From NCBI GenBank assembly GCA_964353355.1, contig CAYGVT010000066.1, positions 9,989 through 73,988 on the forward strand: a DNA stretch of 64,000 nucleotides, read 5' to 3'. The notes beneath the pieces are model-generated. The model was not told where the DNA came from, did not search any database, and was given only the letters and a program-made list of their open reading frames with translations. This DNA is from an uncultured Thermoplasmata archaeon (GTDB taxonomy: Archaea > Thermoplasmatota > DTKX01 > GCA-020343715). Shown piece by piece: positions 1 through 64,000 of the stretch (its first letter is position 1; every line of letters starts with the position of its first letter). Made by a program: the position numbers and the translations under genes.

Positions 1-763
1 GGTCGCGGTCGTCGCCGTGCTCCTCATCTCCTTCGTCTTCTCCATGTTCGGCCTGGGGGGCGCCGTGCTCTACACGCCCATCCTGTTCCTGCTCGGGTTC
101 GCCGCCCTCACCTCCATCTCGACGTCGCTCACCATCAACCTCCTCGCCGTCCTGTCGGCGACCGCGGTCTACTACCGTCAGGGGCTGGTCGACGTGCGCC
201 TCGCCGCGTGGTTCATACCGGGCGTTTGCGCGGGCGCCCTCGTGGGCGGGGCGGCCACCGGGTTCATCGACCCTGTCCTCCTCATGTGGACGTTCGCCGC
301 GTTCTTGGTCGTGATGGGGCTGCGGATGGTGCTATCGAGGAGGGTGGACGCGCCCGGCCAGGATGCCTGCACGCTCACGCCCACGCCACGGCAGATCGCG
401 GCCATCGTGGGCGTCAGCGTGGTCGTGGGTGTGCTCTCGGGGCTCATCGGCATCGGTGGTGGCATCATGATAGCCCCCTTCCTCATCTTCCTGTGCGACC
501 AGCCCGTCAAGGGCACGGCGGGCACGACCGCGTTCATCGTCATCTTCTCCTCGCTCTTCGGCGTCATCGGCCACTCGGCCGTGCACAACATAGACCTCTG
601 GCTCGTCGTGCCCACGGGCGTGGCCGCGCTCATCGGCTCCCAGGTGGGCGCACGCCGCATGGTGCGGACCGGTTCGGGCTCGGTGATGAAGGGGTTCGGC
701 GTGGTGATGTGGGTGTTCGCCGCGGTCCTCGTCCTTAAGCTCCTCGGCCTCATGGAGATGTGA
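1..763 (+). CDS. TauE/SafE (DUF81) family anion/sulfite exporter-like membrane protein; 5' end probably cut by window edge
   Basis: The frame of ORF 17..763 stays open back to nt 2. About 8 predicted TM helices. Repeated Gly-rich motifs FGLGGAVLYTPIL and IGIGGGIMIAPFL typical of TauE/SafE permeases. Confidence 0.65.
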   Translation, partial: VAVVAVLLISFVFSMFGLGGAVLYTPILFLLGFAALTSISTSLTINLLAVLSATAVYYRQGLVDVRLAAWFIPGVCAGALVGGAATGFIDPVLLMWTFAAFLVVMGLRMVLSRRVDAPGQDACTLTPTPRQIAAIVGVSVVVGVLSGLIGIGGGIMIAPFLIFLCDQPVKGTAGTTAFIVIFSSLFGVIGHSAVHNIDLWLVVPTGVAALIGSQVGARRMVRTGSGSVMKGFGVVMWVFAAVLVLKLLGLMEM

Positions 764-851
764 ACGAGAGCAACGCAGGGGACGCTGATGGGGTCTCCGC
801 GTCCCCGTCCGTGCGCCCGCGCAACCGTTAATACCCCGACCTGCCAATGCG

Positions 852-2393
852 GTGGGGCCGGAAGGGAGCCCCTTGGATGTCAAGCCAGACGGTGTAGGCC
901 TCACGCTCGAGCAGGTGGCGCAGGTCGCTCGCGAGGGCGCGAGGGTCGTGCTGCCGCAGAAGGCGCGCAAGCGCATGGCGGACAGCCGCCGCGCGCTCGA
1001 GGGGATGCTGCGCAAGGGAGAGACCGTCTACGGGGTGAACACCGGCTTCGGCAGGCTCGCCGACACCAAGATAGACCCGGAGAGGGCCGAGGAGCTCCAG
1101 CGCCGGCTGGTGCTGTCGCACGCCTCTGGACTGGGGGAGCCGCTCGCGGCAGAGGTCGTGCGAGCCGCCATGCTGCTGCGGCTCAACACCTTCGCCAAGG
1201 GGCACTCGGCCGTCCGTGTCGCGCTCGCGGAAACGCTCGTGCGCATGCTCAACGCGCCCGTCACGCCCTACGTCCACTCCATCGGCTCGCTCGGGGCATC
1301 GGGCGACCTGGCGCCGCTCGCCGAGGTCGCGCTCCTGGTCCAAGGCAGGGGCCTCGCCATGACCGACGACGGCCGGGTCGTCGACGGCCGGAAGGCACTT
1401 CACGGTGCGGGCATCGAGCCCCTCAAGCTGGCCTCGCGGGAGGGCCTCGCCCTCATCAATGGCACGCAGGTGATGACGGCCGCGGGCGCCCTCGCGCTCC
1501 TGGACATGGAGCACCTGCTCAAGGCGGAGCTCGTGGCCACCGCGGTCGTCGCGGACGCGCTCGGCGCGCGCCGGTCCGCCTTCGACAGGAGGGTGTTCGA
1601 GGTGAGGCCCTATCCCGGCGCCACGAGGGCCGCGGACGCGCTGCGACGCCTGCTCAAGGGCGGCGACCTCGACAGGGCGCTGCCCAAGAGCGTCCAGGAC
1701 GCATACTCCATACGGTGCGCGCCGCAGATAATCGGCGCCTCGCTCGACGCGGCCGCCTTCGCGCGGCGGCAGCTCGAGATCGAGCTCAACTCCGCGACGG
1801 ACAACCCCCTGCTGTTCCCGGAGGACGGCGAGCACGTCTCGGGAGGCAACTTCCACGGGGAGCCCGTCGCGCAGGCGCTCGACCTGCTCTCCATCGCAAT
1901 CGCGGACATCGGGACGCTGAGCGAGCGGCACACCAATCGCCTCCTGAACCCCAACCTCTCGGGCATGCCGCCGTTCCTCGCGAGCGAGCCCGGCCTGGAC
2001 TCGGGGCTCATGATGGCGCAATACACCGCCGCCGCGCTCGTCGAGGAGCTGCGCGCGCTCGCGCGCCCCGCGACCGTGGACAACGCATCCACGTCCGCCG
2101 ACCAGGAGGACCACGTGAGCCTTGGCATGCACGCCGCGCTCAAGGCCAGGCGGGGTGTGGAGCTGCTGCGCAACGTCGTGGCCATAGAGCTCGTGGCGGG
2201 CGTGCAGGCGCTCGACTTCCGCGCGCCCAAGCGCCCCGCAGAGGGGGTGGCGGAGGTGTACAACCTCGTGCGCCGCATCGTCCCGTTCTACAACGACGAC
2301 CGCCCGCTCAACGACGACCTGATGCGCGTGACGGAGCTGCTGCGCATCGGCGAGGTCGTCCGCGTCGCAGAGGCCCGGGTGGGGCCCCTGTAG
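852..2393 (+). CDS. hutH: histidine ammonia-lyase (aromatic amino acid lyase family, MIO cofactor)
   Basis: 513 aa with a GTG start. Ala-Ser-Gly MIO-forming triad in GSLGASGDLAPLA. Colinear HAL/PAL family similarity along the full length. Confidence 0.88.
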   Translation: MGPEGSPLDVKPDGVGLTLEQVAQVAREGARVVLPQKARKRMADSRRALEGMLRKGETVYGVNTGFGRLADTKIDPERAEELQRRLVLSHASGLGEPLAAEVVRAAMLLRLNTFAKGHSAVRVALAETLVRMLNAPVTPYVHSIGSLGASGDLAPLAEVALLVQGRGLAMTDDGRVVDGRKALHGAGIEPLKLASREGLALINGTQVMTAAGALALLDMEHLLKAELVATAVVADALGARRSAFDRRVFEVRPYPGATRAADALRRLLKGGDLDRALPKSVQDAYSIRCAPQIIGASLDAAAFARRQLEIELNSATDNPLLFPEDGEHVSGGNFHGEPVAQALDLLSIAIADIGTLSERHTNRLLNPNLSGMPPFLASEPGLDSGLMMAQYTAAALVEELRALARPATVDNASTSADQEDHVSLGMHAALKARRGVELLRNVVAIELVAGVQALDFRAPKRPAEGVAEVYNLVRRIVPFYNDDRPLNDDLMRVTELLRIGEVVRVAEARVGPL

Positions 2394-2396
2394 GCG

Positions 2397-3029
2397 GTGG
2401 GGGGCGCAACCGTGAGGGTGCTCTTCCACGCGTGCTGCGGACCGTGCTTCGTCGCGGTCGGGCCCGCCCTCGCTGCCGAGGGCCACGAGGTCGTGGGCTT
2501 CTTCTACAACCCGAACGTGATGCCCTACAAGGAGCACGAGGCGCGCCTCCAGGCGTTCGAGCGCGCATGCGAGGCGGGCCAAGTCGCCGCGGTCGTCGAC
2601 GCCACCTACGAGCCAGAGAGATGGCTGAGGGGCGCGCTCGACGCCGAGCTGCGGTGCGAGTACTGCTACCGCGACCGTCTCTGCCGCGCCGCGAGGCGGG
2701 CAGCGGAGGAGGGCTTCGACGCGTTCACGACCAGCATCCTGGTGTCGCCCTACCAGAAGCACGAGCTCGCGCGCCGGGTCGGCGAGGAGGCCGCGGACCA
2801 GGAGGGCGTGGAGTTCCTCTACCGCGACCTGCGGCCACAGTGGAGGGAATCGCGCAGGCGCACGTTCGAGCTCGGGCTCTACCGCCAGAGATACTGCGGG
2901 TGCGTGTTCTCCGAGCGCGACCGGTACCTCGGTGTTCCCGAGGGGAGGGCCAAGACCGGCCCGACGGGGGCGGCGATGCCGCCCCGGCCAGCAAGGACGG
3001 CTGACGACAGAGGTCCGGGCGGGCCATAA
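2397..3029 (+). CDS. queH: epoxyqueuosine reductase QueH (DUF208)
   Basis: Conserved DUF208/QueH signatures: LFHACCGPC, FYNPNV, RCEYCY..RL, FTTSILVSPYQ, LYRQRYCGCVFS. The GTG start immediately follows the hutH stop. Confidence 0.8.
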   Translation: MGGATVRVLFHACCGPCFVAVGPALAAEGHEVVGFFYNPNVMPYKEHEARLQAFERACEAGQVAAVVDATYEPERWLRGALDAELRCEYCYRDRLCRAARRAAEEGFDAFTTSILVSPYQKHELARRVGEEAADQEGVEFLYRDLRPQWRESRRRTFELGLYRQRYCGCVFSERDRYLGVPEGRAKTGPTGAAMPPRPARTADDRGPGGP

Positions 3030-3040
3030 CGATTAAGTAG

Positions 3041-3634
3041 GTGGGGCACCCACATATCATCGGCGATGCCAATCGCTCATGGAGAGGGCCGGGGTTGGCC
3101 GACGCGGCTGCCGACGTGAAGGTGAGGGACCTCACGCCTGAGAGTAAGAGCGTGAACCTCACCGTGAAGGTTGTCTCCGTCGGCGCCCCGCAGTCGGTGG
3201 CCGCGAGGGACGGTGGCACGCGCACGGTCACCGAGATCGTCGTCGGTGACGAGACCGCCACCGTCGTCATGTCGCTCTGGGACGAGCAGTCCCGCGGCGT
3301 GCAGGCCAGCCAGGTACTGCACGTCGAGAATGGCTACGTCTCCCTCGTCAAGGGCCGCGTCCACCTCAACGTCGGCCGCTACGGTCGCCTCGGCAAGGGC
3401 CAGGGCGACATCACCAACATCAACCGACAGCTCGATGTGTCCGAGGTCGACCACTCCTCGGGTCGCGGGGGCGACCGCGACCTGGGCGGCGCCATCGACC
3501 TAAGGTTCCGGAGAGGCCCCCCCGCGTCCACTGGCTGGGGCACGGACGAGGACGCGCGCGCCCGTGGCATCCGGGTCCGTCGTCGCGGTCGGTCCGACCG
3601 GGAACGCGAGGACCGTCGAGGCCGCTACCGCTGA
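3041..3634 (+). CDS. ssb: single-OB-fold ssDNA-binding protein (crenarchaeal/Sulfolobus-type SSB) with Arg/Gly/Asp-rich C-terminal tail
   Basis: The core VNLTVKVVSV...TRTVTEIVVGDETATVVMSLWDEQS...VLHVENGYVSLVKGRVHLNVGRYGRL aligns with SsoSSB (VNVTVRVLEA...RTISEAIVGDETGRVKLTLWGKHA...). Flexible RGG/RD-rich tail. The start may instead be the in-frame GTG at 3116. Confidence 0.72.
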   Translation: MGHPHIIGDANRSWRGPGLADAAADVKVRDLTPESKSVNLTVKVVSVGAPQSVAARDGGTRTVTEIVVGDETATVVMSLWDEQSRGVQASQVLHVENGYVSLVKGRVHLNVGRYGRLGKGQGDITNINRQLDVSEVDHSSGRGGDRDLGGAIDLRFRRGPPASTGWGTDEDARARGIRVRRRGRSDREREDRRGRYR

Positions 3635-4716
3635 GCGCCCCAGCCGGTCCTGAACTGCTCGAACGTCCCGGCCAGGATGGCCTCCCTCGCCCCCCGCACC
3701 AGGGCGAGGACCAGCGCCACGTTGTGGAACGAGACGAGGTGCATCCACCGGGGGTCGTTGGACCTCCAGAGGTGGTGAACGTAGGCGCGGTCGTACTCCG
3801 CGCACACGTGACAGCCGCACGCTGGGTCCAGGGGTCGTTTGTCGCGGCCCATCGCCCCCCGCGTGATGTCATACCTCCCCGACTCGCACAGCACCGTACC
3901 GTGCCGTCCACCTCGGGTCGGGAACGCGGAATCGAACACATCGACCCCCATGGCGATCGAGTCCAGCAGCTCCCTGGGCGAGCCCACGCCCATGAGGTAC
4001 CTGGGCCGTTCCTCCGGGAGCAGGCCGATGCTCCCCGCGATGGTCCTGTTCATCTCCCCGACGGGCTCACCGATGGAGAGGCCGCCGATGCCGTAACCGT
4101 CGAATGGCATCGCCCCAAGCTCGCGCGTGCTGCGCTCGCGCAGGTCCTCGAGCACACCGCCCTGGGTTATGGCGAACAGGAGCTGCCGCCCGCGGGGATG
4201 CGAATCCAGGCATCTGCGTGCCCACTCGGACGTGCGTCGCGTCGATGCCTCGACCGCGCCGCGCTCGGCGCCGGCGACCGGGCAGTCGTCGAGCACCATC
4301 GCGACGTCGGCCCCGAGCCGGGACTCCACGTCCATGACCCCTTCTGGCGTGAGCGTGTGCGCCTCGCCCGTGACGGGGTGGCGGAACACGAGCCCCTCGT
4401 CCGTCCTCTTGAGCAGGATGCCCTTCTTGATGGTCTGGAACCCGCCCGAGTCCGTGAACAGAGCCCGCCGCCACCGCATGAAGGCGTGCAGCCCCCCCGC
4501 GGCCTCCACGTGCTCGACGCCCGGGCGTACCATTAGCGACCACGAGTTGGCGATGAGCGCGACCGCGCCCGCCTCCTCCAGCTCCCCAGGGGACAGGGTC
4601 CGCACGCTGCCCGTGGTGGCGACGGGCATGAAAAGGGGTGAGGGGACGTCCCCGTGCACGGTGGACAGCGTCCCGGCGCGCGCGCCCCCGTCCCTCCCGG
4701 CGAGCCGGAAGGTCAT
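3625..4716 (-). CDS. tgt: queuine/preQ1 tRNA-guanine transglycosylase, bacterial QueTGT type (no PUA domain)
   Basis: 363 aa. Bacterial-style zinc site CGCHVCAEYDRAYVHHL...HN. Motifs VATTGSV, DSGGFQ, LFAITQGG, GYGIGGLSIGE. The start ATG overlaps the queA stop (ATGA). Confidence 0.85.
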   Translation of the reverse strand: MTFRLAGRDGGARAGTLSTVHGDVPSPLFMPVATTGSVRTLSPGELEEAGAVALIANSWSLMVRPGVEHVEAAGGLHAFMRWRRALFTDSGGFQTIKKGILLKRTDEGLVFRHPVTGEAHTLTPEGVMDVESRLGADVAMVLDDCPVAGAERGAVEASTRRTSEWARRCLDSHPRGRQLLFAITQGGVLEDLRERSTRELGAMPFDGYGIGGLSIGEPVGEMNRTIAGSIGLLPEERPRYLMGVGSPRELLDSIAMGVDVFDSAFPTRGGRHGTVLCESGRYDITRGAMGRDKRPLDPACGCHVCAEYDRAYVHHLWRSNDPRWMHLVSFHNVALVLALVRGAREAILAGTFEQFRTGWGAQR

Positions 4717-5768
4717 CCCACCGACCCCCCCTGGACGAGCATGGCGTCGCCGAGAGAGTGGAAACGGTAGCCCTCGCGCTTCGCCAGCTCGTATGCGGAG
4801 AGGACGCGCTCCCTGCCCGCGTAGGCGGACACGAGCATGATGAGGGTCGACCTCGGGAGGTGGAAGTTGGTGAGCAGTCCCGAGTAGGGGAAGCGGAACC
4901 TGTAGGGCGGGTGGATGAAGAGGTCCGTCCACCCATCGAACGACCTGACGAGGCCGTCCGGGCCCGTCGCGCTCTCGAGCGTGCGCACCGTGGTCGTGCC
5001 GACGGCGATGACCCTGCGGCCCCCGGCGACGGCGCGGTTGAGCGCCTCGGCGGCGTCCGCGCCCACGCTGGCCCGCTCCGCGTCCATGCGGTGGTCCTCC
5101 ACGTGCTCCGCGCGCACGGGCTTGAAGGTGCCCACGCCCACGTGGAGCACGAGCTTGACCATCTCCACGCCGCGCGCGGCCATGTCATCCAGGAGCCCCG
5201 GCGTGAAATGGAGACCCGCCGTCGGCGCGGCGACCGAGCCGTCGACGCGCGCGAAGGTGGTCTGGTAGCGCGCAGGGTCCGTGAGACGCGAGCGGATGTA
5301 AGGCGGGGTGGGCATCTCGCCCCACCGGCGCATGACCGAGATGGCCGTCGCGCCCTCGGGCAGCCGCACGGTGAACCTGCCCTCCCCGAGCGATTCGACG
5401 AGCTCGGCCTCGACCGCGTCCACACCGACCCCGAGCACCAGGCACGCGCCCTCCCGGAGGCCCTTGCCGCCGACCAGGCACTCGGTATAGCCACCCTCCC
5501 CCTCCGTGGCTGCGCCAGTGCCCAGGAACAGCAGCTCGACCTTGCCGCCAGTGGGCTTGCGGCATCGCACCCTCGCGGGAAGGACGCGCGACTCGTTGAG
5601 CACGAGGACGTCGCCCCCCGCCATCAGCCCGGGCAGGTCCTTGATGCGCCGGTGGGCGACGCCGCCGTCCGCCCCGAGCACCAGAAGCCGCGCATGCTCG
5701 CGCGGTTCCACACCCGCCTGGGCGATGAACGATGTAGGGAGGTCATAGTCGTAGTCCGAGAGGGGCAC
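4713..5768 (-). CDS. queA: S-adenosylmethionine:tRNA ribosyltransferase-isomerase
   Basis: 351 aa. N-terminus LSDYDYDLPTSFIAQAGVEPREHARLLVL and GLHFTPGLL, TLHVGVGTF and GTTTVRTLES motifs characteristic of QueA. Forms an overlapping operon with tgt. Confidence 0.85.
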   Translation of the reverse strand: MPLSDYDYDLPTSFIAQAGVEPREHARLLVLGADGGVAHRRIKDLPGLMAGGDVLVLNESRVLPARVRCRKPTGGKVELLFLGTGAATEGEGGYTECLVGGKGLREGACLVLGVGVDAVEAELVESLGEGRFTVRLPEGATAISVMRRWGEMPTPPYIRSRLTDPARYQTTFARVDGSVAAPTAGLHFTPGLLDDMAARGVEMVKLVLHVGVGTFKPVRAEHVEDHRMDAERASVGADAAEALNRAVAGGRRVIAVGTTTVRTLESATGPDGLVRSFDGWTDLFIHPPYRFRFPYSGLLTNFHLPRSTLIMLVSAYAGRERVLSAYELAKREGYRFHSLGDAMLVQGGSVG

Positions 5769-5826
5769 GCTGGCTCACGAGGGCGTTCCTGGTCAAAAGG
5801 ATTGCGGCCCTCGCCCCCCCAAAAGC

Positions 5827-5836
5827 TGATATATGC
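5827..5836 (+). promoter_or_regulatory. TATA-box-like element (tgatatatgc) in the divergent queA / surface-protein intergenic region
   Basis: AT-rich octamer in an otherwise 68% GC sequence. It lies about 30 nt upstream of GTG 5866 and about 55 nt upstream of ATG 5890. Confidence 0.35.
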
Positions 5837-5865
5837 CAGTCCTTCATATTTGGTGCTGAGGGGTT

Positions 5866-8800
5866 GTGGCCCACACGTCGCCGTCTAGGATGCTCGGCCT
5901 CGTCGTCGCCCTCTTCGTGCTGGCCATCACCCTGCTCGCAGCGCTGGCGTTGGCCGAGCGAGAGGTCGTCAACGACGACTTCTCGCTGCCGGACCTCTCC
6001 GGGCCCGACGCCCGGCGGTGGAACGTGTCCACGACCGAGAGCACGGGCGCGGCATCCATCGGGGCAGGGTCGCTGGTGACCACCGTGGAGGGGCTTGGCC
6101 ACGTCACGTGCACGTCTGCAAGGCCCTTCGCGTGCGACAACATCACCCTCACCCTCGAGTGGCAATGGGACTCGGGCGACGGGGAGGCCCTCCGCATCGC
6201 CGTGGAGTCGTTCGTGGACGGGGGGTACCAGGACGCCATCCAGCTGGCCTGCCCCCGCGGGAACTGGCGGCTCCAGTTCCTGTCGCTTGGCAGCTTCCAG
6301 ACATTCTGGATAGGGACGACCATTGCCCGACAGGGTATGCGTTACAACGTGTGCATCTCTCTCACGGGCAACCTCGCCGACGTGACGGTGCGCGAGGGGG
6401 CGACGGGGCCGTTCGTGGCATCCTACATCGACTTCCGGATGGACGGACTGCGGTCCCGCAACCGCATCGCCCTCTCCACCGTCGGCGACACCGCCGGGGA
6501 GACGCTCGTCGCGAGGTGGGACAACGTGGCCGTGGTGGACAGCGCGCTCCCGCCCAACACGGTCCCGCGCTGGCTCTCCGTCGGCCTGCTCGACGCCAGG
6601 GCGAATTTGACCTCCTACCACGACTTCAGCATCGTCATCGACGACGACCAGGAGCCCTGGGAGCTCCTCATCCGTAGCCCCTCGGCCCATGTGGTGTCCA
6701 GCGATGGCACCCTCGTCGGGTTCCTGTTCCCGACCCCGGGCATGCTCGTGACCGTACCGCTGGAGGTCTTCGACGGCATCTCGAGCGCGTGGAACAACGT
6801 GAGCTTCTACGTGGGCTACTTCAACTTCCCGCCGGAGCACGACCTCCCGGCCTCCATCACGGTGCCGGAGGGCGTCCCGACGCGCATCGACCTCGGCGCG
6901 CACATCTGGGACAGGAACGACCCCTCGTCATCGCTGGTCCTCATCCCGAACCTGCCGTTCGTGGAGGTGGACGGGCTCATGCTCATCATCACCGCCCCCG
7001 AGGGGTCCGTCCGTTACGAGCTCAGGCTCCGCATCTCTGACGGGGTGAACGAGGTCGGCGCTATCATCGAGCTTCTGGTGGCCCATTTCGACGCACCGCC
7101 CGAGCTGCTGCCGATCCCGACGTTCTTCGTCGAGGAGGACCGCTGGTCGACGTTCGGATTGATGCCGTACATCAAGGACCCCGACACCCCGGTGGGGCTC
7201 ATCGCGGTGGGGTGCGACTCGCCCAACTGCACCGTCTCGGGCCAGAATCTCGGCTTCCTCTACACGAGAGGTGGCGTGGCAGAGTTCGTGCACTTCTGGG
7301 TGGACGACGGCACGACGACCGTGCATGGGAACCTCACCGTCATCATCGTGGAGGTGAATGACGCCCCTGTCATGGACATGGTGCCCGTCCAGTGCATCAC
7401 GGAGGATGAGCCGGGTCGGGTATCGCTTGACATGTACATCCATGACGAGGAGACCGACCAGGGGAACCTCACCCTGATGTGCGAGCACCCGTCCATTGTC
7501 GAGGTGAGCGGGCTCGAGCTCACCTTCCTCTTCAAGACCCCTGCCGTGAACGAGGTCGTCGCCTTCATCGTCACCGATGGCAACTCCTCCTCCGACAGCT
7601 CGTTCCTCCTCGACGTCATACCCGTCAACGACCCGCCCGTGGTGAGGACCATCGATGGCAAGCCGCCCCCCGTGAACCTCACCACCTACGCGACCAAGAC
7701 CCTCGATGTGGAGGTCGTGTACTTCGACGAGGAGGGGGGGTTTTGCAACCTCATGCTCGAGTCCGACCTCGAGATGGCCTCCTTCCATAGCAGGCTGCTG
7801 CGCATCCAGCCGAGCTACGACGAGGTCGGCGTGCATGCGGTCAACATCGTGGTGAGGGACGAGGACCTCGCCGTCGGGAGTGCGGTCCTGATGGTCACGG
7901 TCCTCGACCCGTCCGAGGTGCCGCTCGAGGTCGAGTTCCTCCTGCCCCACGGGGGGCTGACGCTGACGGAGGGCGATTCGGTGGCCTTCTCGGTCCGCGT
8001 CTCCCACCCGGTCATGGGGTACCTGTCGTTCACCAGCGTCACGTGGGTCTCGGACCTCCAGGGTCCCCTAGGGACCACGGACGGCTCCCATGACATCCTC
8101 ACGTTCTCCACCATGGCCCTGCTGCCCGGCACCCACAACATCAGCGCCGTGGCCAACTCCGGCATGCTGCGCGGCGAGGCGACGGTGAGGGTCACGGTCG
8201 ACGGGCTGCCCGAGGAGCGGCTCGGGGTCCCGGGGTCGATATATGCCATGAGCTTCTGCATCGTCATGGTCGTGGCCGGCATCGCGATGGCGGTCGCTTA
8301 CACCCATTCCAAGCGGGTCACCACGGCGAGGGCTCCGACCCCGGGGACCGCCACTGTGGTGAGCGCCCCCGCATCGCCAAAGCCCCCCCTCAGGCCCGCA
8401 CATGGCCTCGAGACACGGATACAGGTCGTAAGGCCGATGCCCATCCCGGACGAGAAGATGGCGGGCATGCCGCGCATACCATCCAGGACGGCCGACGCCT
8501 GGTCGGCGGGCACCGACACCGAAATGGTGGAGGGCGAGGCGCTCGAGGTGGTGTTCCAGGCCGCGCCAAGCCCGAGGGCGCCCATTGCCCCGGCACCTGC
8601 GGCCACGCCCGGGCCCGCCCCTCCTGCTCCCTCGACCCCTGCACCTGCATCTCCGCCCGCGCGCGCCCTGCCTCCGAGCATACCATCGGGAGCGTCCTCC
8701 AAGGCGGACATGAGGGCCAGCATCGCCGCGCTCAAGGCGGTCATCGAGGCGCTGCCGAACGGCGTGCCTCGCGAGCTCGGCCTCTACGACAGCTACACCA

Positions 8801-8931
8801 TCGCGGAGAGGGTCCTCAAGGGCAAGACCAAGATGGCCCCGGACGGGACGCCGCTCGTGTTCGTGATGGGCGGCTGGTACGTCAACACGCCCGACCGGCC
8901 CGACGCCTTCCTGAGGCCCTGGAAGGAGTGA
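5866..8931 (+). CDS. very large cell-surface protein: signal peptide, sequon-rich ectodomain with cadherin-like (VNDAPV/VNDPPV) repeats, one TM helix, Pro/Ala-rich linker and a folded cytoplasmic C-terminal domain
   Basis: 1021 aa. Signal peptide MLGLVVALFVLAITLLAALALA. More than 10 N-x-S/T sequons. Single TM helix SFCIVMVVAGIAMAVAYT at about aa 780. The true start may be ATG 5890. Confidence 0.7.
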   Translation: MAHTSPSRMLGLVVALFVLAITLLAALALAEREVVNDDFSLPDLSGPDARRWNVSTTESTGAASIGAGSLVTTVEGLGHVTCTSARPFACDNITLTLEWQWDSGDGEALRIAVESFVDGGYQDAIQLACPRGNWRLQFLSLGSFQTFWIGTTIARQGMRYNVCISLTGNLADVTVREGATGPFVASYIDFRMDGLRSRNRIALSTVGDTAGETLVARWDNVAVVDSALPPNTVPRWLSVGLLDARANLTSYHDFSIVIDDDQEPWELLIRSPSAHVVSSDGTLVGFLFPTPGMLVTVPLEVFDGISSAWNNVSFYVGYFNFPPEHDLPASITVPEGVPTRIDLGAHIWDRNDPSSSLVLIPNLPFVEVDGLMLIITAPEGSVRYELRLRISDGVNEVGAIIELLVAHFDAPPELLPIPTFFVEEDRWSTFGLMPYIKDPDTPVGLIAVGCDSPNCTVSGQNLGFLYTRGGVAEFVHFWVDDGTTTVHGNLTVIIVEVNDAPVMDMVPVQCITEDEPGRVSLDMYIHDEETDQGNLTLMCEHPSIVEVSGLELTFLFKTPAVNEVVAFIVTDGNSSSDSSFLLDVIPVNDPPVVRTIDGKPPPVNLTTYATKTLDVEVVYFDEEGGFCNLMLESDLEMASFHSRLLRIQPSYDEVGVHAVNIVVRDEDLAVGSAVLMVTVLDPSEVPLEVEFLLPHGGLTLTEGDSVAFSVRVSHPVMGYLSFTSVTWVSDLQGPLGTTDGSHDILTFSTMALLPGTHNISAVANSGMLRGEATVRVTVDGLPEERLGVPGSIYAMSFCIVMVVAGIAMAVAYTHSKRVTTARAPTPGTATVVSAPASPKPPLRPAHGLETRIQVVRPMPIPDEKMAGMPRIPSRTADAWSAGTDTEMVEGEALEVVFQAAPSPRAPIAPAPAATPGPAPPAPSTPAPASPPARALPPSIPSGASSKADMRASIAALKAVIEALPNGVPRELGLYDSYTIAERVLKGKTKMAPDGTPLVFVMGGWYVNTPDRPDAFLRPWKE

Positions 8932-9144
8932 CCCTCAGCCCGGGAACGATCATCCAGCGTCCGTGCCGTATTCCGCAGCTGGCATCGCGAGTCGGTACGG
9001 GCCCTGCCCGACCCTGCTGGGCCACCGACATGGACGCGAGAGGGATGGGGACGAGTGGCCGGGCCGACCCGCGGGAGCGCCCGCACCTCCCACCAACAAC
9101 TTAACAAACCGGCTCCCCCTTGTTGGCGAACCGAGGCGTCGGCG

Positions 9145-10095
9145 ATGTCGACGGTGGGCATAACGGCGATGGTCCCCCCAGAGCTCGTCTACGGGTGCGG
9201 GCACGTGCCGGTGGACCTCAACAACATGGTGCCCACCTCCAGGGCCGTCCCCCGCGGCAAGCTCTGCGCGTGGACCGCGACGTGGCGCGACGAGCTGCTC
9301 TCCGGGAGGATGCAGGTCGACCGCCTCGTGGTGGTCGCGGGCGGCGACTGCCACAACGCGCTCGCGGACGGCCAGCGCGTGGCGCTCTCCGGAATCCCCA
9401 CGCACTTCTTCTTCTACCCGTTCGATGGCGACCCGGCCTACATGGAGGGGCAACTGCGCGCGTTCGAGGCGTTCCTCGGGGGGATGGTGGACCATCGGGC
9501 GGTGGCGCGCGTCGCGGCCATCAAGGCGGCCGCGCTCGAGCTCGACGCGGCGCGCGCCCGCGGCGATGTGCCCGGCTCGGTCGCCTTCAACCACATGATA
9601 GCGCTCTGCGACATGCGCGGCGACCTCGACGCGTTCGACCGCTCCTTGCGCGACGCGCTCTCGCGGAGGAGGGAGGGCAGGGCCGCGGCTCGGGTCGCCC
9701 TCGTGGGCGTCCCGCCCATCTACCCTGACTTCCACGAGGTCGCCGAGGGCTTCGGGCTGCAGGTCGTGTTCGACGAGCTGCCCTGGGAGTTCGCACGCGC
9801 GGGCGGCCGCGACGTCCCGTCGATGGCGCGAAGCTACGCCGGCTACACGTTCGCGAGGCAGCTGCCCTACCGGCTGGAGCTGCTCGAGACGGAGCTGCGC
9901 GGCCGGCGCGTCGACGGGGTCATCCACTACACGCAGTACGCGTGCCACCACATGCTCGAGGACGAGGTCCTCCGCTCGCGGCTCGACCTTCCCGTTCTCA
10001 CCGTCCAGGGCGACCTCCCGAGGAGGTGCCCCGAGCAGGAGAAGCTGCGGCTCGAGGCCTTCGCCGAGCTGCTCACGGGGGGGCGAGCGAGATGA
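9145..10095 (+). CDS. 2-hydroxyacyl-CoA dehydratase / benzoyl-CoA reductase D-component-like protein (HgdB/BcrB family), orphan
   Basis: HGD-D family fold is inferred from the overall Cys pattern and from the activase gene that overlaps it immediately downstream. Start chosen at MSTVGITAM. Confidence 0.6.
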   Translation: MSTVGITAMVPPELVYGCGHVPVDLNNMVPTSRAVPRGKLCAWTATWRDELLSGRMQVDRLVVVAGGDCHNALADGQRVALSGIPTHFFFYPFDGDPAYMEGQLRAFEAFLGGMVDHRAVARVAAIKAAALELDAARARGDVPGSVAFNHMIALCDMRGDLDAFDRSLRDALSRRREGRAAARVALVGVPPIYPDFHEVAEGFGLQVVFDELPWEFARAGGRDVPSMARSYAGYTFARQLPYRLELLETELRGRRVDGVIHYTQYACHHMLEDEVLRSRLDLPVLTVQGDLPRRCPEQEKLRLEAFAELLTGGRAR

Positions 10096-10802
10096 TCGGG
10101 CTCGACCTCGGCTCGACCCGTGCGAAGATGGTCCGCGTCGAGGGCCGGGAGGTCGTCCTGAGGAGGGAGGTCCCGTCGCCGCGGTGGAGAGAGCTGCTCG
10201 AGGGGTTCGACCCCGGGGAGACCGTGGCCACGACGGGCTACTTCAGGAGGCAGGTGCCGGGCGCGCGCGCCATCACCGAGCTCACGGCCGCGCGCTGGGG
10301 CGTCGGGAGGCTGGTACCGGGTGCGGAGGTCATCATCGACGTGGGCGGCCAGGACACAAAGGTCCAGGACCTCCGCACCAACAGGTTCGTGCTCAACGAC
10401 AAATGCTCCGCGGGCACGGGCGCGTTCCTGGAGCTGGTAGCGAGCTACTTCGGCGTGGGCGTGGAGGAGCTGGGGCGTCTGCACGCGGAGGCGGAGGAGC
10501 CCGCGGACATCAACTCCACGTGCGCCGTGTTCGCCATGTCGGAGATGGTCTCGCAGCTCGTGGGGGGGCGCACACGCGCCGATGTGGTCGCGGGCATGCA
10601 CCGCGCGTTCGCGCGCCGCATCGCGGAGCTCGTGCCAAGCGCGGACAGGGTCGTGCTCATCGGTGGCGGGGCGCGCAACTCGGGACTGAGGGCGGAGCTC
10701 GGGCGCATCCTCGCGCGCGAGGTCGTCGTGCCGGACCATCCGGAGCACGTGAACGCGCTCGGGGCGGTGGAGTACGCATCGTCGGCCGGCACCGGCGTTT
10801 GA
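10092..10802 (+). CDS. CoA-substrate-specific enzyme activase (HgdC/BcrAD ASKHA-type ATPase)
   Basis: N-terminal MIGLDLGSTRAK (the ASKHA phosphate-1 motif). IIDVGGQDTKV, KCSAGTGAFLE and VLIGGGARN motifs. The start overlaps the upstream stop (ATGA). Confidence 0.8.
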   Translation: MIGLDLGSTRAKMVRVEGREVVLRREVPSPRWRELLEGFDPGETVATTGYFRRQVPGARAITELTAARWGVGRLVPGAEVIIDVGGQDTKVQDLRTNRFVLNDKCSAGTGAFLELVASYFGVGVEELGRLHAEAEEPADINSTCAVFAMSEMVSQLVGGRTRADVVAGMHRAFARRIAELVPSADRVVLIGGGARNSGLRAELGRILAREVVVPDHPEHVNALGAVEYASSAGTGV

Positions 10803-10893
10803 GGTCTCGGCGCGCGCACACCGCGATGGGTGGGCCCGGGATAGGGAACCTATTTACCGGTACTGACCAATCTCCATACAGGAGGGTCTGGAT

Positions 10894-12426
10894 ATGGTCA
10901 ATCGCTTACTCGTGGGACGTGGATTGTGCCGAACGGTCAGGCCGTCACTGCTCTTCGCCATCCTTGTCGTGCTCCTCATGCTAGGGAGCGCGCTGCCGGC
11001 GGGGGCGGCCCAGCTGCCTGCCATCAGGTGGGGAGAGCCCACCATCCTGCAGGACTACGGGGACTCGTCCCACTACGAGGCCGATGCCGACATCGTCACC
11101 GACGCCCACGGGAACGCCTACGTCACTTGGCTTGATTGGCGGAAGAGCTTCGGCGCGCCCTACGCCCGCTCGCGCCTCGCCGACGGAACGTGGACCATGG
11201 CACGCAACGTCGACACCGATGGCTGGGACTCGGAGAACGAGGTCATCCCGCGCATAGCCGCGGACGACTCGGGGAGCGTATACGTCGTGTGGGTGGACCA
11301 GGTGTCCGCCGGGGAGGATCGTGTGACGCTGGTGAGGTCGCCTGACTATGGGCACAACTGGACAGACAACGTGGACGTGAGCGGGGACTCGACGACCAAC
11401 TACCAGCTCTTCGACGTTGCCGCTGGCCACGGCAGCACCGTCCTGCTGCTCATGGGTACCAACTCGGTCTGGCAGCTGCGGACGTCCACAAACTCCGGCA
11501 CGACCTTCTCAGCGGCCGTGGAGGTCAAGAGGGTGAGCCCCCCCACGTTCATCGATTTTCCCAGTCTAATCTCGGCGAGCACGGGGGAGACCTACCTCGT
11601 GTACCGTCTGAGGACCGATTCGGACTGGGCGATGCAGGTGATGGTCTCGACCAACGACGGCCAGACCTTCAGCGACCCGGTGAACGTCTCCACGGTGTTC
11701 GACCCCTCCCCAGCCCATGTCTTCGAGCCGGTCGTGACGGCCTCCGCTGACGGACGGGTTGCCGTGGCGTACCTTGACATGTCGTACACAGACGGGGGGC
11801 AGAGGTACAAGGTCACGAGGTCGCTGGACGGAGGGTCGACATGGTCGCCGCCGGCGCTCGTGGACCCACAGGCCGAGGGTGGGAAGGGGAACGATGCCTC
11901 TTGCAACATCGCCTTCGCCCCCGACGGCAAGCTCTACGTCCTTTACTATCACAGCGACGACCGCGACGAACTCTCCAGCTATGACCCCTATCTCAGGACG
12001 ATGAGCCCTGCCGGAGTCTGGACGGACAGGGCGGACCTGAGCACCCTGCCGCTCTACGGGGGTCATGGGACCCCGCACGGGCTCTCGGTCGATGGCCTCG
12101 GTCGGATACATGCGCTTCTCGAGGGCAATACCTACGCCCTTGACCAGGAGAACACCCTCCACCTCCTCGGCACGTTCGCGTCCGGTGGCGACGGTGATGG
12201 GGGCGGTGACGGTGACGGCGAGGACGCCAAGGTCACGGACTTCGCCTTGTTCTGGGCGGTGCTCGCGCTCATGCTCGTGTTCCTCCTGCTCGCGATAATC
12301 GGCTTCGCACGGAGGCCCAAGCGACCGGTGGCCGGACCGGAGACCATGGTCTACCAACCTGCCCCGCAGCCCCACTACCCGCAGCCCGCCCCCCCGCCGC
12401 CGCAGCCTCCGCCCCCGCAACGTTGA
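10894..12426 (+). CDS. secreted BNR/Asp-box repeat protein (sialidase-like beta-propeller) with C-terminal TM anchor and Pro/Gln-rich tail
   Basis: Signal peptide present. Four S-x-D-x-G-x-T-W/F Asp-box motifs: SPDYGHNW, STNSGTTF, STNDGQTF, SLDGGSTW. C-terminal TM helix ALFWAVLALMLVFLLLAIIGF followed by PQPPPP. A GGAGGG SD lies 8 nt upstream. Confidence 0.65.
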   Translation: MVNRLLVGRGLCRTVRPSLLFAILVVLLMLGSALPAGAAQLPAIRWGEPTILQDYGDSSHYEADADIVTDAHGNAYVTWLDWRKSFGAPYARSRLADGTWTMARNVDTDGWDSENEVIPRIAADDSGSVYVVWVDQVSAGEDRVTLVRSPDYGHNWTDNVDVSGDSTTNYQLFDVAAGHGSTVLLLMGTNSVWQLRTSTNSGTTFSAAVEVKRVSPPTFIDFPSLISASTGETYLVYRLRTDSDWAMQVMVSTNDGQTFSDPVNVSTVFDPSPAHVFEPVVTASADGRVAVAYLDMSYTDGGQRYKVTRSLDGGSTWSPPALVDPQAEGGKGNDASCNIAFAPDGKLYVLYYHSDDRDELSSYDPYLRTMSPAGVWTDRADLSTLPLYGGHGTPHGLSVDGLGRIHALLEGNTYALDQENTLHLLGTFASGGDGDGGGDGDGEDAKVTDFALFWAVLALMLVFLLLAIIGFARRPKRPVAGPETMVYQPAPQPHYPQPAPPPPQPPPPQR

Positions 12427-12509
12427 TAAAAGGGGCGTGTCATTAGCGTAGAGCGCGGCACTGTTTCCCCGCTTCCAGCCGTCCAATCCAGGAAACGGGA
12501 GGTGGAACG

Positions 12510-13442
12510 ATGACCTCCGATTTGGGTTTGATGGACGAGCCGACCGGAATCCCCCCGCTCTTCGACGTCGCCGTCGTGGGCCTCGGCCCCGCTGGCATCA
12601 CCACCGCGGCCGAGCTTGTGCGCTACGGCCGTCGCGTCGTCGCGTTCGAGCGCGACCGCATCGGCGGCCTCGTCCACGAGGCGCGACGCGTCGAGAACGT
12701 CCCGTGGGCCCACGGCGCGGCGCCAGGCCCCGAGGTGGCGCGCGCGCTCGAGGCGCACCTCATGCGGTTCGCGCCCGAGTTCGTGAACGAGGAGGTCGTG
12801 TCCATCCAGAGGAGAGAGGCCTCGTTCGAGGCCCGCGCGCACGACCGTGCGGTGCGCGCGCGAGCGGTCGTGCTCGCCAGCGGCACGCGGTCCCGGTCGC
12901 TCGCGGTCAGGGGCGAGGACCTGCCATGGGTGGCGACCCGATGGTCGGACCTGAGGCGCCAATCCGGAACGGTGGCGGTCGTGGGCGGGGGCGACCTCGC
13001 CATCGACCAGGCCCTCTCGCTCGTCGAGGCGGGCTACCGCGTCGAGCTCCTGGTGAGGGGCGACCACGTCGAGTGCAACCGATCCCTGATGGACGAGCTT
13101 GGACGGGCGAGGACCGTAACGATGCGCTTCCGGCACGCCGTCGAGGCCTTCGTGGACGGCCCCCCGCGCTCGGTCCTCTGCTCGAGCCTGGAGGGACCAG
13201 TGGGCCTTACGGTGGACTGCGCGCTCGTGTCCATCGGAAGGGAACAGGAGGCCCCCAAGGTCCTCGACATGGACGGGCGCGCGCTCAAGCTGGACTACGT
13301 GCTCTCCCCCGGCATCCGCGGCCTGTTCCCCGTGGGGGACCTGGCCGCCTACGGGCGCCGCAGGCAGGTGGCCATCGCCGCGGGCAGCGGCCTCGACGCG
13401 GCCATGCGGTGCGAGGAGCACCTGCGGGGGCAGGGCCCGTGA
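12510..13442 (+). CDS. FAD/NAD(P)-dependent pyridine-nucleotide-disulfide oxidoreductase-like protein (thioredoxin-reductase fold, no CxxC redox pair)
   Basis: Two Rossmann motifs, VAVVGLGPAG (FAD) and VAVVGGGDLAIDQA (NAD). About 310 aa. Lacks the TrxB CAxC active site. Confidence 0.7.
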   Translation: MTSDLGLMDEPTGIPPLFDVAVVGLGPAGITTAAELVRYGRRVVAFERDRIGGLVHEARRVENVPWAHGAAPGPEVARALEAHLMRFAPEFVNEEVVSIQRREASFEARAHDRAVRARAVVLASGTRSRSLAVRGEDLPWVATRWSDLRRQSGTVAVVGGGDLAIDQALSLVEAGYRVELLVRGDHVECNRSLMDELGRARTVTMRFRHAVEAFVDGPPRSVLCSSLEGPVGLTVDCALVSIGREQEAPKVLDMDGRALKLDYVLSPGIRGLFPVGDLAAYGRRRQVAIAAGSGLDAAMRCEEHLRGQGP

Positions 13443-13477
13443 GGCTCGTCTCCTCCTCGGGCAACCCCGAGCTAGCC

Positions 13478-14329
13478 ATGGTGCACGTGGCCGAGGACGA
13501 CCGCGGCCGCCGCATCGAGTTCGTGGACTCGGTGCAGCCCCCGCGCCCGCGCAGGGAGAAGTGGGTGGTAATCGTCTCGACCATGTTCGGGTGCCCCGTC
13601 GGGTGCCGCATGTGCGACGCCGGAGGACGGCCCGAGGGCCGGCTCACGTCCGAAGAGATGCTCTGGCAGGTGCGCACGGCGGTCGCGCGGCGGTTCCCCT
13701 CGGGCAGACCCGAGACCGCCATGCTCAAGGTCCAGTTCGCGCGCATGGGCGAGCCCTCGCTGAACGGCGCGGTCATCGATGCGCTCGACGCCCTCCCGGG
13801 CGAGTTCCCCGGCACATCCGTGGTGGCATCGGTCTCGACCATCGCACCTGTCGGGGTGGGTGCCTTCCTCACGCGCCTGAGGGACGTCAAGGACCGGCGG
13901 TACGGGGACGGGCGGTTCCAGCTCCAGTTCTCGGTGCACTCGACCGACCCCGGGCGCCGCGCATGGCTGTGCCCCGCTCGCACGCTCTCGCTCGAGGAGA
14001 TGGCCTCTGCGGGCGTCGCGTTCCGCGACGGGACCGACAAGAAGGTCACGCTCAACTTCTGCCTCATCGAGGGCATGCCGCTCGACCCTGCGGTCGTGCG
14101 CGACGCGTTCGACCCCGAGCACTTCCTCGTCAAGCTCACCCCGCTCAACCCGACCGCGAGGGCCACCGCCCACGGGCTGCGGTCCGTAATCGGGCACGGC
14201 ACCGAGGGGCGGGCCACGCCCATCGCAGAGGCCTTCCGGGCCAACGGCTTCGAGACCATCCTCAGCATCGGCGAGTACGAGGAGAACCAGATAGGCTCGA
14301 ACTGCGGGATGTACCTGGGCGCGCTGTAG
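13478..14329 (+). CDS. radical SAM enzyme of unknown specificity
   Basis: CPVGCRMC (the CxxxCxxC radical SAM cluster motif) near the N-terminus, followed by Gly-rich SAM-binding-like stretches. An alternative GTG start at 13439 overlaps the upstream stop. Confidence 0.7.
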   Translation: MVHVAEDDRGRRIEFVDSVQPPRPRREKWVVIVSTMFGCPVGCRMCDAGGRPEGRLTSEEMLWQVRTAVARRFPSGRPETAMLKVQFARMGEPSLNGAVIDALDALPGEFPGTSVVASVSTIAPVGVGAFLTRLRDVKDRRYGDGRFQLQFSVHSTDPGRRAWLCPARTLSLEEMASAGVAFRDGTDKKVTLNFCLIEGMPLDPAVVRDAFDPEHFLVKLTPLNPTARATAHGLRSVIGHGTEGRATPIAEAFRANGFETILSIGEYEENQIGSNCGMYLGAL

Positions 14330-14352
14330 GTCGATGGCGTCAATAGGTCCCG

Positions 14353-14430
14353 TGGTGGGCCCGCCCGGATTTGAACCGGAGTCTATTGGTCCCGAACCAA
14401 CAAGTATAGACCAAGCTAGCCCACGGGCCC
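14353..14430 (-). tRNA. probable tRNA-Pro (anticodon CGG) with genomically encoded CCA; D-arm atypical
   Basis: Minus strand reads GGGCCCG UG GGCUAGCUUGGUCUAUACUU GUUGG UUCGGGA CCAAU AGAC UCCGG UUCAAAU CCGGG CGGGCCC A CCA. Perfect 7-bp acceptor stem, canonical T-arm and T-loop (UUCAAAU), and a 5-bp anticodon stem with loop UUCGGGA (U33, anticodon CGG, G37). The D-arm region (22 nt) does not form a standard 4-bp stem. Confidence 0.5.
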
Positions 14431-14536
14431 AGGGATGTGGGTCCGGTGAGCACGGAGCGAGTATTTTACGTTTGTGATGATGGCCCGGGGCCCCCAGGAG
14501 GGGCTTGCCAGCATCCGGCCGGCCACGACGAGGCCA

Positions 14537-15427
14537 CTACTCCTCGTCCACGCGCGGCGGTTGCGCGCAGAAAGAGAACCGCTTGCGCATCGCCCTCACC
14601 GCGCGCAGGTCCAGCTCGACCACGGCGAGCGCCTCCTCCTCCTGCATGCGCAGCAGAACGTCGACTCCGTCGGGGGACTCCATGACTCCGAACCGCTGAA
14701 CCCGGGGGGAGACGGCGATGGAGCCGCCCAGCCCCTGGCGCTTCATGAACTCCCCCACCAGCCCCACGGCCGCGACCGGCACGGTGTTCTCGTAGGCGCG
14801 CGCGACTGCCAGCGCCTGGTTGGCGTCCCGCTCCTGGGGGGAGAACGAGCTCGACTGCACGAAAAGGACCTCGGCGCCCTTGTCGACGAGCGAGCAGGCG
14901 ATGCCCGGCACCGCGGCGTCCAGCCCCGCGAGCACGCCCACCCTGACGCCGTCGAGCTCGACGGGCTGCCCCGGCGGTGCGGCGTCGAACCACGGCCTCT
15001 CCGTGGGGTAGTAGGTCGACTTGTTGACCGTGCCCACGACCTCGCCCCGCCTGCCGAGCACGACCGAGGTCAGGAACTGCTGCCGCGGGGCCTCGCACAC
15101 GCGGTTGCGGGTCACGCCGCAAACCACGCACACCCGCGACCGGCGGGCCTGGGCCTGGATCTCCTTGATGGCCTCGTTGGGCAGCGGCGCGACGGGCACG
15201 TCTCCCAGGAAGTACTCCGAGAAGAGTATGGCGCGGGCCTTCTCCCTGGCGGCCTGCTTGACCCACTCCTTGGCCCTAGCGAGGGCGTCGTGGGACGCGC
15301 CCGGGCGCGACCAGTCATGCTCCATCTGGGCGATGGCCACCTTGAAGGTGTCTGGCAAGGGTCGCACCTTTGGACGCTCAACGGGCCGCAGGCCAGATAT
15401 AGCTTTCGGGATGTTGACCGGGCCCAT
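14537..15427 (-). CDS. carbon-nitrogen hydrolase (nitrilase/amidase superfamily)
   Basis: FKVAIAQMEHDW...AILFSEYFLGD...VCVVCGV is the Nit-fold Glu-Lys-Cys catalytic architecture. The start is uncertain between ATG 15427 and a GTG at about 15367. A TATA-like AAAGCTATATCT sits inside the 15427-start extension. Confidence 0.7.
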   Translation of the reverse strand: MGPVNIPKAISGLRPVERPKVRPLPDTFKVAIAQMEHDWSRPGASHDALARAKEWVKQAAREKARAILFSEYFLGDVPVAPLPNEAIKEIQAQARRSRVCVVCGVTRNRVCEAPRQQFLTSVVLGRRGEVVGTVNKSTYYPTERPWFDAAPPGQPVELDGVRVGVLAGLDAAVPGIACSLVDKGAEVLFVQSSSFSPQERDANQALAVARAYENTVPVAAVGLVGEFMKRQGLGGSIAVSPRVQRFGVMESPDGVDVLLRMQEEEALAVVELDLRAVRAMRKRFSFCAQPPRVDEE

Positions 15428-15724
15428 TCGTCCGGCATGCGGGCCATCGCAGGAAGGACAAGGGCCACTGGTCCCTTCCATTGTCACCCTCATCGGCCGT
15501 CCGCCTCGAGCGGGCCGGTGACGGGGTCCCTTCCAGCGCCCCCGGGGCGAGACGGGCCCCACCCTATCGCTCACCTGCAACGCGGCGCTGCTCGCGACCG
15601 TCATGCCCGCCCTCAAGGCCGCGCGCACGGACCCGACGGAGGCCGTCCGGTGGGTGGAGCGAGCACCAGGTCGGGCGGTGCCATCCGCTCGGCATGTCGT
15701 CCATTGCCGAAGGGGGACTTCGGC

Positions 15725-15737
15725 AAAATATAAATAG
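15725..15737 (+). promoter_or_regulatory. archaeal TATA box (aaaatataaatag) about 25-30 nt upstream of ATG 15760, implying a leaderless or near-leaderless transcript
   Basis: Strongly AT-rich 12-mer in a GC-rich background at canonical TATA-to-start spacing. Confidence 0.5.
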
Positions 15738-15759
15738 GCCCCCGGCAAATGCAACGCCC

Positions 15760-16440
15760 ATGGACGAGGACTTCCGCGAGAAGATAGCGGGGGAGATAGT
15801 GCTCTCCAGCGAGCCCGGCAAGACGCTGCGCAAGTGGAGGCTTATCTTCGGCGTGTCCCAGAAGGAGCTCGCGGCCGAGATGGGCATCTCCCACAGCGTC
15901 GTGAGCGACTACGAGGGGGGGCGCAGGAGGTCCCCCACCATCGCCACCGTCCGCCGCGTGGTGGAGGCGCTCATCGACATCGACAAGCGACGCGGCTCGC
16001 CCACCATCTCCAAGCACCGCAGCCGCGGCGAGGGCCGCGCCGTGGTCAAGATGCGCGAGTTCCCCGTGGGGGTCACGTGCAAGCAGTTCGCGAAGACCAT
16101 CAAGGGCCGCGTCGTCTGGGGCGAGGGGCGCATGGACCGCCAGCTCTACGGCTACACGCTGCTGGATTCGCTCAAGGTCATCACCTCGCTCACCTCGTTC
16201 GACTACGTGCAGATCTACGGCTGGAGCTCGGAGCGCGCGCTCATCTTCATGGGCGTGGAGTACGGCCGCAGCCCCATGGTGGCCATCCGCGCCCACCCGC
16301 TCAAGCCGGGCATGGTCGTCTACTGGCGGCCGAAGAACGTGGACGCCCTCGCCGTCAAGCTCGCGCAGATCGAGGGCATCCCGCTGGTCACCACCGAGAT
16401 GGAGCTGGAGCCCATGCTCGAATCACTGGCGGAGCTCTAG
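15760..16440 (+). CDS. XRE-family helix-turn-helix transcriptional regulator with conserved C-terminal domain of unknown function
   Basis: HTH_3 motif LIFGVSQKELAAEMGISHSVVSDYEGGRR. Lies immediately upstream of HMG-CoA synthase (stop TAG 16438-16440, next ATG 16441). Confidence 0.7.
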   Translation: MDEDFREKIAGEIVLSSEPGKTLRKWRLIFGVSQKELAAEMGISHSVVSDYEGGRRRSPTIATVRRVVEALIDIDKRRGSPTISKHRSRGEGRAVVKMREFPVGVTCKQFAKTIKGRVVWGEGRMDRQLYGYTLLDSLKVITSLTSFDYVQIYGWSSERALIFMGVEYGRSPMVAIRAHPLKPGMVVYWRPKNVDALAVKLAQIEGIPLVTTEMELEPMLESLAEL

Positions 16441-17517
16441 ATGGGCAAGGGGGGCAGGTCGATGGACGTAGGTTTCCTGAGCTACGGCATCTGGGTCCCG
16501 CGCCACCGCATCTCGACCGAGGAGATCGCCCGCGTCTGGGGCAAGGACGGTAAGGCGATGGCCGCCGGGCTCGGCGTGAGCAGCAAGTCCGTGCCCGCGG
16601 TCGACGAGGACGTCATCACGATGTCCGTGGAGGCCGCGGAGATGGCCATGAGGCGGTCAGGCATCGGGCCCAAGGACGTGGGCGCCGTCTACGTGGGCTC
16701 CGAGTCGCACCCCTACGCCGTGAAGCCCACGGCCACGGTCGTGGCCGAGGCCATCGGCTCGACACCTGACCTGACGGCGGCCGACTACGAGTTCGCGTGC
16801 AAGGCGGGGACGGCGGCCTTCCAGACGTGCATGGGCCTGGTCAGGTCCGAGATGGTCAAGGCGGGCATGGCCATCGGCGCGGACACCTCCCAGGGCGCGC
16901 CGGGGGACGCGCTGGAGTACTCCGCGTCAGCGGGCGCGGCCGCCTACCTCATCGGCTCCGGCGAGGGCGTCATCGCGCGCATCGACCACACGCTGAGCTA
17001 CACCACAGACACGCCCGACTTCTGGCGTCGCGAGGGCCAGATGTACCCGTCGCACGGGGGCCGGTTCACGGGCGTGCCCGCGTACTTCAAGCACGTGGTC
17101 ACGTGCGGGAAGAACATGCTCGCGCGCGCCGGCACGACCGCCAAGGACTACGACCACGTCGTGCTGCACCAGCCCAACGGCAAGTTCCCCGTGCGGGCGG
17201 CCAAGATGCTGGGGTTCCCGCCCGAGAAGGTGGAGCGGGGGCTGCTCACACCGCGCATCGGCAACACCTACAGCGCGGCCGTGCCGCTGGGGCTCGCGAA
17301 CATCCTCGACGCCGCGCGGCCGGGCGAGCGCATCCTCGTGGTGTCCTACGGCTCGGGCGCCGGCTCGGACGCGTTCGACATCACGGTCACGGACGCGATG
17401 GCGCGCTACCAGCGCAACGCGGACGACCTCGTGGAGACGCGCATAGCCTACCACAAGTTCATCGACTACGCGACCTACGCCAAGTTCCGCGGCAAGATAC
17501 AGATGGGGAGGGGATGA
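16441..17517 (+). CDS. hydroxymethylglutaryl-CoA synthase (archaeal type)
   Basis: 358 aa. Catalytic Cys in EFACKAGTAA; GSESHPYAVKP, HQPNGKF and NTYSAAVPLGL motifs of archaeal HMGCS. The true start may be MDVGFLSYG at 16462. Confidence 0.9.
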   Translation: MGKGGRSMDVGFLSYGIWVPRHRISTEEIARVWGKDGKAMAAGLGVSSKSVPAVDEDVITMSVEAAEMAMRRSGIGPKDVGAVYVGSESHPYAVKPTATVVAEAIGSTPDLTAADYEFACKAGTAAFQTCMGLVRSEMVKAGMAIGADTSQGAPGDALEYSASAGAAAYLIGSGEGVIARIDHTLSYTTDTPDFWRREGQMYPSHGGRFTGVPAYFKHVVTCGKNMLARAGTTAKDYDHVVLHQPNGKFPVRAAKMLGFPPEKVERGLLTPRIGNTYSAAVPLGLANILDAARPGERILVVSYGSGAGSDAFDITVTDAMARYQRNADDLVETRIAYHKFIDYATYAKFRGKIQMGRG

Positions 17518-17518
17518 C

Positions 17519-18688
17519 GTGCGCGAGGTCGCCATCGTCGGGGCGGGCGTGACGCAGTTCGGGGAGCTGTGGGAGCGCTCGCTGCGCGACATAGGGCTCG
17601 AGAGCGGCATGCTCGCGCTCATGGACGCGGGCCTCGAGACCGAGGACGTCGAGGCCCTCTACCTCGGCAACATGTCCGCGGGCAGGTTCATCCAGCAGGA
17701 GCACATCGGCGCGCTCATCGCGGACCACTCGGGCCTCGCGGACCGAGGCGTGCCCGCCACGCGCGTCGAGGCGGGCGGGGCCTCGGGGGGCCTGGCGCTG
17801 CATCAGGCCTACCTCGCCGTCGCGTCCGGCCTCCACGACGTGGTCATGGTGGGCGGCGCGGAGAAGATGACCGACGTGTCCGACCAGGACGCCGAGGAGA
17901 CCACCGGCTTCGCGGCCGACCAGGAGTGGGAGGTGTTCTTCGGGGCGACCCTCGCGTCGCTCTACGCGCTGGTCGCGCGCCGCCACATGCACCTCCACGG
18001 CACGACGAGCGAGCAGCTGGCGGCCGTGGCGGTCAAGAACCACGCGCACGGGGCGGCCAACCCCAAGGCCCAGTTCCAGTCGCGCATCACCATCGAGGAC
18101 GTGCTTCGCGCGAGTCGCGTGGCCGAGCCCCTTGGCGTCTACGACTGCGCGCCCCTGACGGACGGTGGCGCGGCCGTGGTGCTAACCACGCCCGACCGCG
18201 CCCGCGAGCTCGGGAGGCCTTCAATCGTCATCCGCGGCTCCGCCCAGGCGTCCGACACGCTCGCCCTCCACGACCGGTGGTCGCTCACGGAGCAGCGCGC
18301 GACGCGCATCGCGGCCGAGCGCGCGCTCAAGCAGGCGGGCATGTCGCTCTCGGACGTGGACGTGGCCGAGCTCAACGACGCGTTCACCATCGCCGAGGTC
18401 GTCGCGCTCGAGGAGATCGGGTTCGCCAAGCGCGGTGAGGGGGGCCGGTGCGCGCCCGAGGGCCGCACCGCGCTCGGCGGCGAGCTGCCCGTGAACACGT
18501 CGGGCGGGCTCAAGGCCCGCGGCAACCCCTGGGGCGCGACCGGCATCGCGCAGGTGGTGGAGCTCTTCGACCAGCTGGTGGGCCGCGCCAGGGGCAGGCA
18601 GGTCGACGGCGCGCGCGTGGGATTGGCCCACAACGTGGGGGGGACAGGCGCGACCGTCGTCGTGCACGTGCTGGAGGCGGTCCGATGA
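17519..18688 (+). CDS. acetyl-CoA C-acetyltransferase (archaeal thiolase) partnered with HMGCS/DUF35
   Basis: 389 aa with a GTG start. Thiolase motifs VAIVGAGVTQFG, YDCAPLTDGGAAVVL, NTSGGLKARGNPWGATGIAQ, GLAHNVGGTG. Confidence 0.9.
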   Translation: MREVAIVGAGVTQFGELWERSLRDIGLESGMLALMDAGLETEDVEALYLGNMSAGRFIQQEHIGALIADHSGLADRGVPATRVEAGGASGGLALHQAYLAVASGLHDVVMVGGAEKMTDVSDQDAEETTGFAADQEWEVFFGATLASLYALVARRHMHLHGTTSEQLAAVAVKNHAHGAANPKAQFQSRITIEDVLRASRVAEPLGVYDCAPLTDGGAAVVLTTPDRARELGRPSIVIRGSAQASDTLALHDRWSLTEQRATRIAAERALKQAGMSLSDVDVAELNDAFTIAEVVALEEIGFAKRGEGGRCAPEGRTALGGELPVNTSGGLKARGNPWGATGIAQVVELFDQLVGRARGRQVDGARVGLAHNVGGTGATVVVHVLEAVR

Positions 18689-19131
18689 CCGGCGTGAGGT
18701 TCTGGCGCGAGTTCGCCTCGCGCTACCGCATGCTCGCGACGAGGTGCCCGCTGTGCGGGCTGGTCTACTTCCCCCCGCGGGACGTGTGCCGCAAGTGCCG
18801 GCGCGCCTCCGTCGGGAGGATGGAGCGCGTGCCCATGCCCCGCATCGGCAAGGTGATGACCTGCACCGTCGTGCACCAGGGGCAGAAGGGCTTCGAGGAC
18901 CAGGTGCCCTACGTCCTTGCCATCGTGGAGTTCGAGGGCGGCGTCACCGTGATGGGGCAGGTCGTGGACTGCGACACGTGCGACGTGGGCATCGGCATGG
19001 AGGTCAAGCCCGTGTTCCGCCGCATCCGCGAGGAGGGCGAGGCCGGGGTCATCCACTACGGCTACAAGTTCGCGCCGACCTGCTACCCCGTCTGCGCCGT
19101 CGACGAGGAAGTTACCGAGCGGAAGGACTGA
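18685..19131 (+). CDS. DUF35 OB-fold/zinc-ribbon scaffold protein of the archaeal thiolase-HMGCS complex
   Basis: CPLCGLVYFPPRDVCRKC zinc ribbon followed by an OB fold. Overlaps the thiolase stop (ATGA). Confidence 0.85.
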   Translation: MTGVRFWREFASRYRMLATRCPLCGLVYFPPRDVCRKCRRASVGRMERVPMPRIGKVMTCTVVHQGQKGFEDQVPYVLAIVEFEGGVTVMGQVVDCDTCDVGIGMEVKPVFRRIREEGEAGVIHYGYKFAPTCYPVCAVDEEVTERKD

Positions 19132-19141
19132 GGCGGGGGCG

Positions 19142-19471
19142 TCACAGCTTGCCGTCCTTGGCCTTCTTCTGCAGCCGCTTGGAACGCTCCTTGGCCGTGA
19201 AGCCTGTGGCGGCCTCCAGGAACGTGTTCCACCGCCTGATGGTCTCGGCTGCGACCTCGGGGTTCGCCCCCTTGTCGGTCTCCGAGAGGACCTCGAACCG
19301 GTCCTTGGAGACGAGCTTGGCGCGGATGGAAGTGATGGCCCCGTAGGACGTCGTGAGCCAGCCGTCGGGCGTCTGCTCGACGCTGCCACCGAAGTGCTGC
19401 TCCAGCAGCCCCCGCAGCCCGTCCCCTTCGACGTTCTTGTAATGGCCCCGCTTGATGTCATGCACGACCAT
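19142..19471 (-). CDS. conserved hypothetical protein (109 aa)
   Basis: High GC3 coding signature and a clean ORF convergent with the DUF35 gene. No motif recognised. Confidence 0.55.
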   Translation of the reverse strand: MVVHDIKRGHYKNVEGDGLRGLLEQHFGGSVEQTPDGWLTTSYGAITSIRAKLVSKDRFEVLSETDKGANPEVAAETIRRWNTFLEAATGFTAKERSKRLQKKAKDGKL

Positions 19472-19532
19472 GGTCTCCCACCGCCTGCGCAGGGTTCAAT
19501 TACCTGCACCTACAATATTCTTGCGGAGGACC

Positions 19533-19739
19533 ATGCGGCTCGTGCGACCGTGCGCAGTCTGCGGGCGGCCGACGCCATCTTCCTGCCACATGTGCGGTGT
19601 GCCGGTCTGCCACAATTGTGCCGTGCCGCGGAGGCCCGGTCAGGTCCTGTGCCCGAGCTGCTCCGCTGGACGTGCAGGTGGCGATGACGCGGTGCCCCAA
19701 GGCCCTGATGGGCACGAGGGGCCCAGGACGATGGGATAG
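19533..19739 (+). CDS. possible small C4-type zinc-ribbon protein (68 aa)
   Basis: MRLVRPCAVCG...CHMCGVPVCHNCAV...LCPSCS has several CxxC pairs. A TATA-like ctacaatattc lies about 20 nt upstream. GC3 is lower than in neighbouring genes. Confidence 0.3.
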   Translation: MRLVRPCAVCGRPTPSSCHMCGVPVCHNCAVPRRPGQVLCPSCSAGRAGGDDAVPQGPDGHEGPRTMG

Positions 19740-19740
19740 C

Positions 19741-20235
19741 TCACGCGCCCTTGAGCAGGCGGGCCGCCTCGGCCTCCTGCAGCCTCATGGCACGCAGCAC
19801 GTAGCGCAGCGCCTTGCGTCCGATGTCGTCGCGCATCTGCTGCGGCAAGTCGTCCAACTTCTCCTTGCGCGCGCGGTAGAGCTCCAGCCCGAACTCGTTC
19901 CAGTACAGGTAGGCGCTGTCGGGGTCCAGCTCCGCGGACTTGTTGTAGCTCTGCTCCGCGAGCTCGAAGTGGCCCGCCTCGATGGCGAATGCGCCCAGGC
20001 GCGAGTGGAAGAACGGGTTGTCGGGCGCGAGCTCGCACGCGCGCTTGTAGTCGGCGATGACCTCCTCGACGGGGACCTTGGGGACTCCCAGGGCGGATTC
20101 GGCCTTGCCGAAGTGGGCCTCGGCCGACTTGGGGTCGAGCTTGACGGCCTTCTTGAACCGGGCCATCGCCCCCTCGAAGTCCGCATCCGCGAGCTTCCTC
20201 TCACCCGCCTCGATCTCCTTGAGCGCCTCGTCCAT
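19741..20235 (-). CDS. TPR-repeat protein
   Basis: 164 aa. Repeated TPR-like helix pairs: AEAHFGKAESAL, YKRACELAPDNPFFHSRLG, YNKSAELDPDSAYLYWN. Confidence 0.72.
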   Translation of the reverse strand: MDEALKEIEAGERKLADADFEGAMARFKKAVKLDPKSAEAHFGKAESALGVPKVPVEEVIADYKRACELAPDNPFFHSRLGAFAIEAGHFELAEQSYNKSAELDPDSAYLYWNEFGLELYRARKEKLDDLPQQMRDDIGRKALRYVLRAMRLQEAEAARLLKGA

Positions 20236-20460
20236 GGGTCATCACCTGTCCGTCGGTTGCTTGGGATTCCTACATACGTTTCGGCCCGCTCTTAAACCTT
20301 TGGTTTCGTTTGACACGGGAGCGAATGATGGTGCGTCCGTTCCTCTCCTCCCCCCCCCGCACCGGCCGCGGACGGGAGGGGGACCCGTCAACGGGACACG
20401 GCGGCTGCGCGGGGGTCGGGTGCAAACTTGAAGTATGCGTCGCGCCCCTTGTCGTTGGCG

Positions 20461-21168
20461 ATGTTCGCCGACCGCGACGACGCGGGCCGCGCTCTCGGCG
20501 TCGCGCTGCGCGCGAGGCCGTGGGCGCGCCCCGATGCCCGTCCGCTCGTGCTCGCCATCCCGCGCGGGGGCGTCCCCGTGGCCTACCACGCCGCGAGGGC
20601 GCTCGGGGCGCAGCTTGACCTGGTGGTGCCGAGGAAGCTACAGATACCGTGGGAGCCCGAGGCCGGGTTCGGGGCCGTGACCTCCGACGGCACGGTCACC
20701 CTCAACGAGCAACTGGTCGCGCGGCTGCGCCTCACGCGAGAGGAGGTGGGCAAGCTCGCGGCGAGGACGGTCGAGGAGGCAAAGCGGAGGGAGACGGAGT
20801 TCCGCGGCGACGCGCCTCCGCCCGACGTCCGCGGCCGCGCGGTCGTCGTCGTGGACGACGGTATCGCCTCCGGCTTCACGATGGTCGCCGCGCTGCGGTC
20901 GCTGCGCGCGCGCGGCGCCCACACGCTCGCGGTGGGCGCGCCGTGCGCGCCCGCGGATTCCATCGACCGGGTCTCGCCCAACGCCGACGACGTGACCGTG
21001 CTCGAGGTCGACCGCGGCTGGTCCTTCGCGGTGGCCTCGCACTACGATCGGTGGTGGGACCTCGACGACGGAGAGGTCCACACATACCTGCACCGCGCGC
21101 GCGACGAGGGCCTCTTCAGCCCTGGCGCCGTCTTCCTAGGGTCGCCAGACCAGTCCAGAAATCATTAA
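20461..21168 (+). CDS. type I phosphoribosyltransferase-domain protein (putative PRTase)
   Basis: PRPP-binding motif VVVVDDGIASGFTM. N-terminal MFADRDDAGRALG resembles the predicted-PRTase family start. Confidence 0.72.
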   Translation: MFADRDDAGRALGVALRARPWARPDARPLVLAIPRGGVPVAYHAARALGAQLDLVVPRKLQIPWEPEAGFGAVTSDGTVTLNEQLVARLRLTREEVGKLAARTVEEAKRRETEFRGDAPPPDVRGRAVVVVDDGIASGFTMVAALRSLRARGAHTLAVGAPCAPADSIDRVSPNADDVTVLEVDRGWSFAVASHYDRWWDLDDGEVHTYLHRARDEGLFSPGAVFLGSPDQSRNH

Positions 21169-21175
21169 TACCGCG

Positions 21176-23920
21176 ATGGCCCTTTTGAATGCCATGGGAC
21201 GGCTGGCCATCCGCGCGGCGCTGGTCGCTGGCGCGCTCCTCCTCGTGGCGCTGGCACAGGCCGCGCCGCCGGCCTCAGCGGACCGCGGGCCCGAGGACCT
21301 CGCGCTCTCTGGCACGGTGCGCACGGGGGACGGGCTGTCCTTCGTGAGGTCGGCGAGCGTGACGATGCAGGTCTACGACGGCGCTCGCACGGCCGCGAAC
21401 TTGACCTTCACGGGGCTACTGGTCTCCGGCGACGACGGCACCTTCGCCTTCACGGTGCCGGCGGCGGACTGGGACAGGGACCACAACGCGACGCTCCTGG
21501 CCTCATATCCCCTCGTGGGGGCCTCGGGGCAATCCGACTTCGCGCTCAGCGGCGCCACGGCGCAGCTGCGCGACGTGTCCCTCGGGTGGAACCGCACGCT
21601 GGGCATGGGCATCGTCCTGGAGCGCACCCGCGTCGCGACCGCCCGCGACGCCCAGGCCACCTTCGTCATCAACGTCACCAACTCGGGAAACGACACCGAC
21701 GCGGTGCTGCTGCAGGCGCTGCCCGGGGACGCGGGCGTCACGGCCCAGTTCAGCCCCCGCGAGCGCGTCGAGCTCGCCCCCGGCAGGTCGCAGCTGGTGA
21801 GCCTCCTCGTGGAGGGCGACGGCCAGGGCGCTGGCGACCACGGTGTGCTCCTGAGCTGGAGCTCCGAGTGGTTCACCGCGGAGACCGGTCAGGTCGACCT
21901 GGTGTGGGAGGTCGTGCCCGAGGTGCTCCTGTCTGTGTCGGGGACCGGCATCTCATGGTGGCCGGACCCGCTCTACGACGGCGACGCGGCCCTGCTCAAC
22001 TGCACAGTCGCCAACGGCGGTCGCGACCTCGCGCAGGGCGCGAACGTCACCGTCGTCCTCACCCACCCGACCATTGGGGAGGTGCTGCGCGACCGCGTGA
22101 GGCTGGACGTGCCCGCGCTCGGCGCCATGGTCGCCAGCTTCCCCTGGACAGCCGTATACTCCCTGCAGGCGTACGCACTGCGGTTCGAGGTCGAGCACCC
22201 CCTCGACGCAGGCCACGACGATGACACGGCCGAGGTACCTCTGCCGGTAGGCGTGCGCAACATGGCGCCCACGGTCGCGTTCATCTCGCCCGCGGAGGGT
22301 GCGCGCCTCATCGGCATCGTCACGGTGCGTCTCTCCGTCACCGACCCCGACGGCGCGTCGGGCGCCACGGGGGCCTTCGTCCGCATCGACGGCGGCGCGT
22401 GGTCACCGCTTGCGCTCCCGAGCCCCTCCTACCGGTGGGAGACGACGACAGTCGTGGACGGCTGGCACACGCTCGAGGCCTACGCCACCGACAAGTACTC
22501 CGCCTCCGACATCGTGTCCATCACGGTCAAGGTGGAGAACGAGGGCCCCAACGGGCCCCCGGCCGTCCTCGTCGAGGCGCCAGTGGAGGGCGACGTGTTC
22601 GCCTCCCTGCTGTGGGCCAAGGGAACGTCCTACGACCCTGACCCGTCCGATGCGGTCGAGCGCGTCGAGGCGCGCATCGACGACGGCGCGTGGGCGGCCG
22701 CGGACGGCACGGCCCACTGGACGTACGAGGCCGACTGCTCCGGCCTCGCGGCGGGCGCGCACGAGCTTTGGGTGCGCGCGTTCGACGGCATCGACACGTC
22801 CTCGCCCGTGCGTGTCAACTTCACCGTGACCAAGCAGGGCGCGACCGCCCTGGTCCTGGACTTCCATGTGTTCCCGGTCTCCTCCCTGCCGGGCGAGCTC
22901 GTCGAGCTGCGCGGCTCGGTCAGGTACAGTAACGGCGTGCGCGCACGCGCCGCAGAGGTCCACCTCTCGGGGCAGGGCGTGCTGGCGGACAGGTCCGTCA
23001 CCGCCGACGTGCGAGGGGAGTTCACCGATACAATCACCGCGCCAGCGGACGCGGGAGTCTACACCTACAGAGCGCAGGCCTCGGACGGGATGGGCATGTC
23101 CAAGTCCGGGGAGGCGAACCTCACGGTCATCAGGCCCGTCTCGCCGGACCTCATGGTGGCCTCCATCGTCCTCGAGGGCGAGCTCCGGGCGGTGGGCGTC
23201 AACATCACCGTCGGGGTCGAGGTCCGCAACCTAGGCACGGGCCAGGCCGAGTGCAACCTCACCGCGTGGGAGGGGGAGCCCGGCCAGGGCAGGCTCGTCG
23301 TCCGGCGGCTCATCACGGTCTACGACGCGCTCAATGCGTCGTTCGAGTGGGAGCCCTCCGAGGCGGGCAGCGTCGTCCTCTGGGTCGCCTTGGAGGACGT
23401 GAGGCCCCTGGACACGAACGCGAGCAACGACCGCCGCTCGGAGCCCGTCACGGTCCTCGACGTGCCCGACGTGGTGCTGCTCAGGGTCGTGCCCTCGAAC
23501 CTGAGGCCCTACGAGGAGCTCGCGATCACGATCTCGGCCGCGCTCGAGAACACGGGGGGCGTCAACGCCACCTGCGACGTCGAGCTGTTCCTGGACGACC
23601 TCAACGAATCGTCCCGTATCGGAATGAGCACGGACGTGCTGGTGCCCGCCGGCGGGAGCGGCTATGCCACGTTCGACTGGATGCCTGTGAAGGGCCACCA
23701 CACCCTCTACGCGCGTGTGCGCAACGTGCACCCGGTCGAGGTGAGGACGGACAACAACGAGGGGTCCCAGGCCGTCGACGTGACGGGACCCTATGAGCCG
23801 GAGCCCAGGGACGAGCAGGGGTTCCTGCCTGGCCCCTCCGCGGCGCTCGCCGTCGCGGCCGTCGCCGCCTGCGCGGCCGCCGTGCTGCTCGCCCGCTCGC
23901 CTCGACGCCGCCGACGGTGA
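21176..23920 (+). CDS. large secreted surface protein with Ig-like/CARDB-type repeats, many N-glycosylation sequons and a PGF-CTERM-like (PGP) C-terminal anchor
   Basis: 914 aa. Signal peptide LAIRAALVAGALLLVALAQAAPPASA. More than 15 N-x-S/T sequons. C-terminus GFLPGPSAALAVAAVAACAAAVLLARSPRRRRR. Confidence 0.7.
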   Translation: MALLNAMGRLAIRAALVAGALLLVALAQAAPPASADRGPEDLALSGTVRTGDGLSFVRSASVTMQVYDGARTAANLTFTGLLVSGDDGTFAFTVPAADWDRDHNATLLASYPLVGASGQSDFALSGATAQLRDVSLGWNRTLGMGIVLERTRVATARDAQATFVINVTNSGNDTDAVLLQALPGDAGVTAQFSPRERVELAPGRSQLVSLLVEGDGQGAGDHGVLLSWSSEWFTAETGQVDLVWEVVPEVLLSVSGTGISWWPDPLYDGDAALLNCTVANGGRDLAQGANVTVVLTHPTIGEVLRDRVRLDVPALGAMVASFPWTAVYSLQAYALRFEVEHPLDAGHDDDTAEVPLPVGVRNMAPTVAFISPAEGARLIGIVTVRLSVTDPDGASGATGAFVRIDGGAWSPLALPSPSYRWETTTVVDGWHTLEAYATDKYSASDIVSITVKVENEGPNGPPAVLVEAPVEGDVFASLLWAKGTSYDPDPSDAVERVEARIDDGAWAAADGTAHWTYEADCSGLAAGAHELWVRAFDGIDTSSPVRVNFTVTKQGATALVLDFHVFPVSSLPGELVELRGSVRYSNGVRARAAEVHLSGQGVLADRSVTADVRGEFTDTITAPADAGVYTYRAQASDGMGMSKSGEANLTVIRPVSPDLMVASIVLEGELRAVGVNITVGVEVRNLGTGQAECNLTAWEGEPGQGRLVVRRLITVYDALNASFEWEPSEAGSVVLWVALEDVRPLDTNASNDRRSEPVTVLDVPDVVLLRVVPSNLRPYEELAITISAALENTGGVNATCDVELFLDDLNESSRIGMSTDVLVPAGGSGYATFDWMPVKGHHTLYARVRNVHPVEVRTDNNEGSQAVDVTGPYEPEPRDEQGFLPGPSAALAVAAVAACAAAVLLARSPRRRRR

Positions 23921-23935
23921 CGGTGACCTCGCCGA

Positions 23936-25627
23936 ATGGTTGATAACGGCCGCCAGCCATCCACGACCAGCATGGCCGAGCCTACCGCGGACCGGGAGCT
24001 CATCGTCCATCTCTTCGAGGGGGGCGGCATCACGGAGGGCGAGCTGCGCGAGTTCCTCGCCTCCCGCCCGGGCGCGCTGTCGCGGCACCTGACCGAGGAG
24101 TTCGTGCGCACCGTCGGCGCGCTGCGCCGCGGCGACTTCCACGAGGTCGAGGCCAGGGGCTTCGTCGTCCCCGCGCCCTCGAACCTTGAGCCCCTGTTCG
24201 TCGTCGCCCGCCAGCGCATCGAGCGCCTCATGAACTGCCCGACCGCGCTCGCGGTGCTCTCGCCCAGCCCCACTGACGCGCGGTTCGCGCTGCCCGTCGT
24301 CGTGCCGCGCGACGTTGCGCCCGCCATGGAGCTGCGCCACGCCCGGTTCGCGCGCGTGCGCGCGACGCTCCTGAACCTGGAGTCGCTCGGGGGGGCCCCC
24401 GCGCGGTTCCTGCTCGCCCACGAGGTCCACGCGCTCACGCTCGAGGACTTCTTCGCGGCGCGCGCGCCCTCCCTCACGGGCGCCGACGTGCTCCGCCTGC
24501 TACAGGACCGGTTGAACCTGGACTACCCTGAGGTCCGGATGGCGCTCCTCGTGCACCTGTTCTCCGCGCCCCCCTACCTCGACCGCGCAGGGGGCACGGG
24601 CCTCACGCTCCTCGCTTGCGAGGACCGGGCCCGGTGCCTGAGCAAGCGCGCGCTCGAGGACGTGCTGGGCGACATGCGGTACGCGCTCCCGCCCTTCATG
24701 ACGGGGCGGCGCGCGAGCGCCACCATGGACTACCACGGCATCCGGGGGGTGCCCCTGCGGTTCGGACCCTCCAGGATGAGCTGGAGGTTCGATGCCCCCG
24801 CGCGGGAAGCGGCGTCCTTCCTCAAGGACCGCGTCCCCCCGGTCGCGGGCGCGGAGGTGTCGATGTCGACGCGCAGCGTGCTGGAGGTCCACGACTTCGA
24901 GCGGTCCATCAAGGAGATGGCGCGGCACCGCACCGACACGCAGCTGGTGCTCAGCGTTTCGGACCTACCTGTGCTGCTGGGGCGCGACGACGTCACCCGC
25001 GACGAGCGGGCGCTCGCGCTGCACGAGCAGTCTGAGGACATCGCCCACGCGGTCGTGCACGCGGCCGCGCGCGTGCCCGGCACCGTGCTCGAGCCCATCG
25101 AGCGAGGGGCCCTCGTGGACGCCATCCTGCGCGACATCCACAAGGACTGGCCAGACCTCGAGCGGCTGCTGCGGGGCGAGGTGCTCCTGGACCTGGGCGC
25201 GCGCGGTGGCCTCATCGAGCACGCGACGCGCGCGGCGGGCGCGGCCGCGCGCGCGTTCGGCCGGCCCCCCGAGGAGGCGGCCCGCGCCGTCAAGGACATG
25301 TACGTCGACGTGTTCGCGCGGTTCTACGGCGAGCTCGAGCCCACGCTGCGCCACCACATCGCCGTCCTCGAGAAGCGCGAGCGCGCCCTGCTTGAGCAGA
25401 TGGACCGCGACCTGCTCGACGCCATCGAGGGGGCGTTCCTGCAGCTCGACGCGAAGTGGCCCGACGGCTGGCCCTACCCCGAGTTCGAGCGGCTGGTCCT
25501 ATCGCGCGTGCAGCTCGGCCGCGCGCGCCTGAGGCGCAAGTTCGACCTCCTGCGGCAGGAGGGCGAGGTCCGCGAGGTGACGCATGGCGTGTACATGCGC
25601 ATCTGGGGCCTCTCGCGGTTCCTGTGA
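23936..25627 (+). CDS. hypothetical protein (563 aa, alpha-helical, no recognised motif) immediately upstream of mcm
   Basis: Long ORF on the gene strand with high GC3. No Walker or metal motifs seen. Confidence 0.55.
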   Translation: MVDNGRQPSTTSMAEPTADRELIVHLFEGGGITEGELREFLASRPGALSRHLTEEFVRTVGALRRGDFHEVEARGFVVPAPSNLEPLFVVARQRIERLMNCPTALAVLSPSPTDARFALPVVVPRDVAPAMELRHARFARVRATLLNLESLGGAPARFLLAHEVHALTLEDFFAARAPSLTGADVLRLLQDRLNLDYPEVRMALLVHLFSAPPYLDRAGGTGLTLLACEDRARCLSKRALEDVLGDMRYALPPFMTGRRASATMDYHGIRGVPLRFGPSRMSWRFDAPAREAASFLKDRVPPVAGAEVSMSTRSVLEVHDFERSIKEMARHRTDTQLVLSVSDLPVLLGRDDVTRDERALALHEQSEDIAHAVVHAAARVPGTVLEPIERGALVDAILRDIHKDWPDLERLLRGEVLLDLGARGGLIEHATRAAGAAARAFGRPPEEAARAVKDMYVDVFARFYGELEPTLRHHIAVLEKRERALLEQMDRDLLDAIEGAFLQLDAKWPDGWPYPEFERLVLSRVQLGRARLRRKFDLLRQEGEVREVTHGVYMRIWGLSRFL

Positions 25628-25720
25628 GGTGGCGTGCGGGCGTGCGCCACATTCGCTGAACCCCCCGTAAGCAATATCTCCCCCCTTCGCCATAGGGGGC
25701 ATTCCCCGCGGGAGAGGGAC

Positions 25721-27889
25721 ATGGCAGAGGAGTACTCCGAGGAGAGCCTGAAGGAGCTGTGGAGCTCCTTCTTCAAGGAGCACGGCTACGTGCCGCCGCT
25801 GCTCGACATCGCGGCGCGCTACCCCGAGGTCCGCTCGCTCGAGGTCACCTACCCCGACATCTCGCGGTTCAACATCGCGCTCGCGGACCACCTCCTCGAG
25901 CAGCCGCTTGCCGCGCTCGCGGCGGCCGAGAAGGCCTCGCAGCAGCTGATGCCCCCCACCGCGCGGGCGCCCGTGCACATCCGCGTGTCGCAGCTGCCCA
26001 AGGACCCCGAGTACGGCCGCATCGGCATCCGCGACCTGCGCAGCAAGCACCTCGGCCGCCTCATCGCCGTCGAGGGGCTGGTGCGCAAGTCCACCGAGGT
26101 GCGGCCGAGGCTGAAGCTCGCGGTGTACCAGTGCCTGCGGTGCGGGGCCATCCACCACCTCGAGCAGGACTCGCTCGTGCTCAAGGAGCCGCTCGAGTGC
26201 TTCAAGGAGGGCGGCGGCTGCGGCCGGGCGGCCACGTCGACCAAGTTCAGGCTCATCACCAACTACGCGTCCCTCCCGGACCCGTTCGCGACCGCCTACC
26301 AGGGCAAGGCGCTGGACTTCTCCGAGTTCGTCGACACCCAGAAGATCGAGATACAGGAGAGCCCCGAGGGCCTCCGGGGCGGTGACCAGCCCCAGCGGCT
26401 CGTCGCCTACACCCAAGACGACCTCGCCGGCATCCTCTCGCCGGGGGACCGCATCGTCATCAACGGCGTGCTCCGCGAGACCCCCAAGGGCCAGGGCGCG
26501 CAGAAGTCGACGCTGTTCGACATCTTCATGGACGTGGTGTCCATCGAGAAGGAGAAGCGCGACTTCGAGTCCATCGTCATAACCGAGGAGGACGAGCTGC
26601 GCATCAAGGAGACCTCGCACGACGTCGCGCTCATGGACAAGTTCACGACCTCCATCGCCCCCACCATCTACGGCCTGGAGCGCGAGAAGGAGGCGCTGTC
26701 GCTGCAGCTCTTCGGCGGGGTCGCCAAGGTCCTGCCCGACGGCACGCGCATCCGAGGCGACATCCACATAATGCTCGTGGGCGACCCGGGCACGGCCAAG
26801 TCCCAGCTGCTGCGGTACATGACGGCCCTCGCGCCAAGGGCCATCTACACGTCCGGCAAGGCCACGACGGCGGCTGGACTCACCGCGGCCGCGGTGCGCG
26901 ACGAGTTCGGCGAGGGCCGCTGGACGCTCGAGGCGGGCGCGCTCGTGCTCGCGGACAAGGGCCTGTGCGCCATCGACGAGCTCGACAAGATGAACGAGCA
27001 GGACCGCGGCGCGATGCACGAGGCGATGGAGCAGCAGAGCATCTCCGTCGCCAAGGCGGGCATCACGGCCACGCTCCAGTCCCGGTGCGCCATCCTGGGC
27101 GCGGCCAACCCCAAGCTGGGGCGGTTCCACGAGCACGCGCTCATGGTCGAGCAGATAGACCTGCCGCCCGCCCTGTTCTCCAGGTTCGACATCATCTTCT
27201 CCCTCATCGACAAGCCGGACTCGGCCTGGGACGCCAGGCTCGCCGACCACATCCTCAAGGTCCACCGCGTCGGGGAGATAAGCCGCCTCAAGGAGCACCT
27301 GGACGGCCTCCCCCTGCCCGAGGGCATGGAGGAGGAGTCGACGGACGCCGTCATGCCCGCCTTCGAGCCCGAGTTCGTGCGCAAGTACGTGGCCTACGCC
27401 AAGAACAACGTCTTCCCCGTGCTCACGCGGGAGGCGACGGCGGCCATCCGCGAGTACTACATCCGCATCCGCAAGCAGGGCGAGGGCGAGGAGGCCTCTG
27501 TGCCCCTCACCGCGAGGCAGCTCGAGGCGTTCGTCCGTCTCGCGGAGGCCGCGGCCAGGGCGCGGCTCTCCGAGACGGTCGAGCGCGAGGACGCCGATCG
27601 CGGGATCCGCATCGTCGACTACTGGCTCAAGAAGATAATGGGCGGCGAGAAGTTCGACATCGATGTCATCGCCACCGGCATCAGCCACTCCCAGCGCGAG
27701 CGCATGCGCATCCTGCTGGACATCATCGAGAAGCTCACCAAGGGCGGCCGCGGCGCGCTCGAGGACGACGTGCTCGCGGACGCTGAGGGCTTCAACATCG
27801 ACCGCACGCAGGCCAAGGACGTCCTCAAGCGCCTGGTCTCGGACGGCCGCGTCTACCAGCCCACGGTGGGCACCTACAGGATGGTCTGA
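25721..27889 (+). CDS. mcm: MCM replicative helicase (archaeal, full domain set)
   Basis: 722 aa. N-terminal domain with C4 zinc finger (CLRCG...C..GGGC). Walker A GDPGTAKSQ, Walker B CAIDELDKM, sensor/arginine finger SRFDIIF, C-terminal winged helix. Confidence 0.95.
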   Translation: MAEEYSEESLKELWSSFFKEHGYVPPLLDIAARYPEVRSLEVTYPDISRFNIALADHLLEQPLAALAAAEKASQQLMPPTARAPVHIRVSQLPKDPEYGRIGIRDLRSKHLGRLIAVEGLVRKSTEVRPRLKLAVYQCLRCGAIHHLEQDSLVLKEPLECFKEGGGCGRAATSTKFRLITNYASLPDPFATAYQGKALDFSEFVDTQKIEIQESPEGLRGGDQPQRLVAYTQDDLAGILSPGDRIVINGVLRETPKGQGAQKSTLFDIFMDVVSIEKEKRDFESIVITEEDELRIKETSHDVALMDKFTTSIAPTIYGLEREKEALSLQLFGGVAKVLPDGTRIRGDIHIMLVGDPGTAKSQLLRYMTALAPRAIYTSGKATTAAGLTAAAVRDEFGEGRWTLEAGALVLADKGLCAIDELDKMNEQDRGAMHEAMEQQSISVAKAGITATLQSRCAILGAANPKLGRFHEHALMVEQIDLPPALFSRFDIIFSLIDKPDSAWDARLADHILKVHRVGEISRLKEHLDGLPLPEGMEEESTDAVMPAFEPEFVRKYVAYAKNNVFPVLTREATAAIREYYIRIRKQGEGEEASVPLTARQLEAFVRLAEAAARARLSETVEREDADRGIRIVDYWLKKIMGGEKFDIDVIATGISHSQRERMRILLDIIEKLTKGGRGALEDDVLADAEGFNIDRTQAKDVLKRLVSDGRVYQPTVGTYRMV

Positions 27890-27984
27890 GAGGCCCTGTT
27901 GTTCGCCGCCATGCGAACCTCCTGCGAATCTATAAAAACCCACGGGTGGCTAGCATGGGTGCCAGCATACCCGAGGGTGCCCAC

Positions 27985-28284
27985 ATGATCTACGTGAAGG
28001 TCCACAAGCGGGGCGGCCATGTGTGCGCGGCCGCGTGCGACGAGAAGCTGCTGGGGGCGACGCTCGAGGACGGGCCCTACTGCGTCATGGTCAAGGAGTC
28101 CTTCTTCAAGGGCGAGCTCGTCGATGACCACGACGAGGAGACGCAGGCCGTGTTCAGGCGCGCGAGCTCGCTCAACCTGTTCGGCGAGCATGCGGTCGCG
28201 CTCGGCGTGCGGGCGGGTTGCATCGACGAGGCGACCGTCGTGCGCATCAAGGGAGTGCCGCACGCGCAGATGTTCATTGTATAG
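27985..28284 (+). CDS. DUF424-family archaeal protein
   Basis: The MIYVKVHKRGGHVCAAACDEKLLG N-terminus is typical of DUF424. The ORF extends to 27946. Confidence 0.55.
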   Translation: MIYVKVHKRGGHVCAAACDEKLLGATLEDGPYCVMVKESFFKGELVDDHDEETQAVFRRASSLNLFGEHAVALGVRAGCIDEATVVRIKGVPHAQMFIV

Positions 28285-28398
28285 CGTGCCGGGCGGTGGG
28301 CCATCCGGGCGATGCTGGCGCCCTTTTTCACACCTCTGGAAATCTTGCGCAAACGGTTATGTAGTACTGCCACCTTCTACATTCCTGGAGGGCTACTG

Positions 28399-29256
<858 letters not shown>

Positions 29257-29344
29257 CCCCCCCGCCCCCCCCGTGCCACGGGTGGTCCAGCATGCTACGT
29301 GGATGCCCCCAGGGACTTTTACCAGGCGACCCGCACGAAGGCGT

Positions 29345-29358
29345 CGGTTTTATATAGT
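29345..29358 (+). promoter_or_regulatory. strong TATA box (ggttttatatagta) with purine-rich BRE-like upstream sequence
   Basis: TTTATATA consensus about 75 nt upstream of ATG 29431. An AAAGGAAG SD-like element lies 8 nt before the ATG. Confidence 0.45.
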
Positions 29359-29430
29359 AGAACCTTGTTGCCTATCCGAAGGGCCTTCCCAAGAGGGTTG
29401 GACCTTCTAAGAACCTAAAGGAAGTATAGC

Positions 29431-29616
29431 ATGCAGCAAGAGCGTGGATACGACAGGAGGGGAGGCCGGGACTTCGACCGCCCGCCCCGTGAGCAGCACA
29501 AGATAACCTGCGCGGATTGTGGCAAGGAAGACACGGTCCCGTTCAAGCCTGACGGCAACAGGCCAGTCTACTGCCGCGAGTGCTTCTCCAAGCACCGCCC
29601 CCCAAGGCGGTTCTAG
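29431..29616 (+). CDS. small treble-clef zinc-ribbon (zf-trcl-like) protein with RGG/RD-rich N-terminus
   Basis: ITCADCGKEDTVPFKPDGNRPVYCRECFSKHR has the CxxC-x17-CxxC spacing. 61 aa. Confidence 0.6.
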   Translation: MQQERGYDRRGGRDFDRPPREQHKITCADCGKEDTVPFKPDGNRPVYCRECFSKHRPPRRF

Positions 29617-29758
29617 ACCTACGAACGCAATGGGGGCGGCGAACCGCTGCCCCCGACGACCGCGGTCGGTGCGTCAAGCACCTCCGCGGCCGATCCATTT
29701 TTTTCCCTTTACCAGCCAGCCATGGCCATGCCCTGCGGCGTGGCCGCCGGCTCCCCCG

Positions 29759-31336
29759 CTAGCCCCATCCGTACGGGTAGACGTGGTGCGCGTGCACGGG
29801 GTGGAAGGCGTAATCCCTGACCGCGAAGCGATGCAGCGATAGCTCGTGGAATGCCAGCAGCCCCACAACCATCGCGGCGGCCGTCGCGGCCGTCAGGCCC
29901 ACGATGGCCATCGACGACGGGACGGCGGGCATCGCGCGAGGACCGAGGAGCGGCCTCGTGGGCTGTCCCGGGGCAGGCGGGGCCTCCCTCTTCACCGCGG
30001 CCTGGACCGATGACTGCATGAGCATCTTGACGCCCAGGCTGAGGTTCTCGGCCCCGCCCAGGGAGAGCTTGTGCGCCATGATGGCGGCGGCCGCGAGGCG
30101 CACGTTGTCCATGGCCTCCTCGACGCCGTAGGGCAGCATCGCCACCATCGCCGAGGTGACCCCCATCCCCCCGCCGTTGAACCGGCCGAGGGCGGCCATC
30201 GCCGCGTTGTAGCGCTCGACCGTGGCCGCCACGTCCTGCTGCGAGACCGCCATGAGCGCGGCCGCGACGGTGACGTCGACCGCAGCTGCCGAGGATGTGT
30301 ATATGCCATCCCGCAGAGAGGTGAAGTTCCCGAGGAGGGCGGGGCTTGCGCCCGTCCGCTCGGCGCAGGCGAGCAGCGCGCCCGCGCTCGGCCAGCCCGG
30401 GCAGTAGGCCTCCGTGAGCTCGACCGTCCTCTGGACCAGCGTCGAGGCCTCCACCCCGCCCATGAGCAGGATGGCGGCCGCCCTGACCTGGTCCTCCCTG
30501 ACGTAGTTGGCCGCCCAGGGCCGGGACAGGAGCCCCCGCGCGAAGGCGACCAACCTGGCCAGGTCCGCCTCGTCCCTGGCGGCCAGCACGGCCGTCTCGG
30601 CCACGGTGATGAGCGCGGTCTCCTTGACCGCGGACGTGCCCGAGAGCTCGCCGTAGGCCCTCGTGAAGAGGCGTGCGGCCTCCTCTGGCGTGCCCTCCCT
30701 GCCCGCGAGCCCGACGGATGCGAGCCTCAGGTGTATCTCGTCCGTTGACCTGTTGGCGGGTGAGATGGCCTTGAGGATGGTCTGCGCGCGTGCCGCGCGC
30801 GAGTCGAAGTGCGCCCGGACGGCGTCCACCTCCTCCACGAACGCCCTGATGTCGGTCGCCCAGAGCCTCGACGCGCGCTGCTCGAGCGTCTGCAGCGCCT
30901 CATGGCCCCTGTAACTGACGTGGAAGGGACGGCCGTTGAGCGCGCCGGCCCCGCGCCGCTCCGTGGCGTCCTGGACGAGCCCCAGGTAGCGGGTCCTGAT
31001 GGCCCTCAGGTCCCGCTCTGTCTCCTCCAGCCTGTCCTGCGCCTTCCTGTAGGCCGGCTGTTGCCGGTAGAGGGCACCAGGGGAGCCGCTCGCGCCAGTC
31101 GCGAACGCCTCGAGCTGCGCGCGCAGCGTCTCCTGCTCCGACACGAGGGCCGACATGTGCTGGCGGATGGCTTCCAGGTCCTCGCCGGATGCCGCGGCGC
31201 CACCCCCGCCCGCGACGGGCGTGGGCGCGACCAGCCCCAGCGAGAGCAGCTCCGAGACGGTCTCCGGGTCGGCCTTGACGTCCGCTCCTGCTGCGAGGGC
31301 CTTCAGTACGTCCCTCGCCTCGACGCTCTTGCTCAT
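29759..31336 (-). CDS. hypothetical tail-anchored membrane protein (N-terminal coiled coil, Ala-rich repeats, C-terminal TM plus His-rich tail)
   Basis: 525 aa from the ATG at 31336. A GGAGGGTGG SD lies 5 nt upstream. The start overlaps the upstream gene's stop (ATGA). TM helix IVGLTAATAAAMVVGLLAF. Confidence 0.55.
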   Translation of the reverse strand: MSKSVEARDVLKALAAGADVKADPETVSELLSLGLVAPTPVAGGGGAAASGEDLEAIRQHMSALVSEQETLRAQLEAFATGASGSPGALYRQQPAYRKAQDRLEETERDLRAIRTRYLGLVQDATERRGAGALNGRPFHVSYRGHEALQTLEQRASRLWATDIRAFVEEVDAVRAHFDSRAARAQTILKAISPANRSTDEIHLRLASVGLAGREGTPEEAARLFTRAYGELSGTSAVKETALITVAETAVLAARDEADLARLVAFARGLLSRPWAANYVREDQVRAAAILLMGGVEASTLVQRTVELTEAYCPGWPSAGALLACAERTGASPALLGNFTSLRDGIYTSSAAAVDVTVAAALMAVSQQDVAATVERYNAAMAALGRFNGGGMGVTSAMVAMLPYGVEEAMDNVRLAAAAIMAHKLSLGGAENLSLGVKMLMQSSVQAAVKREAPPAPGQPTRPLLGPRAMPAVPSSMAIVGLTAATAAAMVVGLLAFHELSLHRFAVRDYAFHPVHAHHVYPYGWG

Positions 31337-32451
31337 GTTCCACCCTCCTCGAAGTCCAGCATCCTGAGCCTCAGCTCCGGCGCATGCCCCTCGTGGGGCA
31401 GGAGCGCCAGGTCCATGTGCGTACCGCATCCCTCGACCGCGACGTAGGGGTCGCGCTCGAGCGCGAGCTGCAGCCGCGCGCCCAGGTCGCGCCTCCGCTC
31501 CTCGCGCCCCCGCGTGGCACCGGCCATCCGCTCGCGCTCCCGCAGCAGGCGGTCGGCGCCGTAGAGGTACTCGTAGAGGTTCCTCTCGAACTGCCTGCGC
31601 ATGCGCGCGAGCACCTCGTCGTCGTCGCGCATGACGACCCACTCGAGCCCCTCGATGTCGGCGAAGAAGAGCGTCCCGTCGGGCGCGAGCACCGAATCTT
31701 TGTCCAGCCACACGTCCGCGTAGTCGAGCGCGGCCACGCCGCGGCCCTCGACCTCCTCGACCGTCCGCGGTACGAGGGTGAGCGCGGCCATGCCGGACCT
31801 GAGGTAGCAATCGATGAACGCGTCGAGCCCCTGCTCGTCCTCCACCCCGAAGGCCGAGAGGACGGGGCGCGTCCGCCTCCCGAGCGTGGACTCGGACTGG
31901 TAGAACAGGCGCACGTCCGAGGGCAGCAGCCGGACCTCCTGGTAGTAGGGCTCGCCGCCGTCGAGGCGGCGGTACCACCACTGCGCCATCGCGCGCTCCA
32001 TCAGCCACTGCGGCAGGGGCGTCGCCCGTGCCATCGGGCAGATGTGGAGGCCGCGGATGCCCTCCTGTCCCGTGAGGGCGGTCAAGGCCGCGTCCTCCTC
32101 GCAGACGCTGCGCCCCATCGCGCCCCACGGGCTCTCGCCGAACCAGGACTCGGAGGTGAACAGGGCCCCCCTGGCGGCGGGGGGCGCTCCCAGCCCGGCC
32201 GGGTCGTCATCGTACATGGGGGCGCGGGCCCCCACGCCCTTGACGCTCACCAGCCACCGCCTGCCCCACAGCTCGACCTGGGCATCCTCCAGGATCGTCG
32301 CGCGGTTGCCCTCGGGGATGGCGCGGACCGCCCTGGTCCCGGTGGTGGGGGCCACGCCCTCGGGGAGCAGGACCGCGCCCTCGAGGGACGTGCGCACGCG
32401 TTCCATGTTGCGGGGGACGATGGGCTCGCCGTCCGTGGGGACGACCAGCAT
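31333..32451 (-). CDS. hypothetical cytoplasmic protein
   Basis: ORF with high GC3 and operonic overlap with the neighbours. An alternative GTG start at 32505 overlaps the GNAT stop (GTGA). Confidence 0.5.
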   Translation of the reverse strand: MLVVPTDGEPIVPRNMERVRTSLEGAVLLPEGVAPTTGTRAVRAIPEGNRATILEDAQVELWGRRWLVSVKGVGARAPMYDDDPAGLGAPPAARGALFTSESWFGESPWGAMGRSVCEEDAALTALTGQEGIRGLHICPMARATPLPQWLMERAMAQWWYRRLDGGEPYYQEVRLLPSDVRLFYQSESTLGRRTRPVLSAFGVEDEQGLDAFIDCYLRSGMAALTLVPRTVEEVEGRGVAALDYADVWLDKDSVLAPDGTLFFADIEGLEWVVMRDDDEVLARMRRQFERNLYEYLYGADRLLRERERMAGATRGREERRRDLGARLQLALERDPYVAVEGCGTHMDLALLPHEGHAPELRLRMLDFEEGGT

Positions 32452-32501
32452 TCGCTCGCGCTCGCGCCCGAGCGCGACGGGGCCCGTCGGGAACGTCGCG
32501 C

Positions 32502-34202
32502 TCACCTCCTCACGATGTTCTTCTTGATGCGCTTCTTGCGGACGGTCTCGACGTACATCTTGCCCACTGGCTGGAACCCGCTGAGCGTCGATATCCTGAT
32601 GGACGCCAGGTTCCAGTCGGCTATCTCGTCCACCACATCGACGACGCCCATGAGGCGCATCGCGTGCAGCCGCGCCCGGTGCAGCTGCTTGGCGAGCCCC
32701 CGGCCACGGTAGGCGGGGTCGACAGCGAGCGAGTGGAGCCTCCCGTGCGTCCCGCACACGCACGCGAACCCGAAGCCGACGATGCGGCCGTCGACGACAG
32801 CGACGTAGCCCAGGTCGCCGGTGCCGTGGCACGCCCTGACCCATTTGCGGGCCTTGGCCTTGTAGACCCGCTTGGCCAGGTCCACGACGGCGCCCATGTC
32901 CGCCTCCGTCATGGGCCTCACGACAGACGCGTCGTAGGTCACGTCGGGGATGCCGTCGAGCCGGTAGACGTTCTGGGTCTCGAAGACGTTGTACACCGCG
33001 TTGCTACCGTACATGTGCCGCGTCTCGGAGAAGAAGTCCTTTGCCCTGATGAAGCGCCTGAGGAGCTCGTTGACCTGCATGTCCCTGCACAGCACCGTCC
33101 CTATGCGCCCCTCCCTGTTGTAGAAGGCGATGCCGGCGAGCTCCCTCGTGGACTGGTCGATGGCCACCGCCACGCGGTCGCGCCCCCGCAGGCTCTTCTC
33201 GACCCAGTGCTCGAGGAACGGGCCGAACTGCTCGGTCGCGGCGTTCCGGAGCCGGGGCAGGTCCCTCGCCCTCCAGACCCTCCGCAACTTGTAGTCCCTC
33301 TCCCCGCCCATGGCGGGGCCCTGGGTACCGGTAGGCTGCATGAAGACCGGGATGGTCTTCGCGACCCACCGTACCCTGTGGACGACGTAGCCGATGCCGA
33401 GCAGAACGAGGGCGATGATGATGAGGTTCCTCGCGTAGACGGACGCGAGCGTGCCCCAGGCGACCTCGACATCGTAGCTGGACTCGACCACGTCGATCTT
33501 GATGTGGCTGTCGAACTCGGCGTAGAGCCCCTCGAACGTGCCAGTGTCGTGCTCGATGTAGCGCTCGGCGAAGAACATGCCCGTGCGCCTGTCGAAGTAG
33601 AGCCGGTCGACGTAGGTGTAGAGGAGGTCCCCGTACTCCTCGTCGGCCGTGCCGGCGCCCTTGACGACGACCTCGATGGCGCGGCGGGGCACCCACCGGC
33701 TCCAGATGACCGCGTCCGTGTCGGTGACGGTGCCATTCATGTCCAGTATCTGCACCTGCTGGCCCTCCCTGACGGTTGGCGGGACCCAGAACCACACCGC
33801 GAGCGACGCGGGCGGCATGCCCGCGAGAGGCTCGTCGTCGAGGTCGATCTCGGTCGAGGTGTAGCGCCTGCTCGTCAGGTTGAACGAGAAGTCCAAGTCG
33901 ACGCGCGCGGAGTCGTCCTCGTAGTCGTCGTTGGTGTACTCCCACGTGTATCGGGCGTTGAGGAGAGCCTCGTTGGCCAGCCAAGCCTTGACCTCGTACC
34001 GGCCCTCGCCCTTGGTCGATTCCGTCCAGCCCGAGTACTCGCCGGCGCCGTCGTCGATCTTCTGCTTGTACTTGTACTCGAAGTACGTGCCCGCCTTCGG
34101 CTCCTCGGCCGCCCACGCCGGGGGCATGAGCCCCACCGCAAGCATGAACACGACGACGGCGATGGCACAGATGGCAGCCTTGCTTCCACCGAATCCGAGC
34201 AT
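32502..34202 (-). CDS. membrane-anchored protein: signal/TM, extracytoplasmic domain, TM helix and cytoplasmic GNAT N-acetyltransferase domain
   Basis: C-terminal GNAT motif A RGRGLAKQLHRARLHAM and GFGFACVCGTHGRLHSLAV. TM helix LIIIALVLLGIGYVV. N-terminal signal AICAIAVVVFMLAVGLMPPAWA. Confidence 0.62.
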   Translation of the reverse strand: MLGFGGSKAAICAIAVVVFMLAVGLMPPAWAAEEPKAGTYFEYKYKQKIDDGAGEYSGWTESTKGEGRYEVKAWLANEALLNARYTWEYTNDDYEDDSARVDLDFSFNLTSRRYTSTEIDLDDEPLAGMPPASLAVWFWVPPTVREGQQVQILDMNGTVTDTDAVIWSRWVPRRAIEVVVKGAGTADEEYGDLLYTYVDRLYFDRRTGMFFAERYIEHDTGTFEGLYAEFDSHIKIDVVESSYDVEVAWGTLASVYARNLIIIALVLLGIGYVVHRVRWVAKTIPVFMQPTGTQGPAMGGERDYKLRRVWRARDLPRLRNAATEQFGPFLEHWVEKSLRGRDRVAVAIDQSTRELAGIAFYNREGRIGTVLCRDMQVNELLRRFIRAKDFFSETRHMYGSNAVYNVFETQNVYRLDGIPDVTYDASVVRPMTEADMGAVVDLAKRVYKAKARKWVRACHGTGDLGYVAVVDGRIVGFGFACVCGTHGRLHSLAVDPAYRGRGLAKQLHRARLHAMRLMGVVDVVDEIADWNLASIRISTLSGFQPVGKMYVETVRKKRIKKNIVRR

Positions 34203-34440
34203 CCCAGGGCGCGCGCTGCGTGCCCGCAACAAACGGACCCCAACCAGCATCGTGTACGAATAGATGCGTTCTAGCTTAAGAGGTTTTCACTCGCGCGGAC
34301 CGCGAGGACGCGCGCGAGCCGCCGGCAAGGACATGTGGTCGGGCCGTCGCTTGCCTGCGCCCCATGGGACGACCCCTTGGCACGGAACGAAAACCTGTTA
34401 TACCCCCGGGCGCACTCCTCGGACGCACACGGGTGTCACC

Positions 34441-34647
34441 ATGCCCGAGCCCGCGCCCATACCGATGGACGTCGCCCACCGCCTCTGCCAGGAGGTCCGC
34501 GCGGAGAGGCCCGTGAGGCTCTTCAGCCAGTGCTGGGGGTGCCTCAAGGCCTCCAAGGGCGACCCGACCAAGATGTGCTTCCATCACCCGCCAGACCACC
34601 GGGGGTGCAGCTTTGTCAACCGCAGGCACGACGCCCCCCGCGGATGA
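34441..34647 (+). CDS. small Cys/His-rich hypothetical protein (68 aa)
   Basis: MPEPAPIPMDVAHRLCQEV...QCWGCLK...MCFHHPPDHRGC. GC3 about 90%, similar to bona fide genes. A TTATA element lies about 45 nt upstream. Confidence 0.4.
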   Translation: MPEPAPIPMDVAHRLCQEVRAERPVRLFSQCWGCLKASKGDPTKMCFHHPPDHRGCSFVNRRHDAPRG

Positions 34648-34734
34648 GGCGCCGATGCGACTGGGACCGGCCTGTCCAGGCCCAACCAACCCCAAAGTTT
34701 TAAGACCCTTGACGCCTTAAGAGCTGCCACTGGT

Positions 34735-36267
34735 GTGAGCGTGTCTTCCCGAGCGATATGCGCGCTGCTCGCGCTCCTGTTCCTCCTGACCCCCGTGACC
34801 GTGGTCATCGGCGGGAGCCCCGAGGATGGCGAACTCGCCCCGGCCGCGGCGCTCCAGACCGGCCCGGTCGGTCCAGTGCGCACGCCCTACTACGTCAGGT
34901 GCCAGTCCGGCAACAACGTGATGACCGGGGAGCTCTCGCCGCTCGCGGTCAACGAGAGCGCCATGGAGGCCACCATCGCCACGGCGGGGCCGACCTTCCC
35001 GAGGCGCACGCTGAGCATCGTGGGACGGTTCAGCATGACCGTCCAGAGCCCGATGGCGGTCACGAAGATCGACAAGGCCGTCGTCTGGGCGTCAGGCCGC
35101 GAGCCCACCCAGAGCGCGTACTTCCGCGTCATGTTCGAGCGCAACGGCGGCACCATCTCCACGATGAGCTCCGCACGCTCGACCCTTGACACCGCCCCCA
35201 AGGAGTTCGAGATGCAGGACCCGCCCACCTACGGCTCACCCGAGGTCTTCAGCGCGGGCGACCGCCTTGGCATCGAGATACAGTACTCGGCCGCGTCGCG
35301 CAGGTTCGTCGGCCCCGCCCCGGACGTCATCGTGCTCGCTAACTCCTTCGCCCACGCGACCCGCATCGAGCTCACGACCAGGCCCGTCGAGCTCAACGTC
35401 ACGGTCCCCTCTATCTCCAACGACGAGGTCCACTTCTCGACCCAGGTCCTGGACTCGGCCGGCATCTCGCCCGAGAAGGGGCTCAAGGTCACGACGACCA
35501 TCATCCCCAACACCGGCGCGACGGGCGACTTCAGGCCCTCGCACCTGAAGACCGTTTCCGTGAGCGAGGGCATGGTCAACGGCTACTCGGGCTTCATCAT
35601 CAACTATACCTGGTACTGGAAGAGGAGCAAGGCCACCGACGGGACCTACGAGTTCCTCTGCGACGTTTCCTACGGCGTCCCTGGCATCAACTACACCAAC
35701 GCCACCTTCTACGAGCTCAGGTTCCCGCCCAAGCCCATCCAGAAGCCCCTGCTCAGCAGGCAGACGGTGATCTACCTCACCTCCATCCTCGCCGTCGTGG
35801 TCGGCGGCTTCCTCGGGCTCATGGTCTGGCGCAGATGGTCCAGCTCCAGGTACCCCTATCGCCGGCCTGGGGGGCACCCCTCCAAGGCATGGCGCCCGGG
35901 CGCCAGGCGCGCGCCGCGGGAGCGGCCGCCCCCAAGGGTGCCCAGGGGCATGCGTCGCATGCCGTCCGAGGCCGTGGGCCCGCCCCCGGCGCAGCGCGCG
36001 CCGGTCCCGCAGGGCCGCCCGGCCAGGCCCGGTGCCCCGGCCGCTGCGGCCGCGCCTCGGCCGATGCGGCCCCAGGGGGGACCGCCGGGACCAGAGGGCC
36101 CGCCGCCCAAGCGCCGCATGCTCGGCCGCCGCGAGGCCCGGCCCCCGCCGCGGGGCGGGCCGCCACCCGACGGCAGGCGCATCCGGCCGATGCGCCCCGA
36201 CGGCGCGCGGCCGCCGCCCCCGCAGGGCACCCGACCGCCAGAGGCCAGGCGCCCGATGCGACGGTGA
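34735..36267 (+). CDS. type I membrane glycoprotein-like hypothetical protein with Pro/Arg-rich cytoplasmic tail
   Basis: Signal peptide ICALLALLFLLTPVTVVIGG. Sequons NESA, NVTV, NYTW, NYTNAT. TM helix VIYLTSILAVVVGGFLGLMVW followed by a 150-aa P/R/G-rich tail. Confidence 0.6.
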   Translation: MSVSSRAICALLALLFLLTPVTVVIGGSPEDGELAPAAALQTGPVGPVRTPYYVRCQSGNNVMTGELSPLAVNESAMEATIATAGPTFPRRTLSIVGRFSMTVQSPMAVTKIDKAVVWASGREPTQSAYFRVMFERNGGTISTMSSARSTLDTAPKEFEMQDPPTYGSPEVFSAGDRLGIEIQYSAASRRFVGPAPDVIVLANSFAHATRIELTTRPVELNVTVPSISNDEVHFSTQVLDSAGISPEKGLKVTTTIIPNTGATGDFRPSHLKTVSVSEGMVNGYSGFIINYTWYWKRSKATDGTYEFLCDVSYGVPGINYTNATFYELRFPPKPIQKPLLSRQTVIYLTSILAVVVGGFLGLMVWRRWSSSRYPYRRPGGHPSKAWRPGARRAPRERPPPRVPRGMRRMPSEAVGPPPAQRAPVPQGRPARPGAPAAAAAPRPMRPQGGPPGPEGPPPKRRMLGRREARPPPRGGPPPDGRRIRPMRPDGARPPPPQGTRPPEARRPMRR

Positions 36268-36309
36268 AGGCGACAGGTATTTGAACGCCCCATGTCCGTG
36301 CCACTCCGG

Positions 36310-37503
36310 ATGCGCATAGATGCGGATGAGGAGGCCATCCTCGCAGGCGAGGCCGGCGAGGGCCGAAGGTGGGCCATGGAGCTCCTGGTGGCCCTCGGCA
36401 CCATCTTCGGCGCGGAGGACCTCGTCCCCATCGCCTCGGCCCAGCTCGCGGGCGTGTCCTACAAGACCATGGGCGACTGGGGGCTGCGGTGGCTCCAGGA
36501 CGTGTCGCGCTCGTCCGTCGTGAGCGTGCCCACGTTCCTCAACCCCGCGGGCATGGACCCGCAGAGGTGGGAGCTCATGGGCGTCGAGCGCGAGTTCGCC
36601 GCCAAGCAGCGGTCCATCCTGCGCACCTACAACCGCATGGGCGTCGAGCTCACCTGCACGTGCACTCCCTACCTCATCGGGCACCTGCCGACCTTCGGGG
36701 AGCACCTGGCCTGGAGCGAGAGCTCGGCCGTGTCCTACGCGAACTCCGTGCTGGGCGCGCGCACGAACCGCGAGGGGGGACCAAGCGCGCTCGCGGCCGC
36801 GGTCATCGGCAAGACGCCCCGCTACGGGCTGCACCTGGACCGCAACCGCCGCGCCACCGCCATCGTGCGCATCGAGGCGGGCGGCGCGCCGGTCGACTAC
36901 GGCTCCCTCGGCGTGCACGTGGGCCGCGAGCTGGGGACGTCCGTGCCCTACTTCAGGGGCATCGCGCCCCGGCCGGACGAGATGAAGTCGCTCGGCGCGG
37001 CCATGGCCGCGAGCGGGGCCGTCGCGCTCTACCACGTCGAGGGGACGACCCCGGAGGCCGCGACCGCGCTCGAGGGCACGTCCGGCCTGGAGACCCTCGA
37101 GGTCACGCAGCGGACGCTCTCCGAGGTGCGCGAATCGCTCACCGAGTCCATCCCCGCGCGCGTGGACCTGGTCGCGCTCGGCTGCCCGCACCTGTCGCTG
37201 GAGGAGGTCGAGGAGGTGGCCACGCGGCTGCGAGGCAAGCGGCCCCGCCGCGACGGCCCGCTGCTCTGGGTTTGCACCTCCAAGGAGGTCAAGAAGCGCG
37301 CGCAGGACGCGGTGCGCACCATCGAGCGGTTCGGCCGCGTGCTCACGGACACGTGCATGGTCGTCGCGCCCGTGGAGAAGGTCGCGCGGACGACCGCCAC
37401 GAACTCGGGCAAGGCCGCGTGCTACCTGCCCATGGACGCGTTCTGCTCCCAGCGCGTCGTCTACGGCTCGACCGCGGAGCTCCTGGACCTGGTCGCCGAG
37501 TGA
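36310..37503 (+). CDS. phosphomevalonate dehydratase large subunit (aconitase-X AcnX, DUF521 family)
   Basis: About 398 aa. N-terminal EEAILAGEAGEGRRWAMELLVALG resembles the AcnX catalytic-subunit start. Paired with the DUF126 small subunit downstream. Confidence 0.78.
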   Translation: MRIDADEEAILAGEAGEGRRWAMELLVALGTIFGAEDLVPIASAQLAGVSYKTMGDWGLRWLQDVSRSSVVSVPTFLNPAGMDPQRWELMGVEREFAAKQRSILRTYNRMGVELTCTCTPYLIGHLPTFGEHLAWSESSAVSYANSVLGARTNREGGPSALAAAVIGKTPRYGLHLDRNRRATAIVRIEAGGAPVDYGSLGVHVGRELGTSVPYFRGIAPRPDEMKSLGAAMAASGAVALYHVEGTTPEAATALEGTSGLETLEVTQRTLSEVRESLTESIPARVDLVALGCPHLSLEEVEEVATRLRGKRPRRDGPLLWVCTSKEVKKRAQDAVRTIERFGRVLTDTCMVVAPVEKVARTTATNSGKAACYLPMDAFCSQRVVYGSTAELLDLVAE

Positions 37504-37606
37504 TGCTGGCCACCACGGCAAGCCTTTTATGTGGCCAGCACCCTTAGCGAGGGATGTGAGGCCCACGCAGGGTAGGAAGGGAGTAGTTGGCACGGAGGAG
37601 GTCCGC

Positions 37607-38005
37607 ATGCAGGGCCGGCCCATCTCGCACGGGGTCGGGACCGGCGAGGCCCTCGTGCTCGGGTCGAGCCTCTCCTTCCTCGGCGGCGTCGACCCCAGGA
37701 CGGGGCGGGTCAAGGACCGCGGCACGGGCGCGTTCAACAAGACCGTGCGCGGCCGGGTCCTGGTGTTCCCCACGGGGAAGGGTTCGACCGTGGGCTCCTA
37801 CGTCATCTACGGGCTGCGGGTCAACGGCCGCGCGCCCGCCGCCATAGTCAACCAGACGACCGAGACCATCGTGGCCACGGGCGCCATCCTCGCCAAGATA
37901 CCGCTCGTCGACAACGTGGACATCGGCCGCATCCGCACCGGCGACCGCGTGACCGTCGACGGCGACAGGGGATGTGTCGTGGTCGTGCGCCAGGGGGGAT
38001 TGTGA
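37607..38005 (+). CDS. phosphomevalonate dehydratase small subunit (AcnX small subunit, DUF126 family)
   Basis: 132 aa. GEALVLGSSLSFLGGVDPRTGRV...GRVLVFPTGKGSTVGSYVIYGL...APAAIV has the DUF126 pattern. A GGAGGAGG SD lies 6 nt upstream. Confidence 0.78.
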   Translation: MQGRPISHGVGTGEALVLGSSLSFLGGVDPRTGRVKDRGTGAFNKTVRGRVLVFPTGKGSTVGSYVIYGLRVNGRAPAAIVNQTTETIVATGAILAKIPLVDNVDIGRIRTGDRVTVDGDRGCVVVVRQGGL

Positions 38006-38848
38006 GTGTTCGGCCGTCGTTCGAAGAGGGAGACCGCGGAGCTCAAGGAGAAGTACTCCGAGCTCGAGGGCAAGTACGACGAGCTCTCGACCGACTACAA
38101 GAAGCTCAGGAAGGAGACCGGCGAGGGCACCTCGGTGCGCATCTCCGCCATAGAGGAGGAGATCGAGTCCATGAACACGCGCGTGGAGAAGCTCGCGAAG
38201 GACTCGTACGAGATACACTCCGAGGTGCGGGACATCAAAGAATCCGTGACTGAGATGGGCAAGTCCCTCAAGGAGATCGTCCAGCTCTACAAGGCCATCC
38301 TCACGCGCTACGGCACCCCGCAGATACAGCAGCAGATGCGCGCGCGAGAGCGGAGGGCGGGCGAAACCCCCGGCGACTCGGTCATCCGCGCGCTCAGGGA
38401 CGAGCAGGCACCGCCCCCGACCAGGCGCGAGGCGCCCAGGGCCGCGCCCGCGCAGCAACGAACCGCGGCGGCGCCGGCCGTGACCGCAGCCGAGCCGAGA
38501 CCACCGCCGCCGCCATCGGCCTTGGACGAGCTGCACAGGCTCGAGGCCGAGGACCGCGGGACGGGCCAGCTCGAGGGCGATGCCCTGGCGCGGCGCCTGG
38601 AGGGCAGGGACCCTGGCCGCATGGACCGCGTCGTGCGCCGCGACCTGGAGCGCCCCTCGCCCATAACCGCGGGCGCCGACGAGGGGTTCCTGCGCACGCT
38701 GCCCAGGAAGGACGTGGTCCGCCGCGCGCCTGGCGCGGCGAGCGCGCCAGGGGAGGGCATGCCCGAGGTCGGCGAGGGCTGGGAGGAGTCCCCCGCGCCC
38801 ATGGGGCGGCGGCGACCGCCCCCCGACGGCGATGAGCCCGAGGGATAG
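38006..38848 (+). CDS. coiled-coil protein with Pro-rich disordered C-terminal half
   Basis: The GTG start follows the upstream stop directly. Heptad-rich N-terminal 110 aa (KEKYSELEGKYDELSTDYKKLRKE...). Confidence 0.5.
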   Translation: MFGRRSKRETAELKEKYSELEGKYDELSTDYKKLRKETGEGTSVRISAIEEEIESMNTRVEKLAKDSYEIHSEVRDIKESVTEMGKSLKEIVQLYKAILTRYGTPQIQQQMRARERRAGETPGDSVIRALRDEQAPPPTRREAPRAAPAQQRTAAAPAVTAAEPRPPPPPSALDELHRLEAEDRGTGQLEGDALARRLEGRDPGRMDRVVRRDLERPSPITAGADEGFLRTLPRKDVVRRAPGAASAPGEGMPEVGEGWEESPAPMGRRRPPPDGDEPEG

Positions 38849-38922
38849 GGGGCCTGTCCACGACCCTTTACGCCACCCACGTCGTCACGTGCTTCATCCG
38901 CCGCGCCGACGCGCGCGTCCTG

Positions 38923-39291
38923 GTGCTCAGGCGGTCCCAGCTGGTGGGGACCCACAAGGGCCTGTGGGCGGGCGTGTCAGGCTACATCGAGCCCAACGCG
39001 ATCCCCCTCGTCACCGCCTACAACGAGCTGCGGGAGGAGGTCGGGGCGCGCTACGAGCAGCTCAAGCTCGTGCGCGAGGCCACTCCGCTCCTGCTCGACG
39101 ACCCGTTCACCGGCAAGCGGTGGGCGGTCCATCCGTTCCTCTTCGATGACCAGGGCGTGCAGCTCACGCTCGACTGGGAGCACGTCGAGTCGCGGTGGGT
39201 CATGCCGGAGGAGCTTGCCGCCCTCGAGACCGTGCCTGGCCTGAGGGAGACGCTGGATGCGGCCCTCGGGCTGGGGGGCGGGCCTTCCTAG
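38923..39291 (+). CDS. NUDIX hydrolase (N-terminus unresolved)
   Basis: Nudix box GLWAGVSGYIEPNAIPLVTAYNELREEVG (GX5EX7REUXEEXGU pattern). The in-frame upstream extension to 38836 encodes a plausible beta-strand but has no ATG or GTG. Confidence 0.55.
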   Translation: MLRRSQLVGTHKGLWAGVSGYIEPNAIPLVTAYNELREEVGARYEQLKLVREATPLLLDDPFTGKRWAVHPFLFDDQGVQLTLDWEHVESRWVMPEELAALETVPGLRETLDAALGLGGGPS

Positions 39292-39338
39292 AGAAGGAGC
39301 GGTGCTGAGGGGCGTCGGACGGATCGACGCGGGCGTGC

Positions 39339-39437
39339 TCAATCGAGCACGTACATGCCCGTGTACTCCATGTGACCCTCGACCAGCTTGACGATCTCGC
39401 CATCGGGGGCGACCGTGTAGTTCTCGCCTGTGGTCAT
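39339..39437 (-). CDS. candidate small ORF (32 aa, MTTGENYTVAPDGEIVKLVEGHMEYTGMYVLD)
   Basis: ATG preceded by a GAGGTG SD-like element at 8 nt and a TATA box (TTTATATG) about 45 nt upstream. GC3 about 84%. Confidence 0.3.
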   Translation of the reverse strand: MTTGENYTVAPDGEIVKLVEGHMEYTGMYVLD

Positions 39438-39475
39438 CGCGCGCACCTCTTGCCTGCATCAGCTACTGTGCGGTT

Positions 39476-39488
39476 GGCATATAAATGG
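39476..39488 (-). promoter_or_regulatory. TATA box (minus-strand TTTATATGCC) in a 190-bp divergent intergenic region
   Basis: AT-rich element positioned to drive the small minus-strand ORF. Further AT-rich patches at 39541-39548 and 39589-39600 may serve the plus-strand MTAP gene. Confidence 0.4.
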
Positions 39489-39626
39489 CCACACTCCGAT
39501 TTTCAAGGGTGCATATCACGAGGCCTCCGAAGGGGGCCTTAAATATGGGCCGCGGGGGCAAGGAGGGGCGCAAAAGATTAAGGGGAGGGAAGTCAGAATA
39601 GCGTAGGCCGCAGGGGAGAGCGCACC

Positions 39627-40385
39627 GTGCTTGGGATAATTGCGGGCTCGAAGGTCGCGGACCTGTTCACGGACCTCAATGACCGTGAGGACCGCATGGT
39701 CGCCACTCCCTACGGGGCGGTGACGGTCACGCTCGGCGTCCTCCACGGCGCCGAGATCGCCTTCATGCCAAGGCACGGGCACACCCGCGTGCCCCCGCAC
39801 CGGGTGCCCTACCTCACCAACATGTGGGCGCTCAAGGAGGTGGGCGTCGAGAAGGTCATCGCGACCTCCGCGGTCAGGTCGCTCTCGGACCAGGCCCCGC
39901 CCGGCACGCTCGCGCTCCCCATGGACTTCGTCGACATGTCGGGGCGCAACCTCACGTTCTTCGGCGGGGCGAGGGAGGGCGTCTACTTCGCAGACATGTC
40001 CGAGCCGTTCTGCCCGCACATACGCGAGGCCATCGACCACGTCGCGCGGTCGCTGGGGACGCCATTGCGCCGGGAAGTGACGGTGCTGTGCCTCAACGGC
40101 CCAGCGGGCGAGACCCCCGGCGAGGCGGCCTGGTACCGCACCATCGGCGCGGACGTGCTCTCGATGACGGTGGCGACGGAGGCCAAGCTCGCGCGCGAGC
40201 GGGGCATGTGCTACCAGCCCATCCTGATCCCCTACAACTGGGCGAGCGGGCAGAACCACGCCATCGAGGAGGCTAAGATCGTCGAGATGGTCCGCCGCAT
40301 GAAGGGCTTCCTCATCGACCTGATCGCGGCGCTCCCGCCCTACCTCGACTGGCAGGAGTGCGACAACTGCGACCAGGAGATGTGA
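39627..40385 (+). CDS. S-methyl-5'-thioadenosine phosphorylase / purine nucleoside phosphorylase family
   Basis: PNP_UDP_1 family motifs LGIIAGSK, FMPRHGHTRVPPHRVPY and GPAGETPGEAAWYRTIGADVLSMT. GTG start. Confidence 0.82.
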   Translation: MLGIIAGSKVADLFTDLNDREDRMVATPYGAVTVTLGVLHGAEIAFMPRHGHTRVPPHRVPYLTNMWALKEVGVEKVIATSAVRSLSDQAPPGTLALPMDFVDMSGRNLTFFGGAREGVYFADMSEPFCPHIREAIDHVARSLGTPLRREVTVLCLNGPAGETPGEAAWYRTIGADVLSMTVATEAKLARERGMCYQPILIPYNWASGQNHAIEEAKIVEMVRRMKGFLIDLIAALPPYLDWQECDNCDQEM

Positions 40386-40431
40386 GCGCCAGCCCCCGCC
40401 CCCCTCCGGCCCTTGTGCTCCCGACGGCGAG

Positions 40432-40851
40432 CTACTTCCCCAGCTCCTTGAGCTTCGCGTCCATTATTGGGACGTAGTCGCCGACCGCGAGCATCCGGCC
40501 GAACTCTGACGGGTCGGCCGGCCTGACCTTGATGACCCAGCCCTTGCCGTAGGGGTCCTCGTTGATGACGAGCGCGTCGTCCTCGACGGATTCGTTGTAG
40601 GCCTCGACCGTGCCGGACACGGGCGCGTAGAGCTTGCCGACCCACTTTCCGGTCTCGATGGTGCCGAAGGGCTTGTCCTTGGTGACGGCGTCGCCCTCCA
40701 TGGGCATGTCCACGTAGACGATGTCGCCCGCGAGCCTCTGGGCGAAGTCGGTCACGCCGACGACGACCAGCTCGCCCTCCATCCGGGCCCACATGTGCTC
40801 CTTGTGGTAGCGGACGTCCTCGGCCAGCTTGTATCCCTTGTGCTCCATGCG
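40432..40851 (-). CDS. glycine-cleavage-H-like lipoyl-carrier protein (second copy; LbpA-like position next to the hdr cluster)
   Basis: 139 aa. GVTDFAQRLAGDIVYVDMP...FGTIETGKWVGKLYAPVSGTVEAYNESV aligns with the GcvH lipoyl-lysine region (ESVKAASDIYAPVSGE). Confidence 0.72.
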   Translation of the reverse strand, partial: RMEHKGYKLAEDVRYHKEHMWARMEGELVVVGVTDFAQRLAGDIVYVDMPMEGDAVTKDKPFGTIETGKWVGKLYAPVSGTVEAYNESVEDDALVINEDPYGKGWVIKVRPADPSEFGRMLAVGDYVPIMDAKLKELGK

Positions 40852-41124
40852 CCTTCCTCCGGTGTGCGCCCAGGGATGGTGGCGATGGGAATTAAATTTT
40901 CGGGATGAGTGGACCACCGGTGCGTCCGGTCCGCTCGGAGCCCTCGCGCGCCCGCCCTCACCACCGCCCCCACCCGCAGCACGTTGCGCTGCCACGGTCG
41001 GCGTTGGTCCGCCGCGGGCGCCAGCATTCCAGGGATTATAAAGCAGCCCGCCAATCATTATTTATACCGACGGCCAGATTCCACCAGGCCAGCGCAGCCT
41101 CTCCTGGCTCCGGAGGACCGATAC

Positions 41125-41715
41125 ATGGCAGAAGGACCCCCCGGGGATTACCCCCTCGTCACGGACGCCGAGACCGACCCTGGCTTCGCCGACCGCATCA
41201 GGGCGACGCCTGGAGGCGAGGGCATCCTGCGGTGCTACGCGTGCGGCACCTGCTCCGCGAGCTGCCCCATCCGCGCCATCGACGAGGAGTTCAACCCCAG
41301 GCGCATCATCCGCCTGGCCCTGCTCGGGCTCAGAGACGAGGTCCTGCGGTCGCAGTTCATATGGCTGTGCACCGGCTGCTTCATCTGCCAGGAGCGGTGC
41401 CCCCAGGACGTGCGCATCACGGACCTCATGATGGCGCTGCGCAACATCGCCACCGAGGAGGGATGGCCGCACCCGACCGTGCAGGCCATCGCCGAGATGC
41501 TCGAGGCGCACGGGGCCGTGCTCGAGACGGGAGATTTCGAGAACGAGAGGCGCGCCAAGGCCGGCCTTCCGCCGAGGCGCCCGCCGGCGCAGCCCGTCCG
41601 CGACATCATCGAGGGCACCGGCCTCGCCGCCAGGCTCAAGGAGGCCAAGGCCAGGGCGGCGAAGGCGCAATCCGACGACGCGCTGGCGGCCAAGGCAGGC
41701 GGAGGTGGGGCGTGA
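41125..41715 (+). CDS. hdrC: heterodisulfide reductase subunit C-like (two [4Fe-4S] ferredoxin motifs)
   Basis: CYACGTCSASCP and CTGCFICQERCP. The stop overlaps the hdrB start (TGATG). Confidence 0.82.
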   Translation: MAEGPPGDYPLVTDAETDPGFADRIRATPGGEGILRCYACGTCSASCPIRAIDEEFNPRRIIRLALLGLRDEVLRSQFIWLCTGCFICQERCPQDVRITDLMMALRNIATEEGWPHPTVQAIAEMLEAHGAVLETGDFENERRAKAGLPPRRPPAQPVRDIIEGTGLAARLKEAKARAAKAQSDDALAAKAGGGGA

Positions 41716-42617
41716 TGGCACAGGGACGGTCGTACGCGCTCTTCCTCGGCTGCAACGCCCCGGTCCGCACCCTCAACTACGACATGGCCACCCGCGCAGT
41801 GCTCACGGGGCTCGGCGTGCGCTTCGTGGACCTCGACGGCTTCGCGTGCTGCGGCTACCCCCTCGAGGCCGCCGACCACCTCACGGCCGTCACGATGGCC
41901 GCGCGCAACATCGCGCTCGCGGAGGCCCAGGGGCTGGACGTGCTCGCCATCTGCTCCGCGTGCTCGGGCACGCTCATCCGCGCGCGCCACGAGCTGCTGC
42001 ACGACGAGAGCCTCAGGAAGGATGTCAACGCGCGCCTGCGCAAGGAGCACATCGAGTTCCGCGGCACGGCCAAGGTCGAGCACCTGCTGAGGTTCCTGCA
42101 CGAGGGGGTCGGTATCGAGCGTCTGCGCTCGCACATCACGCGCCCGCTCACCGGATGGCGCGTGGCCGTGCACTACGGCTGCCACTACCTCAAGCCCTCC
42201 GAGGTCGTCGGGGGCGAGGACGACCCCGAGGTGCCGCACACCGTCGACGAGCTCGTCGCGGTCACGGGCGCGACCTCTGTGCCCTACGCCGAGCGCCAGC
42301 TCTGCTGCGGCGGCGGCGTGCTCGGCTACCGCGAGGCCGACTCGCACAAGCTCATCGCCAAGAAGCTCGACTCCGTCGTCGCCGCGGGCGCGGACGCGCT
42401 CGAGGTGCACTGCGCCTTCTGCGCCGTGATGTACGACGGCAACCAGAAGGCGGCCGAGCGCGCCGCGGGCAAGGCCTGGAACGTGCCGGTCCTGGTCTAC
42501 CCCCAGCTCCTGGGCCTCGCGATGGGCATCGGCCCGGAGGAGCTGGGCTTCAGGCACAACCGCGTGAGGGCCCGGGAGCTGCTCGCTCGCCTCGAGGGGG
42601 TGAGCGCGGCGCGATGA
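41715..42617 (+). CDS. hdrB: heterodisulfide reductase subunit B-like (CCG domains)
   Basis: Two CCG cysteine-rich motifs (GFACCGYPLE, QLCCGGGVLG) plus CSACSG and HCAFCA. 301 aa. Confidence 0.88.
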   Translation: MAQGRSYALFLGCNAPVRTLNYDMATRAVLTGLGVRFVDLDGFACCGYPLEAADHLTAVTMAARNIALAEAQGLDVLAICSACSGTLIRARHELLHDESLRKDVNARLRKEHIEFRGTAKVEHLLRFLHEGVGIERLRSHITRPLTGWRVAVHYGCHYLKPSEVVGGEDDPEVPHTVDELVAVTGATSVPYAERQLCCGGGVLGYREADSHKLIAKKLDSVVAAGADALEVHCAFCAVMYDGNQKAAERAAGKAWNVPVLVYPQLLGLAMGIGPEELGFRHNRVRARELLARLEGVSAAR

Positions 42618-45610
42618 CGCGCGCCGCGCTGGTCCTGGGCGGCGGCGTCGCGGGGGTCCAGGCGGCCCTCGACCTCGCCGACGCGGGCTACTTGGTCCAT
42701 CTGGTCGAGCGCTCGCCCTCCCTCGGCGGCAACATGATCCGCCTCGACAAGACGTTCCCCACGAACGACTGCTCCGCGTGCATCCTCTCGCCAAGGCTCG
42801 TGGAGGCGGGGCGCCATCCGCGCATCCACCTCCTCACCAGCTCGGACCTCGTGTCGCTGGAGGGCGAGGCGGGCGCGTTCACCGCCAGGGTCGTCGAGCG
42901 GCCCCGCTACGTTGACATGGCGGCGTGCGTGGGCTGCGGCGCGTGCTCCGAGGTCTGCCCCGTCAAGGTCCCGAGCGAGTTCGACCTGGGGCTCAGCAAG
43001 CGCAAGGCCATCTACATCCCGTTCCCGCAGGCGGTGCCCCTCAAGTACGTCATCGACCCCGCGCACTGCCTCAAGCTCACCAAGGACAGGTGCGGCCTGT
43101 GCGCGCGCACATGCCAGGCGGGCGCGGTCGACTACGACGCCAAGCCCGTGGAGCACGTGCTCGACGTGGGCGCGGTCGTGGTCGCGACGGGCTTCCAGCA
43201 GCTCGACGCGTCCCGCCGACCCGAGCTCGGCCACGGCCGCCTCAGGGACGTCGTCACGGGCCTCGAGCTCGAGCGCATGCTCTCGGCCTCCGGCCCCACC
43301 GGCGGCAAGGTCCTGCGGCCGTCGGACGGCAATGTGCCGGGGCGCGTGGCGTTCGTGCACTGCGCCCTCTCGCGCGACGTGCGCCGGGGCGTCGCGCACT
43401 GCTCGCGCGTGTGCTGCATGTACCTCGTGAAGGAGGCGATGGTGCTGCGCGAGCACCACCCGGGCGCGGAGGCGACGCTGCTGCACATGGACCTGCGCGC
43501 CTTCGGCAAGGGCTACGACGCCTACGTCGACCGCGCGGGGGCGTCCGGCATCAGTTTCGTGCGCGGCCGCGCGACCGAGGTCCAGGAGGACGGGCGGGGA
43601 GGGCTCGTCGTGCTCGCCGAGGACGAGGAGGGCCGGCCCGTGCGCGTGGGCGCGGACCTCGTCGTGCTCGGCACGGCCATCGTGCCTGCGGAGGGCGCGT
43701 CCGCGCTCGCGGGCGCGCTCGGCCTCGGGCTCGACGCCGCGCTCTTCCTCGCCACCGACCCGGACGACCCCGCGCAGCTGCGCACGACGCGGCCCGGCGT
43801 CCTCGTCGCTGGCTGCGCATCCGGCCCCAGGGACGTGCCGGACAGCGTCGCCCAGGGCTCCGCGGCCGCAGCGGCCGCGGCCACGCTCCTGCGCGACCAT
43901 CGCATGCCGGTCCCCCCGCCCGAGGTGCCCGTGACCGACCCCGCCGCCGAGCCCCGCGTCGGCGTCTTCGTCTGCCACTGCGGCTCCAACATCGCGGGCG
44001 TGGTCGACACCCGCGCCGTCGCGGAGGCGGCGCGCGCGCTCCCCGGCGTGGTCCATGCGGAGGAGAACGTCTACACCTGCTCCCAGGACGCGCAGGTCGG
44101 CATGGCGCGCACCATCCACGGGCTTGGGCTCAACCGCGTCGTGGTCGCGGCGTGCTCGCCGACGACGCACGAGCCGCTGTTCCGCTCGACGCTGGTCGCG
44201 GCGGGCCTCGACCCGCACCTGCTGGACATGGCGAACATCCGCAACCAGTGCTCATGGGCGCATGCGGGGGAGCCCGCGGCCGCGACCGCGAAATCCGTCG
44301 ACCTCGTGCGCGCGTCCGTCGCGAGGGCGCGCGCCCTCGAGCCACTCGGCAGCGGCGTCGCCGAGGTGACTCCCAGGGCCCTCGTCGTCGGTGGCGGCGT
44401 GGCGGGCATGGCCTCGGCCCTCGCGCTCGCGCCCCACGTGGAGGTCACACTGGTGGAGCGGGCGGACCGCCTCGGCGGCACGGCCCGGCGCCTTTCCACG
44501 ACATTCCCCGACGGGGAGGCGGGCGCCGACATCGTAGGACGCCTCGAGCGCGCCGTCCGGGCCGCGGGCGTCCGTGTGCTCCTGGGGGCCAGCGTCGAGT
44601 CCGTGGGCGGTCACGTGGGCAGCTTCGCCTACAGGCTTGCGACCGCCGAAGGGCCCGTGGAGGGCAGCGCGGGCGCCATCGTCATGGCAGTGGGCGCGAC
44701 GCCCTACGAGCCCGCCAAGGGCGAGCACGGCCGCGGGCACCCGGCGGTCGTGACCAGCCTCGAGCTCGAGGAGGAGCTGCAAGAGAAACCGGAGGGTCGG
44801 TCGTACGCGTTCATCCAGTGCGTCGGCTCCCGCGCCGACGGCCGCGGCTGCTCCCGCTACTGCTGCCAGGCCACGCTGCAGCAGGCGCGCGAGCTCGCGG
44901 AGGCGGGCAACCGCGTCGTGGTGCTGCACCGCGACGTGCGCGCCTACGCCGCGCGGGGCGAGGAGGCCTACCGCGCCGCGCGCGAGGCGGGCGTGCTGTT
45001 CGCGCGCTACGTGCCGGACCGCCCACCAGCGGTCAGCGACGCGCTCTGGGGCAAGGCCCTGGTGCGGTGGCGCGACCCCGTCGCGCTCCGCACCGTGGAG
45101 CGCCGCGTCGACCGCGTCGTGCTCGCGGTCGGATTGCGCCCACCCGAGGGGCTCGCGGAGCTCAGGGCGATGCTGAAGCTCCCCGGCGACCCCGAGGGCT
45201 TCCTGCTAGAGCGGCACCCCAAGCTCGGGCCCGTCGAGACCAACACCGAGGGCGTCTACCTCGCGGGCGCGTGCCAGTACCCCATGTCCATCCCGGAGGC
45301 CGCGGCCGCGGGCGCGGCGGCGGCCATGAAGGCGCTTGGCCCGCTCGGCCGCGGTTGGGTCCCGACCGAGGCCGGCACCGCCGAGGTCGACCGCGACGGA
45401 TGCATCGGCTGCTCGCTTTGCGTGAGGCTGTGCCCATACGGCGCCATCTCCAAGGACGCCGAGAACCGCGCGGCGGTCGCATCGGCGCTCTGCAAGGCGT
45501 GCGGCCTGTGCGCGGCCTCGTGCCCCGTGCGCGCCATCTCCGTGCGCCACTTCCGCGACGGCCAGCTCGTCGCCCAGGTGCGCGCCCTCGCGGGGGGTGA
45601 CGCGCCGTGA
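42614..45610 (+). CDS. hdrA: HdrA-like flavoprotein, tandem double unit (998 aa): FAD domain with inserted ferredoxin, then the HdrA N-domain, a second FAD domain and a C-terminal 2x[4Fe-4S] ferredoxin
   Basis: Two Rossmann motifs (LVLGGGVAGVQAALDLA at aa 6, ALVVGGGVAGMASALALA at about aa 600). LDKTFPTNDCSAC. Inserted Fd CVGCGACSEVCP/CGLCARTCQ. Internal N-domain VGVFVCHCGSNIAGVVD. C-terminal CIGCSLCVRLCP/CKACGLCAASCP. Start overlaps the hdrB stop (ATGA). Confidence 0.88.
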   Translation: MTRAALVLGGGVAGVQAALDLADAGYLVHLVERSPSLGGNMIRLDKTFPTNDCSACILSPRLVEAGRHPRIHLLTSSDLVSLEGEAGAFTARVVERPRYVDMAACVGCGACSEVCPVKVPSEFDLGLSKRKAIYIPFPQAVPLKYVIDPAHCLKLTKDRCGLCARTCQAGAVDYDAKPVEHVLDVGAVVVATGFQQLDASRRPELGHGRLRDVVTGLELERMLSASGPTGGKVLRPSDGNVPGRVAFVHCALSRDVRRGVAHCSRVCCMYLVKEAMVLREHHPGAEATLLHMDLRAFGKGYDAYVDRAGASGISFVRGRATEVQEDGRGGLVVLAEDEEGRPVRVGADLVVLGTAIVPAEGASALAGALGLGLDAALFLATDPDDPAQLRTTRPGVLVAGCASGPRDVPDSVAQGSAAAAAAATLLRDHRMPVPPPEVPVTDPAAEPRVGVFVCHCGSNIAGVVDTRAVAEAARALPGVVHAEENVYTCSQDAQVGMARTIHGLGLNRVVVAACSPTTHEPLFRSTLVAAGLDPHLLDMANIRNQCSWAHAGEPAAATAKSVDLVRASVARARALEPLGSGVAEVTPRALVVGGGVAGMASALALAPHVEVTLVERADRLGGTARRLSTTFPDGEAGADIVGRLERAVRAAGVRVLLGASVESVGGHVGSFAYRLATAEGPVEGSAGAIVMAVGATPYEPAKGEHGRGHPAVVTSLELEEELQEKPEGRSYAFIQCVGSRADGRGCSRYCCQATLQQARELAEAGNRVVVLHRDVRAYAARGEEAYRAAREAGVLFARYVPDRPPAVSDALWGKALVRWRDPVALRTVERRVDRVVLAVGLRPPEGLAELRAMLKLPGDPEGFLLERHPKLGPVETNTEGVYLAGACQYPMSIPEAAAAGAAAAMKALGPLGRGWVPTEAGTAEVDRDGCIGCSLCVRLCPYGAISKDAENRAAVASALCKACGLCAASCPVRAISVRHFRDGQLVAQVRALAGGDAP

Positions 45611-46371
45611 GCTTCGAGCCGCGCATCGTGGGGGTGCTCTGCAACTGGTGCTCCTACGCGGGCGCCGACCTAGCGGGCACATCGCGCATCCAGTACCCCC
45701 CGAACGTGCGCGTGGTGCGCGTCATGTGCTCGGGGCGGGTCGACCCGCGGCTCGTGGTCGAGGCGCTGCTCTCGGGCGCGGACGGGGTGCTCGCGCTCGG
45801 CTGCCACCCGGGCGACTGCCACTACCAGACCGGCAACCTGGAGGCGCGCGAGAAGTTCGAGGCCCTCAAGGCCGTACTCGCGCTCACGCGCGCCGCGGCG
45901 GGCAGGTTCGACTATGACTGGGTCTCGGCCTCCGAGGGCGCGAGGTTCGCCGAGGTCGTCACCGCCTTCACCGTGCGCGTGCGCGCGCTGGGCCCGGTGC
46001 CGCGCGACGACGCGTCGCGCCGCGAGCTGCGCGCCGCGCTGCGCGAGGCGGGCGAGTTCCGCACGCGGTGGCTCGTGGGCCGCGGCAGGCGCATCCAGCT
46101 CGAGGGCGACGCCTACGGGCAGCCCGTGGACGCCGCCAGGTGGGGGGACATCGTCGGCGCCGTGCTGCGGGAGCAGTTCACGCGCGCGCTCATCCTCGAG
46201 CGCGCGTCCGAGGGCGCCGTGACGGTCGAGGAGCTCGCCTCGCTCACGGGTCTCGAGCCCGCGACCGTGCTGAGGCACGTCCAGAGGCTCCGCGCCAAGG
46301 GCGACATCGCCATCGAGGGGGCGCGCGGCCGGTCGCCGCTGTGGAGGACGACGGGGGTGGTCGGCGAATGA
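45607..46371 (+). CDS. mvhD: MvhD-like [2Fe-2S] protein fused to a C-terminal winged-helix-like domain
   Basis: The N-terminal 140 aa match MvhD (IVGVLCNWCSYAGADLAG...VMCSGRVDP...GCHPGDCHY). The C-terminal about 110 aa contain VTVEELASLTGLEPATVLRHVQRLRAKGDI. GTG start overlaps the hdrA stop. Confidence 0.78.
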   Translation: MSFEPRIVGVLCNWCSYAGADLAGTSRIQYPPNVRVVRVMCSGRVDPRLVVEALLSGADGVLALGCHPGDCHYQTGNLEAREKFEALKAVLALTRAAAGRFDYDWVSASEGARFAEVVTAFTVRVRALGPVPRDDASRRELRAALREAGEFRTRWLVGRGRRIQLEGDAYGQPVDAARWGDIVGAVLREQFTRALILERASEGAVTVEELASLTGLEPATVLRHVQRLRAKGDIAIEGARGRSPLWRTTGVVGE

Positions 46372-49300
46372 CCTCCGCACCGACCGAGAGGCCCAAGGAC
46401 GCCGGGGCCGCACCGACACAGCAGGCCCCCGTGGGCTCAGTGCTCGTGGTGGGCGGGGGCATCGCGGGCATGCAATCCGCGCTCGACCTCGCCGGCGCGG
46501 GATTCCTGGTCCACGTCGTCGAGGAGAGGGGCGGCATCGGAGGGTGGATGTCGCGGCTCGACAAGACGTTCCCCACGAACGACTGCTCCATGTGCATCCT
46601 CGCGCCCAAGCTCGTCGAGGTGGGCCGCCACCCCAACGTGCGCCTGCGCACGAGCGCCCGCCTCCTGGGCCTCGAGGGCGAGGCCGGCGCCTTCGTGGCG
46701 ACCGTGGAGGAGACCCCTAGGTACATCGACCCCGCCAGGTGCACCGGCTGCAGCCTGTGCGCGCAGTGGTGCCCGGTCGATGCCGTGTCCGACTACGACA
46801 AGGGCGTCGGGGACCGCCCCGCGGTGTCGGCGCTGTTCCCCCAGACCGTGCCCCTTGTCTACTCCATCGACCGCGACGCGTGCATCGGCTGCGGGCTGTG
46901 CGCCGAGGTCTGCGCGGCGCGTGCGGTCGACTACGCGCAGAAGGCCAAGGTCGAGCGCGTCCCGGTGGGCGCGGTCGTGCTCGCGGCGGGCTTCGAGGAC
47001 GTGCCCGGCACCGTCCGGCCGGAGTACGGCTGGGGCCGGTTCCCCAACGTGGTGACCTCGCCGCAGTTCGAGCGCATCCTGGCGGCGTCCGGGCCCTACG
47101 CAGGCGAGGTGCTGCGGCCCTCCGACGGCACGCGACCGGCGAGGATCGCCTGGTTGCAGTGCGTGGGCTCGCGCGACGAGCGCCGCGGCAGGCCCTACTG
47201 CTCCTCGGTGTGCTGCACCTACGCCACCAAGGAGGCGGTCATCGCCAAGGAGCACCTCGGCCGCGGCTCGGTCGACTGCCACATCTTCTTCATGGACATG
47301 CGCACCTTCGGCAAGGGCTTCGAGGAGTACTTCGACCGCGCCCGCAACGACTACGGGGTCAGGTACACCAGGTGCCGCATCGGGGAGGTCGTCGAGGACC
47401 CCTCCACGCACGGCCTCGAGGTCGTGTTCGAGGACGAGGGGGGGCGCGCGGGACGCGAGCGGTTCGACATGGTCGTGCTCGCGACCGGCCTGGACCCGCC
47501 AGCGGGGGGGCGCGAGCTCGCGGCCGCGACGGGCGTGGAGCTCGACGCGCACGGGTTCGTGCGCGCGGGCGTGTTCGGCCCCGTGGACACGTCGCGCCCG
47601 GGCGTGTTCGCCTGCGGCGCTCTCTCGGGCCCCAAGGACATCCCCGACACGGTCGCGTCTGCGTCCGCGGCCGCTGCCAGGGCCGCGTCCATCGTCGCGC
47701 CCTCGAGGGGCGCGGAGGTCGTGGCGCCCGTGCTGCCCGAGGAGATCGACGTCGCCTCCCAGGACACGCGCGTGGGCGTGTTCGTGTGCCACTGCGGCAT
47801 CAACATCGGCGGTGTCGTCGACGTGCCCGCGGTCGTCGAGCACGCAAGGCGGCTGCCGGGCGTCGCGTGGGTCGAGGACAACCTCTACACCTGCTCGCAG
47901 GACACGCAGGACCGCATCGTCGAGCGCGTGCGCGAGAGCGGCATCAACCGCGTCGTCGTGGCGTCGTGCACCCCGCGCACGCACGAGCCCCTCTTCCAGG
48001 GCACCATCCGCAAGGCGGGCCTCAACCCGTACCTCTTCGAGCTCGCGAGCCTGCGCGAGCACTCCTCCTGGGTCCATCGGGACGACCCCGAGGCCGCGAC
48101 CCTGAAGGCCATGCGCCTTGTCGACATGGCCGTGGACAAGGTCCGGCGCGCGATGCCCGTGCGAAAGGAGCTCGCGCCCGTCGAGCCCGTGGGCCTTGTC
48201 ATCGGCGGCGGGCCCGCGGGCATGGCCGCCGCCCTCGGCATGGCCGACCAGGGCATCCGCACGGTGCTGGTGGAGCGCTCCGACCGGCTGGGCGGCGGGC
48301 TGCTCCGGCTCCCCCACATCCTCGAGCCCGAGGACCCCGCGCGGGCCCTCCGGGAAATGATAGCGCGCGTCACGTCCTCGCCCCTCGTGGAGGTGCTGCT
48401 GTCCTCCGAGCTCTCCTCCTTCTCCGGGGTCGTGGGCGGCTTCGACGCCGTCGTGCGCACCCCCGCCGGTGAGCGGCCCGTGCGCGTAGGCGCCGTCATC
48501 GTCGCCACGGGCGCGCGCGAGCTCCGGCCCGCGGGCGAGCACCTCTACGGCGAGGACGCGCGGGTCATGACCTCGCTCGAGGCCGGCGAGGCCCTGGAGG
48601 CGGGCACCTTCCCGACCCGGGGTGCGGTCGCGTTCGTCCAGTGCGTCGGCTCGCGCATCCCGGAGCGGCCCCAGTGCTCGCGCGTGTGCTGCTCCACGGC
48701 CGTGAAGAACGCCATCCGCATCAAGGAGCGCGACCCCGAGCGCGAGGTCGTTGTGCTCTACCGCGACGTCCGCACCTACGGCATGCGCGAGGCGGCCTAC
48801 CGGCGCGCGCGGGAGCTCGGCGTCCTGTTCGCGCGGTTCGAGCTCGAGGCCCCGCCCAGGGTCGTGCGCGACGGGGGCTCGCTGCAAATCGAGTGGACGG
48901 ACCTGGTCGCGCGCAGGCGTGTGCGGCGCCGCGTCGGGGCCGTCGTGCTCGCCTCCGCGAGCCTGCCCGCCGAGGGCACGGAGGGGCTCGCGCGCATGCT
49001 CAAGGTGCCGCTCGACGAGCGGGGCTTCCTGCTCGAGGCCCACATGAAGATCCGCCCGCTGGACTTCGCCACCGACGGCGTGTTCCTCGCGGGCGCATGC
49101 CACTCCCAGAGGTTCCTCGACGAGGCCATCGCGCAGGGCCTCGGGGCGGCCTCGCGCGCCTCGACCATCCTGGCCAACCCCACGGTGCTGACGGAGGGGC
49201 TGCCCGCGCGCGTGGACGAGGCGAGGTGCACCGGCTGCGGCACGTGCGAGGCAAACTGCGCGTACGAGGCCATCAAGGTCGACCCCGCGCGGGGGGTCGC

Positions 49301-49445
49301 GGTCGTGAGCGGCGTGCTGTGCAAGGGCTGCGGAACTTGCGCGTGCGTGTGCCCGTCGGGCGCGGTGTCGCTCCCGCGGTACGAGAAGGAGCAGCTGTGC
49401 GCGATGATAGAGGACGCGGTTCTGCCGGAGAGGGGGGTGGGCTGA
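46368..49445 (+). CDS. hdrA: HdrA-like flavoprotein, second tandem double unit (1025 aa)
   Basis: Same architecture as 42614..45610: VLVVGGGIAGMQSALDLA, LDKTFPTNDCSMC, Fd CTGCSLCAQWCP/CIGCGLCAEVC, internal VGVFVCHCGINIGGVVD, second Rossmann GLVIGGGPAGMAAALGMA, C-terminal CTGCGTCEANC/CKGCGTCACVCP. Confidence 0.88.
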   Translation: MTSAPTERPKDAGAAPTQQAPVGSVLVVGGGIAGMQSALDLAGAGFLVHVVEERGGIGGWMSRLDKTFPTNDCSMCILAPKLVEVGRHPNVRLRTSARLLGLEGEAGAFVATVEETPRYIDPARCTGCSLCAQWCPVDAVSDYDKGVGDRPAVSALFPQTVPLVYSIDRDACIGCGLCAEVCAARAVDYAQKAKVERVPVGAVVLAAGFEDVPGTVRPEYGWGRFPNVVTSPQFERILAASGPYAGEVLRPSDGTRPARIAWLQCVGSRDERRGRPYCSSVCCTYATKEAVIAKEHLGRGSVDCHIFFMDMRTFGKGFEEYFDRARNDYGVRYTRCRIGEVVEDPSTHGLEVVFEDEGGRAGRERFDMVVLATGLDPPAGGRELAAATGVELDAHGFVRAGVFGPVDTSRPGVFACGALSGPKDIPDTVASASAAAARAASIVAPSRGAEVVAPVLPEEIDVASQDTRVGVFVCHCGINIGGVVDVPAVVEHARRLPGVAWVEDNLYTCSQDTQDRIVERVRESGINRVVVASCTPRTHEPLFQGTIRKAGLNPYLFELASLREHSSWVHRDDPEAATLKAMRLVDMAVDKVRRAMPVRKELAPVEPVGLVIGGGPAGMAAALGMADQGIRTVLVERSDRLGGGLLRLPHILEPEDPARALREMIARVTSSPLVEVLLSSELSSFSGVVGGFDAVVRTPAGERPVRVGAVIVATGARELRPAGEHLYGEDARVMTSLEAGEALEAGTFPTRGAVAFVQCVGSRIPERPQCSRVCCSTAVKNAIRIKERDPEREVVVLYRDVRTYGMREAAYRRARELGVLFARFELEAPPRVVRDGGSLQIEWTDLVARRRVRRRVGAVVLASASLPAEGTEGLARMLKVPLDERGFLLEAHMKIRPLDFATDGVFLAGACHSQRFLDEAIAQGLGAASRASTILANPTVLTEGLPARVDEARCTGCGTCEANCAYEAIKVDPARGVAVVSGVLCKGCGTCACVCPSGAVSLPRYEKEQLCAMIEDAVLPERGVG

Positions 49446-51233
49446 GTGCCTGGGCTCAGGAGACAGGGAGGGCTGCGCAGGCTCGTGCTGCTGCCGCCGT
49501 GCGACGAGGAGTTCGCGAAGGCCGTGGACCTGGGGGGCCTCGCGCGCGACCTGGAGGCCGTGGGCGTGGCCTCGCGCGCCGATGCGCGGCTGTGCGGCCC
49601 GGGCCGCGACGCCGTGGTCGCCGAGCTCGTGAGGGCGACCGGGGCGGAGGCCATCGTCGTGGGCGGGCCCAGCCCCCGGACGCACGGAGACGAGTGGCGG
49701 CGCGCCGCCAAGGGCGCGGGCGTGCCTCCCGACCGGGTCGAGGTCGTGCCCCTCTGGGGCCAGTGCGCGCACCTGGCCGGTGCCCCGGGCGCCGCGGCGC
49801 GGCGCGCGCGCATCATGCTCGAATCCGCGCTCGCGCGCGTCGACCTGGGCACCGACCGCGCGGCGCGCTCGGTCGCGGCGTCGCAGTCGGTCCTCGTCAT
49901 AGGCGGCGGCGTCGCGGGCATGCAGACGGCCGTCGACCTCGCCGACATGGGGCACCGTGTGCACCTGGTCGAGCGCGGGGACGCGCTGGGGGGCAGGGCC
50001 TTCGTGCTCTCTCGCACCCACCCGACGCACGAGTGCAAGCCCGACGGGTGCTGCCCCGAGAGCTGCCGCGACTGCGTCCTCACCCCAAAGCCGGACATGG
50101 TCGCCACGCGCGCGGACATCGAGGTTCTGCTGGGGAGCGAGGTTGTGTCCATCGCCGGTGGCATCGGCGGATACCGCGCGACGGTGCGCACGCCGCAGGG
50201 CGAACGCGCGGTCGACGTGGGCGCCATCGTGGTGGCGACCGGCACGGTCCTCTTCGACCCCGCGGAGATGCCCGAGCTGCTGCCAGGGCACCCGGACGTG
50301 GTGACGTCGCTCGGGCTCGAGGCGATGCTCGACCGCGCCCGCAAATCCCAGCGCCCGCTCGCCAGGCCCTCCGACGGCGCCGTCCCGGCCAGGGTCCACT
50401 TCCTCCAGTGCGTGGGCTCGCGCGACACGCACCACGGCACGCGCGAGTGCTCGATCGTCTGCTGCACCTACGCGGTGGGGCAGGCGCTCGAGCTCAAGCG
50501 CACCCTGCCGCCAGGCAGCCGCGTCGCGGTCCACTACATCGACATGCGAGGGCCCTACCGCGGCTTCGAGGACCTCTACCTCGAGGCCCAGGAGGCCGGG
50601 GTGCTGTTCCTGCACGGACGGGTGGCGCAGGTCGAGCCCCGCGGCGGCGCGCTGCTCGTCGAGGGCGAGGAGGGCACGACGGACGAGCCGACCACGTGGG
50701 AGGCAGACCTGGTCGTGCTCTCGGTCGGCCAGCTGCCGTCGCCCGGCACCAGGGAGCTCGGTGCGATGCTGGGCGTGCCCTTCGACGAGGACGGCTTCCT
50801 CATGGAGTACAACGCCCACTGGGGCGTTCTGGAGCGGCGCGGGGTGCACGTCGTGGGCTGCGCCGCGGGGCCGCGCGGCATCCGGTACTCGGTGCGCGAC
50901 GCGCGAGAGGCCGCGCTCGCCGTCCACGTGGCGCTGCGCCACGCCAGCCTCGAGCTGGGGCTCGGCGTGGCCGAGGTTGACGACGGGAGGTGCACGGGCT
51001 GCGGTCAGTGCGTGGAGGCGTGCGAGTACGGCGCGGTGCGCCTCGAGGTCCGGACGGACCCGGCCACAGGGAGCAGGAGGCAGCTCGCGGTCGTCGACGC
51101 GAGGCTCTGCCGCGGCTGCGCCAACTGCGCCGTCGCCTGCCCGAGCACGGCCATCACGATGCCGGGCTTCACCGACGAGCAGATGGTGAGGGAGATAGAG
51201 CTCTCCGCGCAGCCGCGCGCGGAGGGGGGATGA
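49446..51233 (+). CDS. hdrA: HdrA-like flavoprotein, single unit (595 aa) with divergent N-domain lacking the CHCG motif
   Basis: Rossmann VLVIGGGVAGMQTAVDLA. C-terminal CTGCGQCVEACEYGAV/CRGCANCAVACP. GTG start immediately after the upstream stop. Confidence 0.78.
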   Translation: MPGLRRQGGLRRLVLLPPCDEEFAKAVDLGGLARDLEAVGVASRADARLCGPGRDAVVAELVRATGAEAIVVGGPSPRTHGDEWRRAAKGAGVPPDRVEVVPLWGQCAHLAGAPGAAARRARIMLESALARVDLGTDRAARSVAASQSVLVIGGGVAGMQTAVDLADMGHRVHLVERGDALGGRAFVLSRTHPTHECKPDGCCPESCRDCVLTPKPDMVATRADIEVLLGSEVVSIAGGIGGYRATVRTPQGERAVDVGAIVVATGTVLFDPAEMPELLPGHPDVVTSLGLEAMLDRARKSQRPLARPSDGAVPARVHFLQCVGSRDTHHGTRECSIVCCTYAVGQALELKRTLPPGSRVAVHYIDMRGPYRGFEDLYLEAQEAGVLFLHGRVAQVEPRGGALLVEGEEGTTDEPTTWEADLVVLSVGQLPSPGTRELGAMLGVPFDEDGFLMEYNAHWGVLERRGVHVVGCAAGPRGIRYSVRDAREAALAVHVALRHASLELGLGVAEVDDGRCTGCGQCVEACEYGAVRLEVRTDPATGSRRQLAVVDARLCRGCANCAVACPSTAITMPGFTDEQMVREIELSAQPRAEGG

Positions 51234-51234
51234 C

Positions 51235-51687
51235 ATGACCACCGAGGCCGCAACCACGCCCGAGGGCAAGGAGTGGAGACCGCGCATAGTGGGGTTCCTG
51301 TGCACCTGGTGCTCCTACACGGGCGCGGACCTCGCGGGTGTGTCGAGGCTGCAGTACACGCCCGAGTTCATCCCCATCAGGGTCATGTGCTCGGGGGCCG
51401 TGGACCCGGCCTACGTCATCAAGGCCCTCCTCGAGGGCGCGGACGGCGTGCTCGTCGGCGGCTGCCACCCGGGCGACTGCCACTACCTCACGGGCAACTA
51501 CAAGGCGCGCCGCCGGCTCGCGGTGCTCAAGGAGCTGCTCGAGGGCATGGGCATCGACCCTAGGAGGCTGCGGCTCGAGTGGATCTCCGCCTCCGAGGGC
51601 GGCAAGTTCGCCGCGACCGTCACCGAGATGGAACGCGAGCTTCGGGCGCTCGGCCCCAACCCGCTCCCCAAGCAGGAGCTGCTATAG
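51235..51687 (+). CDS. mvhD: methyl-viologen-reducing hydrogenase delta subunit-like protein (MvhD)
   Basis: 150 aa. IVGFLCTWCSYTGADLAG, VMCSGAVDP, GCHPGDCHY. Confidence 0.85.
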   Translation: MTTEAATTPEGKEWRPRIVGFLCTWCSYTGADLAGVSRLQYTPEFIPIRVMCSGAVDPAYVIKALLEGADGVLVGGCHPGDCHYLTGNYKARRRLAVLKELLEGMGIDPRRLRLEWISASEGGKFAATVTEMERELRALGPNPLPKQELL

Positions 51688-51690
51688 GGG

Positions 51691-52776
51691 GTGCCGAGCA
51701 TGGTGTACGCGTTCAGGTGGGCGCTGGCGGCGGGCGAGGACAGGCAGTCCGCGGCCCGACGGCTGCTGCAGGAGGCGCTGAGGAGGGGGGCCGTCGGGGC
51801 GGTGCTCGTGCCCGCGGAGCTGCCCGGGGGCGCGGGCGTGGCGTACGCGCTCGCCACCCGGCCAGAGCGGCTCGCGTCGGCCGTGCCGGTCGCGCGCGCG
51901 ATGCCCCAGTTCGGCCCCCAGGACCTCGTGCGCTCGACCGAGCCGGGAGGGGGGCCGGTGCGCATCGCCGCGGTGCTCAAGCCCTGCGAGGCTCGCGCCG
52001 TCGTCGAGCTCATAAAGCTCAAGCAGGTGGACCCCGCCAGCCTCGTGCTCATCTCCCCGGACTGCCCCGGCACGGTCGAGCTCGAGGACTACGCGGCGAC
52101 CGGTGGCACGCCCGAGAAGGACCTCCCCCTGCGGCTCGCGTGCCGCATCTGCCGGCGGCCCGTCGCCGGCAAGGACGTGGACGTCGCGCTCGGGACGGCC
52201 GGGGCCAGGGACGACGAGCTGCTGCTCGTCGCCCAGACCGAGCGGGGCCGCGCCTTCCTGGAGGCGAGCGGCGCCCAGGCAATCGAGATTCCGCACGGCC
52301 GCGCCCACGCGGTCGCGCGGCTCGTTGCCAGGGGCGAGGAGGCCCACGATGCGCAGGAGAGGGCCTCGCGCGAAAAGTACTCGCGGCCCGGGGCGATGGA
52401 ATCCTCGCTCGCGACGTGCATCAAGTGCATGAACTGCATGAACGTGTGCCCCGTCTGCTACTGCAAGGAGTGCCTGTTCTACACGGACGCGTTCAACCCC
52501 ACCGCTGGCACGCTGGCCGACAAGGCCCGGCGCAGGGGCGTGGTGCGGGTGCCCACCGAGACCGTGCAGTTCCACCTCACGCGCATGGCGCACGTGATGA
52601 CAGCGTGCGTGATGTGCGGCCAGTGCGAGAGCGCGTGCCCCACCGGCGTGCCGCTCCTCGAGATGTACGCTGGCATCAACCGGCGCATCCAGGCCCTGTT
52701 CGACTACGAGGCTGGCAGGTCGGTCGAGGAGGCCCCGCCCTTCACCGAGTTCCGGGAGGACGAGGACTTCAGCTAA
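51691..52776 (+). CDS. FrhB/FdhB-family (coenzyme F420 hydrogenase/dehydrogenase beta-like) iron-sulfur flavoprotein-like subunit with 2x[4Fe-4S] ferredoxin motifs
   Basis: CIKCMNCMNVCPVCYC and CVMCGQCESACP. N-terminal about 200 aa resemble the FrhB_FdhB N-terminal domain. Terminal gene of the hdr cluster. Confidence 0.65.
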   Translation: MPSMVYAFRWALAAGEDRQSAARRLLQEALRRGAVGAVLVPAELPGGAGVAYALATRPERLASAVPVARAMPQFGPQDLVRSTEPGGGPVRIAAVLKPCEARAVVELIKLKQVDPASLVLISPDCPGTVELEDYAATGGTPEKDLPLRLACRICRRPVAGKDVDVALGTAGARDDELLLVAQTERGRAFLEASGAQAIEIPHGRAHAVARLVARGEEAHDAQERASREKYSRPGAMESSLATCIKCMNCMNVCPVCYCKECLFYTDAFNPTAGTLADKARRRGVVRVPTETVQFHLTRMAHVMTACVMCGQCESACPTGVPLLEMYAGINRRIQALFDYEAGRSVEEAPPFTEFREDEDFS

Positions 52777-52854
52777 GTCGCCCCTCCGGGCCGGTGGCCC
52801 GGGCGCCCCGCGCGCCGCCGGGCAGCCGCAGCCGCCACGGGGTCGGGCGCAGCA

Positions 52855-52945
52855 TCATGAGGAGGAGCACGAGGAGCACGAGCAGCACCACGAGCAGCAC
52901 CACGGCCAGCAGCGCGAGCAGGAGCAGGGCCAGCTGTGGGTCCAT
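52855..52945. repeat. imperfect GAGCAC/CAGCAC hexamer-type tandem repeat; minus strand encodes a Leu/Val-rich putative TM peptide
   Basis: catcatgaggaggagcacgaggagcacgagcagcaccacgagcagcaccacggccagcagcgcgagcaggagcagg. Minus-strand ORF 52769..53014 translates to MDPQLALLLLALLAVVLLVVLLVLLVLLLMML. Confidence 0.4.
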
Positions 52946-53313
52946 GTCCTCGAGGAGAGGCGGGGCGGGCCTGAAGGGTGGGATTGAAGAGAGGCCCATC
53001 GCGCTGCCGGCCAAGGCCCGGAGGCTCGGCGCCGCACGTGTGGAGCCAGTGCTGCGTGCGGTGCCGACGGCTGGGCGTCCCGCTGAAGCCAGGAGGAGAA
53101 GCAGAGGTGCGGGGCACCCCGCGCCGACCGCGATGCACCTTCCCTTCAGGCAACCGCCCCTTGCTGTGGCCCCCGGAGGAGGTGGGCCATTCAGCGATGC
53201 TACGTTGAGCGCCGACCCTAGATAAATGGCATGGCATTCGTTCTCCTGGATGTGAACGGTCCGCCCTGCGATGGGGCGGAATCTATTTCCGGCGGCGCGG
53301 CGTTAACCGCGTC

Positions 53314-53496
53314 ATGCGCCGCGACCTCATGGACATCCTCGCGTGCCCCGTCTGCAAGGGGGGCCTGGAGCTCCTCGCCAAGGAGGAGGACGCCGCAGGG
53401 GTCGTGTCGGGCACGCTGCGGTGCGCGCGGTGCGCGCACGACTACCCCATCGTCGACTCCATCCCCGACCTCAGGCCGCCCGGGGCCCACGCCTAG
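53314..53496 (+). CDS. Trm112/YcaR-like (DUF343) small zinc-ribbon protein
   Basis: MDILACPVCKGGLEL...LRCARCAHDYPIVDSIPDL matches the Trm112p-like fold signature. Confidence 0.62.
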   Translation: MRRDLMDILACPVCKGGLELLAKEEDAAGVVSGTLRCARCAHDYPIVDSIPDLRPPGAHA

Positions 53497-53563
53497 GGCG
53501 TCCGCTCGGGCTTGGCTCCGTGCGATGGGGGCCGATGCCGCCGAAGGGGGGCGCGGGCCCGCC

Positions 53564-53965
53564 CTAGTGGTGGAGCGTCTCGAGGAACGCCTCGTAGGCG
53601 TTCGCGTCCATGAGCTCGCCAACCGCCTTGAGGTCGGCGGGCTTCAGGAGGACCAGCCAACCGGCCCCGTAGGGGTCGGCGTTGATGGTCTCGGGGGCGG
53701 AGAGCAGCTTGTCGTTGGCCTTCTCGACGACGCCCGGGACGGGGCAGTAGACGTCGGACGCGGACTTGACGGACTCCACGACGCCCAGCGCCTCCTCCTT
53801 GCCGAACTTCGCGCCAGGGGTCGGCAGCTCGACGTAGACGATGTCGCTGAGCGAGTCCTGCGCATAGTCCGTGACGCCGATGCGTACCATGGCGCCCTCG
53901 ACCTTGACCCACTCGTGGCTCTTGGTGTACCGGTAGGTTGCCTCGACCTTGCTCATGGCCTCCAC
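53564..53965 (-). CDS. gcvH: glycine cleavage system H protein (lipoyl carrier)
   Basis: 133 aa. TKSHEWVKVEG, GVTDYAQDSLSDIVYVELP, lipoyl-lysine context GVVESVKSASDVYCPVPG. Confidence 0.9.
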   Translation of the reverse strand: MEAMSKVEATYRYTKSHEWVKVEGAMVRIGVTDYAQDSLSDIVYVELPTPGAKFGKEEALGVVESVKSASDVYCPVPGVVEKANDKLLSAPETINADPYGAGWLVLLKPADLKAVGELMDANAYEAFLETLHH

Positions 53966-54031
53966 CTGGTATTTGTGCGGTATGGATTGGGCATTTATCT
54001 AGCTTTTGGGGCCCTCCCGGAGGGGCCTGGC

Positions 54032-57000
54032 TCAGCCCTTCGGCGCGGGTCCCTTGGTCAGGTCGGCCTGCTTCCTCGCGGCCGCGTCCTCGGGGGGCGC
54101 GTCGTCGGGCTTCGCGGGGTCGCGGAACCGCATGAGGACGACGGCCTCCTCGGCCCAGGTGATCCTGTCGCCGAGCTTGAGGGAGGACACGGCCTTGGGC
54201 TCCTCCTTGCCCCTCGGCGGCACGAGGACGCCCAGGGGGGTACCGGGCTCCGTGAACCGGTCCTCGAGGAGGGCCTGGCCCACCTGCCGCCCGTCGGGGA
54301 GGCTCGCGCAGCTCGTGACGTGGCCCACGACCTGGCCCTGGCGGTTGGCGACGGGCGAGCCGGGCTTGACGACGGGTATGCCGCGCTTGCCCATGCGGAA
54401 CCTGGCCAGCCGCATCGTGCGCTTGGGGTCCCTCTCGGCCATGGGGCCGCGCCCGACGAAGAATGGCTTGTGGAACCGCACGAACTGCGGGTAGCCCGCC
54501 TCGATGGGGTTGATGCCGTGCTCGCCCGCGAGCTCGTGGCCGTAGAGCGGGTAGCCTGCCTCGGTCCTCGTCGAGTCGCGCGCGCCCAGGCCCGCGACCA
54601 CGAGGCCGTGGGGCCTCCCGGCCTTGAGCAGGGACTCCCACAGCTGCGGCGCGTCGGACGGGTGGACGAACAGCTCGAAGCCCACCGGCTCGCCGGTGTA
54701 GCCGGTCCTGGCGATGATGACGTCAACGCCTGCTACCGCGCCCTGGCACAGGTTGGTGCGGCGCAGCGAGGTCACCCTCTGGGCCAGAGACGCGTCCTGG
54801 ACGCACTCGAGCAGGACCTTGGTCGAGACCGGGCCCTGGATGCTGATGTCGACGCGCTGGTCGCGGCCTGCCTTCGGGTCCTTGAGGTTGCGCAGCTCGA
54901 ACGAGTCGCAGTCGATCTCGACCCATGGGCGGCCGCCGTCGATGACGTACTGCTTCGAGATGACCGCCTGGAGCCAGTCCCAGTCCTTCTCGGCGTTGGC
55001 CGCGTTGACCACGACCATGAAGTTGTCAGGGGCGCGCCGGTAGATCCACAGGTCGTCGATGGCGCCACCGTCGGGGCCGAGCAGGATGCCGTAGGAGGAC
55101 TCGCCCGGGTGCAGGCGCGGCACGAACGGCGTCGTGACCAAGTCGAGGAACCGCTCGGCGCCCTCGCCCCTGACCTCGAACACGCCCATGTGGGAAACGT
55201 CGAACAGCACGCCCGTCGTGCGGCACGCCTGGTGCTCCTCCGATATCTTGGTGTACCACACCGGCATCAGCCAGCCCGCGAAGGGCACGATGGTCTTGGT
55301 GCGCTCCTTGTGCCACTCGTAGAGGCACGTCTTGCGCGGCTCGACACCGGGGTCCCTCCAGGACCACCGCTTCTTGTCGGACTCGGGCCTGAGCATGCCG
55401 CACACGACGCCCTGGCCGATGAAGTACGGCTTCTGGGGCGTGACCATGCCCGCCGGGGCGTTGAGCACGTTGTCGCCCTCCGGCTCGAGCATCTCACCGC
55501 GCACCGGCGACGCGCCCGTCCCCAGCAGCGCCTCCCAGACGACCTGCGCGTCCTCGACGCGGCAGACGACCTCGAAGCCGTCCGAACCGCCCCAGGTAGA
55601 CCTGTTGACGAGGGCCTTGCCCTTGCCCACCTCGACCTCGGCCGCCTGGCCCAGGTTGAGGCCCTTCGGGCCGGTGAGCCTGCCCATGGCCTTGATGGCA
55701 CCCTTGCCCTTGAGGGCCATGAGCGCGACCTTGCGAGCCGCGGGGTGGCTGAGGTCCTCGACCACGACCGGACCGTCGACCTTGCGGAGCAGGTCCTCGC
55801 CGTCGATGAGCGTGTAGCCGTCGGACACGTACCGCAGGTGTCCCACGAGGCGGTCGTGGCGGCCCCTGTGCGCGATGAGGAGGTACCGGTCCTCGCCGGC
55901 CCCCGTCGGGGGTTCCCGGACGACGACCACGTCGTCGATGACGCGGCCGTCCTTGTCGAGCACGTATGCGCGGGCGGACTGGTGCGGCTTGAGCCTCCAG
56001 ACGTCGGCCGTAACCACACCCTGCACGAACATCCGCGCTCGCTCGCCGGTGACGCGGCACACGCCATGGGCCGTCGCGTCGACCGCCTGCACGCTCTCGC
56101 CCTTGACGGGCCGGCCCTGGAACAGCGGCATCGCCTCGCCCGTGTCCTGGCCGGGGATGCGGAAGTAGTGCGGGTAGCCAGAGATGATCTGGTCGGGCCT
56201 CAGCACGCCCGTGTCCCGCATGAGCTGCTCGACCTCGCGCTTGGTCTGCTCGAACATCATCACGTCGACCTTCGCGCGGCCGCGCGGCTTCCGCGCGCCG
56301 TGGTAGTGGTAGACGTGCATGCCCTTGAGCACGCGCGCGATGATGCGCCCGAGCCGGCGGAAGTCGTCGGGGCCCCAGCCAAGCTGGGTCATCCAGGTCG
56401 TTCCCAGGCGGATGGCCGTCGGGTGGACGGCGCTGTCGTCGCCGGCCTTGGTGTTCTTGTTGAGCGTGATGCCGCACATGTCCAGGATGCGGGACACTAT
56501 CTCGCCCCTCGCCGTCTCGCCCGTGATGGTCGGCACGCGGTTGAGGTCGACCATCACGTAGTGGCAGTCCGTGCCACCGTAGGCCAGGGGGACGCCCTCG
56601 GCCTCGAGCGTCTCGCCGAGGACGCGCGCGTTCTCCTTGACGGCGCGCTGCATGAGGCGGAACGCCTCGGTCTTGGCGATGCCGAAGCACACTGCCTTGC
56701 CCGCGATGGCGTTGATGTGCGGACCGCCCTGCTCGCCGGGGAAGACCGCGAAGTCGAGCCGCTTGCCGAGCTCGGGGTCCGTCGACATGATGACCGCGCC
56801 GCGGGGGCCGCACATGGTCTTGTGGGTGGTGAACGTGATGACGTCGGCGATGCCCACCGGCGTGGGGAACTCCCCGGCCGCTACCAGGCCAGCGGGGTGC
56901 GCGATGTCGGCCAGCAGGTGGGCCCCGACGTCGGACGCGATGTCCTTGAAGGCCTTCCAGTCGATGGTGCGCGGGTAGGCCGAGTAGCCCGCGATGAGGA

Positions 57001-57637
57001 GCCTGGGCCTGGCCTTGCGTGCGGCCACCTCGATGAGGTCGTAGTTGAGGATGCCCGTCGCGGGGTCGACGGTGTAGGGCGCGACGTGGTGGTACCGTCC
57101 CGACCTGTTCACGGGGGAGCCGTGCGTGAGGTGGCCGCCCGAGTCCAGCGCCATGCCCATCGTGGTCTCGCCGGGGCTCACGAGGGCCATGTACACCGCG
57201 TTGTTGGCGGCCGCGCCCGAGAGCGGCTGGACGTTGACGAAGATGTCCTCGGCCTTGACCGCCTTGGTCGCGAAGGCCTCGGCGCACCGGCGCTGGGCCA
57301 GCGTCTCAATGAAGTTGATGTAGTCGCAGCCCTTGTAGTACCGGCGGTCTGTGTAGCGCCGGTGGTAGGCGAGCTGGTGGTCGAAGTCCATGAGCCTTCC
57401 GGTGTCCCAGAGGGACATGCGCAGCGACGGCAGGCCCTCGGCGTAGAGGTTCGTGAAGGTGCTCGCGACCGCGTCATGGACGGACCTGGGGCAGATGCTC
57501 TCCGATGCGATGAGGATGACCTTGCGCCGCTGGCGCTCGTCCTCGAGCCTCACGAGCTGCGCCACGGCCGGGTCGACCGCGTCGTTCAACGGGAGCTCCA
57601 GGTACGACTTGTAGGAACGTGGGGGTTGTGAGTCCAT
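54032..57637 (-). CDS. fusion protein: serine hydroxymethyltransferase domain, then a GcvT/YgfZ-like folate-binding domain, then a complete aminomethyltransferase (GcvT) domain
   Basis: 1201-aa continuous ORF. SHMT motifs LIASESI, NVQPLSGAAANNAVY, GGHLTHGSPVN, PLP-lysine TTHKTMCGPRGAVI, VFPGEQGGP. The middle about 300 aa are GcvT-like. C-terminal GcvT motifs LFDVSHMGVFEVRG, ARDSTRTEAGYPLYGHE. Confidence 0.82.
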   Translation of the reverse strand: MDSQPPRSYKSYLELPLNDAVDPAVAQLVRLEDERQRRKVILIASESICPRSVHDAVASTFTNLYAEGLPSLRMSLWDTGRLMDFDHQLAYHRRYTDRRYYKGCDYINFIETLAQRRCAEAFATKAVKAEDIFVNVQPLSGAAANNAVYMALVSPGETTMGMALDSGGHLTHGSPVNRSGRYHHVAPYTVDPATGILNYDLIEVAARKARPRLLIAGYSAYPRTIDWKAFKDIASDVGAHLLADIAHPAGLVAAGEFPTPVGIADVITFTTHKTMCGPRGAVIMSTDPELGKRLDFAVFPGEQGGPHINAIAGKAVCFGIAKTEAFRLMQRAVKENARVLGETLEAEGVPLAYGGTDCHYVMVDLNRVPTITGETARGEIVSRILDMCGITLNKNTKAGDDSAVHPTAIRLGTTWMTQLGWGPDDFRRLGRIIARVLKGMHVYHYHGARKPRGRAKVDVMMFEQTKREVEQLMRDTGVLRPDQIISGYPHYFRIPGQDTGEAMPLFQGRPVKGESVQAVDATAHGVCRVTGERARMFVQGVVTADVWRLKPHQSARAYVLDKDGRVIDDVVVVREPPTGAGEDRYLLIAHRGRHDRLVGHLRYVSDGYTLIDGEDLLRKVDGPVVVEDLSHPAARKVALMALKGKGAIKAMGRLTGPKGLNLGQAAEVEVGKGKALVNRSTWGGSDGFEVVCRVEDAQVVWEALLGTGASPVRGEMLEPEGDNVLNAPAGMVTPQKPYFIGQGVVCGMLRPESDKKRWSWRDPGVEPRKTCLYEWHKERTKTIVPFAGWLMPVWYTKISEEHQACRTTGVLFDVSHMGVFEVRGEGAERFLDLVTTPFVPRLHPGESSYGILLGPDGGAIDDLWIYRRAPDNFMVVVNAANAEKDWDWLQAVISKQYVIDGGRPWVEIDCDSFELRNLKDPKAGRDQRVDISIQGPVSTKVLLECVQDASLAQRVTSLRRTNLCQGAVAGVDVIIARTGYTGEPVGFELFVHPSDAPQLWESLLKAGRPHGLVVAGLGARDSTRTEAGYPLYGHELAGEHGINPIEAGYPQFVRFHKPFFVGRGPMAERDPKRTMRLARFRMGKRGIPVVKPGSPVANRQGQVVGHVTSCASLPDGRQVGQALLEDRFTEPGTPLGVLVPPRGKEEPKAVSSLKLGDRITWAEEAVVLMRFRDPAKPDDAPPEDAAARKQADLTKGPAPKG

Positions 57638-57792
57638 CGGGACCGCCCTCTTGGGCTATCCAGTCATTCCGGCTGGACGGCCTGGCATCCACGGAATCCC
57701 ACGCCCGCCCATAAAGGTTTGCCTGAGGCGACAGAAAGCCTCATGAGCGCATTGCGCCATGCCCCGGGAAGGCCGCCCTGGGGGCCCGCGTC

Positions 57793-59199
57793 GTGGCAGT
57801 TGGACGGACACAGTACCTCCGGGCGATGGACCGCATCTACGACCTGCCCCGGTTCCTCGTCGGCCGGTCGGAGGTCCACCGCCCCACGACCGAGGAGAGG
57901 CTCGAGCGCATCGAGGTGACCCGCCGGTTCCTCGACGAGGCCTGCCCCGGCTGGCGCGGCATCAGGGTCGCCCATGTGGGCGGCACCTCCGGCAAGGGCT
58001 CGACCGCCTGGATGCTCGCGGCCATGCTCTCGCGGCGCCACCGCACGGGTCTCGTGACATCTCCGCACCTGTTCGACATGCGCGAGCGCATCCGCGTCGA
58101 CATGGAGCCCATATCGAGGGAGGACCTGGTGCGCGTGTTCGAGGGGACGGTGGTGCCCGTGGCGGAGCGCCTCTGCCGCGACGACCCCAGGTTCGCGCTG
58201 CGGTTCCCCGAGGTCATCCTGGCCACCGCGTTCGCCCGCTTCCTGGAGGTCGGCTGCGAGTGGGCAGTCGTCGAGGTCGTGGTCGGGGGGCGGTACGACC
58301 AGTCCAACGTCGTGCGCCCCGCGGCCTCGCTCGTGACGAACGTGAGCCGCGACCACGTGCACCAGCTCGGCGGCCGCATCGAGCAGATTGCGTTCCACAA
58401 GGCCGGCATCGCCAAGCCCGGCGTCCCCCTGTACACCTCCGAGACCAAGGCCACGGTCATGCGCGTGCTGCGGGAGGAGGCCGGGCGGGTGGGCGCGCCC
58501 CTCGTCCAGGTCGCGCCCGAACGGGCCCATGGGCGCGCCATGCGGTTCAGGGGACGCGAGTGGGAGCTCGGCATGAGGGGCGGCCACCAGCGCTTCAACG
58601 CCGCGCTCGCGCTCGCGGTCGCGCTCGACGTCGCGCGCGTCCCCGCGGCCGACTGTGCCTCGGCGCTCGCCTCCGCGCGCATGCCCGGCAGGTTCGACGA
58701 GGTCGCCCCCCGCGTGTTCGCGGACATCGCGCACAACCCGGCCAAGGTGCGCGCGATGGCCGAGACCGCGCAGGAGGAGCTCGCCGGCCGGCGCGCGGTC
58801 CTCGTGGTGGGCATGGCGCGCCGCAAGGAGCACGAGGCGATGCTGCGGCCCCTTGTACCCCTCGCGGACAGCATCGTGTTCACGCGCGCCCGGTACAGGG
58901 GTGCGGACCCCAGGCGCCTGCGGAGGCTGTGGGTCGGTATGGGCGGCGACCCGTGCCGCGCGTCTGTCGAGCCGGACGCGCACAAGGCGTTCGCCAGGGC
59001 GAGGAGGCTCGCGGGGAGGGACGGCGTCGTGGTGGTGACGGGTTCGACCTTCGTCGTGGACGAGGCGCTCAACCCCGAGGCATGGCTCATGCGGGCCAAC
59101 GCGGAGTACATGCCGCCCGGCAAGGGCCAGGGGGGCGGGCGGGCGCGCCGCCCCGCGAGGCGCGGTCGAGAGGCGACCCCCGCGGCACGGCTCCGGTGA
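57793..59199 (+). CDS. folC: folylpolyglutamate synthase / dihydrofolate synthase (Mur ligase family)
   Basis: P-loop HVGGTSGKGST. TSPHLFDMRERI, VVEVVVGGRYD and SRDHVHQLG of FolC. 468 aa. Confidence 0.83.
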   Translation: MAVGRTQYLRAMDRIYDLPRFLVGRSEVHRPTTEERLERIEVTRRFLDEACPGWRGIRVAHVGGTSGKGSTAWMLAAMLSRRHRTGLVTSPHLFDMRERIRVDMEPISREDLVRVFEGTVVPVAERLCRDDPRFALRFPEVILATAFARFLEVGCEWAVVEVVVGGRYDQSNVVRPAASLVTNVSRDHVHQLGGRIEQIAFHKAGIAKPGVPLYTSETKATVMRVLREEAGRVGAPLVQVAPERAHGRAMRFRGREWELGMRGGHQRFNAALALAVALDVARVPAADCASALASARMPGRFDEVAPRVFADIAHNPAKVRAMAETAQEELAGRRAVLVVGMARRKEHEAMLRPLVPLADSIVFTRARYRGADPRRLRRLWVGMGGDPCRASVEPDAHKAFARARRLAGRDGVVVVTGSTFVVDEALNPEAWLMRANAEYMPPGKGQGGGRARRPARRGREATPAARLR

Positions 59200-59306
59200 G
59201 CGGGCCCTCGGCGTGCTGGGAGTCGCTCCCTGAGGATGCCGTCCGGCTCAAGCTGTCGCCATCGGGAAGGGGCCGGGACGACCGACCGGGGGCGGGGGCC
59301 TCTGCG

Positions 59307-59675
59307 TCAGAGGTACTCCTTGAGCTTGCGCTCGAGCTCGCCCTTGGGCTTGACGCCGACGATGGAGTCCACGTGCTCGCCGTTCTTGATGACGAGCAGC
59401 GTCGGGATGCCCATGATGCCGAACTCCATGGCGAGCTCCTGCTGGTCGTCGGTGTTGAGCGTGCCGAAGGTTATCTTGCCCTTGTAGGCCTCGTGCAGCT
59501 GCTCGACGATGGGGGTGAGGGCCTTGCACGGCACGCACCACGGCGCCCAGCAGTCGATGACGAGCAGCTGGAACCGGGAGGAGGCCTCCTTGATGGTGTC
59601 CGCGGTGATCTCGACTGGCAGCGGTGGCGCCGTCCCCGGCGGAACGGCGGACAGGGGCTGGTTCCGGAACTCCAC
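59307..59675 (-). CDS. thioredoxin
   Basis: WAPWCVPC active site (WCxPC). Thioredoxin fold of about 120 aa. GTG start with a GGGAGG 4 nt upstream. The ORF extends further upstream in the track, but that extension has no homology. Confidence 0.82.
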   Translation of the reverse strand: MEFRNQPLSAVPPGTAPPLPVEITADTIKEASSRFQLLVIDCWAPWCVPCKALTPIVEQLHEAYKGKITFGTLNTDDQQELAMEFGIMGIPTLLVIKNGEHVDSIVGVKPKGELERKLKEYL

Positions 59676-59841
59676 AGTCCTCCCTCTCCGACTGTTTCGC
59701 GTAGGGCGTCGCCCGGATAAGAACCTTACCAGCCGCCCCCCGCTCCCTCCCGCCCCCTCCCCGCCCAGGTCGCCCCGCGCCAGGGTCGCGCGCGCGCAAC
59801 CTTTTTCAACGTGGTCGCACGTAGAGGGCCCCTTGACCTGT

Positions 59842-60768
59842 ATGAGGAACTTCCTGGTTGTCGTGTGCGCCGCGGCGCTGCTTTGCGTGTCTACCGCGGG
59901 CTGCTTGGAGGTGCGCGACCGCCCCGAGGAGGGCGACTTCGCCATCCACCTCGAGACGCCGCCCGTGCTGGTGTACCTTGGCCGGAGCGGGAACCTCACG
60001 GGCCCCGCGGCGGAGCTGGACACCGAGATGGAGGGCGACGTGGCCTACTCGTGGGACGTGGGCGCCGACGGTCGCATCGACTACACGTACCGGGAGGCGC
60101 GCGTCGAGAACGCGAGCATCGGCGTGCAGCTCGCCAACTACATCCTGGGCTTCCACGACGAGTCGCGCAACACCACGATGCTCCTCGCCTTCTCGCCGGA
60201 CGCCTCGACGGCGGCCGCGACCGTCGCCGACGTGCGGTTCTCCAAGGAGGGGGCATCCGCGACCGCCTCGTACAGGACGCCGCTGGAGGTCGTGGGCCTC
60301 GGGAACCTCTCGCTCTCGGACATGGGCATCTTCGGGGCGGTCCTCGGCACCCTTGACCAGTTCCCTGCGGAGCTCGCGCTCAACGTGACGCTCCCCGCCC
60401 CCGCCAACGGCTCGGTCGAGTACGTCGCCGCCTTCCGCCCCTGGTCGGTCTACTTCCCCGAGGGGACGGTGCAATCCGTTTCCCTTGCCATCAACGCGGG
60501 CGAAACCCACAGGGTGTCGTTCGGTACCGACGGGCAGCTGCGGCTCACCATCTGGGATGCCTCGGGGGAGGCCCTCTTCGAGGGCCTCGCGTCGGACGCG
60601 CCCGGCGACCGCCACGTGGAGGTCACGGCCTTCGACTGGCAGGGACGCATCGGCGAGGAGGAGACGCCGGGCCCCGCGGCGGCCATGGCCGCCGGGGCGC
60701 TGCTCGCTGTCTCGTGCGTGGCGGCGCTGCGCCGCCGCACCGCCCTCAACCGCCGGCCGCCTGGGTGA
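59842..60768 (+). CDS. secreted lipoprotein-like/surface protein with PGF-CTERM-like (PGP) C-terminal anchor
   Basis: Signal peptide with lipobox-like TAGC. Sequons NLTG, NASI, NTTM, NLSL, NVTL, NGSV. C-terminus ETPGPAAAMAAGALLAVSCVAALRRR. Confidence 0.6.
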   Translation: MRNFLVVVCAAALLCVSTAGCLEVRDRPEEGDFAIHLETPPVLVYLGRSGNLTGPAAELDTEMEGDVAYSWDVGADGRIDYTYREARVENASIGVQLANYILGFHDESRNTTMLLAFSPDASTAAATVADVRFSKEGASATASYRTPLEVVGLGNLSLSDMGIFGAVLGTLDQFPAELALNVTLPAPANGSVEYVAAFRPWSVYFPEGTVQSVSLAINAGETHRVSFGTDGQLRLTIWDASGEALFEGLASDAPGDRHVEVTAFDWQGRIGEEETPGPAAAMAAGALLAVSCVAALRRRTALNRRPPG

Positions 60769-62992
60769 CGAGCAGGTCGATGGTGGTGGACTCGCGACGG
60801 CTCCAGTCGGGGCCGTACACCATCTCGATGACGAGCTCGGAGTGCGCGCCCACGTCGCCCACCGGGTCGATGGTGACGCTCTTGACCTGGTCGTAGCCCG
60901 GCGGGAGGACGAGCTCGTCCTCCTTCTCCACGATGGTGAAGTCGGGACCGTCGACCGTGTAGGTGAAGCGGACCGTCACGTCCACGGTGCTCCTCGACAG
61001 CAGCTGGAAGGCGACCGCGCGCTGCTCCCCCGACCTGAAGGTCACGTTCTCGTACTGGGGGAAGAGCGCCACGTCGTAGATGGGGTTGACGATGTCGAAC
61101 GCGACGGGCAGCACGATGGTCATGTTGGTGCCCTCTGGCTCGAACGAGAGGTCCGCCTGCAGCCCGGACGCCAGGGGCGTGCCGGGCGCCGCGTAGAGCC
61201 ACAGCCGCAGGTTCACGGTCCCGTTGTCGGTGAGCGCGACCTCGCCCAGGGACCCCATGGACCGGACGTCGTCGACGGTGACGTTCGCGACGCTCCCGTT
61301 GGTGAGCAGTCCCTCGGCACCGCCCGGGACCGAGAGCCCGAGGAGGAAGCGCGTCTCCTCGCCCCTGGCGCCGTGCACGTGGCTCTTGAGCCTGAGGGGC
61401 ACCTCGACCACGCGGTCGATGGCCAGCAGCGTGTTCGCAGGGACCTCGCGCGGCTCGATCCAGCCCACCGTCGCCGTGAACTTGGCGTAGACCAGGACGT
61501 CCTGGTCCTTGTCGTTGGCGTACCTGATCTCGACCGTGAACGTCTCCCGCAGCCCCAGGTCGGAGCCGTTGGGCGCCGCGACCGAGACGTTGAGGCGCGT
61601 TAGGAAGGATTCGCTTTTGGACTTCAGCACCTCGATGCGACCCCGGTCCGGGCCCGTGGACCTCAACTTGGCCCCGAAAGTCACGTTCCACCCGTGGTCC
61701 TCCTGCAGCTCTATCCTGGCCGTGAACCGCGTGTTGCCGGTGTTGTTGAGGACCATCGTCACGTTGGCCCAGCCGTCCGGGGCCACGTTCACGTCTCCGG
61801 GCTCGACGTGGACCTCCATGTCAGGGTGGAGCGGAGAGGGCGCCATGGGCACGGGCACGAAGCAGACGGCGAGGAGGATGAACGCCACCGTGCCCACCAT
61901 GACCCTCGACACGGGCAGCGGCGACACGTCGTTGAGCGGGGGCGGGTGCGCGACCGAGACGAAGAACACGATGAGCACCAGGTAGATGATCCAGCCCCAG
62001 TAGCCCGTGAGGAGCGAGACCAGCACCACGGCCGCGATGGTCACGTAGCCCATCAGCCTCGCGCGGTCGCCCAGCAGCGCGCGCGCGATGTGGCCGCCGT
62101 CGAGCTGGCCCACAGGGAGCAGGTTGAGGAAGGTGACGAGGAAGCCCACCCAGCCCGCGAAGGCGGTGGGGTGGATGAGCACGTCCTCGGGCGTGGGGAC
62201 GAGCGCGCTCATGACCTGGTAGATGAGGGGGGTGCCCAGGATGACGTAGACGGACGCGTCGTCGCCCGTGGGATGGGGGTCCCAAGCGCTCAGTTGGAGG
62301 CCCAGGATGGTGACGAAGATGGCGACGACGAAGCCCGTGATGGGCCCCGCGAAGCCGATGTCGATGAGCGCGCGCTTGGAGGGTATGGGCTCCCGCAGCG
62401 AGATGGCCGCCCCGAAGGTGCCCAGGATGGGCGGGGCCGGGAGGAAGAACGGCAGGCTCGCGGCCACGTGGTGGTGCCGCGCCATGAGGAAGTGGCCCAT
62501 CTCGTGGACGCTCAGCACGAGCATGAGCGGCGCCGCGAAGTAGACCGCGCCCTTCCACGCGGACTCCCAGGTCACGAGGCCGATGCTCTCGTACGACGAC
62601 ACGAACGTCATGCCCGCGAAGATGGTCGTGAAGATGGTGGCGACGAGGAGGACGATGTTGACCCAGATGCTCCTGAACTTGCGCTTCGGCAGGCGGCTGA
62701 CGTAGACGATGAGCCCCTCGCGCTCCCGGAGGAGCATCGGGATGTAGCCCGCGTCCATCATCTCGCGGCGCAGCTCGTCGAACTCCTCCTCGAGCGTGAG
62801 CATGTTGACCTGCACGAAGTAGGCGAAGGCCTCCTGGTCGTACCGGACGTCGGTGACCTGGAACCTGTGCTCCACGAGCGCGCGGACGCGCTCGACCTCG
62901 TGCTTGAGGTCCTCGGGGGAGGGGGCCGTCACTGGGGGGGGCATGAACCTCCCCATGTCCGGGGGGGGCCCGCCTGCATATGGGCCTGACAA
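60746..62992 (-). CDS. site-2 protease (peptidase M50) with large C-terminal extracytoplasmic sequon-rich domain
   Basis: HEMGHF (HExxH) and LDGGH motifs within a 6-TM core. About 400-aa C-terminal beta-rich domain with many N-x-S/T sequons. Confidence 0.78.
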   Translation of the reverse strand: MSGPYAGGPPPDMGRFMPPPVTAPSPEDLKHEVERVRALVEHRFQVTDVRYDQEAFAYFVQVNMLTLEEEFDELRREMMDAGYIPMLLREREGLIVYVSRLPKRKFRSIWVNIVLLVATIFTTIFAGMTFVSSYESIGLVTWESAWKGAVYFAAPLMLVLSVHEMGHFLMARHHHVAASLPFFLPAPPILGTFGAAISLREPIPSKRALIDIGFAGPITGFVVAIFVTILGLQLSAWDPHPTGDDASVYVILGTPLIYQVMSALVPTPEDVLIHPTAFAGWVGFLVTFLNLLPVGQLDGGHIARALLGDRARLMGYVTIAAVVLVSLLTGYWGWIIYLVLIVFFVSVAHPPPLNDVSPLPVSRVMVGTVAFILLAVCFVPVPMAPSPLHPDMEVHVEPGDVNVAPDGWANVTMVLNNTGNTRFTARIELQEDHGWNVTFGAKLRSTGPDRGRIEVLKSKSESFLTRLNVSVAAPNGSDLGLRETFTVEIRYANDKDQDVLVYAKFTATVGWIEPREVPANTLLAIDRVVEVPLRLKSHVHGARGEETRFLLGLSVPGGAEGLLTNGSVANVTVDDVRSMGSLGEVALTDNGTVNLRLWLYAAPGTPLASGLQADLSFEPEGTNMTIVLPVAFDIVNPIYDVALFPQYENVTFRSGEQRAVAFQLLSRSTVDVTVRFTYTVDGPDFTIVEKEDELVLPPGYDQVKSVTIDPVGDVGAHSELVIEMVYGPDWSRRESTTIDLLVTQAAGG

Positions 62993-63092
62993 GCCTCAGC
63001 CTCCATCCTCGCCTGCTGGTCGATTGGGATTGACATGCCAGGTCGGATATTTCAATCTTGGCCCATCCCGGTCAGCGCCCCTGGCCCTGGGG

Positions 63093-64000
63093 TCATTCCA
63101 TCGTCAGGTGCGTCTGCTCGCCCACGGTCATCCGCTGGGACCTGCCTCGGACCACCACGCGGTCGGCCAGGACCGAGCCCCTGAGCACCACGTCGGCCAC
63201 CTCGCACCCCTCGCCGACGATGCAGTCCGACAGGACCGAGCCCTCGACGCGTGTGCCGTCGCCCATGGACACGTGGGGCCCGACGACGCTCCTGGCGATG
63301 TGGCACCGCCCCTCGATGGCCACGGGGGGGACGAGCACGGCCTCCTCCAGCACCGCGCCCGAGCTGGGCCAGGAACCAGGGGGGGCGGCGTCCAGCAGAC
63401 GGCGGTTGACGTCCAGGAGCATGTCGGGCCGGCCGCAGTCGTACCAGACCTCGATGGGGAAGGTGCGCAGCACGGCACCACCCTTGACCATGTGGCGCAG
63501 CGCGTCCGTGAGCTGGAACTCGCCGCGCGTGCGCGTGTCGGCCTTGATGAGCCCGTCGACGGCGTCGAAGACGTCGTCCGCGCGCTCGAAGATGTAGACG
63601 CCCGCGATGGCGTGCTCCGAGGGGGGTCGCTCGGGCTTCTCGACCAGGTCCAGCACGCGGCCGTCGGCCGCGAGCTCGACCACGCCGTAGTTGCGGGGGT
63701 CGGGCACCCGCTTGATGCCAACGGAGGCGTCGCACGGCATGTTGGCCGCGTGTGCCTCCAGCATCCTCTGGTAGGGGATGCCGAAGATCTCGTCGCCGAG
63801 GGTGACGATGAGGCCGCCCGCGGGCACATGGCCACGTCCCGCGAGGACGGCGTGGCCCAGGCCCAGCAGCTCGTGCTGGTGCGCGAAGTGGAACGTGAAC
63901 CGGTCGCCGTAGGCCCGCTCGCAGTAGGCCGTGACCTTTTCGGCGTAATGGCCCACGACGACGGTCACGTCGTCCACCACCCCCTCCAGGCGGTCCAGGA
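63093..64000 (-). CDS. sugar-phosphate nucleotidyltransferase with C-terminal left-handed beta-helix (GlmU/RmlA-like); N-terminus beyond window end
   Basis: Nucleotidyltransferase core (GLGHAV..., VVELAADGRVLDLVEKP, GVYIF) plus hexapeptide repeats at the C-terminus. The ORF is open to nt 64000. Confidence 0.78.
   Translation of the reverse strand, partial: LDRLEGVVDDVTVVVGHYAEKVTAYCERAYGDRFTFHFAHQHELLGLGHAVLAGRGHVPAGGLIVTLGDEIFGIPYQRMLEAHAANMPCDASVGIKRVPDPRNYGVVELAADGRVLDLVEKPERPPSEHAIAGVYIFERADDVFDAVDGLIKADTRTRGEFQLTDALRHMVKGGAVLRTFPIEVWYDCGRPDMLLDVNRRLLDAAPPGSWPSSGAVLEEAVLVPPVAIEGRCHIARSVVGPHVSMGDGTRVEGSVLSDCIVGEGCEVADVVLRGSVLADRVVVRGRSQRMTVGEQTHLTME

What the first reader, a model, noticed from the sequence alone, without database searches (positions are those of the whole stretch)
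53564..59199. Folate one-carbon module with a 1201-aa SHMT-GcvT-GcvT fusion flanked by gcvH and folC
A single uninterrupted ORF joins three parts: a full serine hydroxymethyltransferase (PLP lysine in TTHKTMCGPRG), a partial GcvT/YgfZ-like folate-binding domain, and a complete aminomethyltransferase. It carries a roughly 20-aa insertion relative to bacterial SHMT. gcvH lies immediately downstream and folC is divergent. Coupling serine-to-glycine and glycine-to-CH2-THF transfer in one polypeptide would channel methylene-THF. I do not recall this domain fusion as a described architecture. No gcvP (P-protein) is in the window.
Basis: seen in the sequence. Interest (0 to 1): 0.72.

Follow-up and report, generated by a model that had tools for sequence, protein, structure and literature searches.

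The report
Natural SHMT–T-protein fusion enzyme
This archaeal gene really does fuse serine hydroxymethyltransferase, a degenerate copy of the glycine-cleavage T-protein and a complete T-protein into one 1201-residue enzyme, and the same fusion is widespread in uncultured anaerobes, labelled only "GcvT" in databases and apparently never studied.

Summary
ORF 54032-57637 (-) is uninterrupted and encodes three modules:
- a catalytically complete SHMT (aa 1-440), with a conserved 23-aa insertion;
- a degenerate T-protein fold lacking the C-terminal barrel (aa ~516-760);
- a complete glycine-cleavage T-protein (aa 768-1153).

gcvH follows on the same strand and folC is divergent. No gcvP or lpd is in the window.

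It is not a mis-assembly. The identical protein was assembled independently from three sequencing runs. A family-specific motif found at least 569 stretches in species-representative genomes. All 80 loci fetched carry the fusion or its contig-truncated start, and no locus shows an SHMT module ending without a T part. Hosts include Thermoplasmata, Anaerolineae/Chloroflexota, Aerophobetes and Planctomycetota.

gcvPA/PB and gcvH are the only neighbours recurring across phyla, so the fusion occupies the T-protein slot of the glycine cleavage system.

The most likely role is a bifunctional SHMT/T-protein sharing one folate pool. Passing methylene-THF between the two sites requires them to run in opposite directions (2 Gly <-> Ser + CO2 + NH3 + 2[H]); this is inferred, not shown.

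Eight literature searches and the PDB searches run found no description of the fusion. Verdict: a real, widespread, uncharacterised variant of known enzymes.

The parts
54032..57637 (-). Fusion gene, 1201 aa: SHMT, then degenerate T-like domain, then T-protein
   Evidence: Uninterrupted ORF. Pfam and NCBIfam domains. Identical protein in independent assemblies. Full-length homologues.
56318..57637 (-). SHMT module, aa 1-440
   Evidence: PF00464 E 1.7e-115. NF000586 401.9 bits against cut-off 335. About 40% identity to solved SHMTs, with TM-score 0.94 normalised to the target. Invariant in the family: Y65, E67, Y101, H169, D244, H247, T270-T274 including K273, R279, R410.
57356..57424 (-). Family-specific SHMT insertion, aa 72-94, between the Tyr/Glu (YAEG) and RYY(K)GC active-site/folate-site segments
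   Evidence: Gap in the alignment to 1kkj: query 72->95 corresponds to chain 58->55. It is as conserved as the SHMT core (58% in-clade, 50% to distant members). R94, Y95, D97, R98 and R99 are invariant. Low pLDDT in the monomer model.
56819..56821 (-). Codon of the PLP Schiff-base lysine K273 (TTHKT)
   Evidence: Aligned to K226 of B. stearothermophilus SHMT. Invariant in alignment A1.
56093..56317 (-). Linker / SHMT C-terminal extension, aa 441-515
   Evidence: Two strands plus a helix (aa 441-475), then a poorly conserved coil. Y445, R454 and K456 are invariant. The extension also aligns to the 496-aa SHMT variant model NF010094, query 158-475 to model 170-483.
55358..56092 (-). Middle degenerate T-protein-like domain (T'), aa ~516-760, without the C-terminal barrel
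54179..55336 (-). Complete glycine-cleavage T-protein module, aa 768-1153, including the C-terminal barrel
   Evidence: TIGR00528 275.2 bits against cut-off 235.85; NF001567 328 against 300. Aligned end to end with 1woo and 1yx2. Y849, D862, Y866, Y980, E988 and R1020 correspond to Thermotoga T-protein Y83, D96, Y100, Y188, E195 and R227, and all are invariant.
53564..53965 (-). gcvH (lipoyl carrier H-protein), co-directional and immediately downstream; probable ATG start at 53956
   Evidence: PF01597 E 7e-40; NF002270 157.3 bits against cut-off 117. Lipoyl-Lys motif ESVKS is visible in the translation. Conserved downstream of the fusion in clade relatives L001, L008 and L088-L092.
57793..59199 (+). 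folC (folylpolyglutamate / dihydrofolate synthase), divergent from the fusion
   Evidence: TIGR01499 253.1 bits against cut-off 162.65. The same divergent position is seen in L001, L088 and L091.

Best explanation
The gene encodes a bifunctional folate enzyme. An N-terminal serine hydroxymethyltransferase is fused, through a degenerate and probably non-catalytic T-protein-like domain, to a complete aminomethyltransferase (T-protein of the glycine cleavage system).

Shown:
- The fusion is real and fixed across several hundred species.
- Both outer modules keep every catalytic and folate-binding residue checked.
- The middle module has the T-protein fold but has lost T-protein motifs.
- gcvH is co-transcribed in this clade, and gcvH-gcvPA-gcvPB sit beside the fusion in other phyla with no separate gcvT within 10 kb.

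Inferred:
- The T module takes the aminomethyl group from lipoyl-GcvH (charged by a GcvP encoded elsewhere) and makes or uses 5,10-methylene-THF.
- The SHMT module interconverts serine and glycine using the same THF/CH2-THF pair.
- Because SHMT is an obligate dimer whose active site uses residues from both subunits (established knowledge), the protein should be at least a dimer, (SHMT-T'-T)2.
- The selective advantage is most plausibly that the two CH2-THF-handling sites share a local, polyglutamylated folate pool (folC is adjacent). One site would regenerate the folate form that the other consumes when they run in opposite directions: 2 glycine <-> serine + CO2 + NH3 + 2[H]. This is the reaction pair of plant mitochondria and of anaerobic glycine/serine metabolism.
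- T' would serve as a rigid spacer or scaffold, and possibly as a folate-tail or GcvH docking surface.
For: Reality of the fusion: (identical protein from three runs). At least 569 motif matches were found in species genomes. Every locus among the 80 kept whose contig reaches far enough carries the whole fusion, and no locus shows an SHMT module ending without a T part.

SHMT identity and residues.

T-protein identity and residues.

Middle-domain fold and degeneracy. It is under relaxed but real constraint: 60% identity in-clade and 31% to distant members, against 71-79% and 54-58% for the catalytic modules. It has family-specific invariant residues (G531, R533, D612, K619, G622, P623).

Rigid multi-domain model: pLDDT 86.9, pTM 0.84.

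GCS partnership:
- gcvH is adjacent in the window and present in 14 loci.
- GcvPA/PB lie within 7 kb in 13 of 80 loci spanning Aerophobetes, Chloroflexota, Planctomycetota, Thermodesulfobacteriota and others. They are present in 8 of the 28 loci with at least 4 kb on both sides.
- The L007 operon is aminotransferase, fusion, transketolase, gcvH, gcvPA, gcvPB.
- No separate gcvT or glyA was found within 10 kb in any locus.

Weak support for the Gly->Ser direction: one Anaerolineae clade has glycerate-kinase-type (DUF4147/MOFRL), GlcF/HdrD-like CCG and LarA-like genes next to the fusion, and ten loci have an AspAT-type aminotransferase upstream.

The GDC+SHMT pairing (2 Gly -> Ser + CO2 + NH3 + NADH) and the shared need for polyglutamyl-THF are stated in PMC8146403.
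Against: No activity, oligomer state or channelling has been measured for any member.

Neighbourhoods are mostly not conserved: the top neighbour cluster is present in only 13 of 80 loci, and many fusions stand alone, e.g. L002. The operon evidence therefore covers a minority of loci.

gcvP and lpd are not in the window, and I could not check the rest of this genome.

In the catabolic direction (Ser -> Gly -> CO2) and in the reductive glycine direction, both sites act on CH2-THF in the same sense, so the fusion would bring no site-to-site hand-over. The advantage might then be only stoichiometric co-expression.

The middle domain's two deletions in this clade argue against a conserved ligand-binding role for it.
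Confidence: 0.7

Rival explanations
1. The fusion is functionally neutral 'gene gluing'. Both enzymes work exactly as their stand-alone forms, and the fusion only guarantees equal expression. The middle domain is a decaying remnant of an internal duplication that now acts as a linker.
For: The middle domain is the least conserved part and has suffered two deletions in this clade. Neighbourhoods are weakly conserved. Nothing tested here demonstrates channelling.
Against: The three-module order and the T' domain are kept across archaeal and bacterial phyla, at about 45% overall identity, without loss of T'. T' has invariant family-specific residues and is folded with high confidence in the full-length model, with block pLDDT mostly around 90 and pTM 0.84. 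A plain linker would be expected to shrink or vanish.
Confidence: 0.2
2. The SHMT-like module is not a housekeeping SHMT. It would be a specialised PLP aldolase or transaldolase, or an SHMT for another C1 carrier or substrate, whose product is handed to the T-type folate domains, as in DMGDH, sarcosine oxidase or TMAO demethylase where a T-like domain captures a C1 unit made at another site.
For: A family-wide 23-aa insertion sits right between the Tyr/Glu and Tyr-Tyr segments that line the folate and active site. T-like domains do serve as C1-capture modules in the multi-domain enzymes matched here: TMAO demethylase, DMGDH and SoxA.
Against: The SHMT score is above the curated cut-off (401.9 against 335). 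All catalytic, carboxylate-binding (R410) and folate-site residues checked are invariant. The T module passes the GcvT equivalog cut-off and is linked to gcvH and gcvP, not to amine or methyl-donor genes.
Confidence: 0.06
3. P-protein-independent glycine cleavage. The fused PLP module, rather than GcvP, would decarboxylate glycine and load the aminomethyl group on lipoyl-GcvH beside the T module.
For: No gcvP in the 64-kb window although gcvH is adjacent. Both are PLP enzymes that bind glycine (general knowledge).
Against: gcvPA/gcvPB are the most frequent functionally related neighbours of the fusion in other lineages (13 of 80 loci) and lie in the same operon in L007. The SHMT module keeps folate-site residues that such a role would not need. 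No precedent is known to me.
Confidence: 0.03
4. Assembly or annotation artefact: two or three adjacent genes are joined by a sequencing or assembly error.
For: None found.
Against: The identical ORF was recovered from three independent runs. Single-HSP, in-frame, full-length matches occur in dozens of genomes from different phyla and projects.
Confidence: 0.01

Closest known systems
Stand-alone bacterial SHMT (GlyA; e.g. B. stearothermophilus 1KKJ, E. coli 1DFO)
   Same: About 38-40% identity and the same fold (TM-score 0.94 normalised to the target). The PLP lysine and all catalytic and folate-site residues checked are present. The score is above the NCBIfam cut-off.
   Different: A conserved 23-aa insertion at aa 72-94, a C-terminal extension, and about 760 further residues of T-type domains.
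Glycine cleavage T-protein (GcvT; Thermotoga 1WOO, B. subtilis 1YX2, E. coli 3A8I)
   Same: The C-terminal module aligns end to end, keeps Tyr83/Asp96/Tyr100/Tyr188/Glu195/Arg227 equivalents, passes the TIGR00528 cut-off, and is encoded next to gcvH.
   Different: It is the last third of a 1201-aa protein. It has a ~30-aa insertion (aa ~895-925) that is mirrored in the middle domain. It is preceded by a paralogous degenerate copy.
Plant mitochondrial glycine decarboxylase + SHMT couple (photorespiration)
   Same: The same two activities, sharing polyglutamyl-THF, with net 2 Gly -> Ser + CO2 + NH3 + NADH (PMC8146403).
   Different: In plants they are separate proteins. Here T-protein and SHMT are one polypeptide, in anaerobic archaea and bacteria.
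Multi-domain enzymes with a T-protein-like folate domain (DMGDH/DMGO, heterotetrameric sarcosine oxidase alpha plus gamma, TMAO demethylase)
   Different: In those enzymes the partner is a flavin amine oxidase or a demethylase and the T-like domain does not use GcvH. Here the partner is a PLP SHMT and the T module is a true GcvT.
Bifunctional folate enzymes with inter-site transfer (DHFR-TS; formiminotransferase-cyclodeaminase)
   Same: Two consecutive or complementary folate reactions on one polypeptide. Polyglutamate tails matter in FTCD (my recollection, not tested here).
   Different: Different folds and reactions. Transfer between sites is demonstrated for those enzymes, and only hypothesised here.

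Membership tests
Serine hydroxymethyltransferase (EC 2.1.2.1; PF00464 / NF000586) | Profile score above the curated cut-off | tested here: met
   PF00464 386.3 bits (GA 27); NF000586 401.9 bits (cut-off 335).
Serine hydroxymethyltransferase (EC 2.1.2.1; PF00464 / NF000586) | PLP Schiff-base lysine in the T-T-H-K-T motif, plus the Asp/His that hold the pyridine ring | tested here: met
   K273 in TTHKT; D244, H247 and H169 (GGHLTHGS). All are invariant in 72 sequences.
Serine hydroxymethyltransferase (EC 2.1.2.1; PF00464 / NF000586) | Substrate-carboxylate Arg and folate/active-site Tyr-Glu-Tyr (E. coli R363, Y55, E57, Y65) | tested here: met
   R410, Y65, E67 and Y101 are invariant. A 23-aa insertion lies between E67 and Y101.
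Serine hydroxymethyltransferase (EC 2.1.2.1; PF00464 / NF000586) | Obligate dimer; Ser + THF <-> Gly + CH2-THF activity | not testable with these tools
   Only a monomer could be modelled. No assay is possible.
Glycine cleavage T-protein (EC 2.1.2.10; TIGR00528 / NF001567) | Profile score above the equivalog cut-off | tested here: met
   TIGR00528 275.2 against 235.85; NF001567 328 against 300.
Glycine cleavage T-protein (EC 2.1.2.10; TIGR00528 / NF001567) | Catalytic Asp and folate-binding residues (Thermotoga Y83, D96, Y100, Y188, E195, R227) | tested here: met
   Y849, D862, Y866, Y980, E988 and R1020, from the alignment. Invariant.
Glycine cleavage T-protein (EC 2.1.2.10; TIGR00528 / NF001567) | C-terminal barrel domain (PF08669) | tested here: met
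   Pfam gives 24.3 bits, just under GA 25.9. However, the alignments to 1woo and 1yx2 run to chain residues 343-348, and the model shows the beta-strands at 1075-1168.
Glycine cleavage T-protein (EC 2.1.2.10; TIGR00528 / NF001567) | Genomic association with gcvH and gcvP | tested here: met
   gcvH is 66-75 nt downstream in the window. gcvPA/PB occur in 13 and gcvH in 14 of about 80 related loci. gcvP of this genome was not seen; it is not in the window.
T-protein as an enzyme, applied to the MIDDLE domain (aa ~516-760) | T-protein fold | tested here: met
T-protein as an enzyme, applied to the MIDDLE domain (aa ~516-760) | Catalytic and folate motifs (FDVSHMG, VNAAN, GYTGE, GLGARD.LR.EAG) and the C-terminal barrel | tested here: not met
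   In the window these read DATAHG, AHRGRH and TWGGSDG. The Arg-containing segment and the N-terminal GW.MP..Y segment are deleted. There is no barrel. Only the 'IDD' pair (D568, D569) is kept.
Channelling bifunctional folate enzyme (as DHFR-TS, FTCD) | Demonstrated transfer of the folate intermediate between the two sites without bulk equilibration | not testable with these tools
   Needs kinetics or a structure with ligands.

The most novel reading that the evidence does not exclude
The fusion is a self-contained glycine<->serine converter. A captive polyglutamyl-folate would shuttle between the T and SHMT sites of a (SHMT-T'-T)2 dimer, with T' as the anchor for the folate tail or for GcvH.

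In Thermoplasmata, the lipoyl-GcvH it uses would be re-oxidised or reduced not by NAD-linked dihydrolipoyl dehydrogenase but by an HdrA2/HdrB/MvhD-type flavin-based electron-bifurcating complex. Glycine cleavage or glycine synthesis would then be tied to ferredoxin-level redox chemistry.

Leads for this reading:
- An HdrA2-MvhD gene lies directly downstream of the fusion in four Thermoplasmata loci.
- In the window, a 12-kb gcvH2 + HdrB + 3x HdrA2 + 2x MvhD cluster is inserted next to gcvH.
- No lpd is in the window.
Probability: 0.12. Interest if true: 0.85.

Novelty: new variant of a known kind. Interest (0 to 1): 0.55.

Why it matters
SHMT and the glycine cleavage system are the two main entry and exit points of one-carbon units into folate metabolism. 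They are also the last two steps of the reductive glycine pathway, which is being engineered for formate and CO2 assimilation.

A natural, phylogenetically widespread covalent fusion of SHMT with the T-protein would be the first physical coupling of these two systems. It would provide a ready-made test case for folate channelling and a candidate part for pathway engineering.

It also matters for annotation. Hundreds of MAGs carry this gene labelled only 'GcvT', or 'SHMT, partial'. Automated metabolic reconstructions may therefore score glyA as missing in these genomes, or overlook the link between the two activities.

The recurrent Hdr/MvhD neighbours in Thermoplasmata raise the separate, testable question of what re-oxidises lipoyl-GcvH in these anaerobes.

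Tried and rejected
(1) Mis-assembly: rejected.

(2) I first flagged L139 ('VQPLSG') as replacing the PLP-stacking histidine. On recounting E. coli numbering, the stacking His126 lies in GGHLTHGS (window H169, invariant). L139 is a different, variable position, so there is no catalytic deviation.

(3) The genome scan with the middle-domain alignment A2 failed because no stretch was conserved enough. I replaced it with the SHMT-insertion alignment A3.

(4) The AFDB Foldseek library was unavailable, so I could not list UniProt models with the same architecture.

(5) Eight literature searches, six of them aimed at the fusion and at HdrA/GcvH, plus two full-text checks, found no description of an SHMT-GcvT fusion. 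This is absence of evidence in an open-access library only.

(6) Search for split forms (SHMT with the insertion plus a separate T'-T protein) among the 50% representatives was inconclusive. Most shorter hits begin inside SHMT and look like contig-end fragments.

(7) No glycine or THF riboswitch, and nothing notable from the promoter and terminator scans, around the operon.

(8) I could not determine whether this genome, or the complete genomes CP070739.1 and CP070751.1, also encode stand-alone glyA, gcvT, gcvP or lpd. Only +/-10 kb around the fusion is retrievable.

Full report
OBSERVATION

The window is a ~70% GC stretch of an archaeal genome. An MCM helicase is encoded at 25628-27889, and the best protein hits are named Thermoplasmata.

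ORF 54032..57637 on the minus strand is 1201 codons long, starts with ATG and has no internal stop. Its codon-position GC (GC3 0.96) marks it as the true reading frame.

Pfam finds SHMT (E 1.7e-115), GCV_T (E 3.8e-98, two stretches) and a near-threshold GCV_T_C. NCBIfam places the N-terminal part above the SHMT cut-off (401.9 against 335). It places the C-terminal part above both GcvT cut-offs: NF001567 328 against 300, and TIGR00528 275.2 against 235.85.

gcvH (53564..53965, minus strand) lies 66-75 nt downstream on the same strand. folC (57793..59199, plus strand) is divergent. Both pass curated cut-offs. None of the window ORFs selected as likely coding is a P-protein or a dihydrolipoyl dehydrogenase. 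The only pyridine-nucleotide disulfide oxidoreductase of ordinary size (12447-13442) is thioredoxin-reductase-like. Every factual element of the finding is therefore confirmed.

NOT AN ARTEFACT

The identical 1201-aa sequence is on record on four contigs. The three shown come from independent sequencing runs (ERR4334727, ERR3804373, ERR3804374) and have the same neighbours.

A word-indexed search returned full-length homologues of ~1170-1280 aa at 90% down to 43% identity. Where named, they come from Thermoplasmata, Methanomassiliicoccales, Chloroflexota/Anaerolineae and Aerophobetes.

An exhaustive HMMER search with the middle region alone, which is specific to the fusion, found 113 cluster representatives at E <= 1e-10 in a library clustered at 50% identity.

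A scan of one genome per GTDB species used two motifs taken from the SHMT module (Y.DRR[YF]YKG and QPLSGAAAN). In every one of the 80 loci kept whose contig reaches far enough, the whole fusion aligns to the query over residues ~20-1171, usually as one in-frame segment. The remaining loci are cut by contig ends. No locus shows an SHMT module ending without a T part. All of these genomes are MAGs of uncultured organisms.

ANATOMY

(i) SHMT module, aa 1-440.
- It is about 40% identical to solved bacterial SHMTs.
- Mapped on B. stearothermophilus and E. coli SHMT, these residues are all present and invariant across 72 family members: the Schiff-base lysine (K273 in TTHKT), the PLP-ring residues (H169, D244, H247), R279, the carboxylate-binding R410, and the Tyr-Glu...Tyr set (Y65, E67, Y101).
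- A 22-23-aa insertion (aa 72-94) sits between E67 and Y101. It is as conserved as the SHMT core. It is poorly modelled in the monomer, as expected for a segment at the SHMT dimer interface; that last point is my inference.
- I at first mistook L139 for a replacement of the PLP-stacking histidine. Recounting shows this is a different, variable position.

(ii) Linker and extension, aa 441-515.
- It also aligns to the C-terminal part of the 496-aa SHMT variant model NF010094.

(iii) Middle domain T', aa ~516-760.
- It has 27% identity to the protein's own C-terminal module (E 2e-13).
- phmmer to the B. subtilis T-protein gives E 3e-11.
- It lacks the C-terminal barrel.
- Most family members keep the N-terminal 'GW.MP..Y' segment, a 'TNPAN' motif and 'PAG...R..LR.E.GLP.Y'. 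The window's clade has deleted the first and last of these. Its T' region is a constant 295 residues, against a median of 341 elsewhere.
- The T-protein motifs FDVSHMG and GYTGE are degenerate throughout the family.
- T' nevertheless has invariant family-specific residues, within the motif LSDGY.LFD..D...K..GPVVVEDL. It is 60% identical within the clade and is confidently folded in the full-length model.

(iv) T module, aa 768-1153.
- It aligns end to end with the Thermotoga and Bacillus T-proteins.
- The equivalents of Thermotoga Y83, D96, Y100, Y188, E195 and R227 (Y849, D862, Y866, Y980, E988, R1020) are invariant.

Both T-type modules carry an insertion at the same place in the fold, which suggests an internal duplication. 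This is my inference.

The full-length AlphaFold model (aa 1-1171, 72-sequence alignment) has mean pLDDT 86.9 and pTM 0.84, indicating a defined inter-domain arrangement. No solved structure covers more than one module: the best TM-score normalised to the query is 0.34.

CONTEXT

Within the window's clade (64-90% identity) the order folC <-> fusion-gcvH-Trm112 is conserved.

Across the 80 species loci I clustered all neighbouring ORFs within 7 kb without prior assumptions and annotated the recurrent clusters.
- The most frequent cluster is GcvP (PA/PB), in 13 loci from at least five phyla. It is in 8 of the 28 loci that have at least 4 kb on both sides.
- GcvH occurs in 14 loci by tblastn.
- An AspAT-type class I/II aminotransferase lies upstream in 10 loci, and a transketolase in 9.
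- In Aerophobetes the operon reads aminotransferase, fusion, transketolase, gcvH, gcvPA, gcvPB. The fusion stands where gcvT normally stands.
- No extra gcvT or glyA is present within 10 kb in any locus.
- Other recurrent neighbours are clade-specific synteny. One Anaerolineae clade has glycerate-kinase-type (DUF4147/MOFRL), GlcF/HdrD-like and LarA-like genes nearby. This would fit a glycolate/glycine -> serine -> glycerate route, but it counts as a single evolutionary observation.
- Many fusions stand alone.

MECHANISM

Shown: two catalytically intact modules, an intact gene across phyla, and linkage to gcvH and gcvP.

Inferred: the protein is both the SHMT and the T-protein of its host. It should be at least dimeric through the SHMT module.

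SHMT (Ser -> Gly) and the T-protein (Gly -> CO2) both generate CH2-THF, and in the reductive glycine direction both consume it. A hand-over of CH2-THF and THF between the two sites is possible only when they run in opposite senses, giving 2 Gly <-> Ser + CO2 + NH3 + 2[H]. That is the GDC/SHMT couple of plant mitochondria (PMC8146403).

The divergent folC fits a need for polyglutamylated folate, which both enzymes use. It is equally compatible with plain co-regulation of folate genes.

I put 0.7 on 'bifunctional SHMT/T-protein serving the glycine cleavage system', and about 0.35-0.4 on genuine inter-site folate coupling as the reason for the fusion. The main rival (0.2) is a neutral co-expression fusion with T' as a relic linker. 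Against it stand the retention of T' and of its own invariant residues over very large evolutionary distances.

A specialised non-SHMT role for the PLP module (0.06) and a P-protein-independent system (0.03) are disfavoured by the residue conservation and by the gcvP neighbours. An assembly artefact (0.01) is excluded.

COMPARISON AND NOVELTY

Each outer module is an ordinary member of its family; the membership tests are met. The middle module shares the fold but fails the catalytic-motif test for a T-protein.

The architecture as a whole resembles, in logic, multi-domain enzymes that attach a T-like folate domain to a C1-producing domain (DMGDH, sarcosine oxidase alpha plus gamma, TMAO demethylase). 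It also resembles bifunctional folate enzymes such as DHFR-TS or FTCD, but it is a member of none of them.

Public databases name the family only 'glycine cleavage system aminomethyltransferase GcvT', 'glycine cleavage system T protein' or 'serine hydroxymethyltransferase, partial'. Six full-text searches aimed at the fusion and two paper checks found no description of it, and none of the PDB entries found in my searches covers more than one module.

I therefore rate it a new variant of a known kind. It is real, widespread and uncharacterised, but built from well-understood parts. Interest 0.55.

SIDE OBSERVATION

Relative to syntenic relatives L001 and L091, the window carries a ~12-kb insertion (40432-52776) between PNP_UDP and Trm112/gcvH. 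It contains:
- a second bona fide gcvH (138 bits against a cut-off of 117);
- an HdrB-like CCG protein;
- three HdrA2-like flavoproteins;
- two MvhD domains;
- an FrhB/ferredoxin-like protein.

In four other Thermoplasmata-type loci (L004, L005, L015, L022) a 784-aa HdrA2-MvhD gene follows the fusion directly.

A GcvH encoded beside HdrA2B2C2 has been proposed as the disulfide carrier for HdrB in Culexarchaeia (PMC9723716).

Lipoyl-GcvH might therefore be coupled here to an Hdr-type complex instead of Lpd. This is the most novel reading the evidence leaves open. It is untested.

Noticed in passing
window 40432-52776: A ~12-kb cluster is inserted next to gcvH, relative to syntenic relatives L001 and L091. 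It holds a second bona fide gcvH (138-aa form, 40432-40848, minus strand, lipoyl-Lys kept), an HdrB-like CCG protein (40905-42617), three HdrA2-like flavoproteins (41705-45610, 45918-49445, 49446-51233), two MvhD domains (45607-46371 with an HTH; 51235-51687) and an FrhB/ferredoxin-like protein (51691-52776). It resembles the GcvH + HdrA2B2C2 association discussed for Culexarchaeia (PMC9723716).
   Followed up: partly
L004 13703-16066; L005 13797-16151; also L015 and L022: A 784-787-aa HdrA2-type protein with a fused MvhD domain lies immediately downstream of the fusion gene, on the same strand, in four Thermoplasmata/Methanomassiliicoccales loci. It is 33-40% identical to the window's HdrA-like genes over the main aligned segments.
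   Followed up: partly
L067 9944-13228 and 15573-18707 (Chloroflexota JBMOMT010000064.1): Two tandem copies of the whole SHMT-T'-T fusion in one genome, each about 46% identical to the window protein.
   Followed up: no
L033, L041, L047, L050, L055 (Planctomycetota-type and unclassified MAGs): Shorter variants of the fusion (~1050-1090 aa). The region after residue ~630 aligns only weakly, to the query's middle domain. This may be a sub-family with a different or reduced middle/T arrangement.
   Followed up: no
L025, L026, L037, L043, L051, L068 (Anaerolineae clade): The fusion is flanked by a LarA-like gene (downstream, same strand), a glycerate-kinase-type DUF4147/MOFRL gene and a GlcF/HdrD-like CCG + 4Fe-4S gene. 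This hints at 2-hydroxyacid/glycolate-glycine-serine-glycerate metabolism. It is one clade only.
   Followed up: partly
L013 7420-8607 and homologues in L027, L038, L042, L048, L073, L079: A ~396-aa ORF with no Pfam match lies directly upstream of the fusion, on the same strand, in seven loci.
   Followed up: no
window 5860-8931 (+): A 1023-aa ORF in the coding frame (GC3 0.91) with no Pfam hit, followed by a 2-hydroxyglutaryl-CoA dehydratase D-component-like gene (8932-10095).
   Followed up: no
window 16441-19131 and 36268-37503: An archaeal mevalonate-pathway set: an HMG-CoA synthase-like gene, a thiolase and a ChsH2-type OB-fold protein in a row, and an aconitase-X (AcnX) gene further on. 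A histidine/phenylalanine ammonia-lyase-type gene is at 789-2393.
   Followed up: no
protein ids P0030, P0063, P0102, P0114, P0100, P0016: Public records name these ~1200-aa fusion proteins only 'glycine cleavage system aminomethyltransferase GcvT', or 'serine hydroxymethyltransferase, partial'. The second activity is invisible in annotation-based metabolic reconstructions.
   Followed up: yes
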